In this document: piece by piece, positions 1-64,000 of the stretch
Numbering within the stretch: position 1 is the stretch's first letter
How the letters are laid out: each line of letters begins with the position of its first letter
Assembly (NCBI GenBank): GCA_977862235.1
Contig: OZ374561.1
Location: 930,001 to 994,000, forward strand
Source: Dudresnaya verticillata
Lineage: Eukaryota
Direction of reading: 5' to 3'
DNA: 64,000 nucleotides
Translations under genes and position numbers: made by a program
The notes under the pieces: model-generated
What the model saw: only the letters and a program-made list of their open reading frames with translations
Told to the model about the DNA's origin: nothing
The model's database searches: none

Positions 1-3000
1 GAGGTGATGTTCCAGCTTTTCAACCAGAAAGAAGGTTCAAGGCCGAAGCAAACCTATCGGGGGGATTTCCGTGAGAATCTTAAAAGACCTGTCTGTGCTT
101 AGTTCTCAACATTACAGACTGGAACCTAGACCACGAATATTTTATGGATGTCGAAAGCCAGGCACATAACTCCCACGGGCAGAGAACTAGTGAGGCTGAA
201 ATTTCTCCAGTGACCGCATCGCTTGCTGTGATGAACGACTGGTCTGCAACGGGAAGAAGACACAGAAACTACGGGGAAGAGATGCCAAGCAGTTGGCGGC
301 GAAATATAGGTTCAATTGTTCTCCCCTCAATTCCGTCCTTACACATCCCCTGGCGGAGCCTACATGGCATTCTTGATCTCCATTGGACATGTACCTACAC
401 TGGGAGAATGCCAACTTCTTTTCAACCTGCTCGTGTTTCCGTGCAGCCCAAGTCTCTAATCCTCTGTCCGCTGGGTGCTCTTCGTCGCAAAGACTTTGTG
501 GGAGGCCACGCAGTTACTGGCACGATGTTAACTGGAGCGATATGGCTTTCCACGGATCATTTGCATCCTTCTTTCTTCTTTCTGCAGTCGACCTCTCTTC
601 ATTGTATGGAGCTTTGGAGAAACCGTGAAGAGATGCCAACTTCTCCAGGCAATCCCTGGCGCTGACACTGCAGGGAACTTTATGCGGTTTTGTTGTTCAT
701 ATAGAATCTGCAATAGCAAACGACGAGAGGTTTACAATCATTACTATTGATCTGTAGTGCTCTCCTATTGATTAAAGACTTGTTTTCACTTCTAGAGAGT
801 AAAAAATGCCTGGTTGATTAAAACGAGCATAAAGCTCGGGTCTGGACTGCTATTCTCAACTCGCCTTGGCAACTTTCGTCTCTCCAAGCTTAGATATCGT
901 ACCCAGATGAGGATGGCACTCGCGTCTCAAACGACATCGCCGTCTGGACAAGCTCATTATTACTAGAGTATCGAAGTAAACTACTATAACTAGTGCAGTG
1001 AGTTCTGGAAACATCTCCTGTCTTGGGTCTGCAAGATGTTTCTCATAATTTCTTCGGATAAGCAGAGGGAGCAGAAACATTTGAAGTTGTCGTATTCTTA
1101 GTGGTTGGTGCATCTTTCCTGCTCATACACAGAATCTTAGATATTCTAACCTTGTGACTATCGGAAATGACAGTTTGAAATGCAAAAGCTAAGAACTGAG
1201 AGCATAGTAATGAATTGAAACATTATTATCTGACTGTCTGTCTTTAGTCTAGAGGCAGTGTTGACATTATTTATACGGCGATGGGCATGTTAAGTCCTAG
1301 AATTTGGAACAGCAATATAGAGTATGAAAAGAGCCATATTGCTGATATCTTTTAAACCAACTGCACAGCCTTTCAAACGCAGTACAGACCTGTACGAGTC
1401 CATGAATGTCTGTCTAGCGAGAGAACAGAAGATTGTGAACTCGAAAAGTAAAACAAACGCCTTTTTCACTCTTCACCTCAGTTGTCCTCCCCCTCTCTCG
1501 CTATAGCACCGAGCCCTATCCTATTTAAAAGGGCACTTTCGCCTCGTTTGCGCGTAGTGGCTTCCTAACAAATAATCTACACGTTCGCCTGCCTCCGATA
1601 TTAGACAGCTGAAACAACCGATGTTCCGCTCCGGTTGCATTACGAGAGCAATTGGTAGGCGGCTTGACCTTGCCCCTCTCTTCGCCCGAGCTCTAATACA
1701 GTATCAAAATCTCTTCTACTTCAGAAAGGAATCCGGCAGTGCTTGGGCCAAGTACGTACGCGACGTGAACTTAGCAAATCTCCACAAGATTCTCGAAACA
1801 AGAGTATAATAAAAGACAAAGTGATGTGAGGTGAATTATTTCGCCCCATGTCGAGATTCGACAACTCATCACACTAGAAAGACCAGTTAAATTAATTGTC
1901 GCTCAACTTGAGCACTATCTACTCTCTTTCTGCGTGAGATAGCAGGCTGTTCAAGGAAATAGTTCCGCATCACGAGGATCATCCTAGCAAGGAGGGCGGG
2001 GCGATTCTGGCTGAAGCCGACGAAATGTGGAAGCACTCTGAAGCAGCCGGTGAATTTGAAAATACCCCTGATATCGAAGTTGAGATGATTCTAATACATT
2101 CCATATCTCTATATATCCCACTTTGCTAGGTTTCGAGATATTTTATGTCCTTGACTGAACAGGCGTGGCTGAATGACAAGAAGATCATACTGTGAGCTAA
2201 GGTAACACGGAAGTTTTACGTTTTCTGGGATGAAAAACGAGTAGTGGCTTTGGCTCGAGTTCAAAAGGGCCGGGGCTGCAAAACATGAAATTATAGAACT
2301 TGTAGCACTGGCAGTCAAGTTTACCAGACAATCACTGTGAGAGAGTGATGGAAACTGAGGATCGAGCTGCAGCGGTATTCAACTAGGTACCCCTTTCCGA
2401 TTCTAAAGGATTCACACAAGGTCGGTACCCCATTGTAGTACCTTTCCACGACCGAGTGAATCATTGAGCATGCTACTCGAACGCTCTTGAATTGACCTAA
2501 ACGGTCCATGATTCGCCCCAATCTTTCACCTTTTTCACACGATGTAGAAACTTTCTGTGTGCAGCGATAGCCGTCACTTTTCATACACTTCTGCGGAGCT
2601 TGAAAGATTGTGTTAGAAGGCATTCTGCGAGCGAACATCGATACAATGCCATTCAAGCCTCGGCGAATAGTATTGCGCACGAAGCAATATTTTACAGCTG
2701 TCGCAAATATCTGCCGACCAGTACCATGAATACGGGAAACATGCTTTGCGATGCACACACGTGCCCTGGTAGCGATCATGGAGCAAAAAAAACGGCCCAT
2801 GTTCTCTTCACATGCAACTTGGGGCCCGTTCCGCCCGTTGCTGATTATTGAACTCTCCTGAGACTACTGGCAACCACAAATACCAATTCTGCCCAGCCGG
2901 CTCAAAAAAGATTCTTGCGACATCCCTCGGCACCCTGTTGACCTTCCAACGAAGGATACCGTTTCAGAAGTACTTGACTGCTAAGGTCGTCCTGGTACTT

Positions 3001-4954
3001 GCAGTCAAAGCTGAAAACGAAGACAGGGTATCCATGGTCTGACAACCTGAATCTCACGATACAAAAGCCGGTCCCTTTGAAAAGAATAGGTGAATGCAGA
3101 ATATTCAATGTGTCCTACTTCCATCTCATTCACACAACAGGAACACAACCGGTTCTGAAAAGGGTGCAACATCTGCTTTCGTGCAAAATATCCTTCTGCG
3201 AACTGGTAGAGTTCTTACAATGGCTCTATTTTCGCTTCTGGCAGCCCTTCTTTCCTCACTCCAGAAGTATCTTCGAAGATGTACAGCCCTAGTTCTCTTG
3301 TCCACTTTCAACTACTATGCGAAAAGTTTTCAGGCTCAAGGTTCGACATATTTTGGAAGGATGTACTTCAACCTCGTCGTTGAGCTCGCCATATTTGCAT
3401 TTTGCTTCCTGGCGATCGTGCCACTTGCCGTTATGCTTGCCAATGCCTATGCTCGCAACTTTGGATTCGAGCAAAGTTTGGTGCGGCTAGAGACAGAGAC
3501 TTCATATATTTCTAGAGAGAAATACCTGTGTGCCTACACACACTGCAATGTTCCTGCACTACCTGCCGCTTCTCCATCATTACTTCATTCCAATCCCAAA
3601 TGCTAGCCAATTGGTCCGGAAAATGTTTGCTCCCTATGAAAGTCCGTATTTCTCATTCGGTAGGGCTAGGGGAGGGGGCTTAAACTGATAGTTCAGACAA
3701 GCAATCTGGGAGGAAAGAGTAATACCCGAGACATGGGCTGGATGACTTCGTCTCTTGCTTCACTTTTACACACAAATATCACCGCAAAAGCTCTTCTGCA
3801 GTCGGCCACCCAAACTGCTGCAAAGATCTACTGCTGTACATTGCCAATTGTTTGCGTCGTACGTTACCGTGAAAGTTTGTATATATCGGATCCTATTAAT
3901 CTTCAACTCTACGTTGGGTTGCATAGTGAAGAGTCCTTGGAGAACATTTCTGTGTCCAAGAAAACTTGCATAGGGCCACCTCCCGTACTGATTCGGATCG
4001 ATACCTTCCTCTATTGAAGATAATGAAATGAAAGTCTAGAACTGCTGTAGGAGGCATTTGACCCTTCCATTAGAAAATTCGCCAATAGCGCTGTATTAGA
4101 GAAAAGCCATAAAGAAGTGATACTGAAAGTGCTGTGTTGCTGCACTTGACAATTAGTACCACGAGTGGTTCAGGCCAGGACTTCGTTTTTCCTAAGGGTG
4201 TCCTTGCGATATTGTATCCAGTAATTGGTTCTGCAAAGCATGATATGTAGCCTGGGGAAGTCGGCGTCTATCAATCAGCTTGATTATAAAATCATTATGT
4301 ATGTAGAACATCGATCAAGTAGCATTGTTTTTGGAACCCAAAACGACTTCAACGGCAAGCAACGGACTTTCAACTGTTTTCATCGTTGAAGGATAACAAT
4401 GCAATAAATATCTTGCCCATAAGGCAAGTATTGTTGCGGTTATGAGCTTTTCCGGGGAAGAAGGTTGATTGCCTGCTACTCCACCAGGCTTGGACTTGTT
4501 CAGTAGGCAATCCGGCCGAAAGACGGAAGGGATTTGATCAAGCGTTGACAAGATATTTTAAGGCAATGCTGATTGTACAACGTGAGACGAGACGTGATCA
4601 TTTTGTTAACAGTTGCCTGGAAGTATGGACACCCCACGGACACCGAAAGCATACAAACAGGACCATGCAGTTGTCTACGTGTAACAATTTTTAATATCTG
4701 TGTTTTCCACCCTGTTGCGCAAGAAAGGGTTTAGGAACAGCAAGATAGGAGCATTTCCAAATCAACGAGATACAAAGAACGGAGTAGATTCTGCCGCGGA
4801 AAGAAGAAGAACAACAACATAAAGCAAAGCAAAGCCATTCGTTGTGCGTTGTATTTTCTCAGAGGTAGTGCCGATCGATATCAAGACAGGGCAGTCTTCT
4901 TCTCTCTGTGGTGAACAACATAAGAAATGCTGTTTGTGTTTTAATGCGGCTTCC

Positions 4955-5130
4955 TGTCAGGTGACGGCGGCAAGAATAGTTTGAGGTCGAGAAAGAGACG
5001 AACACAGTGAGTTGGCAATGCAAAGAAGGGCACACATGCATGGCTCGCACGGTAGAAGGCGAAAATATCCGTAGCGATGTGAATCCAGTTGTGGTTTGCA
5101 CAGTACAGCTCCTACTAGCATGCATTGACA
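4955..5130. mobile_element. Candidate short solo LTR or 5' LTR of a decayed LTR retrotransposon
   Basis: 176 bp bounded by inverted termini TGTCA...TGACA, flanked by CTTCC (4950-4954) and CTTCT (5131-5135), a 4/5 match consistent with an aged 5-bp TSD. A tRNA-Met PBS lies 17 nt downstream. Confidence 0.4.
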
Positions 5131-5147
5131 CTTCTGATCAGTTGATC

Positions 5148-5158
5148 TGGTATCAGAG
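5148..5158 (+). other. Primer-binding-site-like motif (initiator tRNA-Met) of a decayed LTR element
   Basis: TGGTATCAGAG matches 11 nt of the classical TGGTATCAGAGC PBS. It is followed by a GC-rich leader and an ATG at 5208 opening a ~123-codon ORF of unknown nature. Confidence 0.5.
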
Positions 5159-5692
5159 TTCATTCTACTTTCTTCCTCCGCTGCCTACACTCACCGTCAT
5201 CGCCGTTATGCCGGCGCCCGCACGCGGCGACGTTGTCGCTGGCGAGGCGGGTGCCGGTACCGCTCTACCTCATCGCTTACGGCGATTCGATTACCAACGC
5301 GACGCGCTCTCTGCAACAACTCCGGTGTCTGCTCTGTTTCGAGTGCCTTCCCTCGCCCCCGTCGCCCCCGGCGCACGGGCCGAACCGGGAATGGCGAGCA
5401 AAGAAGGAGCCCGGACATGCTTGGCGCAGCGCGACTTGCCAGACCCTGCCGCACCCAACCCACTCCGTTGCTTGACTTCGGAAAACGAGGGGTCCCCGCA
5501 AGCCAAGCTGCTCCGCCGGCCGATGGAGAAGTCAAGAGTCCGCCCGCCGCCGTCGTCGTATGCTGCTGTAATGCGATAGAGGTGTCTACAGTCGAAGTTT
5601 TTCAAGCGACGTGTACCAATGGCAACAGTGGTACGTGCCGTGGAATTTTCTTCGAAAATTCTCAAGGGTCTCAGGTAGGTCCTTGTGTCGAC

Positions 5693-5743
5693 GGGGCGAC
5701 TTAGCGCCCTTCGAACCCTACCATAAAGTTCCCCCATCTCTCT
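5693..5743 (+). repeat. Short dispersed repeat, copy 1 of 3
   Basis: GGGGCGACTTAGCGCCCTTCGAACCCTACCATAAAGTTCCCCCATCTCTCT; reverse-complement copies at 20509-20548 and 31131-31199. Confidence 0.85.
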
Positions 5744-6614
5744 TGACACTTCTGGACGGTACGACCGAGAAGTAGGATTTGGGCACAACAGTCAAGATGC
5801 GAACGAGCACAAGGTCTGCGCTAAGTTTGTCACTCTCTGGCTAGTCTCAGTCTGAATGGGGTCGGACTTGTAAAGGGGCGGCTTTTTTTCTTCTCAAGAC
5901 GAGGCCACGAATAGACGGCGCAGTGCGAGGTGCAGACGCGGAGGAACGATAACAGCGGTGGTGCGCTCAACAGCGCAGCGCGCAAGAGGTGGTGACACGG
6001 GCAGACAGGACTGCACTTGTCGGGGGGGCTTCCCGGGCACTGTAGGGCAACAGGTCGATGCTGCGCGCAAGCATCTACGACCTGCTATTCTCTGAATGAT
6101 GATGGGCGAGAATTATTTATGGAGCTCAGCGCTGCGAGAAGGGCGAGGGCGTTGAAGCCATTCACAAGGCGATTCGCCGGACGGAAATGAACACCAGGGT
6201 GACAGAAGTGGGACGCAGTTTGTAGGAGACGTGCATAGCAGTGCGACGGCGTTGCGTGCGACGCGCAAGGCAGAGGAAAGCAGGCGGGAGGGTAGGCGGG
6301 AGCGCAGGCGGGAGCGCGGCCGAGATTGGAGCTCTGTGGGCTGGAATTTCCGAGTCGGAAACATAGGTGCGTGCGCCTGTGGAAGGCGCGGTGTCCGACA
6401 GACATCACACGGCGTCGCGCGCTGACAATGCCAAAGTGATCCGAATGCTTTTCCGTGGTAAAAGCACTTGCACCCGGGCCGGTGCACGTCCACGGCTGCG
6501 TCTACCTCGTGCAGCCTCCCTCTTCTCCCGCAACGCGCCCGAGCAGCCGCGACAACGACAAGAACAGCCCCGCCGTCCGCGCGTCCCGCACCGGTTGTCC
6601 AACCCGCCGCCGCC

Positions 6615-7201
6615 ATGTGCAACGCGGCGCTGCCGCCAGGCATCTCCTCGGTACGTCCGCTTCCGCCCGCGCGCGCCGCTCGCGCGGCCTTCTCGGCCGT
6701 TCCCGCCGCCGCTAACACGCCTCCGCCGCGCGCGCCGTGCGACCCGCGCCGCGACCCGCGCACGACGCGCAGGGCACCGCGCAGCTGATAATCATCATCA
6801 ACATCCTGTTCCCAGGCGTGGGCACCATGCTCGCGTCCGTCGTCGGCTCGGGGTGCCACTGCGACACGTTCCTGATCGGGCTGCTGCAGCTGGCCACGGT
6901 GCCGATCGGATGGGTGTGGGCGCTGTGCTGGGGGCTCAACCTGCGCAAGCAAGCCGTGGCGCGCGAGACGGTAGGCGGCGGCGGCGACATCGAGGCGGCC
7001 GCCGCTGCCGTGCCTGCGGCCAAGCCGCAGCGCAAGACGAAGAAGAAGGTGCAGGCGCACCACCACGCCACGCCCGCCGGATACCCGCGCGACGGCGACC
7101 GCCACACCGGCGCGACCGCGGGCGCGCCGCCGCCCGCGCCCGCGTACGCGGCGCCGCCCGCGTACGTGCCGCCGCCGCCGCCTGCGTACCACGTGCGGTA
7201 G
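6615..7201 (+). CDS. Spec3/Stum-family small membrane protein with Pro/Ala-rich tail; predicted join(6615..6650,6773..7201)
   Basis: The motif IINILFPGVGTMLAS...GLLQLATVPIGWVWALCWG resembles Spec3/Stum. Intron 6651-6772 has a GTACGT donor, GCTAAC branch point (6711-6716) and CAG acceptor; the phase-0 join is in frame. High GC3. Confidence 0.8.
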
Positions 7202-7654
7202 GCGCGGAGTGTACAGGTGCGGGCGTGGCTCGTCGCGCCTCGTCCTGCCTCGGGCGCCTTGTCATAGTCTCCGTACTCGTGACGCGTTGTAAAGCTCTTG
7301 CGCCGATGCGTTTGGTCAGCGTCCACCCGGACGGCTCAATGCCGCGCCCAGTCTCTCCTCAAGTTATCTTCACCTTCTGGGTCTCGGGGTAAACGTCGGT
7401 TCTGACGAGAACAAGACTCATAGCTTCAGGTAGAGTGTTTGTCAAAGTGAGCTTTTCAACGTGTACACTTGTACGGGCAATATTTATTAAACATTCATGT
7501 TTTTTCAAACCCCGAGTATCCTACGTACGACAGCACTGACAACAACGACAGCGTTGACAGCGTTTACACCACTAAATGGATCTGCTGGACGGCAGGCCCT
7601 TTTTTATGGCCCGGCATGGACTGTTTGGTCTTCATTCTGTCTATTCGTGCTGAA

Positions 7655-7841
7655 GCGAGCCACGTGGCGCACGCCCATCTTTCCCCTTCCTCACCACCCA
7701 CACAGATTCCGCTCGTGCCTCGCATGTACCCTTCAATTGATTCAATTGATTCAATTGAAGGGTACAGTACATGCGAGGCACGAGCGGAATCTGTGTGGGT
7801 GGTGAGGAAGGGGAAAGATGGGCGTGCGCCACGTGGCTCGC
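7655..7841. repeat. Perfect foldback: 75-bp inverted arms around a palindromic core
   Basis: 7655-7729 is the exact reverse complement of 7767-7841. The core 7725-7766 is TGTACCC-(TTCAATTGA)x3-AGGGTACA. Confidence 0.95.
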
Positions 7842-7913
7842 GGCGCGTTGCGGCTGTCGCAGGTGCCTCTGCTTGAAGCGGCGACGAGCAAGCGATGCTG
7901 ATATAGCGCTGCC

Positions 7914-8356
7914 TGTGGAAAAACTGAAGCAGACTGACTGCTGAGGGTGCCAGATTGGCGCTTAGATGCGACACAGTTTTATCTACGTCGCAATAAATCT
8001 ACTTAGTCTTTATTTACTTTTGCTACAGTAAACTATTTTATAGTGGATAGGTCGTACATTTAGAGACTAGAGCTAGTCTTTTTCTGAAGATAGAGTTAGT
8101 CTTTTATTTAGTAGACTAACGCTGCAAAACTAGCTCTAAGATTGCGGTTTTACCTGCCGAAGTCTTGGCTAGCAAGCGCTCCGGCAGAGTATAAAGGGCC
8201 TCCCTCGCCGGCCAACTCGGCGAGGAAAGGACACATTATCAACTCAAACCACCACCCCAAAGCCACTACTTGACATTTCTTTATTTACCGTCAACCGCTG
8301 TACGCATCGTGTGTATTTTTCCCGTTTTTGCTTACAGCCGCGCCGGTTCTGCCACA
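7914..8356 (+). repeat. 5' LTR
   Basis: Identical by eye to 14170-14612; TG...CA ends. Confidence 0.97.
8190..8225 (+). promoter_or_regulatory. LTR TATA box followed by a GC-rich hairpin
   Basis: TATAAA at 8190-8195; CCTCGCCG (8203-8210) pairs with CGGCGAGG (8218-8225). Confidence 0.55.
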
Positions 8357-8365
8357 TTGATCAAT
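8356..8365 (+). other. Palindromic site replacing the tRNA PBS
   Basis: ATTGATCAAT is a perfect 10-bp palindrome that includes the last A of the LTR. No TGG-starting PBS follows the LTR. Confidence 0.8.
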
Positions 8366-8385
8366 TACGCTCTACCGCCGCCGTT

Positions 8386-9123
8386 ATGCCGCTACGAAGC
8401 ATCCTAAGTAAGTTTTTCATTTAATTTTTGCCTGGGTCTTTGCTCTTGCAAGTGGTAAATTCTCTTTGCTCGATTTGGTGTGCCTGAAGTGCTATAATCC
8501 CAAATTAAGTCACTGACGATTTGCCATTTATTTTTGAACCAATCCTAACTTGGCTTGCAACAGTTCCGACCACAGCCGCCTCGACACCTGTCTTGGCGGC
8601 GGGCATCGTTGCCTCCGGCGGCGCGGCCAATCTACGGGCCCCCGTTGCGACTGTAAGTGCTACCGTTACAGTCCCGGAGTGCAACGAAATTAAAAGTGCC
8701 GCCGTGCGCACTATACGGGCCAACGCCGTATCTAAGGGGCTATCTACGTCGACGACGCCGCCGCCTTCGTCGCACGCACTACCGCCTGTGTCGCGCAAGC
8801 CTGCCGTCGCCGCGCCGCGTCCCGCACAGCTACAGCGGTTGAACCGGCGCAAGGCGAAAGTCCTGGCCGACAAGATAAATAAGGCCGCCAAGAAAACGCG
8901 TCAGGCACCGCGCGCGAAGCGTTTCTGCAAGCTGTGCAAGATTTCTTGCAACGGGCCGAAACCGTGGCGCGACCATATCGAGTCACGTGCCCATATTCAA
9001 GCACGCGATAATCGGCGCGAGCTACCGCGCTGTAAGCCGTGCCACCGCACATTCGAGTCTCACGGACACCTGTCCCGCCACTTGAACAGTAAGGGCCACC
9101 TCGACGTAATTTCGAAACTCTAG
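8386..9123 (+). CDS. Retrotransposon accessory protein with two matrin/JAZ-type C2H2 zinc fingers; predicted join(8386..8407,8564..9123), 193 aa
   Basis: Fingers CKLC-X12-H-X5-H (8926-8994) and CKPC-X12-H-X5-H (9031-9099) follow a basic stretch. The ORF has no ATG of its own, but a GTAAGT donor (8408), CTAAC branch (8545-8549) and CAG acceptor (8563) join ATG 8386 to it in frame (A+TT=Ile). Confidence 0.8.
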
Positions 9124-9213
9124 ATTCTTTTGATAAAATTTGTTGCTTTCAAAAGAATTGTCTCAACTTAACAAAAGTTTCGAAATACCGTACACGTGCA
9201 AACCCGACCTGTA

Positions 9214-10896
9214 ATGGCGGACTCGGAGGATACCACCGTGCCACCTCAAGGGCTACCCGCCCACGGTAACCAAGGTGCTCCCGTCAGCTCCCCAAACGAG
9301 TTGGAGGAAACCGACTCAGAGGCATCTTCCTTGCATACTACCGTACCGTTTGCAGAAAATATCCGCCTTCACACCGTTGCACAGAAGACTTTTGTTGATG
9401 TCATCCGCACGTATCAGGAATGCAATGTGACTGGTTCAGACTTCCTTGACATGCTTCGGGAAGACTATCCACCTTCTTTACTATTCGATGTTGCTATTGC
9501 ATGTAATTTTGCTTTGATGAGAAGACTTGCCCTATTCTTACCAAGTAAGGTTGGTGTACCGTATGCTCCACATGAGTCGGGATATGTTCCCAACCGGTTA
9601 GCTGTATCAATCTATGAAGGTCCCTATCTTGCTTCAGCATACCGTCATATCAGGAGCATGGTTTTGTCTCTCGGTAGTATCAACAGATCTGATTCGAGTA
9701 TCGGTTCGTCATCTCGCGACTCTGTTCCCAGAAGTCATGGCAGTAAATCTGAACGCCCGGAACGACACCTAGCACTAAAAACTGAGGATGGTAACGAAGA
9801 CTCGGATCAGCCATCTGGTGCTACTATAGGTGCTCGGTCACCGGCTCACAACATGGCCGTTCGCTTCAAGGATGATTCCAAGAAGTTCTCTGGTGCTTTA
9901 GGAGAATGCTGGAAGGAATACTTGGAGGACTATGTTGATGCCGCTACTGACTACGAGTTGACCGAAAAACAGAAGCTGCAGTATCTTCCCAATATCCTTA
10001 AGGCTAGTGCTAAAAGGTACTTTAACCGCAAAGTTAAGCACTCAGCTCACTCCTTCACAGCTGCAGATGATATGATGGAAGCGTATTTCAACTCCATCTC
10101 TCGACAGCATCGTATCGAGAATCATCTCAATATGCTCCGCATCGAGAAGTTCCTTTCAGGGACAGTTAACCTCAGTGATGCATTGGAGAAAGTCGATGAG
10201 CATATCTCAACGCTCGCTCCACAAGGCCCAATGCACTGTCGTGCTGAAGCTAACATGGTCGTCTACCTTCGTCGAGCAGTCATTGGACACTCGTGGGCTA
10301 AGGAACCAATCAGCCGTGCTTCAGCTGAAAGGCTGACTTACCAAGAGTTCTTCTCTCAACTCGAATCGGCTATTCAGCAGAACAGAGAGGAGAAATCTCA
10401 TAGGGCTCAGATGAATCCCCGCAGCCGTTTTATCGGGGCTTCGCAGCCTGACTTTCCTAACACTCTACTTGCTAGATACGGAAGAGACAAGACTGTGGCT
10501 TTTGCCAGAGGTAATAGTAAGCCGGTCTCTGCCCAATCAAGCAATATCGTGTGTTTCAATTGCGGAAAGAACCACATAATTAGAGATTGTAAGGAAGTCA
10601 TGGACGCAGCAGCAATTGCCGCACGAAAAGTTCAGTTTTATCAGAGGAAGAAGTTCGGAAATAATCAGAACAAAGCTTTGAAGCGAGTTTTGTTTGAAGT
10701 TTGCGAACAACTGAAACCTGAGCCTGAGATTGAGGATGCCGACACATTCTTCAACGTCAGTGAAGAAGTAGAAGAGGAGATTCAAGACCAAGGTTCGGAA
10801 GATGAAAGAGAGTCGGAAGACGAAGAAGAAGAAGACTCTATCGAACAGTTCTATCAGTCCATTGAGAGTTCCATTCCCAATGGGTTGGATTTTTAG
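9214..10896 (+). CDS. gag: Gag (560 aa)
   Basis: Long ORF inside the LTR element; capsid-like region (KFSGALGECWKEYLEDY...); zinc knuckle CFNCGKNHIIRDC; acidic C-terminus. Confidence 0.88.
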   Translation: MADSEDTTVPPQGLPAHGNQGAPVSSPNELEETDSEASSLHTTVPFAENIRLHTVAQKTFVDVIRTYQECNVTGSDFLDMLREDYPPSLLFDVAIACNFALMRRLALFLPSKVGVPYAPHESGYVPNRLAVSIYEGPYLASAYRHIRSMVLSLGSINRSDSSIGSSSRDSVPRSHGSKSERPERHLALKTEDGNEDSDQPSGATIGARSPAHNMAVRFKDDSKKFSGALGECWKEYLEDYVDAATDYELTEKQKLQYLPNILKASAKRYFNRKVKHSAHSFTAADDMMEAYFNSISRQHRIENHLNMLRIEKFLSGTVNLSDALEKVDEHISTLAPQGPMHCRAEANMVVYLRRAVIGHSWAKEPISRASAERLTYQEFFSQLESAIQQNREEKSHRAQMNPRSRFIGASQPDFPNTLLARYGRDKTVAFARGNSKPVSAQSSNIVCFNCGKNHIIRDCKEVMDAAAIAARKVQFYQRKKFGNNQNKALKRVLFEVCEQLKPEPEIEDADTFFNVSEEVEEEIQDQGSEDERESEDEEEEDSIEQFYQSIESSIPNGLDF

Positions 10897-10958
10897 AACG
10901 GAGTACTCGCCAATGTCATCCTGATTTGCCAGAGTCAGAGCAAATTGACACGAGCCCG
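10887..10958 (+). promoter_or_regulatory. Putative programmed -1 ribosomal frameshift signal
   Basis: G_GAT_TTT heptamer immediately before the gag TAG. The pol frame is -1 and open from 10866. Downstream bulged stem: CGG/CCG, CTCG/CGAG, TGTCA/TGACA, ATTTGC/GCAAAT (10899-10958). Confidence 0.75.
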
Positions 10959-13900
10959 AACGCTCCGCCTAATTTACTATCTGGCATGAAAAATCCGATT
11001 CTGTTTAGTGCGTTCAAAAAAGGGAAAAAACCAAAAAGTAGAAAACAGAAAAATCCAAAAAGTAGAAATAGACCCTACATGCAAATTCTCAACACCGGTA
11101 TAGAAGACATTAAGTTGGACAGTAGCTCAAATGACTTCCACGGGGCTTGCATAGACACTGGAGCTCAACGCAGTGTAATTGGAAAGCAACAGGCAAAAGC
11201 ATATTGCAAGAAGGTTGGAGTCCAATTCAAGCAAAAAGCTTCTCTGCTAAGGTACCGTCTTGGCAAGGGAACATTTTCTGCTATAGGTTCAATCCCAGTT
11301 AGAATTTGTACACCCGATGGAAGAGTTCTGAGGTTGAACGTTGACGTTATTGATGTGAATATTCCATTCTTACTTGGTCTAGATTTTCTAGATAGAGAGA
11401 AAATATTCGCGGACAACGTTGACAATCAGCTGGTCTGCAAACTAGGATGGCATATGCCAATCGTTCGCAAGTTCGGTCATCTTTATGTCGATTGGACGGA
11501 CTACACCGTCAACTTTACCAAAGCAGAGCTGAAGAAACTCCATCTACACTTCTATCACCCTACTGTACAGAAGCTTTACGCTCTGCTCAAAAGAGCTAAA
11601 CCTGAAGAGGTTGACCACGACACGAAGAAGCTTCTAAACGAAATTACTAGAGCATGCCAAACTTGTCAAAGATTCACTCCACGACAACAGAGCTTCAAGG
11701 TTTCATTTCCAAAGGGAATCGTATTTAACCAAGAGCTCGCGTTGGATTTAATGTTTCTTGACGGAATGGCAGTACTGCATGTCGTGGACTTGCAAACGCA
11801 TTTTAGTGCAGCAACATTTTTGGCTGGTCAATCGATACAAGCTACTTGGTATGCATTCTTGGAATGCTGGGCTACCGTATACACTGGTTTCCCAGACTCT
11901 ATTAAGACAGACCAAGGAAGCTTATTTACTTCACCAAAGTGGAAAGAAATTATGGACGCCCACGGTATTGCGTTTACACTTACCGCCGTAGAAAGCCATA
12001 ATTCCTTAGGTGCTGGTGAAAGGTATCACGCACCATTGAGAAGGATTTATCACAAAATCCGACATTCTCAGCCGAATATTGATGTCATGATGGCTCTTAG
12101 ATTAGCTGTCAAGGCGATGAATGATACTATGAACCCTGAGGGGCTCGTTCCTTCCCTCCTCGTCTTCGGTGTTCTACCAAGGTTTCCTGGAGCATCTGAA
12201 TCCTTACCTGATCAGCAAGAAAGAATGCAGGCACTCTTGCTTGCTAGACTTGAGATGGAAATTATTTCTAACGAACTCCGTTTACGGAAGGCATTAGAAT
12301 CGAGGCTTCCGCAAGCTGCTTCTCATGAGCTGGAAGTTGGACAGGAAGTTCTAGTGTATCGAGAAGATGAGAAACCGATCAAATGGACTGGACCGTTCAA
12401 GATCAAGAGATTAGAAGGGAAGCAAGTGTTCATAGATCGAGATGGTACTGAGGTTCAACACTCAGTAGCCCAAGTCAAGCCGTTCCTTCAAGAGGAGGAA
12501 GTCGGTGAAAACTTTGTGGACGTACTACACTCAATGGTAAGGCTTTTCGTTTCCTGCAAAGGCAGAGAACAGGAACCAGCTCAAGTGTATGTCACTGAAG
12601 TTCTACATCCCAGAGACCCTAGAGGAGGCTCTCCAGAGTTCTTGGAAGCTAAGAAGAAAGAGATTAAAGGTCTCATTGAGAAGGGTACTTGGAAATTAGT
12701 ACTGAGAGAAGACGTCCCCAATAACGCAAACATATTGAATGGTAGATTTGTTTTGGCTATCAAGAATGCCAATACTAACGAAGAGATTTTTAAAGCAAGA
12801 TATGTGGTCCAAGGACATAAGGATAAGGAGAAGAACTTCTTGATCCACAATTCTACCAACGTGAGACAGAGTTCTACGCGACTGATGATGGCAATAGCTT
12901 CTATGTATGGCTTCCGCGTCTGGAGTCATGATGTTAAACAAGCTTACTTGCAGAGCTCAGAACAACTTTTGAGAAAGGTCTATTTGAAGCCCTCAAAGGA
13001 GTTCGAGCTAGCACCCAACCAGTTGTTAGAGCTTCTCAAACCATTGTATGGTCTACCAGATTCTGGAGATTACTGGAACCAGACCATGCTTCTGCATCTT
13101 ACAAAGGACCTGTACATGCAGCGGACTGTCAGTGATGTTTCCTTGTTTTTCAGGTACATCGACGGAAAACTCGCAGGAATGACGGGTTCCTATGTAGATG
13201 ATTCGTTACACTGTGGTAACGAAAAGTTTCTGAAACTTTCCGACAAGTCTTTAGAAAAGTTCGAATCAAGAGAAAGAGAGTTCGATGATTTTGTGTTCGC
13301 AGGAGTGGCCGTCAAGAACTCTCCAAATGGATTTCAGCTTGGACAAGAAGACTACATAAGGAAGCTTTCTATCCTCCCGTTAGATTGTAGTTACTCTGAT
13401 TTCAGGTCCAGTCGTGCTAAATTGGCATGGGTTACTCACACTAGACCTGACATATGTTTTATGGTGAACAAATTAGCGCAAGTAACAGCAGCAAAGTTCG
13501 ACATCGGACAAATTAAGAAATTGAACAAGGTCGTTAAGAAGATTCAGAAGGATCCGAAGAGATGCCTACAGTATCAAAAGTTGGACTTCCGCACGTTACA
13601 TCTCAAGGTGTACGCTGACTCGTCATTTGCTAATAACGAAGATCAGACCTCTCAGCTAGGCTACATCGTCCTACTAGCAGATGATTCGGGCAAATGCAGC
13701 ATAATTCACTACTCCAGCCACAAGAGCAGACGCGTCGTTCGGTCTGTACTTGGTGGGGAAGTATATGCCTTCGCTGATGCTTTTGATTTCTCTTTCACCC
13801 TGAAGCACGACCTTGAACGCATTCTGAAGAAAAGAATCCCACTCAAGATCTTCACGGATTCTCGTAGCTTGTTTGACGTAATCACGAAAGCGTCTTCCAC

Positions 13901-14126
13901 TACTGAGAAAAGGCTAATGATAGACATCACAGCGGTTCGGAATGCTTATGATGCAAAAGAGATATCTGATGTTGGTTTCATTCGTTCTCAGCATAACCCT
14001 GCTGATTCGTTTACAAAAGAAGGAGCAAATGATGCGCTCCATGACATTGTTTCAAAGGGAAAATACGACCATCCTATCGAACAATGGGTTGTTCGAGACT
14101 GGAATACTTCACTAAAAATGTCTTAG
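10887..14126 (+). CDS. pol: Pol polyprotein: aspartic protease, integrase, reverse transcriptase, RNase H
   Basis: Protease CIDTGA; integrase HLHFYH...CQTC with LALD, KTDQG, GERYH; RT KARYV, DVKQAY, LYGL, YVDD; RNase H YADSS, FTDSRS, ADSFTK. Uninterrupted. Confidence 0.96.
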   Translation, partial: GFLERSTRQCHPDLPESEQIDTSPNAPPNLLSGMKNPILFSAFKKGKKPKSRKQKNPKSRNRPYMQILNTGIEDIKLDSSSNDFHGACIDTGAQRSVIGKQQAKAYCKKVGVQFKQKASLLRYRLGKGTFSAIGSIPVRICTPDGRVLRLNVDVIDVNIPFLLGLDFLDREKIFADNVDNQLVCKLGWHMPIVRKFGHLYVDWTDYTVNFTKAELKKLHLHFYHPTVQKLYALLKRAKPEEVDHDTKKLLNEITRACQTCQRFTPRQQSFKVSFPKGIVFNQELALDLMFLDGMAVLHVVDLQTHFSAATFLAGQSIQATWYAFLECWATVYTGFPDSIKTDQGSLFTSPKWKEIMDAHGIAFTLTAVESHNSLGAGERYHAPLRRIYHKIRHSQPNIDVMMALRLAVKAMNDTMNPEGLVPSLLVFGVLPRFPGASESLPDQQERMQALLLARLEMEIISNELRLRKALESRLPQAASHELEVGQEVLVYREDEKPIKWTGPFKIKRLEGKQVFIDRDGTEVQHSVAQVKPFLQEEEVGENFVDVLHSMVRLFVSCKGREQEPAQVYVTEVLHPRDPRGGSPEFLEAKKKEIKGLIEKGTWKLVLREDVPNNANILNGRFVLAIKNANTNEEIFKARYVVQGHKDKEKNFLIHNSTNVRQSSTRLMMAIASMYGFRVWSHDVKQAYLQSSEQLLRKVYLKPSKEFELAPNQLLELLKPLYGLPDSGDYWNQTMLLHLTKDLYMQRTVSDVSLFFRYIDGKLAGMTGSYVDDSLHCGNEKFLKLSDKSLEKFESREREFDDFVFAGVAVKNSPNGFQLGQEDYIRKLSILPLDCSYSDFRSSRAKLAWVTHTRPDICFMVNKLAQVTAAKFDIGQIKKLNKVVKKIQKDPKRCLQYQKLDFRTLHLKVYADSSFANNEDQTSQLGYIVLLADDSGKCSIIHYSSHKSRRVVRSVLGGEVYAFADAFDFSFTLKHDLERILKKRIPLKIFTDSRSLFDVITKASSTTEKRLMIDITAVRNAYDAKEISDVGFIRSQHNPADSFTKEGANDALHDIVSKGKYDHPIEQWVVRDWNTSLKMS

Positions 14127-14151
14127 TATGCAAAAGTGACCAAGAAGGATT

Positions 14152-14168
14152 AAGCGAAAGAGACGGGA
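14152..14168 (+). other. Polypurine tract
   Basis: AAGCGAAAGAGACGGGA, 1 nt before the 3' LTR. Confidence 0.7.
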
Positions 14169-14169
14169 C

Positions 14170-14612
14170 TGTGGAAAAACTGAAGCAGACTGACTGCTGA
14201 GGGTGCCAGATTGGCGCTTAGATGCGACACAGTTTTATCTACGTCGCAATAAATCTACTTAGTCTTTATTTACTTTTGCTACAGTAAACTATTTTATAGT
14301 GGATAGGTCGTACATTTAGAGACTAGAGCTAGTCTTTTTCTGAAGATAGAGTTAGTCTTTTATTTAGTAGACTAACGCTGCAAAACTAGCTCTAAGATTG
14401 CGGTTTTACCTGCCGAAGTCTTGGCTAGCAAGCGCTCCGGCAGAGTATAAAGGGCCTCCCTCGCCGGCCAACTCGGCGAGGAAAGGACACATTATCAACT
14501 CAAACCACCACCCCAAAGCCACTACTTGACATTTCTTTATTTACCGTCAACCGCTGTACGCATCGTGTGTATTTTTCCCGTTTTTGCTTACAGCCGCGCC
14601 GGTTCTGCCACA
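14170..14612 (+). repeat. 3' LTR
   Basis: Identical by eye to 7914-8356; followed by TSD CTGCC. Confidence 0.97.
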
Positions 14613-16603
14613 CTGCCAATATCATTGTTGCAGCCAGCAGCCATGTCGCCTTCTCCCCATTAGAATTTTGTTACGCTCTCTGCCCCTCGCCTACCTTATG
14701 CTGAACCATCTGTTAACCGAACAGTCCTGTCGCAACGATACTGTTATCGACGGTATGGAAAGGCCTCATACTACACGCGGCCTCGTGCAAGTCGCTTCCC
14801 TCCTACTTCTCATCTTTTGCCCGAACGGCGAACAGTGACTGACTCCCCAACAACGCAACATCAACACCAACAAACAAATTCATCCATGCTTTGTTGCGAC
14901 AAGCAACATCTCGTGTCGCTTGACCTAAAATCTTTTTCTTTTTCTTTAGCCATTGCTCAACAAATGCAATGTTACGGCGGAGGTCTGCGCAATATTTCCT
15001 TTGGCATTTCAAGTTTGATTTATCGGTGTTTTTGTTTAGCATTGTCCTGCGCAGGAGGCGATTACGGCCCATTTGCGGGCACTCGTACAGCTGGCATAAC
15101 ATGAATATGGCTTCATGAATTTTTTTTTCTTTGACGAGTACATCCGTTCGTTGAGACAACGTTTACAAACATGAACGCTTGATCTGGCTTTGGATGTTGA
15201 ATTGTAACCATAAAGAGAGCCAGAAAATGACGTAATACTGAAGGGCTAGTCAAACTATTGAGAGAGATGGGGACCTTTGCAAACTATTGCGGTCTTGAAA
15301 ATGACCCCAATGGAAAAGGACGCCTACGAGATGATTCAACACTGTCAAACGTATTCGCAGTCCTTGCTCGAAAGCTAGAATGGTTTCCGCAATTAATCCT
15401 ATTCTAGAGGTCCCTCTCGTTGTCTGTGGCTATGCTCCAGTGCCAAATTCTGCCTGCAGAAATGGAATTCACCATCACCTCTGTGTAGTGGAGGCAATTA
15501 CAAATTGGAAAAACTTGAAGGGAAGACGGGCTACGACAAGGGTGCGTTATACTTGTTGGTCATTCTGACTAGTGCAAATGTGAAACTGTGGTCTTCCTAC
15601 CGTCGTGGAAACACTTTGCCAGTGTAATTCTGTTTGAACGCACAGTTCACCTTGTCGAGACAATTCTTGTCTTCCAACTAACGCGAATATTGGGAATGTC
15701 TCAGCAAGGTTGAAGCTATGCGTGGTGTCAGAATTGCAAGAGGGATATCCATACTTTAGAAGGTCATTATGGAAGATATCCATTGAGTTACGAGAAGAAC
15801 GGGTTACTCTCTTTTCTGTAATGTACATTACGCGCATTTGCATGTCATCTGAAAGAAGGTGCAGGAGGCGTCAATCTCCCATATACATTGCTTGATGGAT
15901 TTGCAGTGCAATGTATTGCTGCATTCGGGTGCCCTGAATTTGGAAACCATTTCTATCTCATCACCACAGGAGTGTATCAGGTCGCACCACAATGTCTCAG
16001 CTATGTTGCGAAACGTGCATTGCTCCTACGGGCCCCCCACAGTCTGTTGCGCTCCCCTCCTGTACGTATTACTGCGCAGGTTTAGCGCGTTTATATTGTC
16101 TTCAAGTCTTAAGAGTATTGTACTTGTCTCTTCAAATGCAACAGGTCCAAACAGGCAGGTGGTAGACAGACACAAAGTTTCGAGCATCAACGTTTTAACA
16201 AATCACAGACGTGGCAGTGGCTTCGTCGTTGGCGTGTAGACCAGACATCACTCCTGATTACCACCCTGCCCTTCAAATACGTTTGGGACAGAGTACGTAT
16301 TTCCCTCGCTCGCCTCCATTGTTCAACTGCACAGTGCTCAGAGTGTTGCTAGGATCACGAGCCATGAAGCACGTTTTAGCATCCATCCGGCCTATCTGAT
16401 ATTTTGGTGGCCTGGCTCGTATCCCCAAAGCCCGTGTAACAGCCCATTAGTATAGAGAGACACAGACTCTTGGTCATGTTGCAAAGTCATATTCAGCAGA
16501 AGTATTCACTATGGGCCTTTAAGTCACCCGAGCGGGACCACCTAAGACAACCATTAAAAGTTTACCATCACTGCGCTTGATGATTCCATGTTACAAAGCC
16601 TGG

Positions 16604-18121
16604 TTACAAAGAGGCTACTGTTTCCTGTCGCATCCTCACTTGCACCGGCATTCCCATATCCAATGGACCCCCCTTGACACTTGCGCACCTTGCAGCCTCT
16701 GCCCAGCCGCTGCATGAAATCACCTCATCTTCTCCGCAGCCCAGCTTGAACTCAAACTGACGAAGCAGTTCCGCGAAGATGAGAGGGCCTTGATGGTCAC
16801 CCAAGAACCGCCCCACACAGTTCCTGGCGCCGAGGCTGAACGGCGCATAGGCTCCTGCTGGAACCCTGTCGGCGTCGCGAGGCTCAGATGCAGAGCCCCA
16901 TCTTTCCGGGTCGAACATATCCGGGTCTTTCCAGACTTCCCGATGAGTCTGTGCCCCCTGCAGAAGCGCGATTATCTGCTGCCCTTTGGGAACGGTGAGG
17001 CCGCTTCCTTTCAATGTGATTTCTTTCGTTGTAAACCGCGGGAAGAAAGGTAATGTTGCGTGGAGGCGAAGAGCCTCCTTCATAGCCTTCTTCATATATG
17101 AGAGCTGCTCTACTTCTTCTAGTGTAATGGGTTCGCTTAGCGGGCGATCTCCAAAGTGAGCAGCAACCTCCTTCTCCATCTCCAACAGCGTTTCGGGACT
17201 GCGGAGGGCCTCGTATAACAACCAAGTAAGAGTATGGTTTGTAGTATGCGTTCCAGCAACCCCGAACTCAATGATGTGGGTTGTAATTTTGGACAAGTCT
17301 CCCTGTCCTAGAGAAAGGAAGACGTCAAGTACATCCTCTGCGCGACCTTCCTTCTCTTCAGGAGATTCTGTTTTTCTCTTCTGGATGAGACCGTGGCAAA
17401 TTTCATGTATGCTGTCCCTCTCTGCAAACAGCTTGGCTCGAACGCCAAGGGGGGTTAAGAATTGTCGAACTGGATATCCAAGTACTTCGCGTAAGGCCTC
17501 ATCGACAAGAACGTCTATGGCAGTGGTAAATCGCTCCCGGTCGAGACGGGACATATCGAGCCCAAACGCAACGTTGGTAATGATGCGTGACGTGCAAAGT
17601 GCAAGAGTGTTCGTAATGTCCACCGGTTTGGACCACGACCCGTCACGGGTGGAATGGGAAGACAGCTTGATATTCTCAACAAGCTCCCCTACAGCTTGGA
17701 CCATCTTACCATGAAATCCGTGAAGCATTCCATGGTGGAATGATGGGCGCAAGTGCTTCCGGGCTATGCGATGTTCCTTAGTAGGAGAAGCCAACAGCCC
17801 GCCGGGAACAACAGTGTTGATAGCGTGCATTGCCGACGGCGGACGGGTAAAAGTGTCAGGGGTTGATAAGATCTGGGCTACATCAGCTGGTGCGGAAGTA
17901 ACGATGGCCTCGTGGGGGCCTAGGTAGATGCGGGTCAGATCTCCATACTTCCTGGATAGAACGAGTAATTTGCGTAGGGCTGTATGTGGGTCAAGGGATA
18001 TGCCAAGAAACTCAAACAGGGATGGAGAAGGGACTGATTTGAAGGTCGACGGGGCGATGAACAGATAAAGGGGGAGAACGAAGGGGATAAAGGTCAGGAA
18101 GATGACAAGAAAGGGGTTCAT
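16604..18121 (-). CDS. Cytochrome P450 (505 aa, single exon)
   Basis: N-terminal membrane anchor, I-helix AGTHTT, ExxR (EALR), PERW, heme motif FSLGARNCVG. Confidence 0.96.
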   Translation of the reverse strand: MNPFLVIFLTFIPFVLPLYLFIAPSTFKSVPSPSLFEFLGISLDPHTALRKLLVLSRKYGDLTRIYLGPHEAIVTSAPADVAQILSTPDTFTRPPSAMHAINTVVPGGLLASPTKEHRIARKHLRPSFHHGMLHGFHGKMVQAVGELVENIKLSSHSTRDGSWSKPVDITNTLALCTSRIITNVAFGLDMSRLDRERFTTAIDVLVDEALREVLGYPVRQFLTPLGVRAKLFAERDSIHEICHGLIQKRKTESPEEKEGRAEDVLDVFLSLGQGDLSKITTHIIEFGVAGTHTTNHTLTWLLYEALRSPETLLEMEKEVAAHFGDRPLSEPITLEEVEQLSYMKKAMKEALRLHATLPFFPRFTTKEITLKGSGLTVPKGQQIIALLQGAQTHREVWKDPDMFDPERWGSASEPRDADRVPAGAYAPFSLGARNCVGRFLGDHQGPLIFAELLRQFEFKLGCGEDEVISCSGWAEAARCASVKGGPLDMGMPVQVRMRQETVASL

Positions 18122-20508
18122 GGTGTACCGCTAAGCAGAGCGTCACGACTGCCAGTGCTTCTGGCTGCTTCCGCCCAGCGATGCTTCTGAAATATGTATT
18201 GCTCATGCGGAGAGGGAACCGTAAACACCGGATTGAGTCAGACTGGACTGGTTGGCAGACTCTATGGAGTAGAAGCGCCTAACAGGTGGTAGCAATGAAG
18301 GGCACTCGGTTGTGGCTTGGAGAATGCGACTTTTCAGCCCTGAAACGAAGAAAAGACTTGAAGCAATCGGTAGCACTATACAATTTTGCCGCTTTGATCG
18401 GTAGTACAGTGTAGTGTTATCGATATGGACAGTCTACTAGAAAGCCACAATTGTTCAATAGTGGTCCAGAATGTGCGCTCCACGTACAGCATCATTTAAA
18501 AAAGGCCAACTTGCCATTGTAGAGACGAGACGTGCGAGTATCACGTTGCGTACAACGGTACTTCCGATGCACATTGTCTCTCTGAGGAGCATCAAAGCTA
18601 TGAGAGACGCTCATAATGTCGCTCAATTGACTTTGTTATGACCACTGCTTGGACAGCTAAGGGTGCGAAGCAGGAAACTACTGGCTGGCATGTGAAAGGT
18701 ACGGCTATAGACAAGATGAAGAGGGCGACACGTTCTGGCTCTTAATTACATACCAGATGCCAAGTTCTGCATCCGTGGCGCTCTAAAGCTCCTGCAATTG
18801 GGCTCTCTATTGCATTGCAGTAACACCATCCTTATGGTCAAAACTGCTTGCCTTTCTCGACGTCATTGCGAAGCTAAACTTACAAATGGTCCAAAAAACA
18901 GCGTACAACAGGTACTGAACACTCGTGGTGTCCAATACACCGATATGATGCTTAGGTGTTTTGTAGAGAGGTTCTGTATTTGAGCATATAAATGGCATTT
19001 CAAGCCTGCGAAGAAACCAATTTACGATCAACACGGAAGGGCGTATTCTTCACAGAAAAACGTTGTTCAGATGCTCTTCGTGAGCCATTCTAGCCTTGTG
19101 AAATCTGGCTCGATAGTTAAGTGCTTCACATCACTGCGTATGAATACGCGGGGCGCATATCGCGAAGAGCTCATGTCGTTGCTATTACGCGTCCACAGAG
19201 ACTCTGTGGCTTTTTCGAAGCTCCTGTCTGTGGAGGTCAGCCGAGAGGTGTGGTGCTAAACCAGGGGTCGTTGTTCTCAATAGAAAAAAAACTGAACCAC
19301 TTGCGCTGGCATCCGTTGACAGTGCAGAGAGATCAAACAGGATTTGTATCCTGAGGGTTGTGTAAGATAGTTCCTCTACAAGGAGTTTGTAAAGTTGACA
19401 CAGTAATCCTTAAAGGGGGAGGGGCTTGTAGGCTTTAGAGGAAGGCTATTTCCTTGGATTGCGGAGTAGAAAGCATCCGGAGCAAGTCGGCAGTATCAAG
19501 CGAGCCTGATACGGAAATCCATGGAGGTCTGTTAGGATGAGCACGAGAACGGGCTCAAGGAGAGTTACATGGCGGGACATACTTTCTCACAACCGATACT
19601 GACTGCTCTTGTGGCACAGGAGAGCAGAGCATCAGCTCTTCGACTTTAACCTCCTCACCGTCTCAAGAGCCGCCAATAAACTTGCAGTATTCTTTACCAG
19701 TACATTGAAATAATCACCAGGTGTGGTCGGGTCCATCTTCCATTATGGCATCTGGGAGCATATTGAGGATGCAATGGCAGTCTTTCAAAACACTGGTAAC
19801 GCTGGAAATACTCCATCGTCGCCTGGGGCTTCTGCTATGTTCTTTGGAGCTTCAGAGAGAGATTGCTGAACACAGCTAAAAGCAACATGGGCCGAGGAAG
19901 AGTTGCCTTCACAGACATCGCGTAGTCTTCTCGTAACAGCGCTATATTTCAGCTTCTCGCTAGTTGTGTTGATATGCTTTCCTGCAGCGGCTTCTTTTCT
20001 TTAGCGGCGTCCTCAGCGCTTCTTTCTTGCTCCAAAGTCCTCACTGCGGCTACTGATGCTATATCTGCCTCACAGGGTGACTGTTGGCTCTGGACAGCGC
20101 AAAGCCCCATCAACATCGGGGCATCCAAGCTCATTCTTATTGTAGAGGAATACGGGCCTCATAGGCCAGCTTTTTTGCGGCAACGGCTCCTCGCATGCAT
20201 TCTTTTAGTTATACATGTTTAGCGTGAATTGCCGCAACCTATCCCCTCCTCCTGCAATGTGTCCTGGTAGTTAGACTCTTTCCCAGGGTTGCTTTTTTAG
20301 ATTAAAATAATGGTTGTGCTTCAGTTAGTTTCACAGTATATCGTATATTCTTGCATGTCCCATCAACCGTATAGTTTCGAAGGAACCGCATCGGGTGGAT
20401 GGGCTTCGTATTCTTTTACAGCGGATTTTCCTTTATCGATGATTTACTGTAAAATGCATTACATGCTTTAATTTACCTCGCAAGAAGGTCTTCGATGCTG
20501 CTTTTTTA

Positions 20509-20548
20509 AGAGAGATGGGGAACTTTATGGTAGGGTTCGAAGGGCGCT
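20509..20548 (-). repeat. Short dispersed repeat, copy 2 (truncated)
   Basis: AGAGAGATGGGGAACTTTATGGTAGGGTTCGAAGGGCGCT, the reverse complement of most of 5693-5743. Confidence 0.85.
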
Positions 20549-23360
20549 TTAATAAAACCATTGGAATGACATTGAGATTAAAGCATGCACATTCGCAGTC
20601 AAATGGCTATGGAAACAGCAATGATGGCATGTTGCCAACTCCATGCATAATGTTCCAGCGACTTGTTGTGACGACGAGAAACGTCGCAGCAAACAAATTG
20701 GATCAATATAGGAACTGCATGCATGCGCCCAACACATAATTGGCGACAGGCTAGAATCACAATACGTGCTGTTACCATGCCTTTAGGAAGCAAAGGCTTC
20801 CTTCTGTATGGACGTGACATATTGTTGATGTCTCCAGGCAGAGTAGGAGTCTTTGTTTGATAGTGTGGGAATCTGACTGCGTGGCATTGTGTAGCCATCG
20901 TTAGCAGGATATTGAATTAGAGTATGCTTTGCCTTTTACCAGTATACCGGATACTTATGTCGCTGTAACGAAGTGTTAGGTTTAGTTTGCTGAGTCCTAA
21001 AGGTCGTCTCACTCCTATACCATGGCTACAGCCATACATATTGACTCTTACCAACAAACAAGAACGTGGCAGATATGTTGCACTCATTCAGAGCGCGGCT
21101 TTTTGGTCCCTAACGCAAGTATCCGCACTTGGCTTATTGCCGAAACCATCCAGAATTTAAGATCATACCTCATCAAAGTCACCTTCAGGACCGTCACCAT
21201 AACCAGCATATCCTCTGTCCTCTTGGGAATTCTTAACTTCTTCGACCGCCTCCTGAATAGCCCAAATGTCCTCATTACAGGCTCGCTCCCGCTCTCTCTA
21301 GAGATATGATCATCTAATTATTTGACCGCTGTTAAAAGACTGTTACTAACCGGCTAAGTTCTGGCAACAGCGTCCGAAAAGTTGCCAACGTGCAAATGTT
21401 TTGCCACTGTATTGAGACTGTTCGTGGATGCTTCTATTGCAGATATCGTTTCGATCACCGATTTGATTTCGACTCTCCGTCCAGCAGACGACGTCAATAG
21501 TATTGATGGCTCTTTTTATTTTGTCCACAGCAATGTGCAACAAATGTTGTGAAGAGATTTTTTGCTAGTGGCTAGCGAGTTGATAATCGCGTCCGCGAAG
21601 TCGGGGCACATTTAAGTCACCTTCAACTGTGCTTCTCGTTTTCGCAACACTGCTTGGTCTCTAGCCTTAATTTCGTTAATGCCTGGGCTGTCAGCCACAT
21701 TAGCTTCTTTGTCGGCGTGTTACAATTACTGTTCGTTGCCGTCACCCTCGTTCTCTGCTTAATCTAGCTCCGCCTTTCCTCTTTTGGGCTGATTTTCACC
21801 TTCCAACGGGCCAGAGTACGTGTTTCTGAGCCGAGCTCGATGTTTGCAACACATTCACTGACCGATGGTGACCGGTTGGATAGCCAAAGGTGAGACGTAT
21901 GAAGCTACTGACCGGGTCATCGAACACATACAGCTCTGGGAAAAGGGAAGCAGGCGATGCGTTCTGGCTCTCAAAAGCTTGCCAAATGCTAACTCCCGCA
22001 CGCAGTGGCGCTCTAGAGCTCTCGCAGTTGGGCGTTTTGTTTCAAGACAACAGCATCCTCCTTGTTGTTAACGGTGTTAGGTTTGCTGGGTGTGTTTGCA
22101 AAGCTAGCCTCTCGAATGGCTCAAACTCCTTCTTACAGCAACACAGCACGTGATGGTCGTATCCACTGCACTATGATGAGTGTTAGTGTTACTGTTACAT
22201 ACATGGCATATAATAATACGTAACACTACACTGTACGTAATAATACAAGTGTGTTTTACGGAAGAGGGAGATGCACTATATAAGCCTCGAATTCCAACAT
22301 CTTGTTCTTCCTCAACTATTCTAGACGTGGGCAATCAATCTCTCTAGACAAGGGTCTCGGTCAGGGGTTACAACTAGAGAATGGGAACTTTATAGGGGGT
22401 TACTGTACGAGGAACTCTACTAAGCTCCTTCCAAACTTAAAAAAAGAAAAGGAAATTTCACTGAATGTGACTTCCACAAGCGAGGCACCAGCAGCTTGAG
22501 AACCTTCTTCTGTAAGTACTTCGCTTACAGTACAACTACGCCGGCTGCAACAACTCCTCCTCTCGTTGTAGCTCCTCCTGCTGAGAAGAGCAGCCATCGC
22601 ACTCTGGGAATATCAGCAGGCCTGATAACAAGAACGGGATCGTGCAGAGTTCGAAACTTGTGCAGGATTACAATCCCAACCATCCTGAGCACTCATTAGT
22701 AGAGACAGCAGAATATGCGCTGTCCTGCGCCACCACGTTCTCAATGCCCCCATTAGGTACCAATAAAATTGCAGCATCAACGCCTGGCCAATTTGAAAGT
22801 ATCTCACAGAAAGGGTATGGTTGCCGCTTCAATTTCAGAACGTAAGCATTGTTATTGAAGCGGTTCTGTGGCACAGAGGCAAACAAACACATTGGGAAGA
22901 TTGTTGTAGATGCTTATGATATGGAATTTGGAGTGAGAGATGACCAGAACTGCAAGCAGCACATCTTTTGAGTTTCTCTATTCTGAAGCACTGGACAGGA
23001 GCTATAGCATTGTTACTGTCAACAAGATGGTCGATGGCCATATATTAAGCCTCTAGAACGGAATTTCATCCCCTGGTGGGGTTGCTTTCCACATCAACAG
23101 ATCCATACATTGTGCGTATGCGCGGAACACCTGCACCTAGTGCCTGCATTCTAAAATTATCGAAACTGTTCCAAAGTGCACTATTACTACGCACGAACTA
23201 TGTAGCTTATTAGGCCTGCTTCGATGGCAACTGTTTTCCCGTCTTTCGTCACCCAACATGTGAGAAACTTCTTCCAATCTATCTCTCCCTTATCATCAAG
23301 CTGGGTTAAGGTGGTGGTCATTGCCGGCGAAGCTCACAGCGTGAAGCTCAACACCATATC

Positions 23361-24719
23361 ATGATTCAAGATGGCAAGATCTTCTACAGCGCGACACTTT
23401 CTCCAATCCTGTCCTTGCGTCCGGGGAACCAGGCTATTTTCTCTATCACGGTCGCAGTTCTCACTACTTTGGTATCTTACCAAACAGCTGCTACATTAAT
23501 AGATCTCTTGTTCGGGCTCAAGGCAAGCGGGGGAGCAAAGGCATCAGACTTACATATTCACCATCTGGCCTCAACAAGTTCTCCATTGGCAGTAACCCGC
23601 AGTATCTTTCCGGGTAAATCCGTGCCCGATGCGGGCAGAGATGGGACAGCCGAAGGACACGATAAGGTTGCCCGTCCAACCGCTATACTCAAGCTGCTGC
23701 TTGCATTGGTTATTGCTCCACTGTGTAACATTTTGACAGTTGCCTTAACACTGGAAAATGACTCTAAACTGACAATCTCAGAAGCTGGTGTTGGTGGCCT
23801 CGCCTTGGGAGTCAAAAGCCGACCGAATTTCCCACAACAGAGAAATATACGTTCTCGTCTGACGTTAGCTAGAATCAACACAGAAGATGGCGATGAACCG
23901 CTCGTGGAGTTTTTCCTCATGCTTGGACCCGTGAACGCTTCAATGTTTCAAACGGAACCGGGCATCGCTCGCGTCGTCATCACGGGGCAAAAGCAGCACG
24001 AAATAGTAGCCAGGATTGAAACTCCGTTTGGTTCTGCAAGCCGCACGAAAACCGCCCAGGTTACGTTCTCTGAAGGGCCCGGTGAGGGGGAAACGTTCTT
24101 CTTGCGAAATCATTTAGACCCTCAGGTAATCGATGAGTGGTTAGACTTCGGCGTCGATGCCCTCGGGAAATTTTGTCAGAGTACAGAAGTCCTAGAGAAT
24201 AGATCAGCTACCAACGAGCCCGGGGAAGTTGATCTTTTGAGGAGTAGAACAATTCGCTGTCCTGGTCAATTCTCAGTCCGAAGGCTTTTTTCAATGCTCA
24301 AAAGTATGACAGATCGCGTTGAGATTGTCGAGAGTGAGAAATTGGAGATAGCCAAAGCCTCAGACATATCTGGAAGAGCAGAAGATTTTGGAACGTTGTT
24401 CTTTCAACCTAATGAGTACTTGTTCATGAACAGACGAAGGAGTTTTGCAAGCTTTATGATTCTGGTTGTTCTACTTCTTGGCGTCCTGGTGTTCAGAGCT
24501 TTTATATACACCATTACCCGGAACGATCTCGACAGCGGAATGGGACTCATAACTAGGCATGTGCTGGGGGTTCCATGGTTTTACTCTCTACTTGCTGCAG
24601 AGAATGTATGGGTGCAGCATGAGCAGGGGATGGATTCAGTGAATGTATTCGAGACTGCTGCTGGCTTCAACAATGGTGCAGCTAGTGCCACTCATACTGG
24701 TTTGACTTATCGTGGTTGA
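23361..24719 (+). CDS. Uncharacterised multi-TM protein with large loop (452 aa), paralogue A
   Basis: Long ORF with three hydrophobic segments; aligns with 26338-27816 at several blocks. Confidence 0.85.
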   Translation: MIQDGKIFYSATLSPILSLRPGNQAIFSITVAVLTTLVSYQTAATLIDLLFGLKASGGAKASDLHIHHLASTSSPLAVTRSIFPGKSVPDAGRDGTAEGHDKVARPTAILKLLLALVIAPLCNILTVALTLENDSKLTISEAGVGGLALGVKSRPNFPQQRNIRSRLTLARINTEDGDEPLVEFFLMLGPVNASMFQTEPGIARVVITGQKQHEIVARIETPFGSASRTKTAQVTFSEGPGEGETFFLRNHLDPQVIDEWLDFGVDALGKFCQSTEVLENRSATNEPGEVDLLRSRTIRCPGQFSVRRLFSMLKSMTDRVEIVESEKLEIAKASDISGRAEDFGTLFFQPNEYLFMNRRRSFASFMILVVLLLGVLVFRAFIYTITRNDLDSGMGLITRHVLGVPWFYSLLAAENVWVQHEQGMDSVNVFETAAGFNNGAASATHTGLTYRG

Positions 24720-26337
24720 GCTGCTTGCTTCATAGTCAAACAAGATTACCTAAGGAAAATGTGTATTGGTAATGGAAAAGTAGGGTTCGCCCTTTGCACT
24801 GTTCTAACCTCCGTGTGCAAGTCCCTTAAAACTATTTCAGCACGAACTTCAACTCAGATGACCGAGGAACGAGTTTCAAATGAAGCGCAGTACGCTTCGC
24901 GTACTCCAGAAGTGGGGTAGGTGCATGAAGAATATTGCGAGAAGGCCCCAGTAGATTACGAATGGAAATAGTCCCGGGTGTTATTCGATTTTCCAAGGTA
25001 GCAAAACAGTGTTGAAGATTGATATTCCCAGAGCGACAAATGAAACGTGTGTCTTTCGGGCGATGCCGAACCAAAATGAATTTTGTGGTTTCAGCGGCTC
25101 TGTGGAAGTGTTTCTGAAAGCTCAGACTTTACCTCTATCAGTTTGCAACGGAACAAGCTGCGTTAATTTATTTTGCTGGCATGACACAAGACCCCGAAAA
25201 CCGCGAAGCTTGCTTCCAAATCCTATGCCCTGGGGCATTGTATGAACGTACTTGGTGCTTGTTGACTTCTTCACGAGGATATGAAATCAAGGGCATAGTA
25301 TGCCAAACCACGGCAGGTGGCGCTTTTTAATTGGTGAACCGCTTGCGCCCCCTCGACGAGAGGCTGATGTTTGTTAACCTCGAGCGGCCATTGTTGTAAG
25401 GATTTGTATGTGGATAGGACCGGGGGGGTACACAGGGGGGTCTCATGCATTTCAGTCATGCTGGATCAAGGGGCTCCTGCTTGGCCTTCTCTCTCTTTCT
25501 CTCTAGAGATCTGTGGTTAAAGGCGGAGACAGATATGTTCAAGTAACAGCCGTCCACGAATAGCGGTTCTTCGGAACCAGGAGACACTCATGTCTCAAGA
25601 GTTGTTTGATTCTAAATCGGATTGTCTTCGGAAACGAGGACGCAAGAGACAGCATTATCCAGACTGTCGGTTGAAGTGAACACAAGTTTGTGCCTGCGAA
25701 CGTTTGAGCTGCTACTGTTTGACGCTGCGCGGGGAGCTTGGAAGCCCGGAGCAAGTTGTTGAATGTGGATTGGCTTGATGCAAGCAGCAATGCAGAAATG
25801 CAACTATCCAACGTAATTCTGCAATGCCATTGGCTGCTTGCAGCGTATGGTCGCGTTCGGTATCGGCATCAAATGGTCGATGAATTCATGCGAACACGTA
25901 GGAGGTTGCTCTCAGTCCACTTCCGGCATGGCATTGCGAGGGCGTGCTGGAGGACATAAACTTTATACCGTTGGAGCTGTGCCCTTCTATTGCGCCTTCC
26001 ACTCAAGAGTACCATCTCATCAATCTATTGATGGTGTACTATTGATCAATAGCTCCTTGTTCCCGCTGTACGGCAGCGGCGCAGCTCCTCGTCAACCTGC
26101 CTTTCCTGAGAGAAGCCTATACTGAGACAGCCAATCTGCTCCGTGGTAGCAAAGCAAATAACCACAACGATTCAAGGTAGTGCTAACTTGGTGTTTCAGC
26201 TTCATCCCTCTGCACAGTTTTACTTCAGTTTTATGCGGTTGTCTAGTCTTCATTTTCACATCACCCCTCATTTGAGACCCTAAAGACTGCAGAACTGTAC
26301 AATAATACAATCGATTCTATATTGGCCCCCACGGTTT

Positions 26338-27816
26338 TCAACACAGCCCGTCCATACTGCTATTGGGATATCTCTTTCCTTCATCTTTTGCAACGTCAGG
26401 CAAGGTCGAAAGGCTGCTTGAAGAGGAGTAGTCCAACCTCTTGAACGAATCACTACTGTCCAGTACTTCATCTAGGTCAGGCCGTTCAACGCCGAAGTGC
26501 ACAACAGTCTTCCCAACTGTGTAGAGGTGGTCGTACCGAATCCAAGCGTCGTTCCCTAGTAGCGAATGCCCGGTCGGCACCTTGCAGAAAGTTTTCAGAA
26601 TCGCCTCGAGCGCGTACTCTACATCATTCCTCGTGAGCAACCGTACCAGCACACGCAGCACGATAGCGCACGCCACAAGCACGCATAGCATCCCCTGACT
26701 CACAATCTTCTTCCTCCATAGCAAAATCGGAATAGAGCCCCCGTCCTCGAATTCTACGAATTGTCTCCTATTCCGCGGCACTTCGTCCCTGTGGATTATC
26801 TTTAACTGGTCTGTCTCCACGATCTGGACCATGTCTGACATGGATTTGAGAATCCTCTTGCCGTCTTTCGGCGTCAGCGATTCACAAGGAACACCCTGTG
26901 TAACGTTATGAAAGTGCTCATCTTGCGTGCCCACTGTGTCCGCGGCTGGTTTTCCCTTGCGGCAAACAGTCTGTGCAAGACCAATGCCGCGGGCAGTAAT
27001 CTGCCTCATGTGCGTAAGCTGCAGCGCCTGCGCGACGCGAAAGGCGCCACTCTCGGTGTGCATCGATGCATAGATTTCCACGCTGAACCTAAGATTAGTG
27101 CCGTCGGTGCGGCGAGGGCCGCGAACATCGATATAAACGAGCCCGCGAAAGGAGTTGGTAATGTTGAGATACAGCCAGTCGGTGGGATGCAGCGGAATGA
27201 CCTCGTCCATGAGCACACCCGGGCAGCGCAAAAACTCGGCTAGGACGCGTGGGGCGGGGCGCAGCTGCGGGTGCGGGCGTGGATGCAGGCGGGTGCACTG
27301 GTCGATGGGGAGGGCGTGTGTGGGACTCTGGGCGGTGGGTGGGAGCAGTCCCAGAGCGAGGCCCGGGTAGTTGGCGCCGGCGTACGACAGGTGGGTGTCG
27401 ACCTCGGAGGTGAGGATGACAGCGAGAAGGTTGAGTAGCGGGGCGGCGAGCAGGAGGGCTGCCAGGGCGGCGACGCGGGAAGTGGCCGGGGTGGGGGCGT
27501 GGCCGGGGGCGTGGTGGGGGTGGTGCAAGCGGCGGGAGCGGGGAAGATGGGGGGTTGGACGTGTGGCTCGCAGCAGCTGGGACAGGGAGAGCGAAAGGGC
27601 GGACGTGAGGTGCGATAAGTGCAGGGCTGGGGCGCGGGTTTTGGTCGGGGCCTTCCGGAACGAGAGCAGCAGGTCGGTGACCGCGGCCGTGAGCTGGTAG
27701 GAGAGGATTGTGGCGAGCGCGGCGATGAACAGCGAGTTGAGGACGGGGTTCGACAGGGCCCAAACGTGCAGGGCGGGGAGCATTGGGGCCGGGGTGAGGA
27801 TGTTGTTGGAGATCAT
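26338..27816 (-). CDS. Uncharacterised multi-TM protein (about 492 aa from MISNN), paralogue B
   Basis: Shared blocks with paralogue A: SYQ(T/L), AP(LC/LL)N(I/L)L, GLALG, LKSM(T/S)DxVxIVE, TRND. Start inferred from alignment of the N-termini. Confidence 0.85.
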   Translation of the reverse strand: MISNNILTPAPMLPALHVWALSNPVLNSLFIAALATILSYQLTAAVTDLLLSFRKAPTKTRAPALHLSHLTSALSLSLSQLLRATRPTPHLPRSRRLHHPHHAPGHAPTPATSRVAALAALLLAAPLLNLLAVILTSEVDTHLSYAGANYPGLALGLLPPTAQSPTHALPIDQCTRLHPRPHPQLRPAPRVLAEFLRCPGVLMDEVIPLHPTDWLYLNITNSFRGLVYIDVRGPRRTDGTNLRFSVEIYASMHTESGAFRVAQALQLTHMRQITARGIGLAQTVCRKGKPAADTVGTQDEHFHNVTQGVPCESLTPKDGKRILKSMSDMVQIVETDQLKIIHRDEVPRNRRQFVEFEDGGSIPILLWRKKIVSQGMLCVLVACAIVLRVLVRLLTRNDVEYALEAILKTFCKVPTGHSLLGNDAWIRYDHLYTVGKTVVHFGVERPDLDEVLDSSDSFKRLDYSSSSSLSTLPDVAKDEGKRYPNSSMDGLC

Positions 27817-28573
27817 GGCCGGGGTGGCGGGTGTGACGGCTGGCGGACGGATGCGGCGGCTGGGCGGTGCAGCGGCTGGGCAGTGCAGCGACTGGGTGGA
27901 CCGGGCTTTTGTGATATGGGTTTTATTGCCCTTTAGCTGCTGGAGTGGCCGTGGCGGGTGGCCTTGTTGAGCTGAACGACTGAATGACGCTCTGAGGAGG
28001 GTGGGCATCTTATGACTTGAGAGGTGCGAGCGCGGCAGCTTTGTGGCTTGAGAGGAAGAGGCGCTGTCGCCGCGCGTCACAACAGCTGAGGTGAGGTTTG
28101 AGGTTGATGCGCTGCCGGCATCACCGCATGGACCTAACTATAGACTTCCTATTACAGCGCGCCCTGTAAATCGATGATGGCGATAGAGATGCGGTACGTG
28201 TTGCTGCGTGGGACATGGACGGCCTTCCGGGCAACATTGCGGACGCACCGAGCCGTGTCGCAGATCCCCTCGTCTTCGCACCAGGCCCAACCAACATTTA
28301 GTTGGCGCCGTAGCCCTGCGCTCTACAAACTTGTATGAAGGTGCGCTGCCCCCTTTTGGTGGGCATCCCCATCTACAAGTTGTACTGTACATCTGCACTT
28401 TTAACAACTACGATGCTATTCAACCATTTCGCCACGGCAGGGCAGGTCATGCGCCTTCTCTCGGTACTGCGGCCGCGCCAACCGCTGCGCCTTCAAATAC
28501 CGCCACCATCCGCACCCACTCCACCCTCCCTCGCTACCGTCCACCCCTGACCCCCCAGCAACGCCGCGCCATG

Positions 28574-28596
28574 CCCCCCCCCCCCCCCCCCCCCCC
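28574..28596. repeat. C23 homopolymer
   Basis: 23 consecutive C. Confidence 0.95.
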
Positions 28597-28651
28597 AACG
28601 CTCGCCCGCAACTCGAAGCGACAGTTGCGCAGTCTAAAGCGACAATTGCAC

Positions 28652-30510
28652 ATGCGCCGCGAGGGCGCCCCCATGACCATGGGACCGGAGCTGCTGGCCA
28701 CAGGCCGCCCGCTGGCCTACCTCAGCTACGTCTAGATCCCGCCGGCCAACCGCCGCCGCAGCAAGAGCGTTTCGTGGCCGCGCGACGTCGCGGACGAGGT
28801 CGCGGCCGCCTTGCCCAACACAAACATCACCGACCTCTGGCTGGACAAGATGGGCTACACGGACATCAAGACCCTGGGCGTTGCGTCCGGCCTGCGCCCG
28901 TACGCCTCAGACAACGGCATAGACGTCGTGCGCGGCGCATACGGCAAAGAGTACCGCGGGTACCACTTTGTCTCCACTTGCGGCTCGTACCTCGAGATGG
29001 TTGTGCAGAGCGTCATGCGCGAAGACGAACACCTCACAGCCCTGCGCTGGGCGGCATCGTCGCGCCTGTGGCCGTCCGCAGAAGTCGCCATCGGTATCAT
29101 GCACGGCCGCATCAACCCCACCCCCGGCACCGTCGCCGCAGCAGCAGTTCTCCTAAACGCACTGGACCGCGCCGAAAAACAGCTGGAGTCCAGCTCCACC
29201 ATCGCTGCCGACATGGGCTTTACCTGCTGGAGGCGCAAGGTGCGCTGCAAGGCGTGCGGACGTAAGAATCCCCTAAGCGATGTCGACTGGAAGTCCGCCC
29301 GGGTCAGCGTGAGCAAGATGCGTGAGCGCATCAAAACTTGGATCAACATGGAGGAATGCTGGAATGCAATGGAGGCATACAAGAGGATTTTCTTGTCAAC
29401 TACGTCATTGGCCCCATGTGGACTGCTGACTGCTTTGACGAGAACGACCGTGTCCCCGTCGCCAGCCTCACATCGTACCTGTGGCAACACTCCGGCACAG
29501 GCGGGACCGAACTAGGGAGAAACCTCAACGATTTGGTCAAACAGCGCGACGAGGACGCGCTCATTGGACGACTCATAGCTGCGGTGGGTGAAGCACCACC
29601 CAAGTTTTGGTACGAGAACTTTGAAAAGTTGCTCGAGCGGCTCATCTCGCAGCTGACGCTGTCCGAACAGGCGCGTTTTGGGACGCACGGTAGCGATTGG
29701 GAGTCTGCCGTGTGGTTCTACCCATCGCCTGGGCGGAGCTTCTTTGGGGACCTGACCTTCTCGCCCGGGAAGCAGATGGTGCTGGACACGATGGGGGCGA
29801 ACAGGACGGGCGAGTGGCCGGGGTGGTTGGGGAGGACCTTGGTGCAGCAGCAGCGATCGCTGTGGCCGGTGGTGGGTGCTTCGTTGCCATGGTACTTCAG
29901 GGTGCACAGCGGGCGTCATATCGTGCTGGTGCCGGTGGTGCGATCCAGGGGCGGAATGAATGGACAGAGCATGGGGGTGCAGACCGGGCCGATCCAGTAC
30001 CTGCTTGAGACGGAGGTGGTGGACAAGATACAGGTCGTGATGCAGATCCCAGTGGGCGGGAACATCGACGGGGTGCCGGTGTTGCGCGAGGAGAGCGGGC
30101 TGCTGTATCTGGCGTTCTCGCTGGAGCAGAGTGGGATGCGGATGGTGTCGCTGCGGCCGTGTCACGACTCGATCAACCTGAGCTGGTGCAACATACACCC
30201 GGACTACGTGGTATACCCACCCGAGGGGATACACACGCCGCCGCAGGATACGATGTTTGGGGCGAACGGGTTCCCGCGCGAGTACTCGAACCTGTACGAG
30301 GCTTGGACCGGGCATGACGGGTTTGGGCATCTTGGGACGCTTGACTCGCGGAATGTGTACAACGATAGGCTTGTTGCGAGAACAAACGAAGTGCAGGCGT
30401 CGTCGATTGGGTGGAACTGGAAGGCGGTGCCGGATCAGGAAAGCGTGGCGGCTGGTATGGACCAAAGAGTTGTAACTGTGCTGCAGCAGTGGACTCAGCC
30501 ATGGAGGTGA
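28652..30510 (+). pseudogene. Disrupted gene with HET-domain-like N-terminus
   Basis: LAYLSYV[TAG]...DLWLDKM resembles the HET motifs ALSYVW and LWID. The same frame continues past the TAG (28733-28735) to 29515, then a frameshift near 29340-29400 leads into the 390-codon frame ending 30510. Coding-like GC bias throughout. Confidence 0.55.
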
Positions 30511-31124
30511 GTATGCGGATGATGGCGTTTTATTGAACGGTGGGAGAAGATGCGCAGGGGATTTGTTTCGCAGTCTCTGCAGGGACAGCGTTGCAACATG
30601 TTCCGCCACAATCGCAGTTGTTCAAGCAGGACAACTGTCGCCACGTGGTTCGGCGAGGCCTTTTTGGCGACATCGAAATGTGGACCGAGATGCGCCGTGT
30701 CCAACAGTGCGTTTTGGCGAATTCGGCGGAGCATTGGCCGTTCAGTTCTATCTACACGTGCACGGTGCCTCCTTGACCCGCCCAGTCGGCCAATCACCAT
30801 GCGGTAGCTCGCACGGCGCGTGGCGCTGCTGCCCCCGGCCCCCATGCCCCAGTTACTATTGGTGCTGGCACCACCTTCACACCTCTCGCTGACCGCTTGG
30901 ATGCAACCTTTTCTCTCAGCTTTAAATTACTTAACTCTTAACGATTAGCATTCTCACGGGAACTCCCTGACCGCCGCAGACACGTTGAACCTCACCTGAT
31001 TGCTCACTTTAAGGTTTTATTTTGAACCTGCGATTGGCTCCCAGACTATGCCCTTCTATTTTTGTCCAGTAATACTCCGACATAACATATTCTGTTGTTT
31101 GTGTCAGAAAGGGAGTATCATGTC

Positions 31125-31199
31125 AAGCATAGAGAGATGGGGAACCATAAAGTTCCCCATCTCTCTATGCTTAGGGTTCGAAGGGCGCTAGGTCGCCCC
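31125..31199 (-). repeat. Short dispersed repeat, copy 3, rearranged into a 21-bp perfect hairpin
   Basis: AAGCATAGAGAGATGGGGAAC-CATAAA-GTTCCCCATCTCTCTATGCTT, then AGGGTTCGAAGGGCGCTAGGTCGCCCC. Flanked by the direct repeat ATGTCAAGCAT (31120-31130, 31200-31210). Confidence 0.9.
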
Positions 31200-31667
31200 A
31201 TGTCAAGCATGGCAAGCCGGAGCGGGCTGTTATGTCAAGGGCGTGTTGACGCCATCGCGTTCGCAATCCATCCTGGACCTTAGCACCACCCCACCGCCCA
31301 GCCGCTTTTCCCGCCACGCTCTTCAGGAAGAGAAGCGGAAGCGCACCCACGCAGGCTGTAGCTTCCAGCCGCTCGTAAACTCTCAAACGTGGTGAGCTTG
31401 CTGACCATATTCTGCTAATGGTTGCGGCAGGCAGCACCCCTTCTCCAGCGCGTCCTTGGTAAACACGTCGTACTCATACTCTGTCTCCTGCACGGTCCCC
31501 CCCCCTTTGGTCCATGACGGCAAGGCAGCAGCGGCCCGGCTGTTGACCTGGAGCTCCAGGGTGGGCCCCATAACGAGGTGCTGGTTGGCACTGCGGCAAG
31601 CATCAGCGTGGGTGACCGAGTCGACGCAGAGCTCCAGGGCTTCAATCCAACGCCGTCATCGGTGCTA

Positions 31668-32120
31668 CCGTGCTCCGGGCGGGCGTACAGGTCGGAGTCA
31701 TCCCAGCCATTCGTCGTTAAGCGCCCGTCAAAAGCCGTTGACGGGTCGAACGCCCTCTGCGCGGACGACCAAGAAGCCATTCAAATGCTGCTCATTCTCA
31801 TTGCTGGCGTGCTCCCAGAAATAACGATAGAAGATGCAATCGGCGTCATGCCAGGCCCAGCAGCGCGGCAACTGGAGTTCCGGGACGATCATGACGCCCT
31901 TGGGGAGGGTGAGGCCTGTCAAAAAGTCTTTCATCAGCATGGTGTCGCAGTCGACCTTGAGAAACCACTCGTCACACGAAAAGCTGATAGAAAGGTTGTA
32001 TGCGCGTGACAGGACCCAAGGCCTCGGGTCCGGCACGTGGACGACGGCGGCATGGCACGGAGTCACGTCGGGGGGTAGGACATCCGAGAGTTCGTTGACG
32101 ATGGCGGCGACGGCTACGTG
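31668..32120 (-). pseudogene. Glycosyltransferase fragment (GT7/GT2-like, GT-A fold)
   Basis: WVLSRAYNL, DxD motif KVDCD, HLNG, VNGF, then after a frameshift DGRLTTNGWDDSDLYAR, which resembles the galactosyltransferase C-terminal motif. Confidence 0.7.
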
Positions 32121-34140
32121 ATCGGGAGTGCGGGTGCCTCAGTCGTCGAGGAAGAGCTCGACATCGGGGCCGAGGGCAGCGCACCATGACGGGAAGGCGG
32201 TCCGCAGGAAGGCAGAGCGGTCTAGCTAGAGACTTCAGTCGGGGTACTGCCTTCATGTCTTTCGAACGGAGGTGGGCCCTCTTTCCGAGGGTCAAAGCCC
32301 ATTTCCAGCAGGAGACCGACGGCTTCATGACGTGGATTGATTGTCGCCTTTATGCGGCGAGGAGCATCTTGTCGAACAGATTTCTAATTGGCTTCGCGTC
32401 CTCAACAAGTTCAACATCTATTGGTATCTGATCTATGGTAACGCAATCGTATCAGGTGGGCCGAGGCATATTTCAACGCCCTGTGAATGACAGGGATACG
32501 AGGTGGGCTGTCATAGCTCTCAAATCCTAGAATTACCGTGTTCGCAGTCGTCGGACCAAGCTGAGAAGAAACCTGGCAGAGGTCGTCACTCAGAGCAATT
32601 TGGACACGCACATGGGCGTACAGGGCGTTTAGTATCTGGGCTTCGTCCTACCTAAGCCAGATCACGAGGGCAATGGAAGGGTTTTGGAGTGCTTTATTGC
32701 TCATCTTCAGCTTTTCATATGGACCATGTCTGGAACGCGTATGATGGTGGTTGAGAGCCGTCGAATAAGACTCCAACAGGCTTGACCAGCTCCTCTGCAG
32801 GGCTCTTCCGGATCCTTGAAAGCAGCTTGAGGTGAACGCGTTTGAAACCCGAAGACAGCTGAGACTCTTGTATAGGACAGTCCAATACCAACACTGGGAT
32901 GACCGTTGTGCGCGGTTGTAAAAGTATCGCTCTGTCATACTTCAGAGTAAGTGCCTACTTGGCAGCTATGTTTTTCTTTTGTCAATCCGCATCATGATCC
33001 GCAGGACAATTTTAGAATGCCAGTCGCCTGAAAAGCGTTGCACTGACTAAGGATGCCCACCCCACCTGACCAAATACGTACGGTACGAGTAGGGTTCATT
33101 CCTTTTGCCGTTGTAACTTTTCTGCTACTGTCAAAACATTATTGATAGTCTGAATGATTTTGATTATCTACGGAGGATTTCTTTTGCAATAAGCTCATTT
33201 ATTAATTATTATATAAAGCTCATAACTGCAACAAAACCAGTGGAAAAAGGGCAGTCCAGTTTTTGGAAACTTGCGAAACTGATTCAAAAACACTCCATTA
33301 CCGCATTACAGCATCTTTGTGTTGCAATCTCGCTTGTTACAGAACCTCTCTAGCGCGCTAGCTGCGCACAAACCCTGCAAATGGTAAGCACTTCATCCGT
33401 GTAAAGAACACCGGCTTCATCAATGAATCATCATCTCTGTCGACGAAACGATGATTTCCAAAAAGCTCACAACACTTGTTCCTGAAGGGCCACCTGGCAG
33501 AATATCAGCCATAAGCAAGTGATAGGCCAAGTCGCTCGATGATATCATGCATAGTTCATTTATCAAGGTTACGTTGTGCTGACTGTGAGGTCCAATAGGT
33601 CACCATACCTTATTAGTATCTTTGCGTTCAAGGGTACAGCTGATGTGGATGTTGCGAGGTTCTGAAAGATGGGGCAGCACAAGTGTTTACATTTTTCTCT
33701 GTAACTTAACTTAGATCAGAACGCCAATGACAACTCCAACAGAATCAAGTGCACCTCGATCGGGAATGAGGTTGAGATTGTCGAATAACTGTATTGGTCA
33801 TTCCGTTTCAGAAGCGAAAGAGGAGGATCCTCTTGCATTAACTTACGGTAGAACTGTTTTGAACAGCCCAAATCAGAAGGCTATTGGTACTGTCGAATGA
33901 CAATGCAATTTTTTTGCAGGTGCGATTCGCTTCGATTGTTTGGCTCTTGTTTGACCTCGGACTAGAGCTTCACAGAAGCAACTCAAAATGAGTGAAGCCG
34001 ACATCCTCAATCTCGGGTTCGGAATCAGCGGGCGATATAAAGGATGCATCCCTTCTTCACAGCGCGGCACGAGCGAAACTGCACAGCAAACACTCGTCAG
34101 TACTTTTACACATACTGCATTCCACAAGTACCTTGACGAG

Positions 34141-35955
34141 ATGAGGGCTTCGATTTACTTCTTTCTCTTCGCCCTCTTTGCCTCACCGTTCTCAACCATC
34201 GCTGTTGCGCAAAAATGCCGTCAAGGATCTTTCTTCAACGGAGAAAAGTGCGTGCTTTGTCCGCGTGGGACCTACCAAAACGAAGAAGGAAAGACTTCTT
34301 GCATCAAGTGCCCAACTGGGACCGTCGCACTTGTTCGTGGGGCCGAAGGGGTTGACGCTTGTCAGGGGTGTGGCAAAGAAAAGTTCAGCACTCCTGATGG
34401 AACGAAATGCAAGCGCTGCAGCCTAGGCACAAGTGCTGTTCCAGGTTCTGTCAACTGTGTCTCTTGCCCGATCGATTCCTACATCACAGATAGCGGAGAA
34501 GGTCGTTCAACATGTGAGAGATGCAGCAAAGGAGAGTTTACCCTGCGAAGAAACACTCTGTTCCTATGCAAAACTTGTAGGGGGAAAACGCGTTTTGACC
34601 GCAAGAAGCGCCGCTGTGTTGCTTGCCCGCCCGCAACGCGATCTCAGAATGGGAAGTGCAAGCCTTGTCGTAATCGGTTAATTGTTGGAACCGATGAGTA
34701 CGGCAGCCTCGATTGTATTCCTTGCCCTCCAGGCTTCGTTGGGGATAAAGATGTTATGTCGACAAAGTGCATACCATGCCCAAGTGGAACACGCTCAGCT
34801 GCAAATGGCAGATCCTGCATCAGTTGTGACTCTGGGGAAAACACATTCGCGCGAGGAGCAAGTGTTTGTGTGCCAGACTTGACGCCTTGCCCGGCAAACT
34901 TTTTCCGAAACCGTCGGGGCACTTGTCAGCGCTGTAACAGGGGCCAGCGGCTGAATCTGAAACGGAAGAGGTGCGAAATATGCAGAAACAATGAAGAGAG
35001 TGCTGGAGGCGTGGCTACCAAATGTACTCGATGCCCCAGTGGTGCAGTTCGTTCAGCTTCAGGCTGCGTGTGTCGAAAAGGAAGAGGGAGAAATCTTGAT
35101 GGAAGTTGTTCTGTGTGCAAACCAGGCACAGCGGTGAATGAGTTCTTTGAGTCCGGTGAAGGCGTTGACATTGTTGAGGTGAGGTGCTCAAAGTGCGGTC
35201 CAGATTCCATCTCTGCGAAAGCAGGAGCTCCTTTCTGCAGAGGGTGCCCAAAAGGACAATTCCAGCCGAAGGAAGGGCAAACGAAGTGCATTCCGAAAGG
35301 CAAATGTCCGAAGGGTTCGGTACCTTCAGGATCAGGGGTCAGAGACGAATGTCTCAGAAAGGCTACGAATTGTCCTACGAACTCGGAAAGAGTGAATGCA
35401 AAGGAGGGATCGTTTTTCTTCTGCAACGTAACAAGTTCAACTTGTGGGGAAAATCAGTTCAAGGTGAAGGTCTCAAACGAGTTTGATGTGGGAACGCCAG
35501 ATGCGGAGTCGGGATTCTTCAAGCAAGATTTGTTCTACTGTTCTGAATGCGGACGAGGCCGGTTCTTCAACAGAACAGATTCGTCCTGCAAGAGGTGCCC
35601 ATTTGAATTTTTCGGAGCGGGAGGCATAAATCCTTGCAAAAGATGCAAGGATGGCAAGCTGCTGGATCGTGAGCGAGGATGTGTGTGTTACTCTTCAAGG
35701 AGATTAGGAAAGGGTGGTAAATGTGAGAGCTGTCCTCCAGGAACTTTTGGGAGGCAGTTCCGGATCGGTTGTACTCCCTGTGAGGCTGGGACCTTTCAAA
35801 ATGAAGCAGGGCAATTCTTCTGCAAAGCATGTCGTTCTGGGACTTTCAGCGGAGAAGGAGCTAAGTCTTGCACGCCTTGTGGCGAAGGCGAAATAAGTAT
35901 TGGCGAGGGGAACGCGAACTGTGTTGTACCCGGGTCTCTCAAAGGCACGGGCTGA
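34141..35955 (+). CDS. Secreted cysteine-rich repeat protein (GCC2/GCC3, ephrin-receptor-like CxxCPxG repeats), 604 aa
   Basis: Signal peptide MRASIYFFLFALFASPFSTIAVA; many CxxCPxGT(Y/F)QxxxGxxxC repeats; no C-terminal TM; TATAAA about 100 nt upstream. Confidence 0.9.
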   Translation: MRASIYFFLFALFASPFSTIAVAQKCRQGSFFNGEKCVLCPRGTYQNEEGKTSCIKCPTGTVALVRGAEGVDACQGCGKEKFSTPDGTKCKRCSLGTSAVPGSVNCVSCPIDSYITDSGEGRSTCERCSKGEFTLRRNTLFLCKTCRGKTRFDRKKRRCVACPPATRSQNGKCKPCRNRLIVGTDEYGSLDCIPCPPGFVGDKDVMSTKCIPCPSGTRSAANGRSCISCDSGENTFARGASVCVPDLTPCPANFFRNRRGTCQRCNRGQRLNLKRKRCEICRNNEESAGGVATKCTRCPSGAVRSASGCVCRKGRGRNLDGSCSVCKPGTAVNEFFESGEGVDIVEVRCSKCGPDSISAKAGAPFCRGCPKGQFQPKEGQTKCIPKGKCPKGSVPSGSGVRDECLRKATNCPTNSERVNAKEGSFFFCNVTSSTCGENQFKVKVSNEFDVGTPDAESGFFKQDLFYCSECGRGRFFNRTDSSCKRCPFEFFGAGGINPCKRCKDGKLLDRERGCVCYSSRRLGKGGKCESCPPGTFGRQFRIGCTPCEAGTFQNEAGQFFCKACRSGTFSGEGAKSCTPCGEGEISIGEGNANCVVPGSLKGTG

Positions 35956-37138
35956 AACTGTCTTTCATTCTGCATCTGCCGAATGCCGATGTTCAGTTGG
36001 CACCTACATGGCACCTACATGAAGTATTGAGCCTCTTGCCTCCCAGGGGTCATGAGTGTTTCTCGGCTGTATTCGCGCTAGCGTATGCTTACTATAAGAT
36101 GCATTCATCTGTCGCGTAGTGGTACATTCGCTGCGACTATAAATACAGCTGTGCATCTTTTCTTTGGCTGCGAACCACGGCAAAGCTATCAAAACATTTT
36201 TCTCCGTAGCAATACAGTGGCAAGTCTTTTGAGATATTAAACGAATCTGCGATCCTATCTATATACAACGAATTCTTGCCTGACTTTGTTGCCTTGAACA
36301 AAAAGGTCGAACTCTCGTGGAAGCTGCTATCAGAAGTTCATCTTCGTGTCTAGCAGTATCGCCTAGATCGCCAAACATTAGTAATACACGTACACGTAGT
36401 ACACACGAGGATAGGGCCACTGTGGTTTTCTTGAAGGGCTGTTGCCGCCGCCAAGCAAAAGATCTCAGCAGCATTCAGGGATCAGAGGATAATCCACAAC
36501 ACTTTCTGCTTACAAAAAATGGGCAATCCACGAAGTTGATACGGTGCGTTGCACGGGACTCAGATATTTGAAGGGTGAGGGCAAGGAGGTACCTCTTCGT
36601 TGCGATCGTGAAGCAGTTCCGTGGAGTTGTCACGTCCTGTAAGGTTTTCAGGGCAAACTCGTAAACGAAGAAGTTGAAAACTAAAGTAGCAGTATCAAGG
36701 GATCCTATGATGCTTTTGTGTCGTGAATGGTAAAACGTTGTTTAGGTAATACAATTCGTGTAGTCCGTAGGACAAGGACTTCCACGAACAAAAAAAAACG
36801 ACGATGTTGCACTAAGTTGCAAGGGTCGTAGTTACCCGCATGAGATCACGGTAACCAAACAGTTGCCCTAAGCTCCAACATAGGAATCATTATTTATTGC
36901 TTTGCTCCCTAACAAGCCATTCACTGCAGAGCCAGTCAGATTACTGCTCGCACCTTCTATCTTACTCTTTGCAACGGCAGTGTACCTGGGGCGACCGGGG
37001 AGAAACGTTATGCGATGTTTGATTTTAATGTTTGTTTAACGTGGTCTTTTGCGAGCGACGATGGCTCATAAGCAAGCACACGGTGTGTTCCACAGTAATG
37101 TCTGCGCAGCCAAGTGGAACCGGTTTCGAAAAGAAAAT

Positions 37139-38014
37139 CTACAAGCTATCCAAGAACGTCTTACAAGTTGTGATGACACCTCTATCCTTAAAGTCACACA
37201 CACTCTTCGGTTTCTTCTTCATACACCTTTTCTTTTTACACAGCTTGGGTTTCTTCCTCAGCTTCTTGCACTTGCCTGAGTTACGAACATCCGCGGCAAT
37301 AAAGCCGAGATCCGTGATGACGCATGTTAAACCATCTTCACACGGCACAGGACCAGAAACGATTTGCGCCTGCGTGGAACATTTCCCGTTCTTCTTGATG
37401 CACCCAATGCCGGCAATCTTACAACACGTCGCCGCAAACCCGGGTGCTACTGGAGCCTTACAAGGGTCGGTAGCGATAGGACCAAAGACTTCAAAGTCCG
37501 ATCCACAAGCGGCGCTTTGCAGCTGGCACGCAGTGCAAAAGAGGCCGAAGTTGCTCGCACCGAATTTCGGGCAGAACTGCTGCGTACAAAAGAAGTCACA
37601 CTTGGGCTTCTCCCCGCCGTCCGTGCGCTTAGCCCAGGCGCCGCACGTGGTGGTGAGCGCACCGGTGACGCACAGCGCGCTCGCTCCGGTCTTCGTGCAC
37701 TGCGGCACGGAGCATACCGGGGCCGGTTTGCGCAGCTTGCGGCACTTGCCTGCGTTCGGGATGTCCACGGCCGGGCGGCCGAAGTTGGAGATGACGCAGG
37801 TGAGACCGTCGGCGCACGGGATCGACGGGAAGCCGCGCGTGCCCGACACGGAGCACGGCTTGCCTTTCTTGATGCAACCAATGTCGAAGTCGGCGCAGCA
37901 GGAAGGGGCGTCCAGACGGTTGATGGTGCCCTTGCACTTCGCGGGCACGGTGCCCCCGAACGCGACTGTGGCCAGAAGAGTGGTGAGAAGGAAGGCGACG
38001 GCGGATGGAGACAT
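37139..38014 (-). CDS. Secreted Cys/Lys-rich protein with an internal duplication (291 aa)
   Basis: Signal peptide; two copies of CC-x4-IGCIKK...PCxDGLTCVI...NxGKCxKLRK, separated by a Kazal-like segment (FCTACQLQSAAC). Confidence 0.85.
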   Translation of the reverse strand: MSPSAVAFLLTTLLATVAFGGTVPAKCKGTINRLDAPSCCADFDIGCIKKGKPCSVSGTRGFPSIPCADGLTCVISNFGRPAVDIPNAGKCRKLRKPAPVCSVPQCTKTGASALCVTGALTTTCGAWAKRTDGGEKPKCDFFCTQQFCPKFGASNFGLFCTACQLQSAACGSDFEVFGPIATDPCKAPVAPGFAATCCKIAGIGCIKKNGKCSTQAQIVSGPVPCEDGLTCVITDLGFIAADVRNSGKCKKLRKKPKLCKKKRCMKKKPKSVCDFKDRGVITTCKTFLDSL

Positions 38015-41000
38015 GGTTGAGGTTGTTCAGGGCTGAGAGTGGGAGGGCCGCTGGTGTCTTCCGAGGTGCTTAAGTGCAGAGGAAGTTGTGAAGTTTGGTT
38101 GGGTGCGGTCGGCAAGAATCAGCTTGAATTTGACCACGTTTGTATACCATGGACGAAGGGTAGTGGTTGTTCGATTACTGACACAGCACCAATGTGTTAT
38201 GCATTTTTTGAACTGTGGTGATACATGCTCGTACAGGACCCCTCCATACAATTTGTATATCGGGTAGTAGGAAACGCTACCCAAAGTAGTCTGCGCATGA
38301 AGTAGTGGAAAATTCCAATTGAATCCAAGCCCATCAGCATTACGGTAACATTGCTGCCTTGGGCAACTGCCGATGACAGAGAGTCAGGAGATCGTGTCCT
38401 GGAGCCTATCCAGAATCGACAGGCATGTTCGCAGGTGGCACAGCACGGTTGGATTCTCCTGCGCGCTCGCAAGAGCTGTATGCTACATAACAACATTACC
38501 CCCGTGGTGCTGACGACAGATCACGGACAGTGCTTGTTCAGGGGCGCCGCCCAGGAAGACTGCAATGTTTATAAATGCATCTTACCTTTTAGCCTTGGAC
38601 GTAACATGTTAAAGGGAAGGGGGCCATGACGACGTCTGCGAATGCGTATTTTCTTTGGGCTAAAGTTTTCCTGCATGTTCCGTTCCGAAGAGCTCCATTG
38701 GCAAGTCCAAAAACTTTGGTCTCTGGCGCCACGCAGGGTGAACACAGGGTGCTCCAATGTCCGAAATTCGTTCGGCTGTCCGAGCCAGTCCACATCACAC
38801 TAATACATACTGTAGTAACATCGCCATGATGTGTGTGTTCTGCTTGGTTCTTGGAGTCCAAGACTTGTACTGCATCTGTCACAGTAACAATAAACTCAAT
38901 TTTATCAGCGTTGTCAAGGAAAGCTCATCAAAAATAATATTCAACTCAATGACCATCTCGAAACTCCCACATATCTTCTATGCTAACAATCGGACAATAA
39001 AATTCCCTCAATCCTGCCTCGATTTCATTGATCCACTTTTCTCGACCCAAGTAGTCCGACACATGTGTAGGTTCTGTTGGTCACCTTCAACCGGAAAGGT
39101 CGAGGGAAATACTTTATCCCAGGAGGTTAAGTTTCCTGCAGCGCAGATGCTCAACATGTCATCAGACAAGAGCCTTGCGGCTCAGCTACAACTCGTGTGA
39201 TTCACACGTTGCCAGACCCTTGTTGTACTGAATCTGTCCTGCTGTTGCATTGTATTACCTGCTATCTGTAATTGCTCTTTGAATTTCGAGTGTGACATTT
39301 GTCTATCTATATATTAGAATGGCAAGGGAATTAGATTAACAGCGTTAACATTGGCTCGCCGTTTGCGACCTGCGCAAGAGGTCCAGTAGATCAGCAAGAA
39401 ATGTAAACGAATGATCCCTCATTTGGAAAGGCACAGTAGAATCAGTTCTTGGACGAAGCGGTCAGATATAGATCAACGCCAGGCAGACCATGGTGGAAAA
39501 TCATAGGCAGCGATAATGCAAATCATGGTGTTTCTGCGGTCAGTACTGTACCAAGCACCTTTTTGACTCGTATACTTCTGCAGAGAGAATATGCTACAGC
39601 TGCAGACCCGGCACTGTCTTTTCTCGAGCACTACAAAAAATGCCCCGCTAAGGAGAATCAAAAGCATGATGCAGGGTATAAGGGGCAATGTACGATAGCA
39701 CAATTTCCTCAAGGCCAAGACGAATGCTTGAAAGAGAAGCCTACCTACTGTTCTGTCGTATTAAAGCCCTCGATTGCATCGATATCAATACTTGCGCTAC
39801 TTACAGGTTCTTTACCCCGTTTCTCTTTTGACACTCATTTCGAGGCGGTATAAACAGGCAATCGAATGTTCATAAAAGAGCATTGCCGGCAACCGTTTCA
39901 TTCATTTGTAGCTCGAAAGGTGAGTCTTGTCTACTTAAACAAATCGATTGCGACACGTATGTACAGAGAAGCAGACGCCTACGCCTAATTCATCGAACTA
40001 AACAACATTCCTTATTGCTCCCGTCTATCTCGAAGTAAGTCTACTTCTCTGCTTGGTCAATATGTCTAAGCCTTGTTTCTCAAGTTTGAACCATTACAAG
40101 AAAAATCCTTTTGCTGTTTTCTCACACGTCTCTGCAAACAAACTTCTTGTCCACGTTACCGTTCAGTTCAAAATATAGATTCTCGGTGAACATTCCATCT
40201 CGTTCTCAACAACACTGTAACATTCGTTATCGAGTTTTCGGGATCTGAAAGGCAGTTGTGGCAGAAGTCCATCGAAACAAGACTCCCGTCTCTCCGAAAA
40301 TGCAATATCAGTCAGGCTACGGCCAATTTGGAAAGAGGGACAAACTGCACCTATATATGTGCCCTGGTCGCCTTTGCAGGACCACATTGAACAGTAAATA
40401 AAAGGACAATATCACCAAATCTATTTAGAAATATACAATAGAACTGACGATGTTGCCCTTCAGGGACTTCCTTTTGCTCTCAATAAATCCTCCCAACTTC
40501 TATTTTGATTCTTCATTTTCAGGAGTGGGTTGTAGTTAGCGCTACAGATTCCGCTTGGTACATGGAGCAAACTGTTAAAATGCCAAACGCCACTCTCAAC
40601 TAACATCTTCACTACCAACTCCTCGCTGAGTCTCCCATACGTTTCGAGGAATGGATCTAGTACTATGAGACGTGGCCCAGACTCCCTGTGGTACCGAAAT
40701 CCCAAACCTAGTACCCAGTAGCTGAGGATTTGAGATAATTGAATAGCTTGCAGCTTTCCAGCCTATATTATGCAGCCACAAGGCGATAAATCCTTGTTGA
40801 CAAGATTAACAAAAACCCTTTTCAAAGCTCCAGACCAAGAAACGGAATCTTCTGACGACAGGGTTACCTGACTGGTGTAGACAGGTTCATTTTCAACAGT
40901 TGAGAGGGGAAGCAGTTAACCAGGTCCAGAATGGAAGGGTACTCCTCAAGGTGTCTTCTAGTCGTCCGGACCTTCCAAGAAAATCTTGACGATTCATCGT

Positions 41001-42413
41001 TTCACAAAGCGACATAACGATGTGTGGTTTGAGCTTGAAGGATTTTAGAGCTGCGTTGAAAGTAGAGATAAGCGGTGATGCTGGACGCGTTTAAGTTGAG
41101 CATGTTGCGCGCCGGATGCCGCTCGCAGCATGACCATTTTCCTTCAGAATTGACATATCGCGTCAATTGGCACATGTCTTGTGTAGCGCGAGTCGGGGCG
41201 AGCACAATGCTAGGATGGGGCATTCTTTCGAGAGACAGAAGTAGGCCAAAAAGCTTTGCACTGCAGGACACACAATCTGACGGCGCAGAGCTTTAAAAGT
41301 GATAAATCGATTGGAAGAGTGGCTTGGGTTGGGTTTAGTTTAGCATCGCTGAATTGGATCCGTTTCGGATTTGGCGATAGGGAAACAGCCAGTGCTGACC
41401 AATGCGTACATACAGCTTCCATTCGTTATGCTGGGATCTTTCTTTGAGGTGTGGCAGCTGCAGGTCGGCAATTCCGGTGTTGTTTGATGATTTGGGTTCC
41501 TTTCCTGGTGTAACGTAATCTTGTGGCATGGAAGCAGTATTCATGGCCAGGCTCTGTCGCACCCGAAAGTTCTTAAACTATTTGTTGTAGCTGGGGTGGG
41601 GAGATTTCTGAAGGGCCAACGAGGTGGTTGAAGGGTAATAGAATTTCCTGTAGATACAACTCGCACCAGTGCCCGTCTTTTTGTTCGAATGGGGCAGTAC
41701 AGTCAATCCTTGATGCAAGATTGGTGCGATAAAGGAATATCCGTGGTAAAAGAATACGCCTTCCGTCCACCGATCCGGTTCCTTTGAAATCAGCCAGTGC
41801 ATGTGGATGAGGCCTTCAAGAATATGTGATAAGGGAATACAGAATCCGAAAGTCGCCCGCCTTGGACCGCAATGCAGCTCACGTACGAGGACGACATTTC
41901 TCGATAGTAAGAATATGACTTCGATGCATGAAGTTGATGGTGGCATTGCGCCCTCCAGAGCACCCAGTAAACTTGTGAGGCAACGTTTATATTAGTAGGT
42001 CCCGCGAGGACTATTGAAACATGGAGGAAACCGGTAACGAGATCAGCGCATCGCTACAAAGCAAGTCAACTGGAGAGAAAGTGAATGCATCTCTGGTGCG
42101 CTACATGATGACTCTGAAGGCATCCCTTCATCTGCCGATGTTACGTAAGCCGCGTTCAGTAGTCGAGACTACTGAAGAGACTACAGTCTCTGAAGCGCCA
42201 GATAAGTCAGAAGATGTCCCAGGCGTCGATAAAGCATTTATTTAGCAAGTAGAACAGCTTTCTCAGTGTTTTGCAAGAGTGCTCCAGCATTTCCCCGATA
42301 TATTCTCCGATGCGATAAAGGAATATGAAGCCGTCCACACTGATTCTTCTTATAAAAAGTATTGTCTGTGTTGCATAGTAGTAACATAACACAGAAAGTG
42401 TATCACACGCAAT

Positions 42414-43226
42414 CAGGGCTTCAGGCAATAACATTGCAAGTTATTGCTCGCCCAAATTCAATAAGCAATATGTTGCAGCAATGCTCTCCCCTTCGGCAAT
42501 ATATATTGCAATATAGCCGCCATTAAGCCCCAATAACACCTGCAATATATGCCTACGTCGTGCAAGAACTTTATGCAATGCGATGTTGTTTTATGCGCCT
42601 ACGGAATGAAATACGTGATTATGACAGCTTCAATTAACAAGTTCTTCCTGTAGAACATGCTGTTTAAGTCTGGCAGCAACACGGACAGAACGAGCAGCTT
42701 GTATAGCATGAGAAACAAGATGCAATTCCAAAAACCGTTCATTCATTTTGGGGTAAGCACACACCTTTATTTTAATCTAAGGAGCAACCCTGGGAGAGGG
42801 TCTAACTACCAGGACACATAACAGGAGGAGGGGATAGATTACGCGGATTACTTAATCTTTTAGGGCTAGCTGCAACACATTGAAGAAGAAGCGTAGTAGG
42901 GGACGTTAATAGAGCAAGCTTGCCAGTGAGGGGGGGGGGAGGTCCCTTTGTTGATAGCAATGCAATTTACAGCATTGGGGCTAGAAACACTCTGTAATCT
43001 TGGGATCCAACAATACAACTACCGCTCACCCAGAAAACCGCGCATAAGAGTATCGTATACCACATTTAACAATAGGGCTTCCAATATTACTACTCAACCC
43101 AATAGGTATTGCAATATGTATAATGTCACTGCAACAAGAGTGCAATTTTCATTCAGCAACTCAATGTGCTATTGCTATTGTGTATTGCAATATATTTATA
43201 TTGCAATTAATTGCCGGGCAGCCCTG
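42414..43226. mobile_element. Non-autonomous hAT-type DNA transposon (813 bp)
   Basis: Imperfect TIRs CAGGGCTTCAGGCAATAACATTGCAA and the reverse complement of TTGCAATTAATTGCCGGGCAGCCCTG; 8-bp flanks CACGCAAT/CGCGCAAT; dense subterminal CAATA/TATTG motifs; no ORF. Confidence 0.8.
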
Positions 43227-43533
43227 CGCGCAATACAATACACTTCCAACACATGAATAGCGAATAAAGGAATAATCACGATATTTGAATACGGACACGT
43301 TTCCCAAGATGGGAAGGCGGTAGAAGTAACTAAAACATAGCCGCATTGCGTTCCTTCGATGTTTGCATTCTCATTCCCACGATATCCGCGGAGTTGAATA
43401 TCTCCTCTGGGGAAAAAGCCTGTCTCAGCAGAGAGTTTGTTTCGTTTATTGGGACCCGTTAAAAGGGCGCCGTCAAAATGGGAGGAAGGCAGAGAGTTTG
43501 TGGAGAGAAAGAGAGAGAGAGATTTTGTACAGT

Positions 43534-43923
43534 TTTACTGGGACCCTTTAGACGGGGAGCGAAGCTATTTCCTTGGATCGCATGTTGCGTGTAGAGAGAG
43601 AGATTTTTTGATGTTGATTATACGAAGTTCCTGCTTGCGGAAGTGAGGCGAGGGATGTTGTGATACTGAATATGGCTGTTGTTGCCTAAGATAATTGTTG
43701 TGACCGGGCCCCACTCTTGCTCCTGGAAGAAAGGTACTCTCTCTCTCTCCCTCTCCCCCCCTCCGTATTGCCTACTCGCCAGTGTGGCTGGATAACAACG
43801 AGGCAGGTACGCGGTCTCCCTTGCAGTCTTTTAGGTCATTCTTAACGCGCTACGCTGTCGCCACGCGCCCAACATGCGATCCAAGGAAATAGCCTCGCTC
43901 CCCACACAAAGGGTCCCAGTAAA
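43534..43923. mobile_element. Foldback/MITE-like element with 54-bp inverted repeats
   Basis: 43534-43587 vs 43870-43923, about 5 mismatches. Complementary GA-rich and CT-rich tracts lie outside the arms. Part of the arm (GGCTATTTCCTTGGAT) recurs at 19444-19459. Confidence 0.75.
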
Positions 43924-45842
43924 GTTTCACTCCCTCCCTCCCTCCCTCCCATCACTCATCACTCATCACTCTCCTGAATCGGGATGGACAGCCTGAACAA
44001 AGAGGGAAGAAGGTTTGCACATTGCGCACATGGACCATCGTTCCTTTCCGTCATAGACCATCCAGCGCAACTGTATTGCGCCGGTCTCCAGACGCGCTCT
44101 GTAAAGACTTGCCCCACAGCACCACTGTGCTGTAATAGCACGTGAGACAGCGTATCAAGAGGCACATGTGCGGCTTGTCGGTAAATCTACCCTAAGAATA
44201 TTGAAGGCATAAGAAGTTCAGAACGGCGAAAATGGAGGTACGGTGATGTACGATTAACAATACCAAGTAACATTACAGCTCGCCAACGGTGCAATACAGT
44301 GCCCCACCGCTACAGTATATCTTTCGGCCCGTACAGTACGTTTAAGACTTAGGTAACATTTACATACAGATATTAGAAGGGAATAATCAATGATACAGTA
44401 ATAATGCTGATGATGATGCCGTTGTACCAACTTAACCACACAATTCTGGAGAAGATGGCGGCCTCGTTTTAGGGCTCTTAGACCTGGGGCGACAGTTTGC
44501 TGACTGGCAGACCGGCCTTGCAGGCAGAGCGATTAAGAGAACACGTAATTGCACCAATTTATTCGCAGTCGCGATGGGGCAAGAGCAAGTCAAGCAACAG
44601 GTTGCTGTCTGGTGACCTTTGCAGTAAGGCAGGAGATGTTGCAACCAGTCTCCATTCGCGATACCCAGTGCCAAAGACCTGGCAATAACCAACGGAACTG
44701 GGACTTTTCTCACAAGGCTCGCAGAATCCATCCGAATCCGTCCGTTTCTAGCCTGGGCCCAGACTCGACCAGACAATGAGGAGTGGCTGACGAAAGTATG
44801 TGACTGCAAGTCGAATATTTGTTGGCATTCCAAAAGGGTTCTAGGCACTTATGAGATGCGGTTGACGAAAGTATCTCTAGAGCTGGAAAAGTTCCCGGCT
44901 TGTTGTAGCGTCTCTCTTATTGCAAAAATGACTGCCTGCCGATGGAAATTCCAGGCGCTGACTGTAAATCGCGGTCGCGAGCTATTCTTTGCAGGCTCTG
45001 ATCCATTAAAGCTGTCCATACACTTCTCTTATTGCAAATACCTTTATCTCGCATGTATGCAAGCCCTCGAATTCCTCAGTCACAGTCTACGGTTAAGAAT
45101 CACTCCATAAGGCCAACAAAAGCTAATAATATCGATGCGCTTGCTAATAACTTTGCTCGACAATTTGTCGAGCAACCAAAACTTTGTATGCAAGCGATTG
45201 CTGATCGAGCAAAACTATTATTTGCAAGCGATTGTGGACGGCAATCGCATGTTTCACACATAACGTCTTCTACAGTACAACCTCGTCAAACCTCGTCATT
45301 GCCATTATGCATAATCAGCAAACCCGACAAGCAGGACGGGTCAACAATGGTTCTGAACATCTTGTGGTATCGCAGCCTGCGTATATATACCCTGTGATGT
45401 GCTGTTCTGGCGATGTGCCCGGTCCTGAACCCTAGCCCGGACATGATGCCGCATCTGCTTTTCCATATTTTGCAAGTCCCTGACTCTTGTAACAACCAGA
45501 TATCAAGACAAGGACACCAAATTGGGTATCTATTCTTGTGTGACGCCAGCAAAAGAAGCTCATTCTTATTAAATGCCGTCAGCGGAGGGAGCGCAGTGAT
45601 GATTGTATCACAAGTTAAAAAAGCTAATCCTATTCTTCGACTGAGATGCGTCTAGCTCTTTGCTTTACTTAGGCCCGGGTAACGCCCCTGTAGACCCTAG
45701 AGAATACCGTATTTCTGCTTAAAACTGCAGACGTACCCTATCCAGTTGTTGGACAGCCAAACCTATCAACGCCGCCAAAGCAAACGTAAGGGAAGAAGAA
45801 CAGGTTTCTGGGAGCAGCATTGCCAAAGACATCCGCTCTGAT

Positions 45843-47696
45843 ATGTCCAAGATAACAGCAATTGCTGTGAATGTTGTCGCTTTGCTTGTTGCTACAGCTG
45901 TGGTAAACGCACAACATCCATGCACTCGGTCCACACAGTGCAATGACGGCAACGATTCAACGCTCGACTACTGTGACCCGCTTTCATCTGTATGCCTCTT
46001 TCTTGTCCCTAGAGATGCCGCCACCTTGCTAGCCCCCGTAAACGTTCTACCGCTGAGCAAATCTCAAAAGCTTGACATCATCTATGCTGCATCTGATCTC
46101 TTTCAAAATGTCAATGTCAATTTCTTTCTGTATAAGAAGATCTACAACTTCAACACCACTTCAGCGTTTGAGTCGTTGGCAAGCAGCCCTTCTCTCGTCA
46201 ACCTCACGAATCTGGAGTTTCATCAGGAAATGATCAAGATATTCAGCAGCGCAAACGATCGACACGCTCGGTATACAACTCCTCCCATTCTAGCCACCAA
46301 CATTGCCACTCTCGGGATTACTGTTGGCAGATATTTCGACTCTGCGGACTCGGTTCCTTTAAGCAAACGACGTCGTTACGTAGTTAGTGATATCGCGAAA
46401 GGCGTCGCTGAGGGGTCAACGTTCTCTACTGGGGTCGAGCTGGAAACGTGGAATGGGGCCCGGATTGATAAAGCCGTGCAAATGCTTGGACGTGCATCAT
46501 ACGGGGCGAACGTCGCTGCGAAAATAGCTCGCGGTGTCGATCTGCTCTACATCAGGAGATTGCGGCTGGATCGCGTGCCTAAGAGCCCGTCTGTGAAAAT
46601 TGGCTATCGGCTAGAGAATGGTTCTGTCGACACAGTGAGGCTTCCCTGGGTCTTTAGCAATCTCCTGGAGTCGGTTAAGCCCGATGCTCTCTTCTTGCAC
46701 TTGGAACGCGACTGGGTAGGCCAAGATGGAATGCATAGAGTGCAAAAGGAAACAAAAGGCACTGCTTTGGACTTGGACACTCCAGGACGAAGCGAGACAT
46801 CCTCGAAAGGAGCTTCATGTTTCAACAGAACTTGGATAGAAGTGAACCCAGAGTTCCAAACCCTGTTCTCCGCGGAGATACTGCAAACACAGACCGGTCC
46901 GATAGGGCGTGTGGTGCTGCCAGGTTTCCTGATCCCATACTTCAACACCGACATATTGACGGCGGTCTCAGCGGAGCTCGCAAGAATCCTGGGCCTGATG
47001 CCTGCGAACGGGCTGATCTTAGACGCTCGCTCAAACCGTGGCGGTTCGGCATTGTATGCAAAAGCAGTCGTAGAGCTGTTCGCGGACGAAGCGACGGCAC
47101 TGCCAGACTACCCGCTAACGGCGCGTGCAACAGACGTGAACAAAAAGATCTTTAGCACAGAGCCGGTGAACGCGGCAGAGGGAGAGAAGCAGCTGCTTGT
47201 GGCATTCAATCCGGCAATACTGACGGCGAGGAGGGCAGGCGAGGAATTTAGCGGGCCAGTTACTGGGGTGTTCAAGCTTTCCCTGCTACGCCCCTACGCA
47301 CGGCGCAAGCGGGTTTACTTTGGGCCTGTTGTGACGCTGATCAACGCGAAGTCGTACAGCGCGGCTGAGTTGTTCGCGGCACTTCAAGTTGACTACAACA
47401 CGTCTGTTGTTGTGGGGACGGACACGCGAACTGGCGGCGGCGGTGGGTTGCCGTTGTCGTACAGCTCGTTTTTGAGGATCTTCCCGCGCGTGTTCAGAAA
47501 GCTCGCGGCGGGAGCGGACTTCAGCACCACGTTCTTGAGGTTCTATCGCGGCGGGGCTAACTCTGGGGCGCTTATTGAACACTTTGGGGTGACGCCGCAT
47601 GTGCGGTATCGGCCGACCAAGCGGGATGTTGTTGACGGGGATTGCGACTTGTTCGAGTTTGTGGGGCGGCTGCTACGGACGCGGACGCGGATTTAG
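45843..47696 (+). CDS. Secreted S41-family (tail-specific) serine peptidase, 617 aa
   Basis: Signal peptide; LILDARSNRGGS; catalytic SYSAAELF; VGTDTRTGGGG; IEHFGVTP; degenerate PDZ-like region; N-terminal CNDGNDSTLDYCDP disulfide repeat. Confidence 0.9.
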   Translation: MSKITAIAVNVVALLVATAVVNAQHPCTRSTQCNDGNDSTLDYCDPLSSVCLFLVPRDAATLLAPVNVLPLSKSQKLDIIYAASDLFQNVNVNFFLYKKIYNFNTTSAFESLASSPSLVNLTNLEFHQEMIKIFSSANDRHARYTTPPILATNIATLGITVGRYFDSADSVPLSKRRRYVVSDIAKGVAEGSTFSTGVELETWNGARIDKAVQMLGRASYGANVAAKIARGVDLLYIRRLRLDRVPKSPSVKIGYRLENGSVDTVRLPWVFSNLLESVKPDALFLHLERDWVGQDGMHRVQKETKGTALDLDTPGRSETSSKGASCFNRTWIEVNPEFQTLFSAEILQTQTGPIGRVVLPGFLIPYFNTDILTAVSAELARILGLMPANGLILDARSNRGGSALYAKAVVELFADEATALPDYPLTARATDVNKKIFSTEPVNAAEGEKQLLVAFNPAILTARRAGEEFSGPVTGVFKLSLLRPYARRKRVYFGPVVTLINAKSYSAAELFAALQVDYNTSVVVGTDTRTGGGGGLPLSYSSFLRIFPRVFRKLAAGADFSTTFLRFYRGGANSGALIEHFGVTPHVRYRPTKRDVVDGDCDLFEFVGRLLRTRTRI

Positions 47697-48398
47697 CTGC
47701 TCCACGAGAGGCGCAGCGCAGGCGCGCTGGAAGGCGTGAAGATGGGATTGTGGAGCGCGGGCGAGCTTGGCGCATGACGACGGAGGAAACTTGGAGGACA
47801 CCGCTGTGACCCGACGCTTTCCGACCAATCACGCATGGAGAAGAGAAGCTTACACTAAACGCGCTGCTCGCGCGCTACAGTGTTGGGCCTGTGGCACTAC
47901 CAATCATACATTCAACTGCGGCTGTGCCGCACAAAAGGCGTCCCGGCCGTGCTTGCGAGCTCAGCGCAGGCGCGATGCTTTCTGCGTGCGCGGGAGAAGG
48001 CAGCTACGAGCGGCGAGCGGCGAGCGGCGCGCGAGGAGACCCGATGGTAGATGAGTCCAGGCGGGGTGCAGGTCGCGAAGAACGGGTGACAGGCATAGGT
48101 GCATGTTGCTGCACACCATTGCATTGCACGCTACGATGACAGGCGTTGTACAGCCGGTATGTCGAGGCTTGAGGTGGTTGACAACGCTTCTGGAGTTTCT
48201 GTTTTCGAGTGGCACTCTGGCCGTTGTGGTCGTCTCCTTCAGGCGGCCATCACCGCTGTGCGCGGTTCTGAGGGAAAGTAGTGAAACCACTTGCTGCGGA
48301 GCGCAAGTTGTCGCGCCTGAGTGCTTCCGGCCGTGTCGCTCAGAGCTCGCGGCGTGGTGACGATTAAACGTTTATATTGTCGCGCGACAGAGCAAAGG

Positions 48399-48881
48399 CT
48401 ATGCCTCAAAGTACATGTTGTCATTAGAGGTCTTCTGCTCGTCAACTTGCATGATCTCAACCGTCTTCCCCTCCTTGAGAATCTGCCACGTGCGAATCCT
48501 GGAGGTATCGGTGAGCAGCCTAATAGTCTCGTAAACGTCCTCATCGGTGCCTTTTCGCTTTCCGTAAAACAAGATGGCGCCGTCTCCGATGGGGATGGTA
48601 TAGCCCTCGACGAGGTGATTGTCATAGATCTGGTTTCCGTTGCGCATCTCCGCGGCAAACTCGTACACAACCTCGCGGCCGTCATCCCACATGTACGTGT
48701 TGCGCTGCGCCCAGCGGCTGCCTCGCACGCCGATCTCCAGCTTGGCGCGGTGGCGGTCCAACATACGGCCCGAGTACGGGTCCAGGCGGCGGAACGTGCC
48801 CTCCCACACGCCCACGTGCTTCAGCAGCGACGGCGGCCACTCCGACCCGCAGCCGTACGGGCCTGGCGCGCCGGGGGGCAT
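48399..48881 (-). CDS. Small beta-barrel protein, DUF3598-like; 5' end uncertain
   Basis: HVGVWEGTF...QRNTY.WDDGR...YETIRL...RIRTWQ pattern recalled from lipocalin-like DUF3598 proteins; coding GC bias. Confidence 0.65.
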   Translation of the reverse strand: MPPGAPGPYGCGSEWPPSLLKHVGVWEGTFRRLDPYSGRMLDRHRAKLEIGVRGSRWAQRNTYMWDDGREVVYEFAAEMRNGNQIYDNHLVEGYTIPIGDGAILFYGKRKGTDEDVYETIRLLTDTSRIRTWQILKEGKTVEIMQVDEQKTSNDNMYFEA

Positions 48882-50053
48882 TGCTGCGCTGGTAGACCTG
48901 ATATCTTGGAGCGTGCAACAGAAGGGTGCGGGCTTTCCAGGCTCCACGCTGCAGATGTGCACGGCTCAAGATGAGCAGAGTTTGGACTTCGCTGCTTCCA
49001 CGTGCGAGGCGAAAGAGCGTTCGCGCTTGGCGGGTGCGGATCGCGATCAAGCGGAAAGCAGTTGCAATCGCGATTCGCGTTCTCGTGCTTGTGCTGATGA
49101 ACAGTAGAAGATTTAGGCTTCGCAGCCTTTCTTGTCGGCGACGCAAGTTTACGCGCAACAGAATAGACCGCAGCCCATCTCCGATAAAGGGTTTAGGACC
49201 TTGTCCCCCCCCCCCGCTCCAGATATACTCACCAACTCGTACATATCTTCCCGTGCGATGCGCATACTTCGATGCCGCTCATGTGGCCCGCTGTGCTTTT
49301 CCATCACCGCCAATGCATCGATTTGTCACCAGCCGCGATGTCAATACCTCTCTTGACACCGCCCAGTCACAGTCCGTCGCAAGCATCTCCGATACCGTCA
49401 GCTACACCCCAAGCACAAGGAACGGTGGCACAGTTACAAAGTCCTCACGGCAGGCAGCGAAACGCGCAAGTCCCACCCGTCAGCGCAGCCGTACGTTCCC
49501 GTTCTCGCGACAAGAAACAACACGCGATGCTGCTGTGATGCTACGCTTTACTGTCCCTTAACGTGAGTAGTTTCTGTGCCGATATCACACAACACTCTCA
49601 CTCTCCACCCGCCGCTGCCGTTTGGAGCGCGATTGTGAACACGCCCAACAGCCCCTACGGCACTGCGGGTACTGCTGTACGTGGCCAATAGCAAATCCCC
49701 GACACCGGTGCATTCCAACATTTGCCAACACCGACAACGTGCTCGCTTCGCGCCACGGAAGCGCCCTCTCCGCGCACCCCACGCGGGTGAAGGAATAAAG
49801 TCGTGCGCTGCCTCTGCAACCGCCCGAAACACGCCGCAATGCAGCTGTACCCCGTCCGCGCGCACCAATGGCTCTCGTACAGCGCGAAGCGCGGCGACCC
49901 CGCGGCAAATGGGCACGGCCCACCGACGCAGCGTTGTACTTGTATCTCACCCCGTTCCGTCAGTTCGCGCTACGCCATATGCCAGCCGCACAACCAGCAA
50001 TGCTTGCATACCAAATCTGCCCGAGTAAAGCGCCAGCGCGCTCCAGTACAGCG

Positions 50054-50079
50054 CCCCCCCCCCCCCCCCCCCCCCCCCC
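50054..50079. repeat. C26 homopolymer
   Basis: 26 consecutive C upstream of the RBR gene start. Confidence 0.95.
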
Positions 50080-50350
50080 AGAACTTCTTCACCAGCGTCT
50101 TCTTCCTCCTGCGCCCGTCGAGCTGCAAAGTCCCCCGCAAATCCACAAACCGTCTTGTGTCCTGTATGACACCCTTGCCTTATCAACCTCAATTAGAAAC
50201 TGTAACTGCGCGCTGCCCCCCGACGTGTTTGACTGCTCTGGAAAAAGAGAGCAGAGACGGCGACACCACCCAAGTCATCACGGCCGTGAACGCTCCCGAC
50301 AAGTCTCAGCCTGCTCCCGAGAGTGGTCTCCCTCGACGCGACCCAACACT

Positions 50351-51673
50351 ATGGAAGAAGAGGAACATACTCTTAGAGAGCCTGTCGGACACACTGTATC
50401 AGTCCCCATTGCTTCGGCGCAACAAGTACCCATATATGTTGTAGATGACGCTCAAGAGGTCGTATCATCTATGGAAATACAAGCGCAAACTGCAACCGAA
50501 GCTCAGACCCAAACCTCAGCTACTGTACCTGAACCAGTCGACTCGCACCGCGAGGAATCTGAAGTTGCTCCGGAACCCAGCTCTGGGGTGTTGGAAGCTT
50601 CTGCACAAGATGATAGAGCATCTCATGTCGATGAAGTCGAGCCATCTGCACCAGTCGACATGGACATTGTAGTATCGGACGAACATGCTCAACAAGTAGG
50701 ACGAATCGACTGTGCTCACTGCGTGCTTCCAACAGTCATCAGCGACCTTTTTACCGCTCCGCTTTGCGGTCATGTCGTGTGCGTATCTTGTTGGCGGCTA
50801 TATATCGTCAACTCTGCCCTCGAACAACTTTTCTTCCCGCTTCCATGTCCTGTGTGCTTGGTGGCCCTGCCAGACTCGTTTGCCCTCCAACTTGTTGCCG
50901 ACGACAGAAACCTGTATTCGATAGTTTCTACGTTCATCGCGCGGATGCATCAACGCTTTCGAATACGTTCCGCTCCAAGCTTCAGACTCTTCGATGCGCA
51001 GGCTCAGAGAAATGTGGGAAGCCCCTCTGGTCCCAATACTCGGCGCTGCATAGTTTGTCTTGAAGACTTTTCCGAACAGCAATCTGCTAGCACATGTAGC
51101 CATTCATTGTGTCCTCAGTGCTTGCGCAGATATCTGCATACCTTAAGTCGCGAAAAGCAAAGCTTTCCTCCTTGTTGCCCACAATGCAGTCAACCTTTAG
51201 ACCTTCAAGTTTGTTTCCAACTTTTGAAGCCGAACCCGGAATTGCTGCATGAATTTGAGAAGTACATCATTCTCAAGGAGACCATGTCAAATGTCTCATA
51301 CTGCGCAAATCCTCGTTGCAATACCCCGTTTGAATGGAGTGAAAACGTCGACGAACAATGTGCTGGTGAGCGACACAAGGTTCGGTGCCCTCTGTGCCCC
51401 GCAGTTACGTGTGTACGCTGCAAAGAAATTTGCGAAATGGGACAACCGTGTAGGTCGTGCTCTGATGTTGGCTTTTTGGTAACTGCCTGCCTCAGTGGCT
51501 GGAGAAGATGTCCCAATTGCTCCATCATAATTGAAAAGATAAGCGGCTGTAACAAAGTGCGATGCCGGTGCGGTGTCACCTTCGACTATGCGTCAGCCTG
51601 TACCGTAGGCCAAAACAACCCACAGGTACTGGGAGTCCTCGAGTTACAGGAAAGGCTACCGGGAAGCAGCTGA
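50351..51673 (+). CDS. RBR (RING-IBR-RING) E3 ubiquitin ligase with an extra N-terminal RING
   Basis: RING CAHC..CGHVVCVSC..CPVC; RING1 CIVC..CSHSLCPQC..CPQC; IBR CANPRC..CPLC..CVRC; RING2 CPNC..IEKISGCNKVRCRCG. Start taken at MEEEEH; the upstream ORF extension crosses the poly-C run. Confidence 0.9.
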   Translation: MEEEEHTLREPVGHTVSVPIASAQQVPIYVVDDAQEVVSSMEIQAQTATEAQTQTSATVPEPVDSHREESEVAPEPSSGVLEASAQDDRASHVDEVEPSAPVDMDIVVSDEHAQQVGRIDCAHCVLPTVISDLFTAPLCGHVVCVSCWRLYIVNSALEQLFFPLPCPVCLVALPDSFALQLVADDRNLYSIVSTFIARMHQRFRIRSAPSFRLFDAQAQRNVGSPSGPNTRRCIVCLEDFSEQQSASTCSHSLCPQCLRRYLHTLSREKQSFPPCCPQCSQPLDLQVCFQLLKPNPELLHEFEKYIILKETMSNVSYCANPRCNTPFEWSENVDEQCAGERHKVRCPLCPAVTCVRCKEICEMGQPCRSCSDVGFLVTACLSGWRRCPNCSIIIEKISGCNKVRCRCGVTFDYASACTVGQNNPQVLGVLELQERLPGSS

Positions 51674-52365
51674 AAGCACGATCCCGTTCGCGAAAGAAGT
51701 AAACCACTATCGGGATCTGCACATGTATAGAAGCAGATTGCAGTGTTGCGCAGATATTGTTATTACATTCCACCCCTACCGAGCCCGTTTTGTAGACTCA
51801 TTGTGCATTGGCGTCTACGTTAAGTCCGAAACAAGGCTAGCTCAGTTTACCTGCAACGTTTGAGAACACTCTTCACAGTCTACTGGGCGGTTCTTTATCT
51901 GCACTAAGCTGATGAGCTAATCATATCACTCTCAAAGCTTGTCAGTCTAACCCTCATCTCATTCTAGTGGTTGTGGGAGATAAAGTGCTTACCCATTGGC
52001 AATGCGAGGGCCAGTTGCAAGACGTTTCATGCAATATGAGCGTGATTCCAAATACGAGCTACTTGGACCTTAGGAAACCAGCATCAGAGCACCTACCGTA
52101 GATTTGAATGTCATCCATGTTAAAGTTTTGCGCGAATACGCCCATGCACTCATCTAGTTGGCACACACACACACACAAGAACACAAGTGCCCGTACCTCG
52201 ACAGGTCAACAGACAGTTAAACGGAGCTGTATCCCTATATAAAGCCACCTCACGGCTGCTCAGCCTCATTGTCAACTCAAAGAAGCCACGCCCCAGTCTA
52301 CATCCGGACAGGCTTCCTGCTGAAACAGGGTTTCCCGCTCAATACTGTGTTCAAACTCTAAAGCC

Positions 52366-52861
52366 ATGCATTCGCACTCTTCTTTTGACAGCCTTGATAT
52401 TGTTCTCTTTTCTGCAGAAGAACTACTAAGCTCGAATCCCTAACAATGGTTTGGAAACAGTAGCTGGGGTGCACACCGGTTTGAAGGACTGTCAAGGGCA
52501 AATACTTTCGTATTGACTTTAAGAATGCGATTTCCGCAGCATCACCAATCTGGAGTGTAAACCTCACGGATCCGTCGAGGTTCCCAGCTTTAGCCGGAGT
52601 AGATTTTCAATCTACTATTGTGTACAAGTCAGCATCAAAAGCGGGGAGTTTCTATTTACTCACTATCACCTTCGTGCAGCAGAAGTTGTTGCTGTCCCAA
52701 TAGTTGGGCGGCACAGAGTCTCATTCTTGTTTGAGAGCCTGGGCAAAACTCGAAGGGCCAGCAATGTCATCAAGACTGGGCAGTTGTCCGTGTTCCCGCA
52801 CGGGCTCATTCACGATATTCAATGCATCAGTAAGGTGGGTTGCCGATTCTGGTATTGTTGA
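52366..52861 (+). pseudogene. Germin/spherulin-like cupin pseudogene
   Basis: Cupin box 1 GEFLFTHYHLRAAE (H at 52661) and box 2 GQLSVFPHGLIH (52778-52813) are in one frame. Upstream RFPALAG is in another frame. Signal-like LLLTALILF, TATATAAA near 52235, stops and frameshifts. Confidence 0.75.
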
Positions 52862-54389
52862 AGTTGAGAGGAAGACATATCTTTGATGGGCTGTACAGGG
52901 GAACGAAGGCTTCAAAACTGACAAAAGGTTTTTGGGTCCACGTAGGGCCCGACCGAAGGTCTACGGTCTGGCTCTGTAAGACCAATCTCGACACGCTTAT
53001 TCGTAGTGGAAATACCTTCTCTTCATTGAAACCACTTGGAACGTTTGATGCGTCCTATCAGTCGCTCCCATAACAGTGCAAGTGATTCTCATCGAATGCT
53101 ACGCCACTAGGGATGCCTTACTCGTGTCTTTCCTCTACACAAAATTGAGAAAATAATGACGACACAATATGGTAATCAACGCTGCCAGAATGCCGATATA
53201 ATACTTGGCAGTCGCTAGATCATCGAACTTGGTGCTTTCGATAATTCTGAGCTTTTGATTCCGACATCCGACTTGGTACTTCCGATAACTCTGAGTATAT
53301 CGATTCGGGCGATACATAGACCTTTACTGTGCGAAGCCGTCAGCGTGCTGACCAGCACACTGTTGACAGTCAACTTCCCAACATGATGATCTGTGGTCCA
53401 TCTCGTGAAGGAGTTTCGGATCCGCTGAGTTCTCGTCTCTGTAAAGGAGCTACAACTGCCGTCTATGTACGGCTTTCCAATTCAAAACCGTGGCTGTTCA
53501 ACGAAAATTCTACTATTAAATTGCAAGTGCAGACGCAAGTGCATCGAGAATTGGATACAGCAAATCAAAAAGCACTGTAGGAGTTCTTTTTAGTGATTGC
53601 AATAGGAACAGTTTCTTTGCATATAAAATCCGGGCCATTCGGAGCCGAGACCTGCTCGCGGCTCATGAGTACAAACAGAATCGTCCCTTGTCCAGCTGCA
53701 CGAGTCGTGCTACACGACAACTGCAAGCCACGTCTGAGACATGATGACTCGCACCTAAGCATTGTGCTTCCGTTGTTAATCTTACTGTTAATTTTCTCAT
53801 TCTCGCCGGCAGCACGTGCAAGCATTTGTTTCCACACTAATTCTACGAGAGGCCTTCTACCCGAAGAGAACTATCAACGTCGCGAAAGCAAAAGCCGTTC
53901 GCGTCCTCCCGTGCCTCGACAAGCCTTCCAGTCTACTGTTGTGAAAAATAAGGATGGATATGTAGTATCTCCTATAGATGTAACGAGGGAAGAGTCCAGC
54001 CTAATACAAAGTGCGCACAAGCGCGTGTGAAGTCCCACTAGATGACGCTGTTTACTGAGTTGTTCTTGACGCCCCCAGGTGCCCCGCGCTTGCTGCAATA
54101 GGAATTTGTACACTGTTTACACCGTAGGTAGCTTTACTAATCGATGCAGACAACAAGTGTCAGGTTATCGGCTATGCTCCTCGGGGACCGGATGGACTGT
54201 ACTACATTGGTACTAATCAAACCCAGGCCTGCAAAATTGGAATCTCTAACCGAACCTATCTTGGAAGCGCAATGATGGCTGTCGTTAAGAAGGTTTTATC
54301 ACCTTCTATTGACAACCATGCATCTCATTGCAATTTTAGCAAGCCTGGATGCCAGCTATCCGCAAAAGTTACTCCGCCCCTAGACTCTG

Positions 54390-55219
54390 TGGATTCCAAT
54401 TCCAAAGCTACAATTGTTCGCTCCGCCAAGCCATTTGAATATGGTGTATGAGGTGTAGTTCTAGAGGTGATAATGCATTCTGCTTCAAGAATAACTATAG
54501 CTTTCTTAAACTCACCTCCTCCGTCGTAGTGACATGATAAAATTGGACATCCTGACTGGTGCTCTACTCTTCGGACATCAAAGAGAAGAGCACGACTGGC
54601 GTCCTCTTTAGTCTTCAAGATTGAAGGCGTAATTTTTGATTATTCAGGACTTCTCATCCGTGACAGCAAGAAAGTAGCGGTGTCCACACGACGATATTGG
54701 TGTTATAGGACCCTTCACATCCGCATGCAAGTGACCCAGGTTTTGGGCTTTGGTGAGGGAGACAGAGAACTGCTTTCTATACTTTCCAGTGAGACAATGC
54801 TCACAAGATTGCTTTTTGCACGTCGGTTTCGGTAAATCTCCACTGCGGAGTAGGGACCGAATCGTTCCAAGGCTTCCAATATGCCCAAGACGATTATGCC
54901 AGATTTTGAGATAGTGCTCTGAGACTTTGTCCTTTGGACCTGGACATTTGTTCTGCTTTGTATCAGAGAAGGACTCAAACCTAGATGTTTTTGTATCCTG
55001 GTTGACAGCAGGAGTAGGGTCATTTTCCACTTCGGAATTTGACGTATAGTCGATAACTCCCAGTGGCTTGTCAAGATTTGCCAATAGAGCTTCATCATTA
55101 CAATAAAACGAGTATGTCTCGGATGTGGTAGACGATGTATCAGAAAAGCTAGAATAATCATCCTCTTCATCCGTCTCAACTAGAGGTGGAGTATCATTAT
55201 CAGAATTGGAATTCAACAT
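54390..55219 (-). mobile_element. Degenerate Copia pol fragment (pre-integrase and integrase), a different lineage from 7914-14612
   Basis: IWHNRLGHIG..CEHC, LHADVKGP, RYFLAVTDEKS, then after a disruption HYDGGGEF, TPHTPYSNGLAERTI. Confidence 0.88.
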
Positions 55220-56867
55220 AAGGGGTTCCTGCCCAACGGCTGTTCTCCCTACGTGTCGGAGCGCTTAAATACACACCAGTCGACTTCCAATACTCTGAAA
55301 CCAGCTCTCCAGGCTATTGCACTATCGTTCTTTCCTACTTTCTCTGCAATTCAAGTAAACTACAAGATGACACTGTAGAACCAGACAAAGTACAGTATTG
55401 TACAAATACAATTGCAGGTGTCCGTGAGTTCTGAGGTCCGCAGTTTGCCACGCGCAGTCGTAGGAGCAGTTATCGCTGCTGACAACTTGCCACGCCCAGC
55501 CACGTCCATCCACAGCCGCAGATATCCTTGATGAGAGCTTACCAGGTCCAGACACCAGCCACCACAGTATAATTGAAGTACTTGCGGAGGTTGACGAATG
55601 ACATGTCGAACGTACCAGCCTCCCGGAGATTTCAACATGTACCAACGTGTTGCCGGACGGAGAAAAAGTTCTTAGGCTGCGCAGGCCCGAAGCGCTTCAA
55701 TAAAAAGAGCCGGGCCTATCTTGGTGATGTCTCATTGAGAAGGGCGTTTCACACATCCTTGCTATATCAAAAGGGATGAAGCAATTCTTCTTCTCTTGCG
55801 ATGTTAACGTGCCAGACCATAGACTAGTGCTGCAACAAGGCGTTCTTACGAACACAGCACCTTACGTCAACCTATTGCATACGATGAGATCTATGTGACT
55901 GACTCTGTGTGTGTGCTTGCTATGGATGTTTTCCTAGCGCTTTCAAACTGCGGACGACTGGGACCAAAATGCCTTTCCCCTGTCGAGACACTTGTGTAGT
56001 TGTGATTCATGCGAAACACCTCGTCCCATCATTTCAACACGACCGGTCTGTTGGAGATCACTGACAAGATTGCTGAGCAAAGCAAAAGATATCTGTTTTC
56101 GCTCTAAAGAGAAAAAAGCAATATTTGGATGAATGGTCGTCCCCAACTTGCGAAAGTTGGACATTCGGAAACGACTATTTTGTTGGATCCACGTGTAGTA
56201 GTTGTTCTCGTGCACTATGGCTATACGAAACAAATTGCAAGACACTACGATTCTACCATTCTAAAGTAAGCAGCACGAAATACCTTTATAACTCAGGCAT
56301 TGAGCCTTTTCACGCAGCCAAAAGGGGGACACATGGAGCAAAGCGCAGCTTCAGAAATCGAGAGGCTGCAGCTGAGATGGCCTTGTATCCAACCAATGGA
56401 TTTGCAGTATCCTGACACTGCTGGAACGGCTGGGTTGGTTGTTTCTGTTTTCTCTCGCAAGTGCTGCTGAACAATCATGAAGCGAAACGAAAACAAGAAA
56501 TAATGCTTTACCATCACTTGAGGCACTGTCCCCAGTCAGGGCTCAAAAGAACACAGTGCTTTAATGCAGTTGATGATAATATAGAGGTCCCACCAAGGTC
56601 TCGTGCTTTCCGACACCTCCGTCAGGTGTACTTACCGTCACAAGCCCTTGGTAAATACCGTGGGTTTACGGCTCCCTGTGCTCCATACTTGGAGCACTTG
56701 AGTTCACCCCTATCCGCAATGCGCGATTATGCGCTGTGCTGTTCTGGTTGCGCGAAAGTTTCAAATCGATGCGGTTGTTGCGGTCTAGGCAAAGATAGGT
56801 TTCGGAAACGAGCCAATAATGCCCGGATGGATCGCCTTCCGCTTTCGGAGGGATCCATATCCCTTAA

Positions 56868-57196
56868 TCAGGACCATGCACTGGTGAGATATATTCGGAG
56901 AGTCAAAAGGTTGCGCCATCTCCCCTTGAAGGAGATGGTTTCAGTAGGCATTCCGTTACAGTAATCTTGAAGGGCGCTGCCGCGCCGAGCAGAATGAGTT
57001 GGGAACTTAAAACCTAGATAGCCGCAACGACGCCCCGCTTCTTGTAGTGCGGACAAGTATTAGTGGCAAGACAGACTGAACACCTTATCATTTTCAGTCA
57101 GACTCGGTTGGCAAACGCGTCTGGCGTCTAAAAAGAGATTCAGAGCATGGACAACCGACGCTTCTCGTATAGACACAAATTGCAGCGGTCCGGTCT
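56868..57196 (-). mobile_element. Tyrosine recombinase C-terminal fragment (DIRS/Ngaro-like relic)
   Basis: KTGPLQFVSI...(stop)...THSARRGSAL...GRWRNLLTLRIY contains the HxxR, GRW and catalytic Y motifs. Confidence 0.78.
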
Positions 57197-58154
57197 TTGC
57201 TTCACGAATGGCGCACTCCTGAAAACACAATTAGTGTAGGGGAAGCAAAATCTCAACCTATTGTACGTAGTTGCTGCTTTTCTGCGCCCCAGACTGTAAC
57301 TGGGCCTCTCCTATATTTTGGCACTTTGCTGCGGTGCCGGGGAGGGAGGGTGCGGGTAGCAGTCGCCGCACGAGAACACCGCCGCTGTTATGCCGGCTAC
57401 CAGTACGCTGTTGCTGTTTATGCTCATGCATCTGCTTGCATCTGCATATCCATGGATACCTTCATCACTGAAACGGCTTTGGGCTTTGAACGTAATCATT
57501 AGATTTAGCTATTACATCTACCGGCATTTGCATATGCCTCGTTCCGCTCTTGGGTAGTTCATGGCTATTTGTCGGCTCACGAAGAATACCAAGCTTTGTT
57601 TGCTACAGGTCTTGAGCTTCAGACCCAACCTCGTTCGTGGTTCGGGATCATGATCAGTACAGTCACCTTCCTGGTAGAACTATGTGACAAGGGTACCCCC
57701 TCAATGGGTCCCACCGGCTGCATTTGCGTAGTACGAACGTTTGTCTGCGGCCATGGTAACGGTGTTGTGTCTCTGAAACGGCTAAGATGAGCATCCGGAA
57801 CACGCATGGCAGGCTCTTGATGCCGTGCTTGTTCCTCCTACGGTATTAAAATCAAATCGCTGCTGTTCGGGATTTGTAAGTGGAGCTCAAAACAAGCGAT
57901 TGTGGGATAGAGCTCAAAACGGCTTCGCTGACAGTTTCTGCCTTTCCAGCAATGGACGCTTGTCTATCTCTTCCATATCAACATGATATCGGGAGAAGAA
58001 CGTCCGGCTGGCTTCCGATGTTCCACCGGTCACGGCTCTTCCTGCCTCCAAAGTTTCGTGCCTTGCCAGCATTGCCGCTACACCGGGCAACACAATGTCG
58101 TCACGAGGCAAACAAAGGAGCCCGACCACGCGAAACACGCTGGACAAAACACGA

Positions 58155-58703
58155 CTAAAGGTTATCTACCGGCTCAAAAACTGGCATGCGACAGACGGGG
58201 CACGCGCCAGCAACAGCAACCCAGCTGGCAGCACAGGCGCTGTGGAAGATATGCGCGCAGGCAAGCGCAGTGACGCGCCCCTGATCAAGGCGCTCAAGGC
58301 AGACTGGACACACAGCCTTTTCATCGGCGTCGTTCCCTTGAACGTCGGCGTCGTTCCCTTGAACGTCTACATCTTCGAGACATGGCTTCTGGGGTCCCGC
58401 GCGATCGGGCATACTCGTTGCTGGCACGACTTGGACGGCCGGAACCAGTGGACCTGGGCATTCAACAGCAAGGGCTCGACCACTTTGCGCCGCCGGATGC
58501 ACGCGGCGGCGGGGTGGCGAGACGGGGCGTTGCCGTACGCGTTCGGGCTGCGTCGGGCCCGCGCGGCGGAAGTTGCGGTAGGCGGAAAAGCTGGCCCAGG
58601 CAACGCACACGAGGATGAGGAGACCGAAGAAGATGGCCGCCGGGACGACGACGACCTCGGTCACGCTGCGCGAAGAGAACGCGAGCGCGAACGGCGGTGG
58701 CAT
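58155..58703 (-). CDS. Transmembrane RING-H2 (ATL-like) E3 ligase, about 182 aa
   Basis: TM segment VVVVPAAIFFGLLILVCVAW; CPVC..CAHIFHSAC..W..CPVCR; internal 21-nt tandem duplication (DVQGNDA x2). Confidence 0.88.
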   Translation of the reverse strand: MPPPFALAFSSRSVTEVVVVPAAIFFGLLILVCVAWASFSAYRNFRRAGPTQPERVRQRPVSPPRRRVHPAAQSGRALAVECPGPLVPAVQVVPATSMPDRAGPQKPCLEDVDVQGNDADVQGNDADEKAVCPVCLERLDQGRVTALACAHIFHSACAASWVAVAGACPVCRMPVFEPVDNL

Positions 58704-59730
58704 GGCTACGGAAGGCACGGCATCTCGGCACGGCAGGCCGCGCGCGCCGCGACGAAGCGAGCTGCGGCTGCCCACGGGTGGGACGCCTAGCGCGGGCGCG
58801 TAGCGGCTGGGCGGGGGAGCGTTCGGGGGTTGGGTTGGCGTGCCGGTGGGAGGATGTTTGGCCTTGGGTGATGGGGGAAGCACCGGCAGCCTGGCGAGAT
58901 ACGCGGGGGGTTCGTTATGTGACGGCGTGGGCGTTCGGCCGGGCGCAGCGGAATGCGGAGCGAGCGCAGCAGCGAGCCGATATGGCGGCTCGCGCGGCGG
59001 GGGTCTCCGAGGGTGGAGGCATCGACTCTGTGCTTGCGGCGCCTCGCGGTTCGGTGGATGGGCGGGATGGATGTGCGACTTAACGTCACACGCTATCCCA
59101 AGACTTTGGTGTTTCGGTTAGTAGGATGCATGACAGTATCCGAAGCGGTGCTGCGGCATTTACAGTAGGCCGGAGCACAGCTTCGTACAGTACTGTATAC
59201 TGTACTGTATACGGTACTGTACGATTTTCAAATCCGGCCGTGTTGACAACACGTGCTCTCGTGTGACAATCTCGTGACCACTCAACACGATCTGCACTAT
59301 AACGTACAGCATCACTCGAGAGGCCCAGAGTCTCTATCGACAACCACTCGGCATAGCTCTCAACACGTCAACTCAATTTACATTTGACACCTACAGAGAG
59401 CAACTCCTGTTTTGTGCCTGGTCGACATCCTGAATGTCGACTTGCGAAAAAGGCCGCTTTACATAGGGTAGCTATAGAAAGGCCGAGGCAAGAGGCAATT
59501 GAGAGTCAAATTTTAGAGAAAAGTCAAGTTGGAAACGTGGTTGGCAGCCAGGCAGACTTCGAAACAACAGCCGTGCGCCTTTGCTCACCACGTTTGCGTT
59601 CAAGTTAAGACTTGCAACTTTCGCAACATACGTCCCCACGGAATGCCTGACGTTTGTATGCAGCGTCACGTAGCTAGCAAATCAGCAGCTAATCTTGCCA
59701 CTAGTTAGAGAGTCTCTTTCCATCGCTTCT

Positions 59731-60528
59731 CTACAACTTCCCATACCGGTAAACCTTCCTGTCGTTCATTTCTTGAACCGCCCTGTTGTTTCCAAACTGC
59801 TCTATATGCGCGCTTTCAACAAACCGGTCCACCTGCCACTGCGAGACTCGAATCGTCTTCTTGGCCACCATCCACGTCACGCCCTCTGTGCACGGCGGCG
59901 TCGTCAGGCTTCCCTTATACGTGTAGAACTCGTTCGCGGGCCTGAGCAGGCCTGGCAAGTTGACCCCGACCTTCTTCTGGTGACGCTCAGCAGCGTCGAT
60001 TACTTTCTCAAACACCTTGTTCTCCTTGCCGATATGGAACAGCGTCGCCATAACCGCCAGTTTGCCACTGCGAGACTGGTGCACCATTTGCATCTCCAAC
60101 GGCGCGTGCTTCCCGTTGATGGTATGCTCACTGGGAGCGTGGAAGTCCACACTCTTGAGATAGTACTTGTCGCCTTGGAACTTGGTCATGCCGCAACGGG
60201 CACCCTCTTGGCAGGACAGCGCCCAGTTGAAATAGCCTTCCTTCCACGACATCACCGAGCGCAGGAAGGAAGACTTGGGGCGGTTGCGATACGAGTGGCG
60301 TCCGCGCTTGGCGGAGGAGGTGACGATGTTTATCGGGGACTGCGTGCGCCCCGTGTGGCATTTGCGGAAGCCATGGCTCAGCTTGTACCAGTTGCGTGGC
60401 CCGTTTTTTGCATTCGGGTTGTACGAGTAGCCGGAGCTTGGCGAGCGCGATGTAGCGGACAGAGCGGTAGCTGCGGAGACAACGGTGAGAAGAGCCAGGA
60501 GAGTGAGTGTGTGAGCAAAGGGGGACAT
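59731..60528 (-). CDS. Secreted alpha-carbonic-anhydrase-family protein with substituted Zn ligands (265 aa)
   Basis: Signal peptide; GPRNW, QSPINI, FHAPSEHTING, LEMQMVH, YKGSLTTPPCTEGVTW, NNRAVQ. Confidence 0.93.
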   Translation of the reverse strand: MSPFAHTLTLLALLTVVSAATALSATSRSPSSGYSYNPNAKNGPRNWYKLSHGFRKCHTGRTQSPINIVTSSAKRGRHSYRNRPKSSFLRSVMSWKEGYFNWALSCQEGARCGMTKFQGDKYYLKSVDFHAPSEHTINGKHAPLEMQMVHQSRSGKLAVMATLFHIGKENKVFEKVIDAAERHQKKVGVNLPGLLRPANEFYTYKGSLTTPPCTEGVTWMVAKKTIRVSQWQVDRFVESAHIEQFGNNRAVQEMNDRKVYRYGKL

Positions 60529-61139
60529 TTTGTGTCGGGGGATGCGGTTTGGTTTGGGGCTTGCCGGAAGTGGTGGAGAATGTGTTTGGGGACTTTGTGT
60601 AGTGGGGGGGTCTGGACGGAGAGGAGTGAAGGGTGCCGCGGTAGTTATAGGAGTTGCAGATAGTTGTAATCTGAGCGTTTGAGCGATGGGTGCGGCTGCT
60701 GACAAAAGCAAAGCGAAAGTTTGGTGAGCTTGCCACCGATGCACGCTGCGCACGGCGCCTCCGATTGGATGTTTCGCGCAGACGTTCGGGAATTTTTCCA
60801 TTTTATGCCGACGCGAGCGCTCACTCGCGGCAGAAAGCCTCGAGGTCCGCTGTAAACGCCCAAATCACCCGCTGCTCTCTCTCGCGTGTGCATCCGCCCG
60901 GCGTGCACCCGCATTGCTGCAGTCGCGAATGCAACCCGCCGGCTTTGCATTGCCTGCCGCTACCCTACACGGTTGCACCTGTCGTGCACAACGACGCGAG
61001 CTGTACTCCTCGCGAGGAGCCAGTCTCCGTTCGATATTGTCACAGCATCCACCAAGCGTACCCACAACGCTCCACCGCAAGAGTCCAAGGTCATCCTTCT
61101 CCCGCTCTCTCATGCCATGGCATAAGACCATCTTCAACC

Positions 61140-61514
61140 GGGCCCTCTCCAGTCCCGGAGGCTTCCGCTGCGGTAGTTCCACCTTTGCCGGTACCACTTA
61201 CAACCTTTTGGGGTCCACTTCGTTTCCATGCGCCTAGCGAGGATACCATTGATGGAAAGCGTGTGCCTTCAATGGCGGGTTCTACACCTACGAGGGTGAT
61301 CCCACGACGCCGCCATGCATGGAGGGCATCACCTGGATGGTTGTCAAGAAGCCGATTCGTGTCTCGAAGAGGCACGCGGATCGTGAATCGGTTTACTGAA
61401 ACTACTTACGTTGAAAAGTTTGGAAACAACAGGGAGGTTCAGGAGTTGAACGGGAAGAAACTTTATGCCTACGGCCGGTTCAGAGGGATTTTCCAAATGA
61501 GCTTTAGACTATAA
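61140..61514 (+). pseudogene. Decayed, internally deleted, divergently oriented duplicate of the alpha-CA gene
   Basis: FHAPSEDTIDGK, PPCMEGITWMVVKKPIRVS and VNRFTETTYVEKFGNNREVQELNGKKLYAYG in shifting frames match the neighbouring gene. Confidence 0.85.
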
Positions 61515-61977
61515 GCTGCATGCACAAGTGATAGCTGAAAAACATATCTATACTTTGATTAGTAACCTTATATCACTTGTCTGTTCAACTTCAGATGCTA
61601 CGTCTCCGAGGCTTCCGGCGGGTGATGTTATCACTTGACTGTATTTTTACCGTCCTTGGAGCGAAATGACCCGTTAGCTTCTAACCGACGTCAACCCCTT
61701 GGGGAATATGTGTTGATAGACACGGGAAAAATGGTCTTCAATATATTATATCAAAATTTTTCTTGGCTATGAGACCAACTAAGAACATGTCCTGGGGCGT
61801 TGATTATTCACCTCCTGAACAAGGTTCAACGTTTCTTGTCTGCAAACAATGGAAGGCATCTCGATACTTTCTGGAAATATTTAGGCTCTCTTGAGCACTG
61901 GCGAAAACGGAGCGATCGAAGGAACTTCATGGGTATTTGCGCTCGGAGCTCTGACTCCGCAACTTGGTTTCATAGCT

Positions 61978-62617
61978 CTAGTCTTGCTTGGATTCATCTT
62001 GTACGGCTTGTTCTTCCGGTGCATAGGGTTCTTCCCTGACGGCATGACCGATGACCATCTTGACGTATAAGCAGGGAATGAACCATTCTAGGCCTGCTCT
62101 AATTGGAAACAGTTGATTTCCCAATATGGAAAGAACAGTGATGCCTGTTGCCAGAGATCTTCGAAGATAAAGAGGCGCTGCAAGAACTGTAGAAACAGCA
62201 AGTTGTAGCAGCACGTACCAATAAATTGCCATTCTTACATTACCGCCAAGCAGATATGCGGCGAGGATGGGTTGTACGTGTATAGCGGTGAAGATTCGTG
62301 CGTCTTTGACGAGCCAGGCACCAGTTCCTTCTCCTTCTCGAACGGGAGAGTGGTAATAGCGCTTGCAAGAGTTGAGCATGTTCGCAACAGCGCCACCGGC
62401 AATGTCGTAGGCGAAGAAGGCGAGGACGAGGACTTTGCGGTCGTGCGCGATGGGTGTTCCGCCCAGAATATCCACTGCGAGGATGATGATCATGAGAAGA
62501 GCGAAGAAGAGCGGCGAAGCCGTGGGCAAGGATTCTTTCAGAGGAACTGGCTCCTGTGCCGCACAGAGGGTCCGAAGTGCCGGAGTAGGTCCACTGGATG
62601 CGTGGCTGGGATGACAT
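61978..62617 (-). pseudogene. Multi-pass membrane protein gene frameshifted by a 10-bp duplication (209 aa if repaired)
   Basis: MSSQPRIQW...ERILAHGFAALL joins LMIIILAVD...YDIAGGAVANMLNSCKRYYH once 10 nt of AGAAGAGCG-A-AGAAGAGCG (62495-62513) are removed. Confidence 0.75.
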
Positions 62618-63439
62618 TGTTAGTACGACGGGTGGGGCTTGTGGGCAATGAATGCTTGTGTTGTCGAACCTCAGTTCGAAAAGTCGTCTGGGTTCGTCCT
62701 TGGTTCGGATGTGGGTCTGGCTGAGCGCAGCTTTATGTCGGGTCCTGATTCTGATCTGCTGGTAGAGAAAGAGCGTTGGTTGGCATTGGTGATGTTCTCC
62801 AGGCTTACTTTCGAAAGTGAATAGGCCTTTTCATCTGGAGGTGATGCCAAGCACAAGTCGGTGCTGACTTTCGAGTCTCTCTCGGCTGGCTGATGTCATC
62901 CGCAATAGCCAGTGGAACTCCTAAAGGCAGCATAAAGCCACATGGGCCAATAAACGCGAATGGCTTGGCTACAACTGCGGACAATTCACTTGTTGAATTT
63001 TTGATGACGCTTTTGTCGTTTATGCATTACACAGAGCGGGTGTCTGCTCCTTGGTCGCGTTTTTCTTTGGAGGGTTCCAAATGGGCTGGCGTGCTTTCCT
63101 GATTCTCTGTGGGCTACTTGTCATGCATCTCGCTTCCATTTTTTGGGATGTGCATGAGGCAAGGGGTTTCCTCACACCAAGGGTGTGCCCACACAAATGA
63201 CAAACTTCCCACTTGATGGAGTCCTGGCAGGCAGGTGATGACCCTCAAGGCCGGTATTATATCTGAGCCAAGGGGCTGGAAAGAAATACGGGTCACTGTT
63301 CTTCCTTATTGTAGTTGGTGGCTGAGTTATCACCTGCGGGGTGAGGCTGTTCACCTCTCGACGGCGCAGACGGGAAGGGGAATATTTATTGCGTGGATTG
63401 CAGGGTAACTATAATCCCGGTAGCGGGTAGCGGGGCACC

Positions 63440-64000
63440 AATCGCTTGCACTAATCGCCGCCTTTTTTGGGCAGTGCTTAGCACTGTATAGTCTAGTCCA
63501 AACTTAGAAGCACAGCTGGGCGTGAGGAAGGCAGCATATAGTCAGTGCAACCGCTACATGCGGGTCCTTTCTTTGCCGGATTGTCACAACCGATGAGACA
63601 CAAGAGTTTCGGGCACACATTTGGAACAAGCTTCGGCCACTGCTTGCACCGGATGACACGTTTGCGCTTATCTCTCTCCAAGGCGCACTTGGCCTTAGGA
63701 CCATTCCGCGAGCAGTACAACAGCGTACCCGGCCGAGCGGCTGGAAGAGGCGATGGTGACGGTGTCTTAAGTCCATCGCATACCTGAGGTGGGGGTCGGA
63801 ACGTACAACGGCTTGAAATTGGACTTGCAACTGTCGAAGTTAAAGCGACAAGCAGGGCAGGCGAAGCAGAAGGGGCCTTTCTTGGGAAGTCGATTGCATG
63901 CTACGGCGTAGGGGATCTTTGGACATGCATCAGGATCAATCTTGGACCATTTGCGGCACCCAATGGCAAGCTTCTGGCCAGGCTCTTTTCGCGAAGAAAC
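63440..64000 (-). pseudogene. 3' part of a frameshifted Cys-rich repeat gene running off the window
   Basis: Two related modules in different frames: AIGCRKWSKIDPDACPKIPYAVACNRLPKKGPFC and VIRCKQWPKLVPNVCPKLLCLIGCDNPAKKGPAC. Confidence 0.6.

Follow-up and report, generated by a model that had tools for sequence, protein, structure and literature searches.

How does a retrotransposon that carries a separate gene between its 5' long terminal repeat (LTR) and gag get both that gene and gag translated? The question is raised by a locus in a 64,000-nt stretch of Dudresnaya verticillata DNA, the whole of which is referred to as the window, where an open reading frame for a small zinc-finger protein stands ahead of gag. 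The initial annotation saw a splice-controlled switch, with a single AUG giving a short upstream ORF (uORF) on unspliced RNA and the finger protein on spliced RNA. The present analysis supports and extends this reading: the locus is probably the leader of a recent Ty1/copia element with an accessory two-finger gene gated by splicing. The finger protein would come from spliced RNA, and Gag and Gag-Pol from unspliced genomic RNA, on which ribosomes would scan across a finger gene purged of AUGs. To our knowledge, few LTR retrotransposons have sense-strand introns or accessory regulators, and every known case is confined to one lineage.

An intact Ty1/copia element

The element is Ty1/copia: the domain order, the copia-type reverse transcriptase (RT), TG...CA LTRs and a 5-bp target-site duplication (TSD) are all present (Table 1). 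It was recently inserted and is intact from 7914 to 14612, with an identical pair of 443-bp LTRs. Pfam matches on pol comprise a weak protease (94-181), rve (301-375) and RVT_2 (608-833), and the motifs TRPDI and ADSFTK lie at 859 and 1046. The Gag:Pol ratio appears to be set by a predicted -1 frameshift at GGATTTTTAG. No envelope gene was found 3' of pol, the stop of which (14126) is only 43 nt from the 3' LTR, and Rfam gave no relevant match in the leader. A host P450 gene is labelled as sterol 22-desaturase-like in the ESM Atlas.

Table 1. Features of the element and its leader (window positions).
Feature	Position	Strand	Remarks
5' LTR	7914..8356	+	443 bp, TG...CA; 100% identity with 3' LTR; TSD CTGCC (5-bp) on both sides
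Predicted TATA box (TATAAA)	8190..8195	+	Inside 5' LTR; read from sequence
10-nt palindrome	8356..8365	+	LTR end, expected position of primer-binding site; CHSeq1-like (fungal GalEa, PMC5445492)
uORF on unspliced RNA	8386..8424	+	12 codons; AUG in moderate context (-3 G, +4 C); same AUG is the predicted finger-protein start once spliced
ATG-free run	8389..9213	+	825 nt; ATG scan
Predicted phase-1 intron	8408..8563	+	156 nt; GTAAGT; branch candidates CTGAC 8513, CTAAC 8545; CAG; signals and phase repeated in L001, L003/L004, L023
Finger exon	8564..9123	+	Low-complexity N-part, basic helix (14 K/R in 36 aa), two CxxC-x12-H-x5-H fingers; zero ATG in any frame
Weak candidate early poly(A) signal (GATAAA)	9132..9137	+	9 nt past finger stop
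gag	9214..10896	+	560 aa; AUG in strong context (-3 G, +4 G); knuckle C-x2-C-x3-H-x4-C
pol open frame	10866..14126	+	Copia-type order PR-IN-RT-RH; zero internal stops
Predicted -1 frameshift site into pol	10887..10896	+	GGATTTTTAG; at gag stop; same in L001
3' LTR	14170..14612	+	Purine-rich tract just 5' of LTR

Within Ty1/copia, the element resembles the GalEa clade, as characterised in excerpts of PMC5445492, in its TGT...CA LTRs, 5-bp TSD, DTGA, YVDD, TRPDI and ADxxTK motifs and CHSeq1-like palindrome; the entire GalEa motif set (DTG(C/A), HHCC, YVDD, TRPDI, ADxxTK) is found in the window pol. It differs in having KARYVV where metazoan GalEa has KARLVA, in its overlapping gag and pol in different frames (GalEa being described there as a single large ORF) and in its additional finger gene. 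The metazoan GalEa primer-binding site (TGGTAGCAGAGC) is absent from the window leader, and CHSeq2, of the fungal GalEa CHS hairpin, was not spotted by eye. The element is filed as GalEa-like only, an assignment based on motifs.

The predicted splice gate and its recurrence

Unspliced, the AUG at 8386 reads through 12 codons to a TAA at 8422-8424, as first annotated, and the canonical intron signals (GTAAGT, CTAAC, CAG) are borne out on sequence. Removal of the intron does join this AUG in frame to the finger ORF, giving a 193-aa open frame that ends at 9123. The closing CAG holds the first AG 3' of either branch candidate, and the intron has three stops in every frame. GTAAGT occurs 15 times in the 128 kb of the two window strands, only three times with a branch and YAG. 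The fold of the intron, considered as a packaging hairpin, is of ordinary stability (z -0.33).

Three independent relatives have an assembled leader (L001, L003/L004 and L023), all on metagenome or MAG contigs: a same-clade copia element, a distant copia element (Pol 21% identical) and a Ty3/gypsy chromovirus. In all three, a GTAAGT stands shortly 3' of the 5' LTR and is followed by a CTRAC branch, and splicing to the first AG would leave a phase-1 junction. A single rule (first GTAAGT past the LTR, first CTRAC, first AG) was applied to all, and in each of the four elements the resulting junction is in phase 1 and supplies the finger ORF with a starting AUG, with predicted introns of 156 nt in the window, 178 nt in L001, 173 nt in L003/L004 and 88 nt in L023. 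The proposal that one AUG serves two products stands for the window and L003 and fails for L001 and L023; in the latter two, the junction codon is A|TG, so that the finger AUG is present only once spliced, and a separate short uORF lies in the intron. L001 has no alternative AUG start, since its exon 1 is without ATG and carries an in-frame TGA at 70-72. The unspliced uORFs of the four elements have 12, 7, 7 and 10 codons, none combining a purine at -3 with G at +4; the gag AUG has G at +4 in five of five elements and a purine at -3 in four.

Copia lineages with Pol only 21-22% identical have finger proteins that share 46-49% identity, and that of the gypsy chromovirus shows 27% identity (E 1e-11). 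From these sequence comparisons, transfer of the cassette between lineages of retrotransposons is likely. Because the same design recurs in three more elements, across both LTR-retrotransposon superfamilies, it is likelier to represent a shared, retrovirus-like on/off switch than a quirk. L018, a same-clade copia element (Pol 53-57% identical), has no finger ORF and no GTAAGT in the 338 nt ahead of gag, and is not scored as an absence of the cassette because its contig has just those 338 nt before gag; L002 (Clostridia MAG; 38% identity, fingers only) was left out. Scans of viral_contigs with pol, the Gag alignment and the finger alignment gave zero matches, as did a scan of metagenome_contigs with the Gag alignment, and among 257 genomes of the family of G001, G001 alone matched.

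Loss of ATG between the uORF and gag

On the + strand, the only ATGs in 7880-9300 are at 7895, 7966, 8386 and 9214, which confirms the reported absence of ATG over the 825 nt between the uORF start codon and gag. ATG is the sole trinucleotide of 64 missing from this run, the longest ATG-free stretch on either strand of the window (runners-up 570 nt on the - strand and 540 nt on the + strand), and none of 5000 dinucleotide shuffles of the desert was free of ATG. The earlier figure of about 13 expected ATGs was too high (shuffle mean 8.3, mononucleotide expectation 10.6), but the depletion is still real; in the controls, CAT and gag stretches of equal length show none.

Counted from donor to gag, ATGs number 0 against a shuffle mean of 8.2 in the window and 0 against 9.8 in L003 (0 of 3000 shuffles each), 2 against 8.9 in L001 (7 of 3000) and 2 against 6.2 in L023 (100 of 3000, a modest depletion with P about 0.03). 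L005, the contig of which is missing the leader and which was used in ATG counts only, has 1 ATG from finger to gag against a mean of 6.9 (3 of 3000). The desert is therefore perfect in two of the four elements, with breaches at ATG 659 in L001 (within the finger frame, among two ATGs there), at ATG 960 in L023 (ahead of gag, opening a 44-codon ORF, again among two) and at ATG 1415 in L005. Splice-site conservation and ATG depletion, for which the initial annotation had looked to related copies, are repeated in all three relatives with an assembled leader. The primer-binding site of L004 contains a 4-codon uORF. In three of five elements the stop of the finger ORF and the start of gag lie in the same frame, which is taken as chance.

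The finger protein

The zinc-finger identity claimed for the spliced product is upheld by Pfam, in which zf-met (41.8 bits, cut-off 21.2) and zf-C2H2_jaz (33.9 bits, cut-off 22.6) both exceed curated cut-offs and two fingers are recognised. In the predicted structure, the fingers and helix are confident and the N-half is disordered (pTM 0.39). Foldseek with this model returned nothing at E <= 0.001, the nearest being single-finger fits to TUT1 and spliceosomal chains at E > 1; for the same protein, a PDB sequence search returned only generic C2H2 proteins and the ESM Atlas only generic eukaryote finger clusters. A word-index protein search gave no match with the finger ORF and, with finger alignment A3, three already known, unnamed members.

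Methionine is scarce across the family, at 17 in 6390 residues of the 35 intact members (genomic context known for one of the 35) versus 1140 in 58382 residues of 82 other hits, with tryptophan equal (0.31 vs 0.32%). Internal methionine is absent in 27 of the intact members and present in 8, and methionine is twice as frequent in members with damaged fingers (32/5389, against 17/6390 in those with intact fingers; Fisher p 0.006). The basic matrin/JAZ-type protein probably acts in the nucleus as an RNA-binding regulator of the element, and may either help unspliced RNA in the manner of Rev or CERV or suppress silencing; RNA binding, including that of double-stranded RNA, is putative, as suggested by the family label, basic helix and RNA-binding-type fingers.

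A model for expression and its alternatives

Under splice gating, the intron would be removed from part of the transcripts, and spliced RNA would give the finger protein from the AUG at 8386, a product strongly predicted through conservation. On unspliced RNA, ribosomes would either leak past the first AUG, which is in moderate context, or resume scanning once the 12-codon uORF is translated; after about 790 nt they would reach the strong gag AUG and produce Gag and Gag-Pol. We infer, as first proposed in the initial annotation, that this RNA is the source of Gag. Only unspliced RNA would be copied, which is the proposed reason that the intron persists in the element. Spliced RNA might in addition end early at a UAAA just past the finger stop, losing the 3' reverse-transcription signals. 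TAAA lies 9-11 nt past this stop in three elements and 33 nt past it in L023; the idea is weak because TAAA also occurs inside finger exons (window 8691, 8876).

The best-surviving alternative, to which we assign a small share of the probability, accepts the intron but has spliced RNA make both proteins, with ribosomes leaking past the finger AUG and scanning to gag, and unspliced RNA serving solely as packaged genome. It equally expects an AUG-free finger exon, and in three of the four elements the context of the spliced finger AUG is moderate, but in L001 it is strong. Moreover, full-length spliced RNA would retain the primer site, which lies 5' of the intron in all four elements, so that intronless copies would be expected, yet all four keep the intron; the TAAA placement past the finger stop also speaks weakly against it.

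Somewhat less probable again is production of Gag from a third RNA, arising either by splicing from the same donor to a second acceptor just 5' of gag or from a transcription start site downstream of the finger gene. Branch-like TTGAC followed by YAG does occur just ahead of gag in L001 (1027-1040) and L003 (1425-1436), and in the window another GTAAGT lies at 8653, with TTAAC/AAG at 9168-9177; however, the window, L005 and L023 are without a convincing branch and YAG, and the purge of AUG from all frames of the finger exon would be left unexplained. Dispensing with splicing altogether, so that a near-cognate codon of a single genomic RNA opens the finger ORF and Gag follows by leaky scanning, is improbable: the in-frame TTG 8521, ATT 8530 and ATC 8542 ahead of the finger region and the precedent of RTBV ORF I (in excerpts of PMC5902531) would suit it, but it does not account for the features seen across the four elements, namely GTAAGT, a branch, a zone free of AG, an unvarying phase 1 and AUGs created at the junction. 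Passive capture of a host gene fragment, with leftover or chance signals, is largely refuted as the origin of the ORF, for although such fingers are common among eukaryote host proteins, the ORF is intact within an identical-LTR element, its ATG depletion goes far past shuffles, the layout is repeated in three lineages and methionine is doubled in damaged-finger members.

Wider implications

The literature search found no description of the cassette; Repbase, the Porphyra/Chondrus element papers and the Bostrychia preprint supplements fall outside that search and may already note the ORF. One design with two start-codon modes, in both superfamilies and with Pol only about 20% identical, points towards a mobile regulatory module. 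More speculatively, and less likely than not, a portable cassette made up of a 5' splice gate, a short uORF, a two-finger gene purged of AUGs and an early poly(A) site may have been exchanged between Ty1/copia lineages and Ty3/gypsy chromoviruses within a single host group, probably red seaweeds, making simple retrotransposons complex; the finger protein from spliced RNA would bind the RNA of its own element and, in the manner of a Rev that evolved independently, feed back on its splicing, export or silencing. If true, such cassettes could explain some of the increase in C2H2 'transcription factors' reported for red algal genomes. Small C2H2 genes tallied in algal genomes may be retrotransposon cargo. 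With one small intron and one small protein, the element offers a compact natural system for how env-less retroelements divide RNA between translation and packaging, and for what RNA-binding fingers contribute to a transposon.

Comparison with known systems

The systems compared here are described as in excerpts of the sources cited. In Drosophila insect ERVs of the ZAM/Beagle and springer subclades, the env start is assembled by splicing, from a short peptide exon 5' of gag or from an AU dinucleotide (PMC12992720). Both start modes have counterparts here: the window and L003 have the short exon, and L001 and L023 the A|TG. However, insect env lies 3' of pol and its intron takes out gag-pol, whereas here a gene for a zinc-finger protein stands 5' of gag, the predicted introns span 88-178 nt and copia elements are among the carriers. 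CERV of Caenorhabditis elegans Cer1 is a nuclear protein from spliced mRNA with a putative RNA-binding zinc finger, required to export unspliced RNA (PMC10309623). Each is a regulator of an LTR retrotransposon from spliced RNA, predicted in the present case, where a CERV-like role is putative. CERV has 517 aa, five exons, a frame in common with Gag and, in that account, no obvious homology beyond nematodes, whereas the finger ORF is stand-alone, with two exons and about 170-240 aa.

Accessory ORFs 5' of gag also occur in the MDG1 group as sORF1 and sORF2, with a short RNA that terminates past sORF1 (PMC11952523); the excerpted account reports no splicing, does not describe the proteins as zinc fingers and covers the gypsy lineage only. 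In RTBV and badnaviruses, about 900 nt of ORFs I-II are kept AUG-free so that ribosomes reach the capsid/RT ORF, with short uORFs tolerated (PMC5902531). A long AUG-free upstream ORF, suboptimal upstream starts and a strong downstream start are all found here, a functional analogy only, as the element is no caulimovirid; RTBV and badnaviruses are pararetroviruses with shunting and an AUU start, and their upstream ORFs have no splice gate. Arabidopsis EVD, like the present element, has a sense intron inside a copia element; its spliced and unspliced RNAs coexist, splicing is tied to early termination, and full-length RNA is unspliced only (PMC5580714). The EVD intron lies in gag-protease and yields Gag (shGAG), whereas that of the window lies 650 nt 5' of gag and has a predicted accessory product.

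Structure and leader of the window element

The complete LTR retrotransposon of the window (see table) encodes a Pol of the copia type in its domain order (protease, integrase, RVT_2 and RNase H motifs), and its insertion is recent, since the LTRs are 100% identical and a CTGCC duplication lies on both flanks. No canonical tRNA primer site was seen in the element; a palindrome after the LTR (8356-8365) resembles fungal GalEa CHSeq1. GalEa motifs are present but the single ORF of GalEa is missing (PMC5445492, excerpt), and the element is therefore filed as GalEa-like only. Frameshifting by -1 is uncommon among copia elements, and GGATTTTTAG in the gag/pol overlap is a likely site for it; we take GGATTTTTAG to match the dianthovirus slippery site. 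It forms the 3' end of gag, with pol in the -1 frame, in the window (10887-10896) and in L001, a relative (2692-2701). Gag ends in TTTTTAG in L018, a copia element of the same clade, and DF/NF is the C-terminal end in three of five Gag homologues.

Coordinates of features in the window
Feature	Position	Strand	Details
ATGs within 7880-9300	7895, 7966, 8386, 9214	+	
LTR retrotransposon	7914-14612	+	complete
LTR pair	7914-8356 and 14170-14612	+	443 bp each, 100% identical, TG...CA
Predicted intron	ends 8563	+	156 nt; GTAAGT, two branch candidates, first-AG acceptor, stops in all frames
gag	9214-10896	+	560 aa
pol frame	10866-14126	+	uninterrupted, overlaps gag
Long host ORF	16604-18130	-	uninterrupted
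Long host ORF	33955-35955		uninterrupted
Long host ORF	45723-47696		uninterrupted
Long host ORF	49799-51673		uninterrupted

The initial annotation held that no ATG lies between 8386 and the gag start, and this is borne out: the resulting 825-nt gap exceeds every other ATG-free run on both strands of the window, of the 64 trinucleotides only ATG is missing from it, and 0/5000 dinucleotide shuffles were ATG-free. The approximately 13 ATGs expected there were an overestimate, the shuffle mean being 8.3. Its reading of ATG 8386 also stands, as a 12-codon uORF on unspliced RNA that removal of a canonical intron (GTAAGT, branch, CAG) would fuse in frame to the finger ORF, the accessory two-zinc-finger gene before gag. 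The fused frame is open for 193 aa; its low-complexity N-terminal half is followed by a basic helix and by two fingers that score above the Pfam cut-offs for zf-met/jaz. A second GTAAGT (8653, phase 0) within the finger exon has no counterpart at the matching place in relatives.

Relatives carrying the finger gene

Searches with A3, an alignment of 12 finger ORFs, yielded 2/71 candidate stretches from genome contigs (L001 and L002, the latter set aside because its match is confined to the fingers) and 5/155 from metagenome contigs, representing three loci (L003-L005); L023 was added by searching the metagenome-assembled genome (MAG) containing L001. This MAG, the source of both L001 and L023, belongs to Algimonas, a seaweed-associated genus. 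A close relative in such a MAG, the GalEa-like motifs, the long unbroken ORFs of the host and the strong branch signals of CTAAC type together suggest that the host of the window element is a red alga. L001 is a copia element of the window element's clade (Pol 63% identical, same gag/pol junction), and the TTGATC core of the palindrome also occurs in it at ~80-92. L003 and L004 form one classical copia family (99% alike), with one Gag-Pol ORF, primer site GGTTATGGGCCCAG and a Pol 21% identical to that of the window; the L005 contig, also classical copia, is rearranged and lacks its leader, and L023 belongs to the Ty3/gypsy chromoviruses (RVT_1, RNase H, integrase, chromodomain).

Several assembly features accompany these loci. 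At least eight contigs of G001, a bacterial MAG and GTDB representative, match eukaryotic copia/gypsy LTR retrotransposons (C116, C118, C121, C135, C136, C142, C146, C313) and are host contamination. Two LTR variants of L003 (1-550 versus 5630-6778), one without visible primer site, lead into the same intron, possibly through chimeric assembly or as a recombinant subfamily. In L005, tandem copies of truncated pol joined in frame to the finger exon reflect a rearranged array or misassembly. The finger-to-gag spacers of L001 (932) and L023 (reverse strand, 1244) share a motif of 14-15 nt, AACCTT..CGGACAAC, which the window, L003 and L005 lack.

Conserved splice geometry and ATG depletion

The splice geometry is kept in L001, L003/L004 and L023. 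A single rule (first GTAAGT past the LTR, first CTRAC, first AG) gives introns of 156 nt (window), 178 nt (L001), 173 nt (L003/L004) and 88 nt (L023), all in phase 1, and at every junction an AUG heads the finger ORF. For the window and L003 this AUG lies in exon 1, and the unspliced reading stops in the intron after 12 and 7 codons. L001 and L023 have A|TG as their junction codon, so the start codon would be made by splicing, and a separate uORF (7 or 10 codons) begins within the intron; exon 1 of L001 lacks ATG and carries TGA in frame at 70-72. On the two strands of the window (128 kb), GTAAGT is present 15 times, three of them with branch and YAG. Rough estimates for the three non-discovery elements (~0.035 each for GTAAGT in a 300-nt leader, 1/3 for the L003 frame, ~1/96 each for a junction-made in-frame AUG) render a chance origin negligible, and the intron is very probably spliced.

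ATG depletion is likewise conserved, though not absolute. From donor to gag, the window and L003 contain none against shuffle means of 8.2 and 9.8 (0/3000 shuffles as low, each), L001 two against 8.9 (7/3000) and L023 two against 6.2 (100/3000); L005, counted from the finger start, has one against 6.9 (3/3000). CAT counts and gag stretches of the same length show no depletion. None of the residual ATGs (L001 659, L023 960, L005 1415, L004 primer site) combines -3 R with +4 G; at the gag AUGs, +4 is G in 5/5 and -3 is R in 4/5.

Proposed expression and function

On balance we favour a model in which spliced RNA would yield the finger protein and unspliced RNA Gag/Gag-Pol, by scanning or re-initiation. 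Short uORFs allow re-initiation, and only scanning across a coding exon on the way to gag would require that exon to be free of AUGs in all frames. Such scanning across an AUG-purged coding region is shown for RTBV ORFs I-II (PMC5902531, excerpt). Leaky scanning on the spliced RNA is an unlikely route, and a second acceptor or transcription start before gag, for which 2/5 elements carry partial signals, is slightly less likely again. A near-cognate start with no splicing is very improbable.

The primer site precedes the intron in 4/4 elements, so that spliced RNA of full length would serve as a template and new copies would lack the intron; that the intron persists argues that spliced RNA is not copied. 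Early polyadenylation of spliced RNA, with a precedent in EVD (PMC5580714, excerpt), could explain this, and in a red alga UAAA is the poly(A) signal (PMC8831791, PMC6413133, excerpts). TAAA starts 11, 9 and 9 nt after the finger stop (33 nt in L023) and overlaps it in L005; because 19-49% of shuffled spacers have TAAA within 40 nt and finger exons also contain it, an early site there is only hinted at. Folding analysis gave no support for a packaging hairpin in the intron. The basic helix and matrin/JAZ-type fingers suggest that the protein may bind RNA in the nucleus, a Rev/CERV-like role or silencing suppression being the leading guesses.

Protein family and probable exchange of the cassette

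A phmmer search of 1.84 billion representatives returned 175 matches. Among the 150 matches listed, 35 short proteins carry an intact finger pair close to the C-terminus (nine were part of the profile used for sorting), and 27 of the 35 lack internal Met. Within the same 150, Met makes up 17/6390 residues in the intact members versus 1140/58382 in 82 others, with Trp equal between groups, and 32/5389 in 33 damaged-finger members; five Gag homologues have 53/2324. V or L is the first residue in ten of the 35, and the initial M is in some cases a relabelled GTG codon (among the matches listed), as expected of ORFs without in-frame genomic ATG. P0038, near-identical to the L001 finger ORF, is the sole member with known genomic context.

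The finger proteins of the window or L001 are 46-49% identical to that of L003, with Pol at 21-22%; between window and L001 the values are 49% and 63%, and L023 has a less similar finger protein (27%, E 1e-11). As the finger outconserves Pol across lineages and occurs in both superfamilies, the cassette (splice gate, short uORF and AUG-purged finger gene) would most simply have moved between elements, judging by sequence identity. Passive capture of the finger ORF is scarcely credible.

Known systems

The individual parts have precedents: a start assembled by splicing in insect ERV env (PMC12992720, excerpt), an export regulator from spliced RNA in Cer1 (PMC10309623, excerpt) and sORFs before gag in MDG1 elements, though unspliced (PMC11952523, excerpt). 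Plant LTR elements generally lack introns, Ogre and EVADE being exceptions (review, PMC12786077, excerpt). The available part of PMC2806351 has nothing on an extra ORF, and that of a Bostrychia preprint describes mobile accessory genes carried by DNA transposons of red algae as well as C2H2 expansion, with no mention of a finger gene in LTR elements. The cassette is real and conserved and, as a combination, apparently undescribed in the literature searched, a scope excluding Repbase and subscription papers; it is notable for crossing superfamilies.

Surroundings of the element

A perfect inverted repeat (7655-7841; 75-nt arms, repeated TTCAATTGA-type centre) lies 72 nt upstream of the insertion, a MITE-like element or hairpin-RNA source whose Rfam miRNA matches all fall below gathering scores. 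The four long host ORFs encode a cytochrome P450 (sterol 22-desaturase-like), an ephrin-receptor-like cysteine repeat protein, an S41 peptidase and a RING/IBR protein.

Follow-up and report, generated by a model that had tools for sequence, protein, structure and literature searches.

LTR retrotransposons are usually treated as elements encoding only gag and pol, and spliced accessory regulators are a hallmark of the complex retroviruses with few cases among transposons. Such a case is CERV, which is made from a spliced mRNA of Cer1 in C. elegans and is required for the export of the genomic RNA (PMC10309623). In bdelloid rotifers, additional open reading frames are common to different types of retroelements (PMC5408684). 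The GalEa-like Copia elements occur in fungi and in red algae, for example, PyRE10G of Porphyra (PMC5445492 and PMC3587641). For the fungal GalEa elements a Conserved Hairpin Site has been described (PMC5445492), which consists of the palindromic CHSeq1 and a complementary CHSeq2 12–41 nt downstream. The terms "additional ORF" and "zinc finger" have 0 occurrences in the available text of this paper. Likewise, a full-text literature search returned no description of a zinc finger gene of the kind reported here in red-algal LTR elements; most subscription papers (including that on PyRE10G), Repbase and supplements lay outside its scope.

The DNA analysed here is a 64-kb stretch of Dudresnaya verticillata, referred to as the window (64,000 nucleotides). 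It contains a complete LTR retrotransposon of Copia order, which together with its target-site duplications occupies positions 7909..14617, and between the 5′ LTR and gag of this element lies a gene for a protein with two zinc fingers. Irrespective of what it does, we consider it highly probable that this finger gene is kept as an accessory gene which depends on splicing, the splicing itself being predicted. The element has the following parts:

7909..7913: left target-site duplication CTGCC
7914..8356, plus strand: 5′ LTR of 443 bp, TG..CA, with TATAAA at 8190
8356..8365, plus strand: 10-bp palindrome which includes the last A of the LTR and replaces the tRNA primer-binding site
9214..10896, plus strand: gag, 560 aa, with a zinc knuckle C-X2-C-X3-H-X4-C
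10887-10893, plus strand: likely -1 frameshift site at the gag end, a T-rich stretch plus stop
10866..14126, plus strand: pol, in the -1 frame relative to gag and overlapping it, with protease (DTG), integrase (HHCC, DD35E), RT (YVDD) and RNase H domains in Copia order
14155..14169, plus strand: purine-rich tract adjoining the 3′ LTR
14170..14612, plus strand: 3′ LTR of 443 bp, 100% identical to the 5′ LTR
14613..14617: right target-site duplication CTGCC

An earlier note, made from the letters of the window, had described an intact and young Copia element, and this description holds in both respects. LTRs, target-site duplication, gag and pol are all present, and the TG..CA LTRs with target-site duplication as well as the order protease-integrase-RT-RNase H are those of Ty1/Copia elements. 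With two identical 443-bp LTRs and a 5-bp duplication the element is very young. The RT is of the RVT_2 type (Pfam, E 2.4e-22), and the T-rich stretch plus stop at the gag end is also found in two related loci, L001 and L003. Among 116 pol matches the closest named relatives come from Chondrus crispus and Hildenbrandia rubra. These red-algal nearest relatives and the motifs (compare PMC3587641) fit a GalEa-like element. The palindrome resembles, with variant letters, the CHSeq1 of the fungal GalEa elements (PMC5445492). A CHSeq2 partner for it was not found by eye, the palindrome region folds no better than shuffles (z -0.3), and there are no tRNA genes within the 64-kb window.

Some further observations concern the element and its surroundings. 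The four closest relatives of gag have a zinc knuckle with one residue more than that of the window element (C-X2-C-X3-H-X4-C, around 10552-10590). A near-perfect fold-back with 75-nt arms that are 100% complementary lies at 7655-7841, 72 bp upstream of the 5′ LTR; its centre contains further palindromic, short repeats, and either a young foldback element or an error of the assembly may lie behind it. Four more inverted-repeat pairs, 72-82% complementary, are located at 20233-20438, 41727-43947 and 59750-61465 and are possibly old DNA-transposon ends, and a weak match to the gag profile at 47812-47937 (E 4e-3) is possibly a decayed element fragment. Host genes of the window with a Pfam assignment are a cytochrome P450 (16604-18121), an ephrin-receptor-like Cys-rich repeat protein (33988-35955), an S41 peptidase (45843-47696), a RING/IBR-like protein with a weak match (49868-51673) and an alpha carbonic anhydrase (59731-60801).

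The finger gene is predicted to consist of two exons, and its parts are:

8386..8407, plus strand: predicted coding exon 1, 7 codons plus 1 nt
8408..8563, plus strand: predicted phase-1 intron of 156 nt with a GTAAGT donor, a CTAAC branch motif at 8545 and a CAG acceptor which is the first AG past the branch
8564..9123, plus strand: exon 2 with an Ala/Pro/Thr-rich region, the basic helix, two fingers and the stop
8845..8892, plus strand: Lys/Arg-rich predicted helix before the fingers (AlphaFold2 model residues 34-49 and family alignment)
8926..8994, plus strand: finger 1, C-X2-C-X12-H-X5-H, matrin/JAZ type
9031..9099, plus strand: finger 2, C-X2-C-X12-H-X5-H, with F-X5-L as its core and a helix whose His and Arg are conserved in the family

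The composition that the earlier note had given for the region between 5′ LTR and gag, that is, two fingers of this spacing in addition to Ala/Pro/Thr-rich and Lys/Arg-rich stretches, was recovered in full. On the contrary, its uninterrupted open reading frame is not there. The genomic frame from the ATG at 8386 closes after 12 codons at the stop codon 8424 and is a uORF in the unspliced RNA, and the frame of the fingers (8509-9123, 204 codons from stop to stop) contains zero Met. Excision of the GT-AG intron 8408-8563 yields exactly 193 aa; the length of the protein claimed before is thus exact, but only when the predicted intron is removed. An alternative in-frame acceptor at 8575 is possible and would lead to a protein of 189 aa, but an AG closer to the branch motif precedes it. 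A fixed rule (GTAAGT, CTRAC, first AG), applied to the two strands of the whole window, picks out only 3 intron-like sites, the intron of the finger gene included. The Pfam search that had been proposed as a check gave zf-met with E 1.1e-10 and zf-C2H2_jaz with E 3.3e-8, both exceeding the curated cut-offs.

The sequence between the start codon of the finger gene and that of gag is unusual with respect to its ATG content:

8389..9213, plus strand: ATG-free stretch of 825 nt from the finger-gene ATG to the gag ATG

No ATG is seen here, compared to 8.2 expected from dinucleotide shuffles (P about 0.0005), and no other ATG-free gap in the 64-kb window, whichever the strand, is as long. Using the same type of shuffles, the leaders of related elements have 2 ATGs versus 10.9 (L001), 2 versus 6.4 (L089, P 0.038) and 0 versus 1.8 (L092, P 0.12). 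Locus L118 has one ATG between donor and gag, and the two of L001 lie within the intron and, in frame, just ahead of the fingers. For L001, L089 and L118, too, a phase-1 intron is predicted from the donor GTAAGT, the branch motif CTRAC and, as acceptor, the AG that comes first after this motif. In all three of these relatives, which are those with the 5′ end present, the exons would join as A|TG in the reading frame of the fingers, and therefore a contiguous start codon would be absent from their unspliced RNA. The junction of the window differs, since it is A|TT with the ATG 7 codons upstream, so that the unspliced RNA would carry the 12-codon uORF instead of a split ATG. As a side observation, the motif TTGAACC occurs near branch and acceptor in three of the four predicted introns (window about 8533-8539, L089, L118; absent in L001), and L118 has two tandem LTR-like copies upstream of its finger gene (5560-6709) with the same donor motif after each.

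The same shortage is visible at the protein level. An HMMER search with the finger protein gave 175 matches, and among the 150 of them that were listed at least 70 are short family members, a classing that is partly circular and made with a family profile of 34 of the matches (the rows of the window, the L001-like ones and L088 were left out). The short members share the basic helix and the C-terminal fingers and are highly diverse in sequence outside the fingers; in 39 of the 70 two intact fingers are found 34-39 residues apart. Internal Met accounts for 60 of 12,372 residues in these 70 proteins (0.5%), an about fourfold depletion when compared with 2.0% in the other matches and 2.2% in pol matches; the value for 14 other short matches is 1.2%, and Trp is not depleted in the 70. 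In addition, 14 of the 70 are called with a V or L start and none of the 14 other short matches, and non-Met starts amount to 2 of 66 long matches (one L, one A) and 6 of 116 pol matches. Met-poor proteins would be expected if these family members were also located in gag leaders behind introns. The 70 are known as sequences without genomic context, and ten of them trace back to assemblies of ENA, Logan or JGI, one of the ten being named, by its Pfam label. Splice-created start codons together with an ATG-free leader would explain why gene callers overlook the finger gene.

Genomic context comes from two sources, the window and G001, a metagenome assembly whose contigs may be collapsed repeats. 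A scan of genome collections with the pol alignment led to 3 loci, all of them retroelement contigs in bacterial metagenome bins, which we take to be misbinned algal DNA. G001 is the sole match among the 251 genomes of its family. This bacterial genome bin holds at least 22 contigs of eukaryotic LTR retrotransposons (Gypsy and Copia), a heavy contamination, likely by algal repeats. Scans of metagenomes and viral contigs with the gag alignment, as well as scans of viral contigs with the window pol alone and with the finger alignment, gave no loci, and a word-indexed protein search with exon 2 gave no match among 348 candidates.

Among loci up to L132 the finger motif is present on four contigs, all of assembly G001, and each time it immediately precedes gag on the same strand. 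L001 is a GalEa-like Copia sister with a pol 65% identical to that of the window, and its finger gene is intact at the same place; the two finger proteins are 57% identical over 83 residues. L089 is a chromodomain Gypsy element (RVT_1, integrase, chromodomain) with the fingers directly upstream of gag, L123/L092 is a classical Copia element (Retrotran_gag_2) whose contig begins inside the finger gene and holds one finger, and L118 is a second Gypsy element, in which a stop interrupts gag and the divergent fingers have the right spacing but do not match Pfam. Pfam zf-met or zf-C2H2_jaz matches above cut-off were also obtained for L001, L089 and L123. For the finger genes of window and L001, dN is 0.42-0.45 and dS 1.9-3.1, the latter near saturation so that the ratio is a rough one; for comparison, dN is 0.63 in gag and 0.28 in pol, with dS saturated. 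These values suggest that the finger gene is under purifying selection, with a dN lower than that of gag. Together with the intact copy in the sister element L001 and the about 70 diverged family proteins they speak for a maintained accessory gene and against the one-off capture which the earlier note had named as a refutation.

The gene is not found everywhere. Among the 11 GalEa-like loci whose sequence extends 900 nt or more beyond the 5′ end of gag, L001 is the sole carrier and 10 lack it, and it is absent from 18 of the 22 retroelement contigs of G001, many of which are truncated upstream of gag; L113 and L115 have more than 1 kb upstream of gag and no finger gene. Such a patchy presence indicates that the finger gene is not essential for the clade. 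In a quick tree of 84 finger pairs, which is based on few columns, window and L001 group with 37 short proteins (SH-aLRT 80, which is weak) and L089 lies outside the main group on a long branch; between the finger proteins of L089 and L118 there is no significant pairwise match. This tree thus speaks neither for nor against a common origin of the fingers in Copia and Gypsy elements.

Another Gypsy lineage of G001 contains a long antisense open reading frame 3′ of pol, up to 1007 aa in length (minus strand; L113 10134-11999, L114 7213-10233, L116 6695-8119). The products of L113 and L114 share 30% identity over 393 aa (E 2e-46); there is no Pfam match for L114 and a weak coiled-coil match for L113. 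We suggest that this is a second accessory gene, unrelated to the finger gene.

The structure of the finger protein gives some hints as to its ligand. In the AlphaFold2 model (pLDDT 86, pTM 0.51) the basic helix is followed by two fingers of beta-beta-alpha fold, to each of which one more helix is added. RNA-associated fingers fill the first ten places of the structural comparison, among them TUT1-U6, chains of the spliceosome and of pre-60S particles and JAZ with dsRNA (2mkn, Z 3.6), with every Z below 5; Foldseek found no match at E <= 0.001, and an Atlas feature search returned generic zf-met/JAZ clusters alone, with recognition below the reliable level. With the family profile, finger 1 matches the dsRNA-binding protein ZFa (E 8e-7), and the profile matches to the PDB are dominated by DNA-binding C2H2 arrays, many of which are matched by finger 2. 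The matrin/JAZ assignment made in the earlier note therefore seems to be right for finger 1, but it does not cover finger 2, which appears to be mixed and resembles classical DNA-binding fingers as well.

On the RNA level one region of the window is predicted to be structured:

8430..8720, plus strand: predicted stable RNA structure covering the intron, the 3′ splice site and the beginning of exon 2 (z -4.9, and -3.9 for 8560-8690 by itself)

This region and the leader stems of L001 (z -7.0, after the stop codon, and -2.9) were picked after a sliding scan. The position of the stems is not conserved, and none reaches z -3 in L089, L118 or L123. A conserved intron structure was sought and not found (z -1.3 in the window, -2.6 in L001, -0.7 in L089 and -0.2 in L118).

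How might the finger gene serve the element? Tentatively, and with a little less than even confidence, we suggest that the finger protein is a Rev/CERV-like regulator which acts on the fate of the element's own unspliced RNA. According to this proposal the spliced RNA would give the finger protein and the unspliced RNA would give Gag. The unspliced RNA should be the form that is copied, because the intron survives retrotransposition. Its leader, having no further ATG, could be scanned through to the ATG of gag, which would be reached by reinitiation after the 12-codon uORF in the window element or by direct scanning in the relatives with a split ATG. The finger protein would bind the element's own structured RNA and promote retention or export of the unspliced RNA, thereby feeding back on splicing or export. 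We rank this proposal first because it is the only one that gives a reason to tie the protein to splicing, and the predicted basic helix, the RNA-associated structural matches, the ZFa-like finger 1 and the predicted leader stems support it. Nevertheless, any regulator of which little is needed could be served just as well by a splice switch, and export is not singled out. Moreover, the leader stems lack a conserved position, finger 2 has features of classical DNA fingers and the PDB profile matches are mostly DNA-binding C2H2 arrays, the window junction is A|TT and not a split ATG, L001 keeps two ATGs in its leader, most related elements do without the finger gene, and all four relatives with known context are from the single assembly G001.

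The earlier note had put a silencing suppressor first and had listed RNA fate or export as its third option. Provided that red algae possess a full RNAi pathway, a spliced finger protein that binds dsRNA or siRNA duplexes non-specifically could shield the element in cis and in trans. JAZ-type fingers bind dsRNA with high avidity (10.64898/2026.06.03.729416), and the sharing between unrelated Copia and Gypsy elements, the patchy presence and the high diversity outside the fingers fit a portable counter-defence module. However, a suppressor has no need for a start codon which is split by an intron and kept through retrotransposition, and we regard this role as unlikely. The earlier note had missed that the gene has an intron, a split or decoy start codon and a leader free of ATG, and that Gypsy elements share it; these features favour RNA fate or export over the suppressor. 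Foamy-virus Tas and VANDAL VANC are models for yet another role, in which the finger protein would bind LTR DNA as a transactivator or anti-silencing factor and would use the basic helix as a nuclear signal. In finger 2 of the 39 members with two intact fingers, Phe is invariant and His (24/39) and Arg (23/39) stand at helix positions which we take to be the base-contacting positions of classical fingers, and the prevalence of DNA-binding arrays among the PDB profile matches points in the same direction. On the contrary, the H-X5-H spacing speaks against it, as do the 35-residue repeat, in which an additional helix takes the place of a short canonical linker, and the structural list topped by RNA-associated fingers, and one sequence-specific pair of fingers is hard to square with elements having unrelated LTRs. 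We consider LTR binding to be quite improbable, even more so than suppression.

A second nucleic-acid chaperone for dimerisation, packaging or the priming of reverse transcription seems still less plausible to us. It would suit the window element, in which the palindrome replaces the tRNA primer site (compare PMC5445492), the gag knuckle is one residue short and the finger protein is basic. But the gag knuckles of L001, L089 and L123 are normal, the finger gene occurs in lineages with different priming sites, and a particle protein would be expected within Gag. Finally, a host exon that was captured once and drifts neutrally could account for the family members with broken fingers (39 of 70 have two intact ones at the usual spacing) and for the lack of the gene in most related elements. 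This explanation is largely refuted as far as sequence comparison can tell, and we give it hardly any credit: the finger gene is intact where synonymous sites are saturated and its dN is below that of gag, ATG is depleted family-wide, and the gene has the same position in several lineages.

Returning to the Rev/CERV-like regulator, its generalized form would be that red-algal Copia and Gypsy LTR elements of at least three lineages share a portable cassette, consisting of a start-codon-creating intron and a two-finger RNA-binding protein, which works as a Rev-like feedback switch between regulatory mRNA and genomic/Gag RNA. We put this forward as a possibility that is more doubtful than the regulator itself. 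If true, such red-algal elements would be "complex" retrotransposons. A conserved and diversified finger gene behind like introns in Copia and Gypsy elements points to a shared answer to a host barrier, be it nuclear retention of unspliced RNA or RNA silencing. The switch is directly testable, since the whole element is present in the window and its two LTRs are identical.

When compared to known systems, the element shares with the GalEa-like elements the Copia domain order, the DTG protease motif, the TRPDI motif, the TG..CA LTRs and the LTR-end palindrome replacing the primer site. It differs by the predicted spliced leader gene with two fingers and by the lack of a visible CHSeq2 partner. 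The finger protein itself resembles ZNF346/JAZ, Xenopus ZFa and the matrin/U1C fingers (PF12171, PF12874) in the C-X2-C-X12-H-X5-H spacing, the Pfam matches above cut-offs and a weak structural match to JAZ-dsRNA. Unlike these, it is encoded by a transposon and has just two closely spaced C-terminal fingers behind a family-specific basic helix, with finger 2 being partly classical. As in the bdelloid retroelements, one type of accessory gene is found across unrelated lineages (PMC5408684); whereas the bdelloid ORF3s are enzymatic or envelope-like (env, GDSL esterase, DEDDy exonuclease), the finger gene codes for a small, putatively nucleic-acid-binding protein and is located 5′ of gag behind an intron. 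With Cer1 CERV and retroviral Rev it has in common that an accessory protein of an LTR element, a candidate nuclear RNA regulator, is made from a spliced mRNA (predicted here) and that unspliced RNA leads to Gag. CERV, however, is a large protein with G and M domains, a Cys loop and no similarity to known retroviral proteins, whereas the finger protein has about 190 aa and JAZ-type fingers, and its role in export is suggested by analogy.
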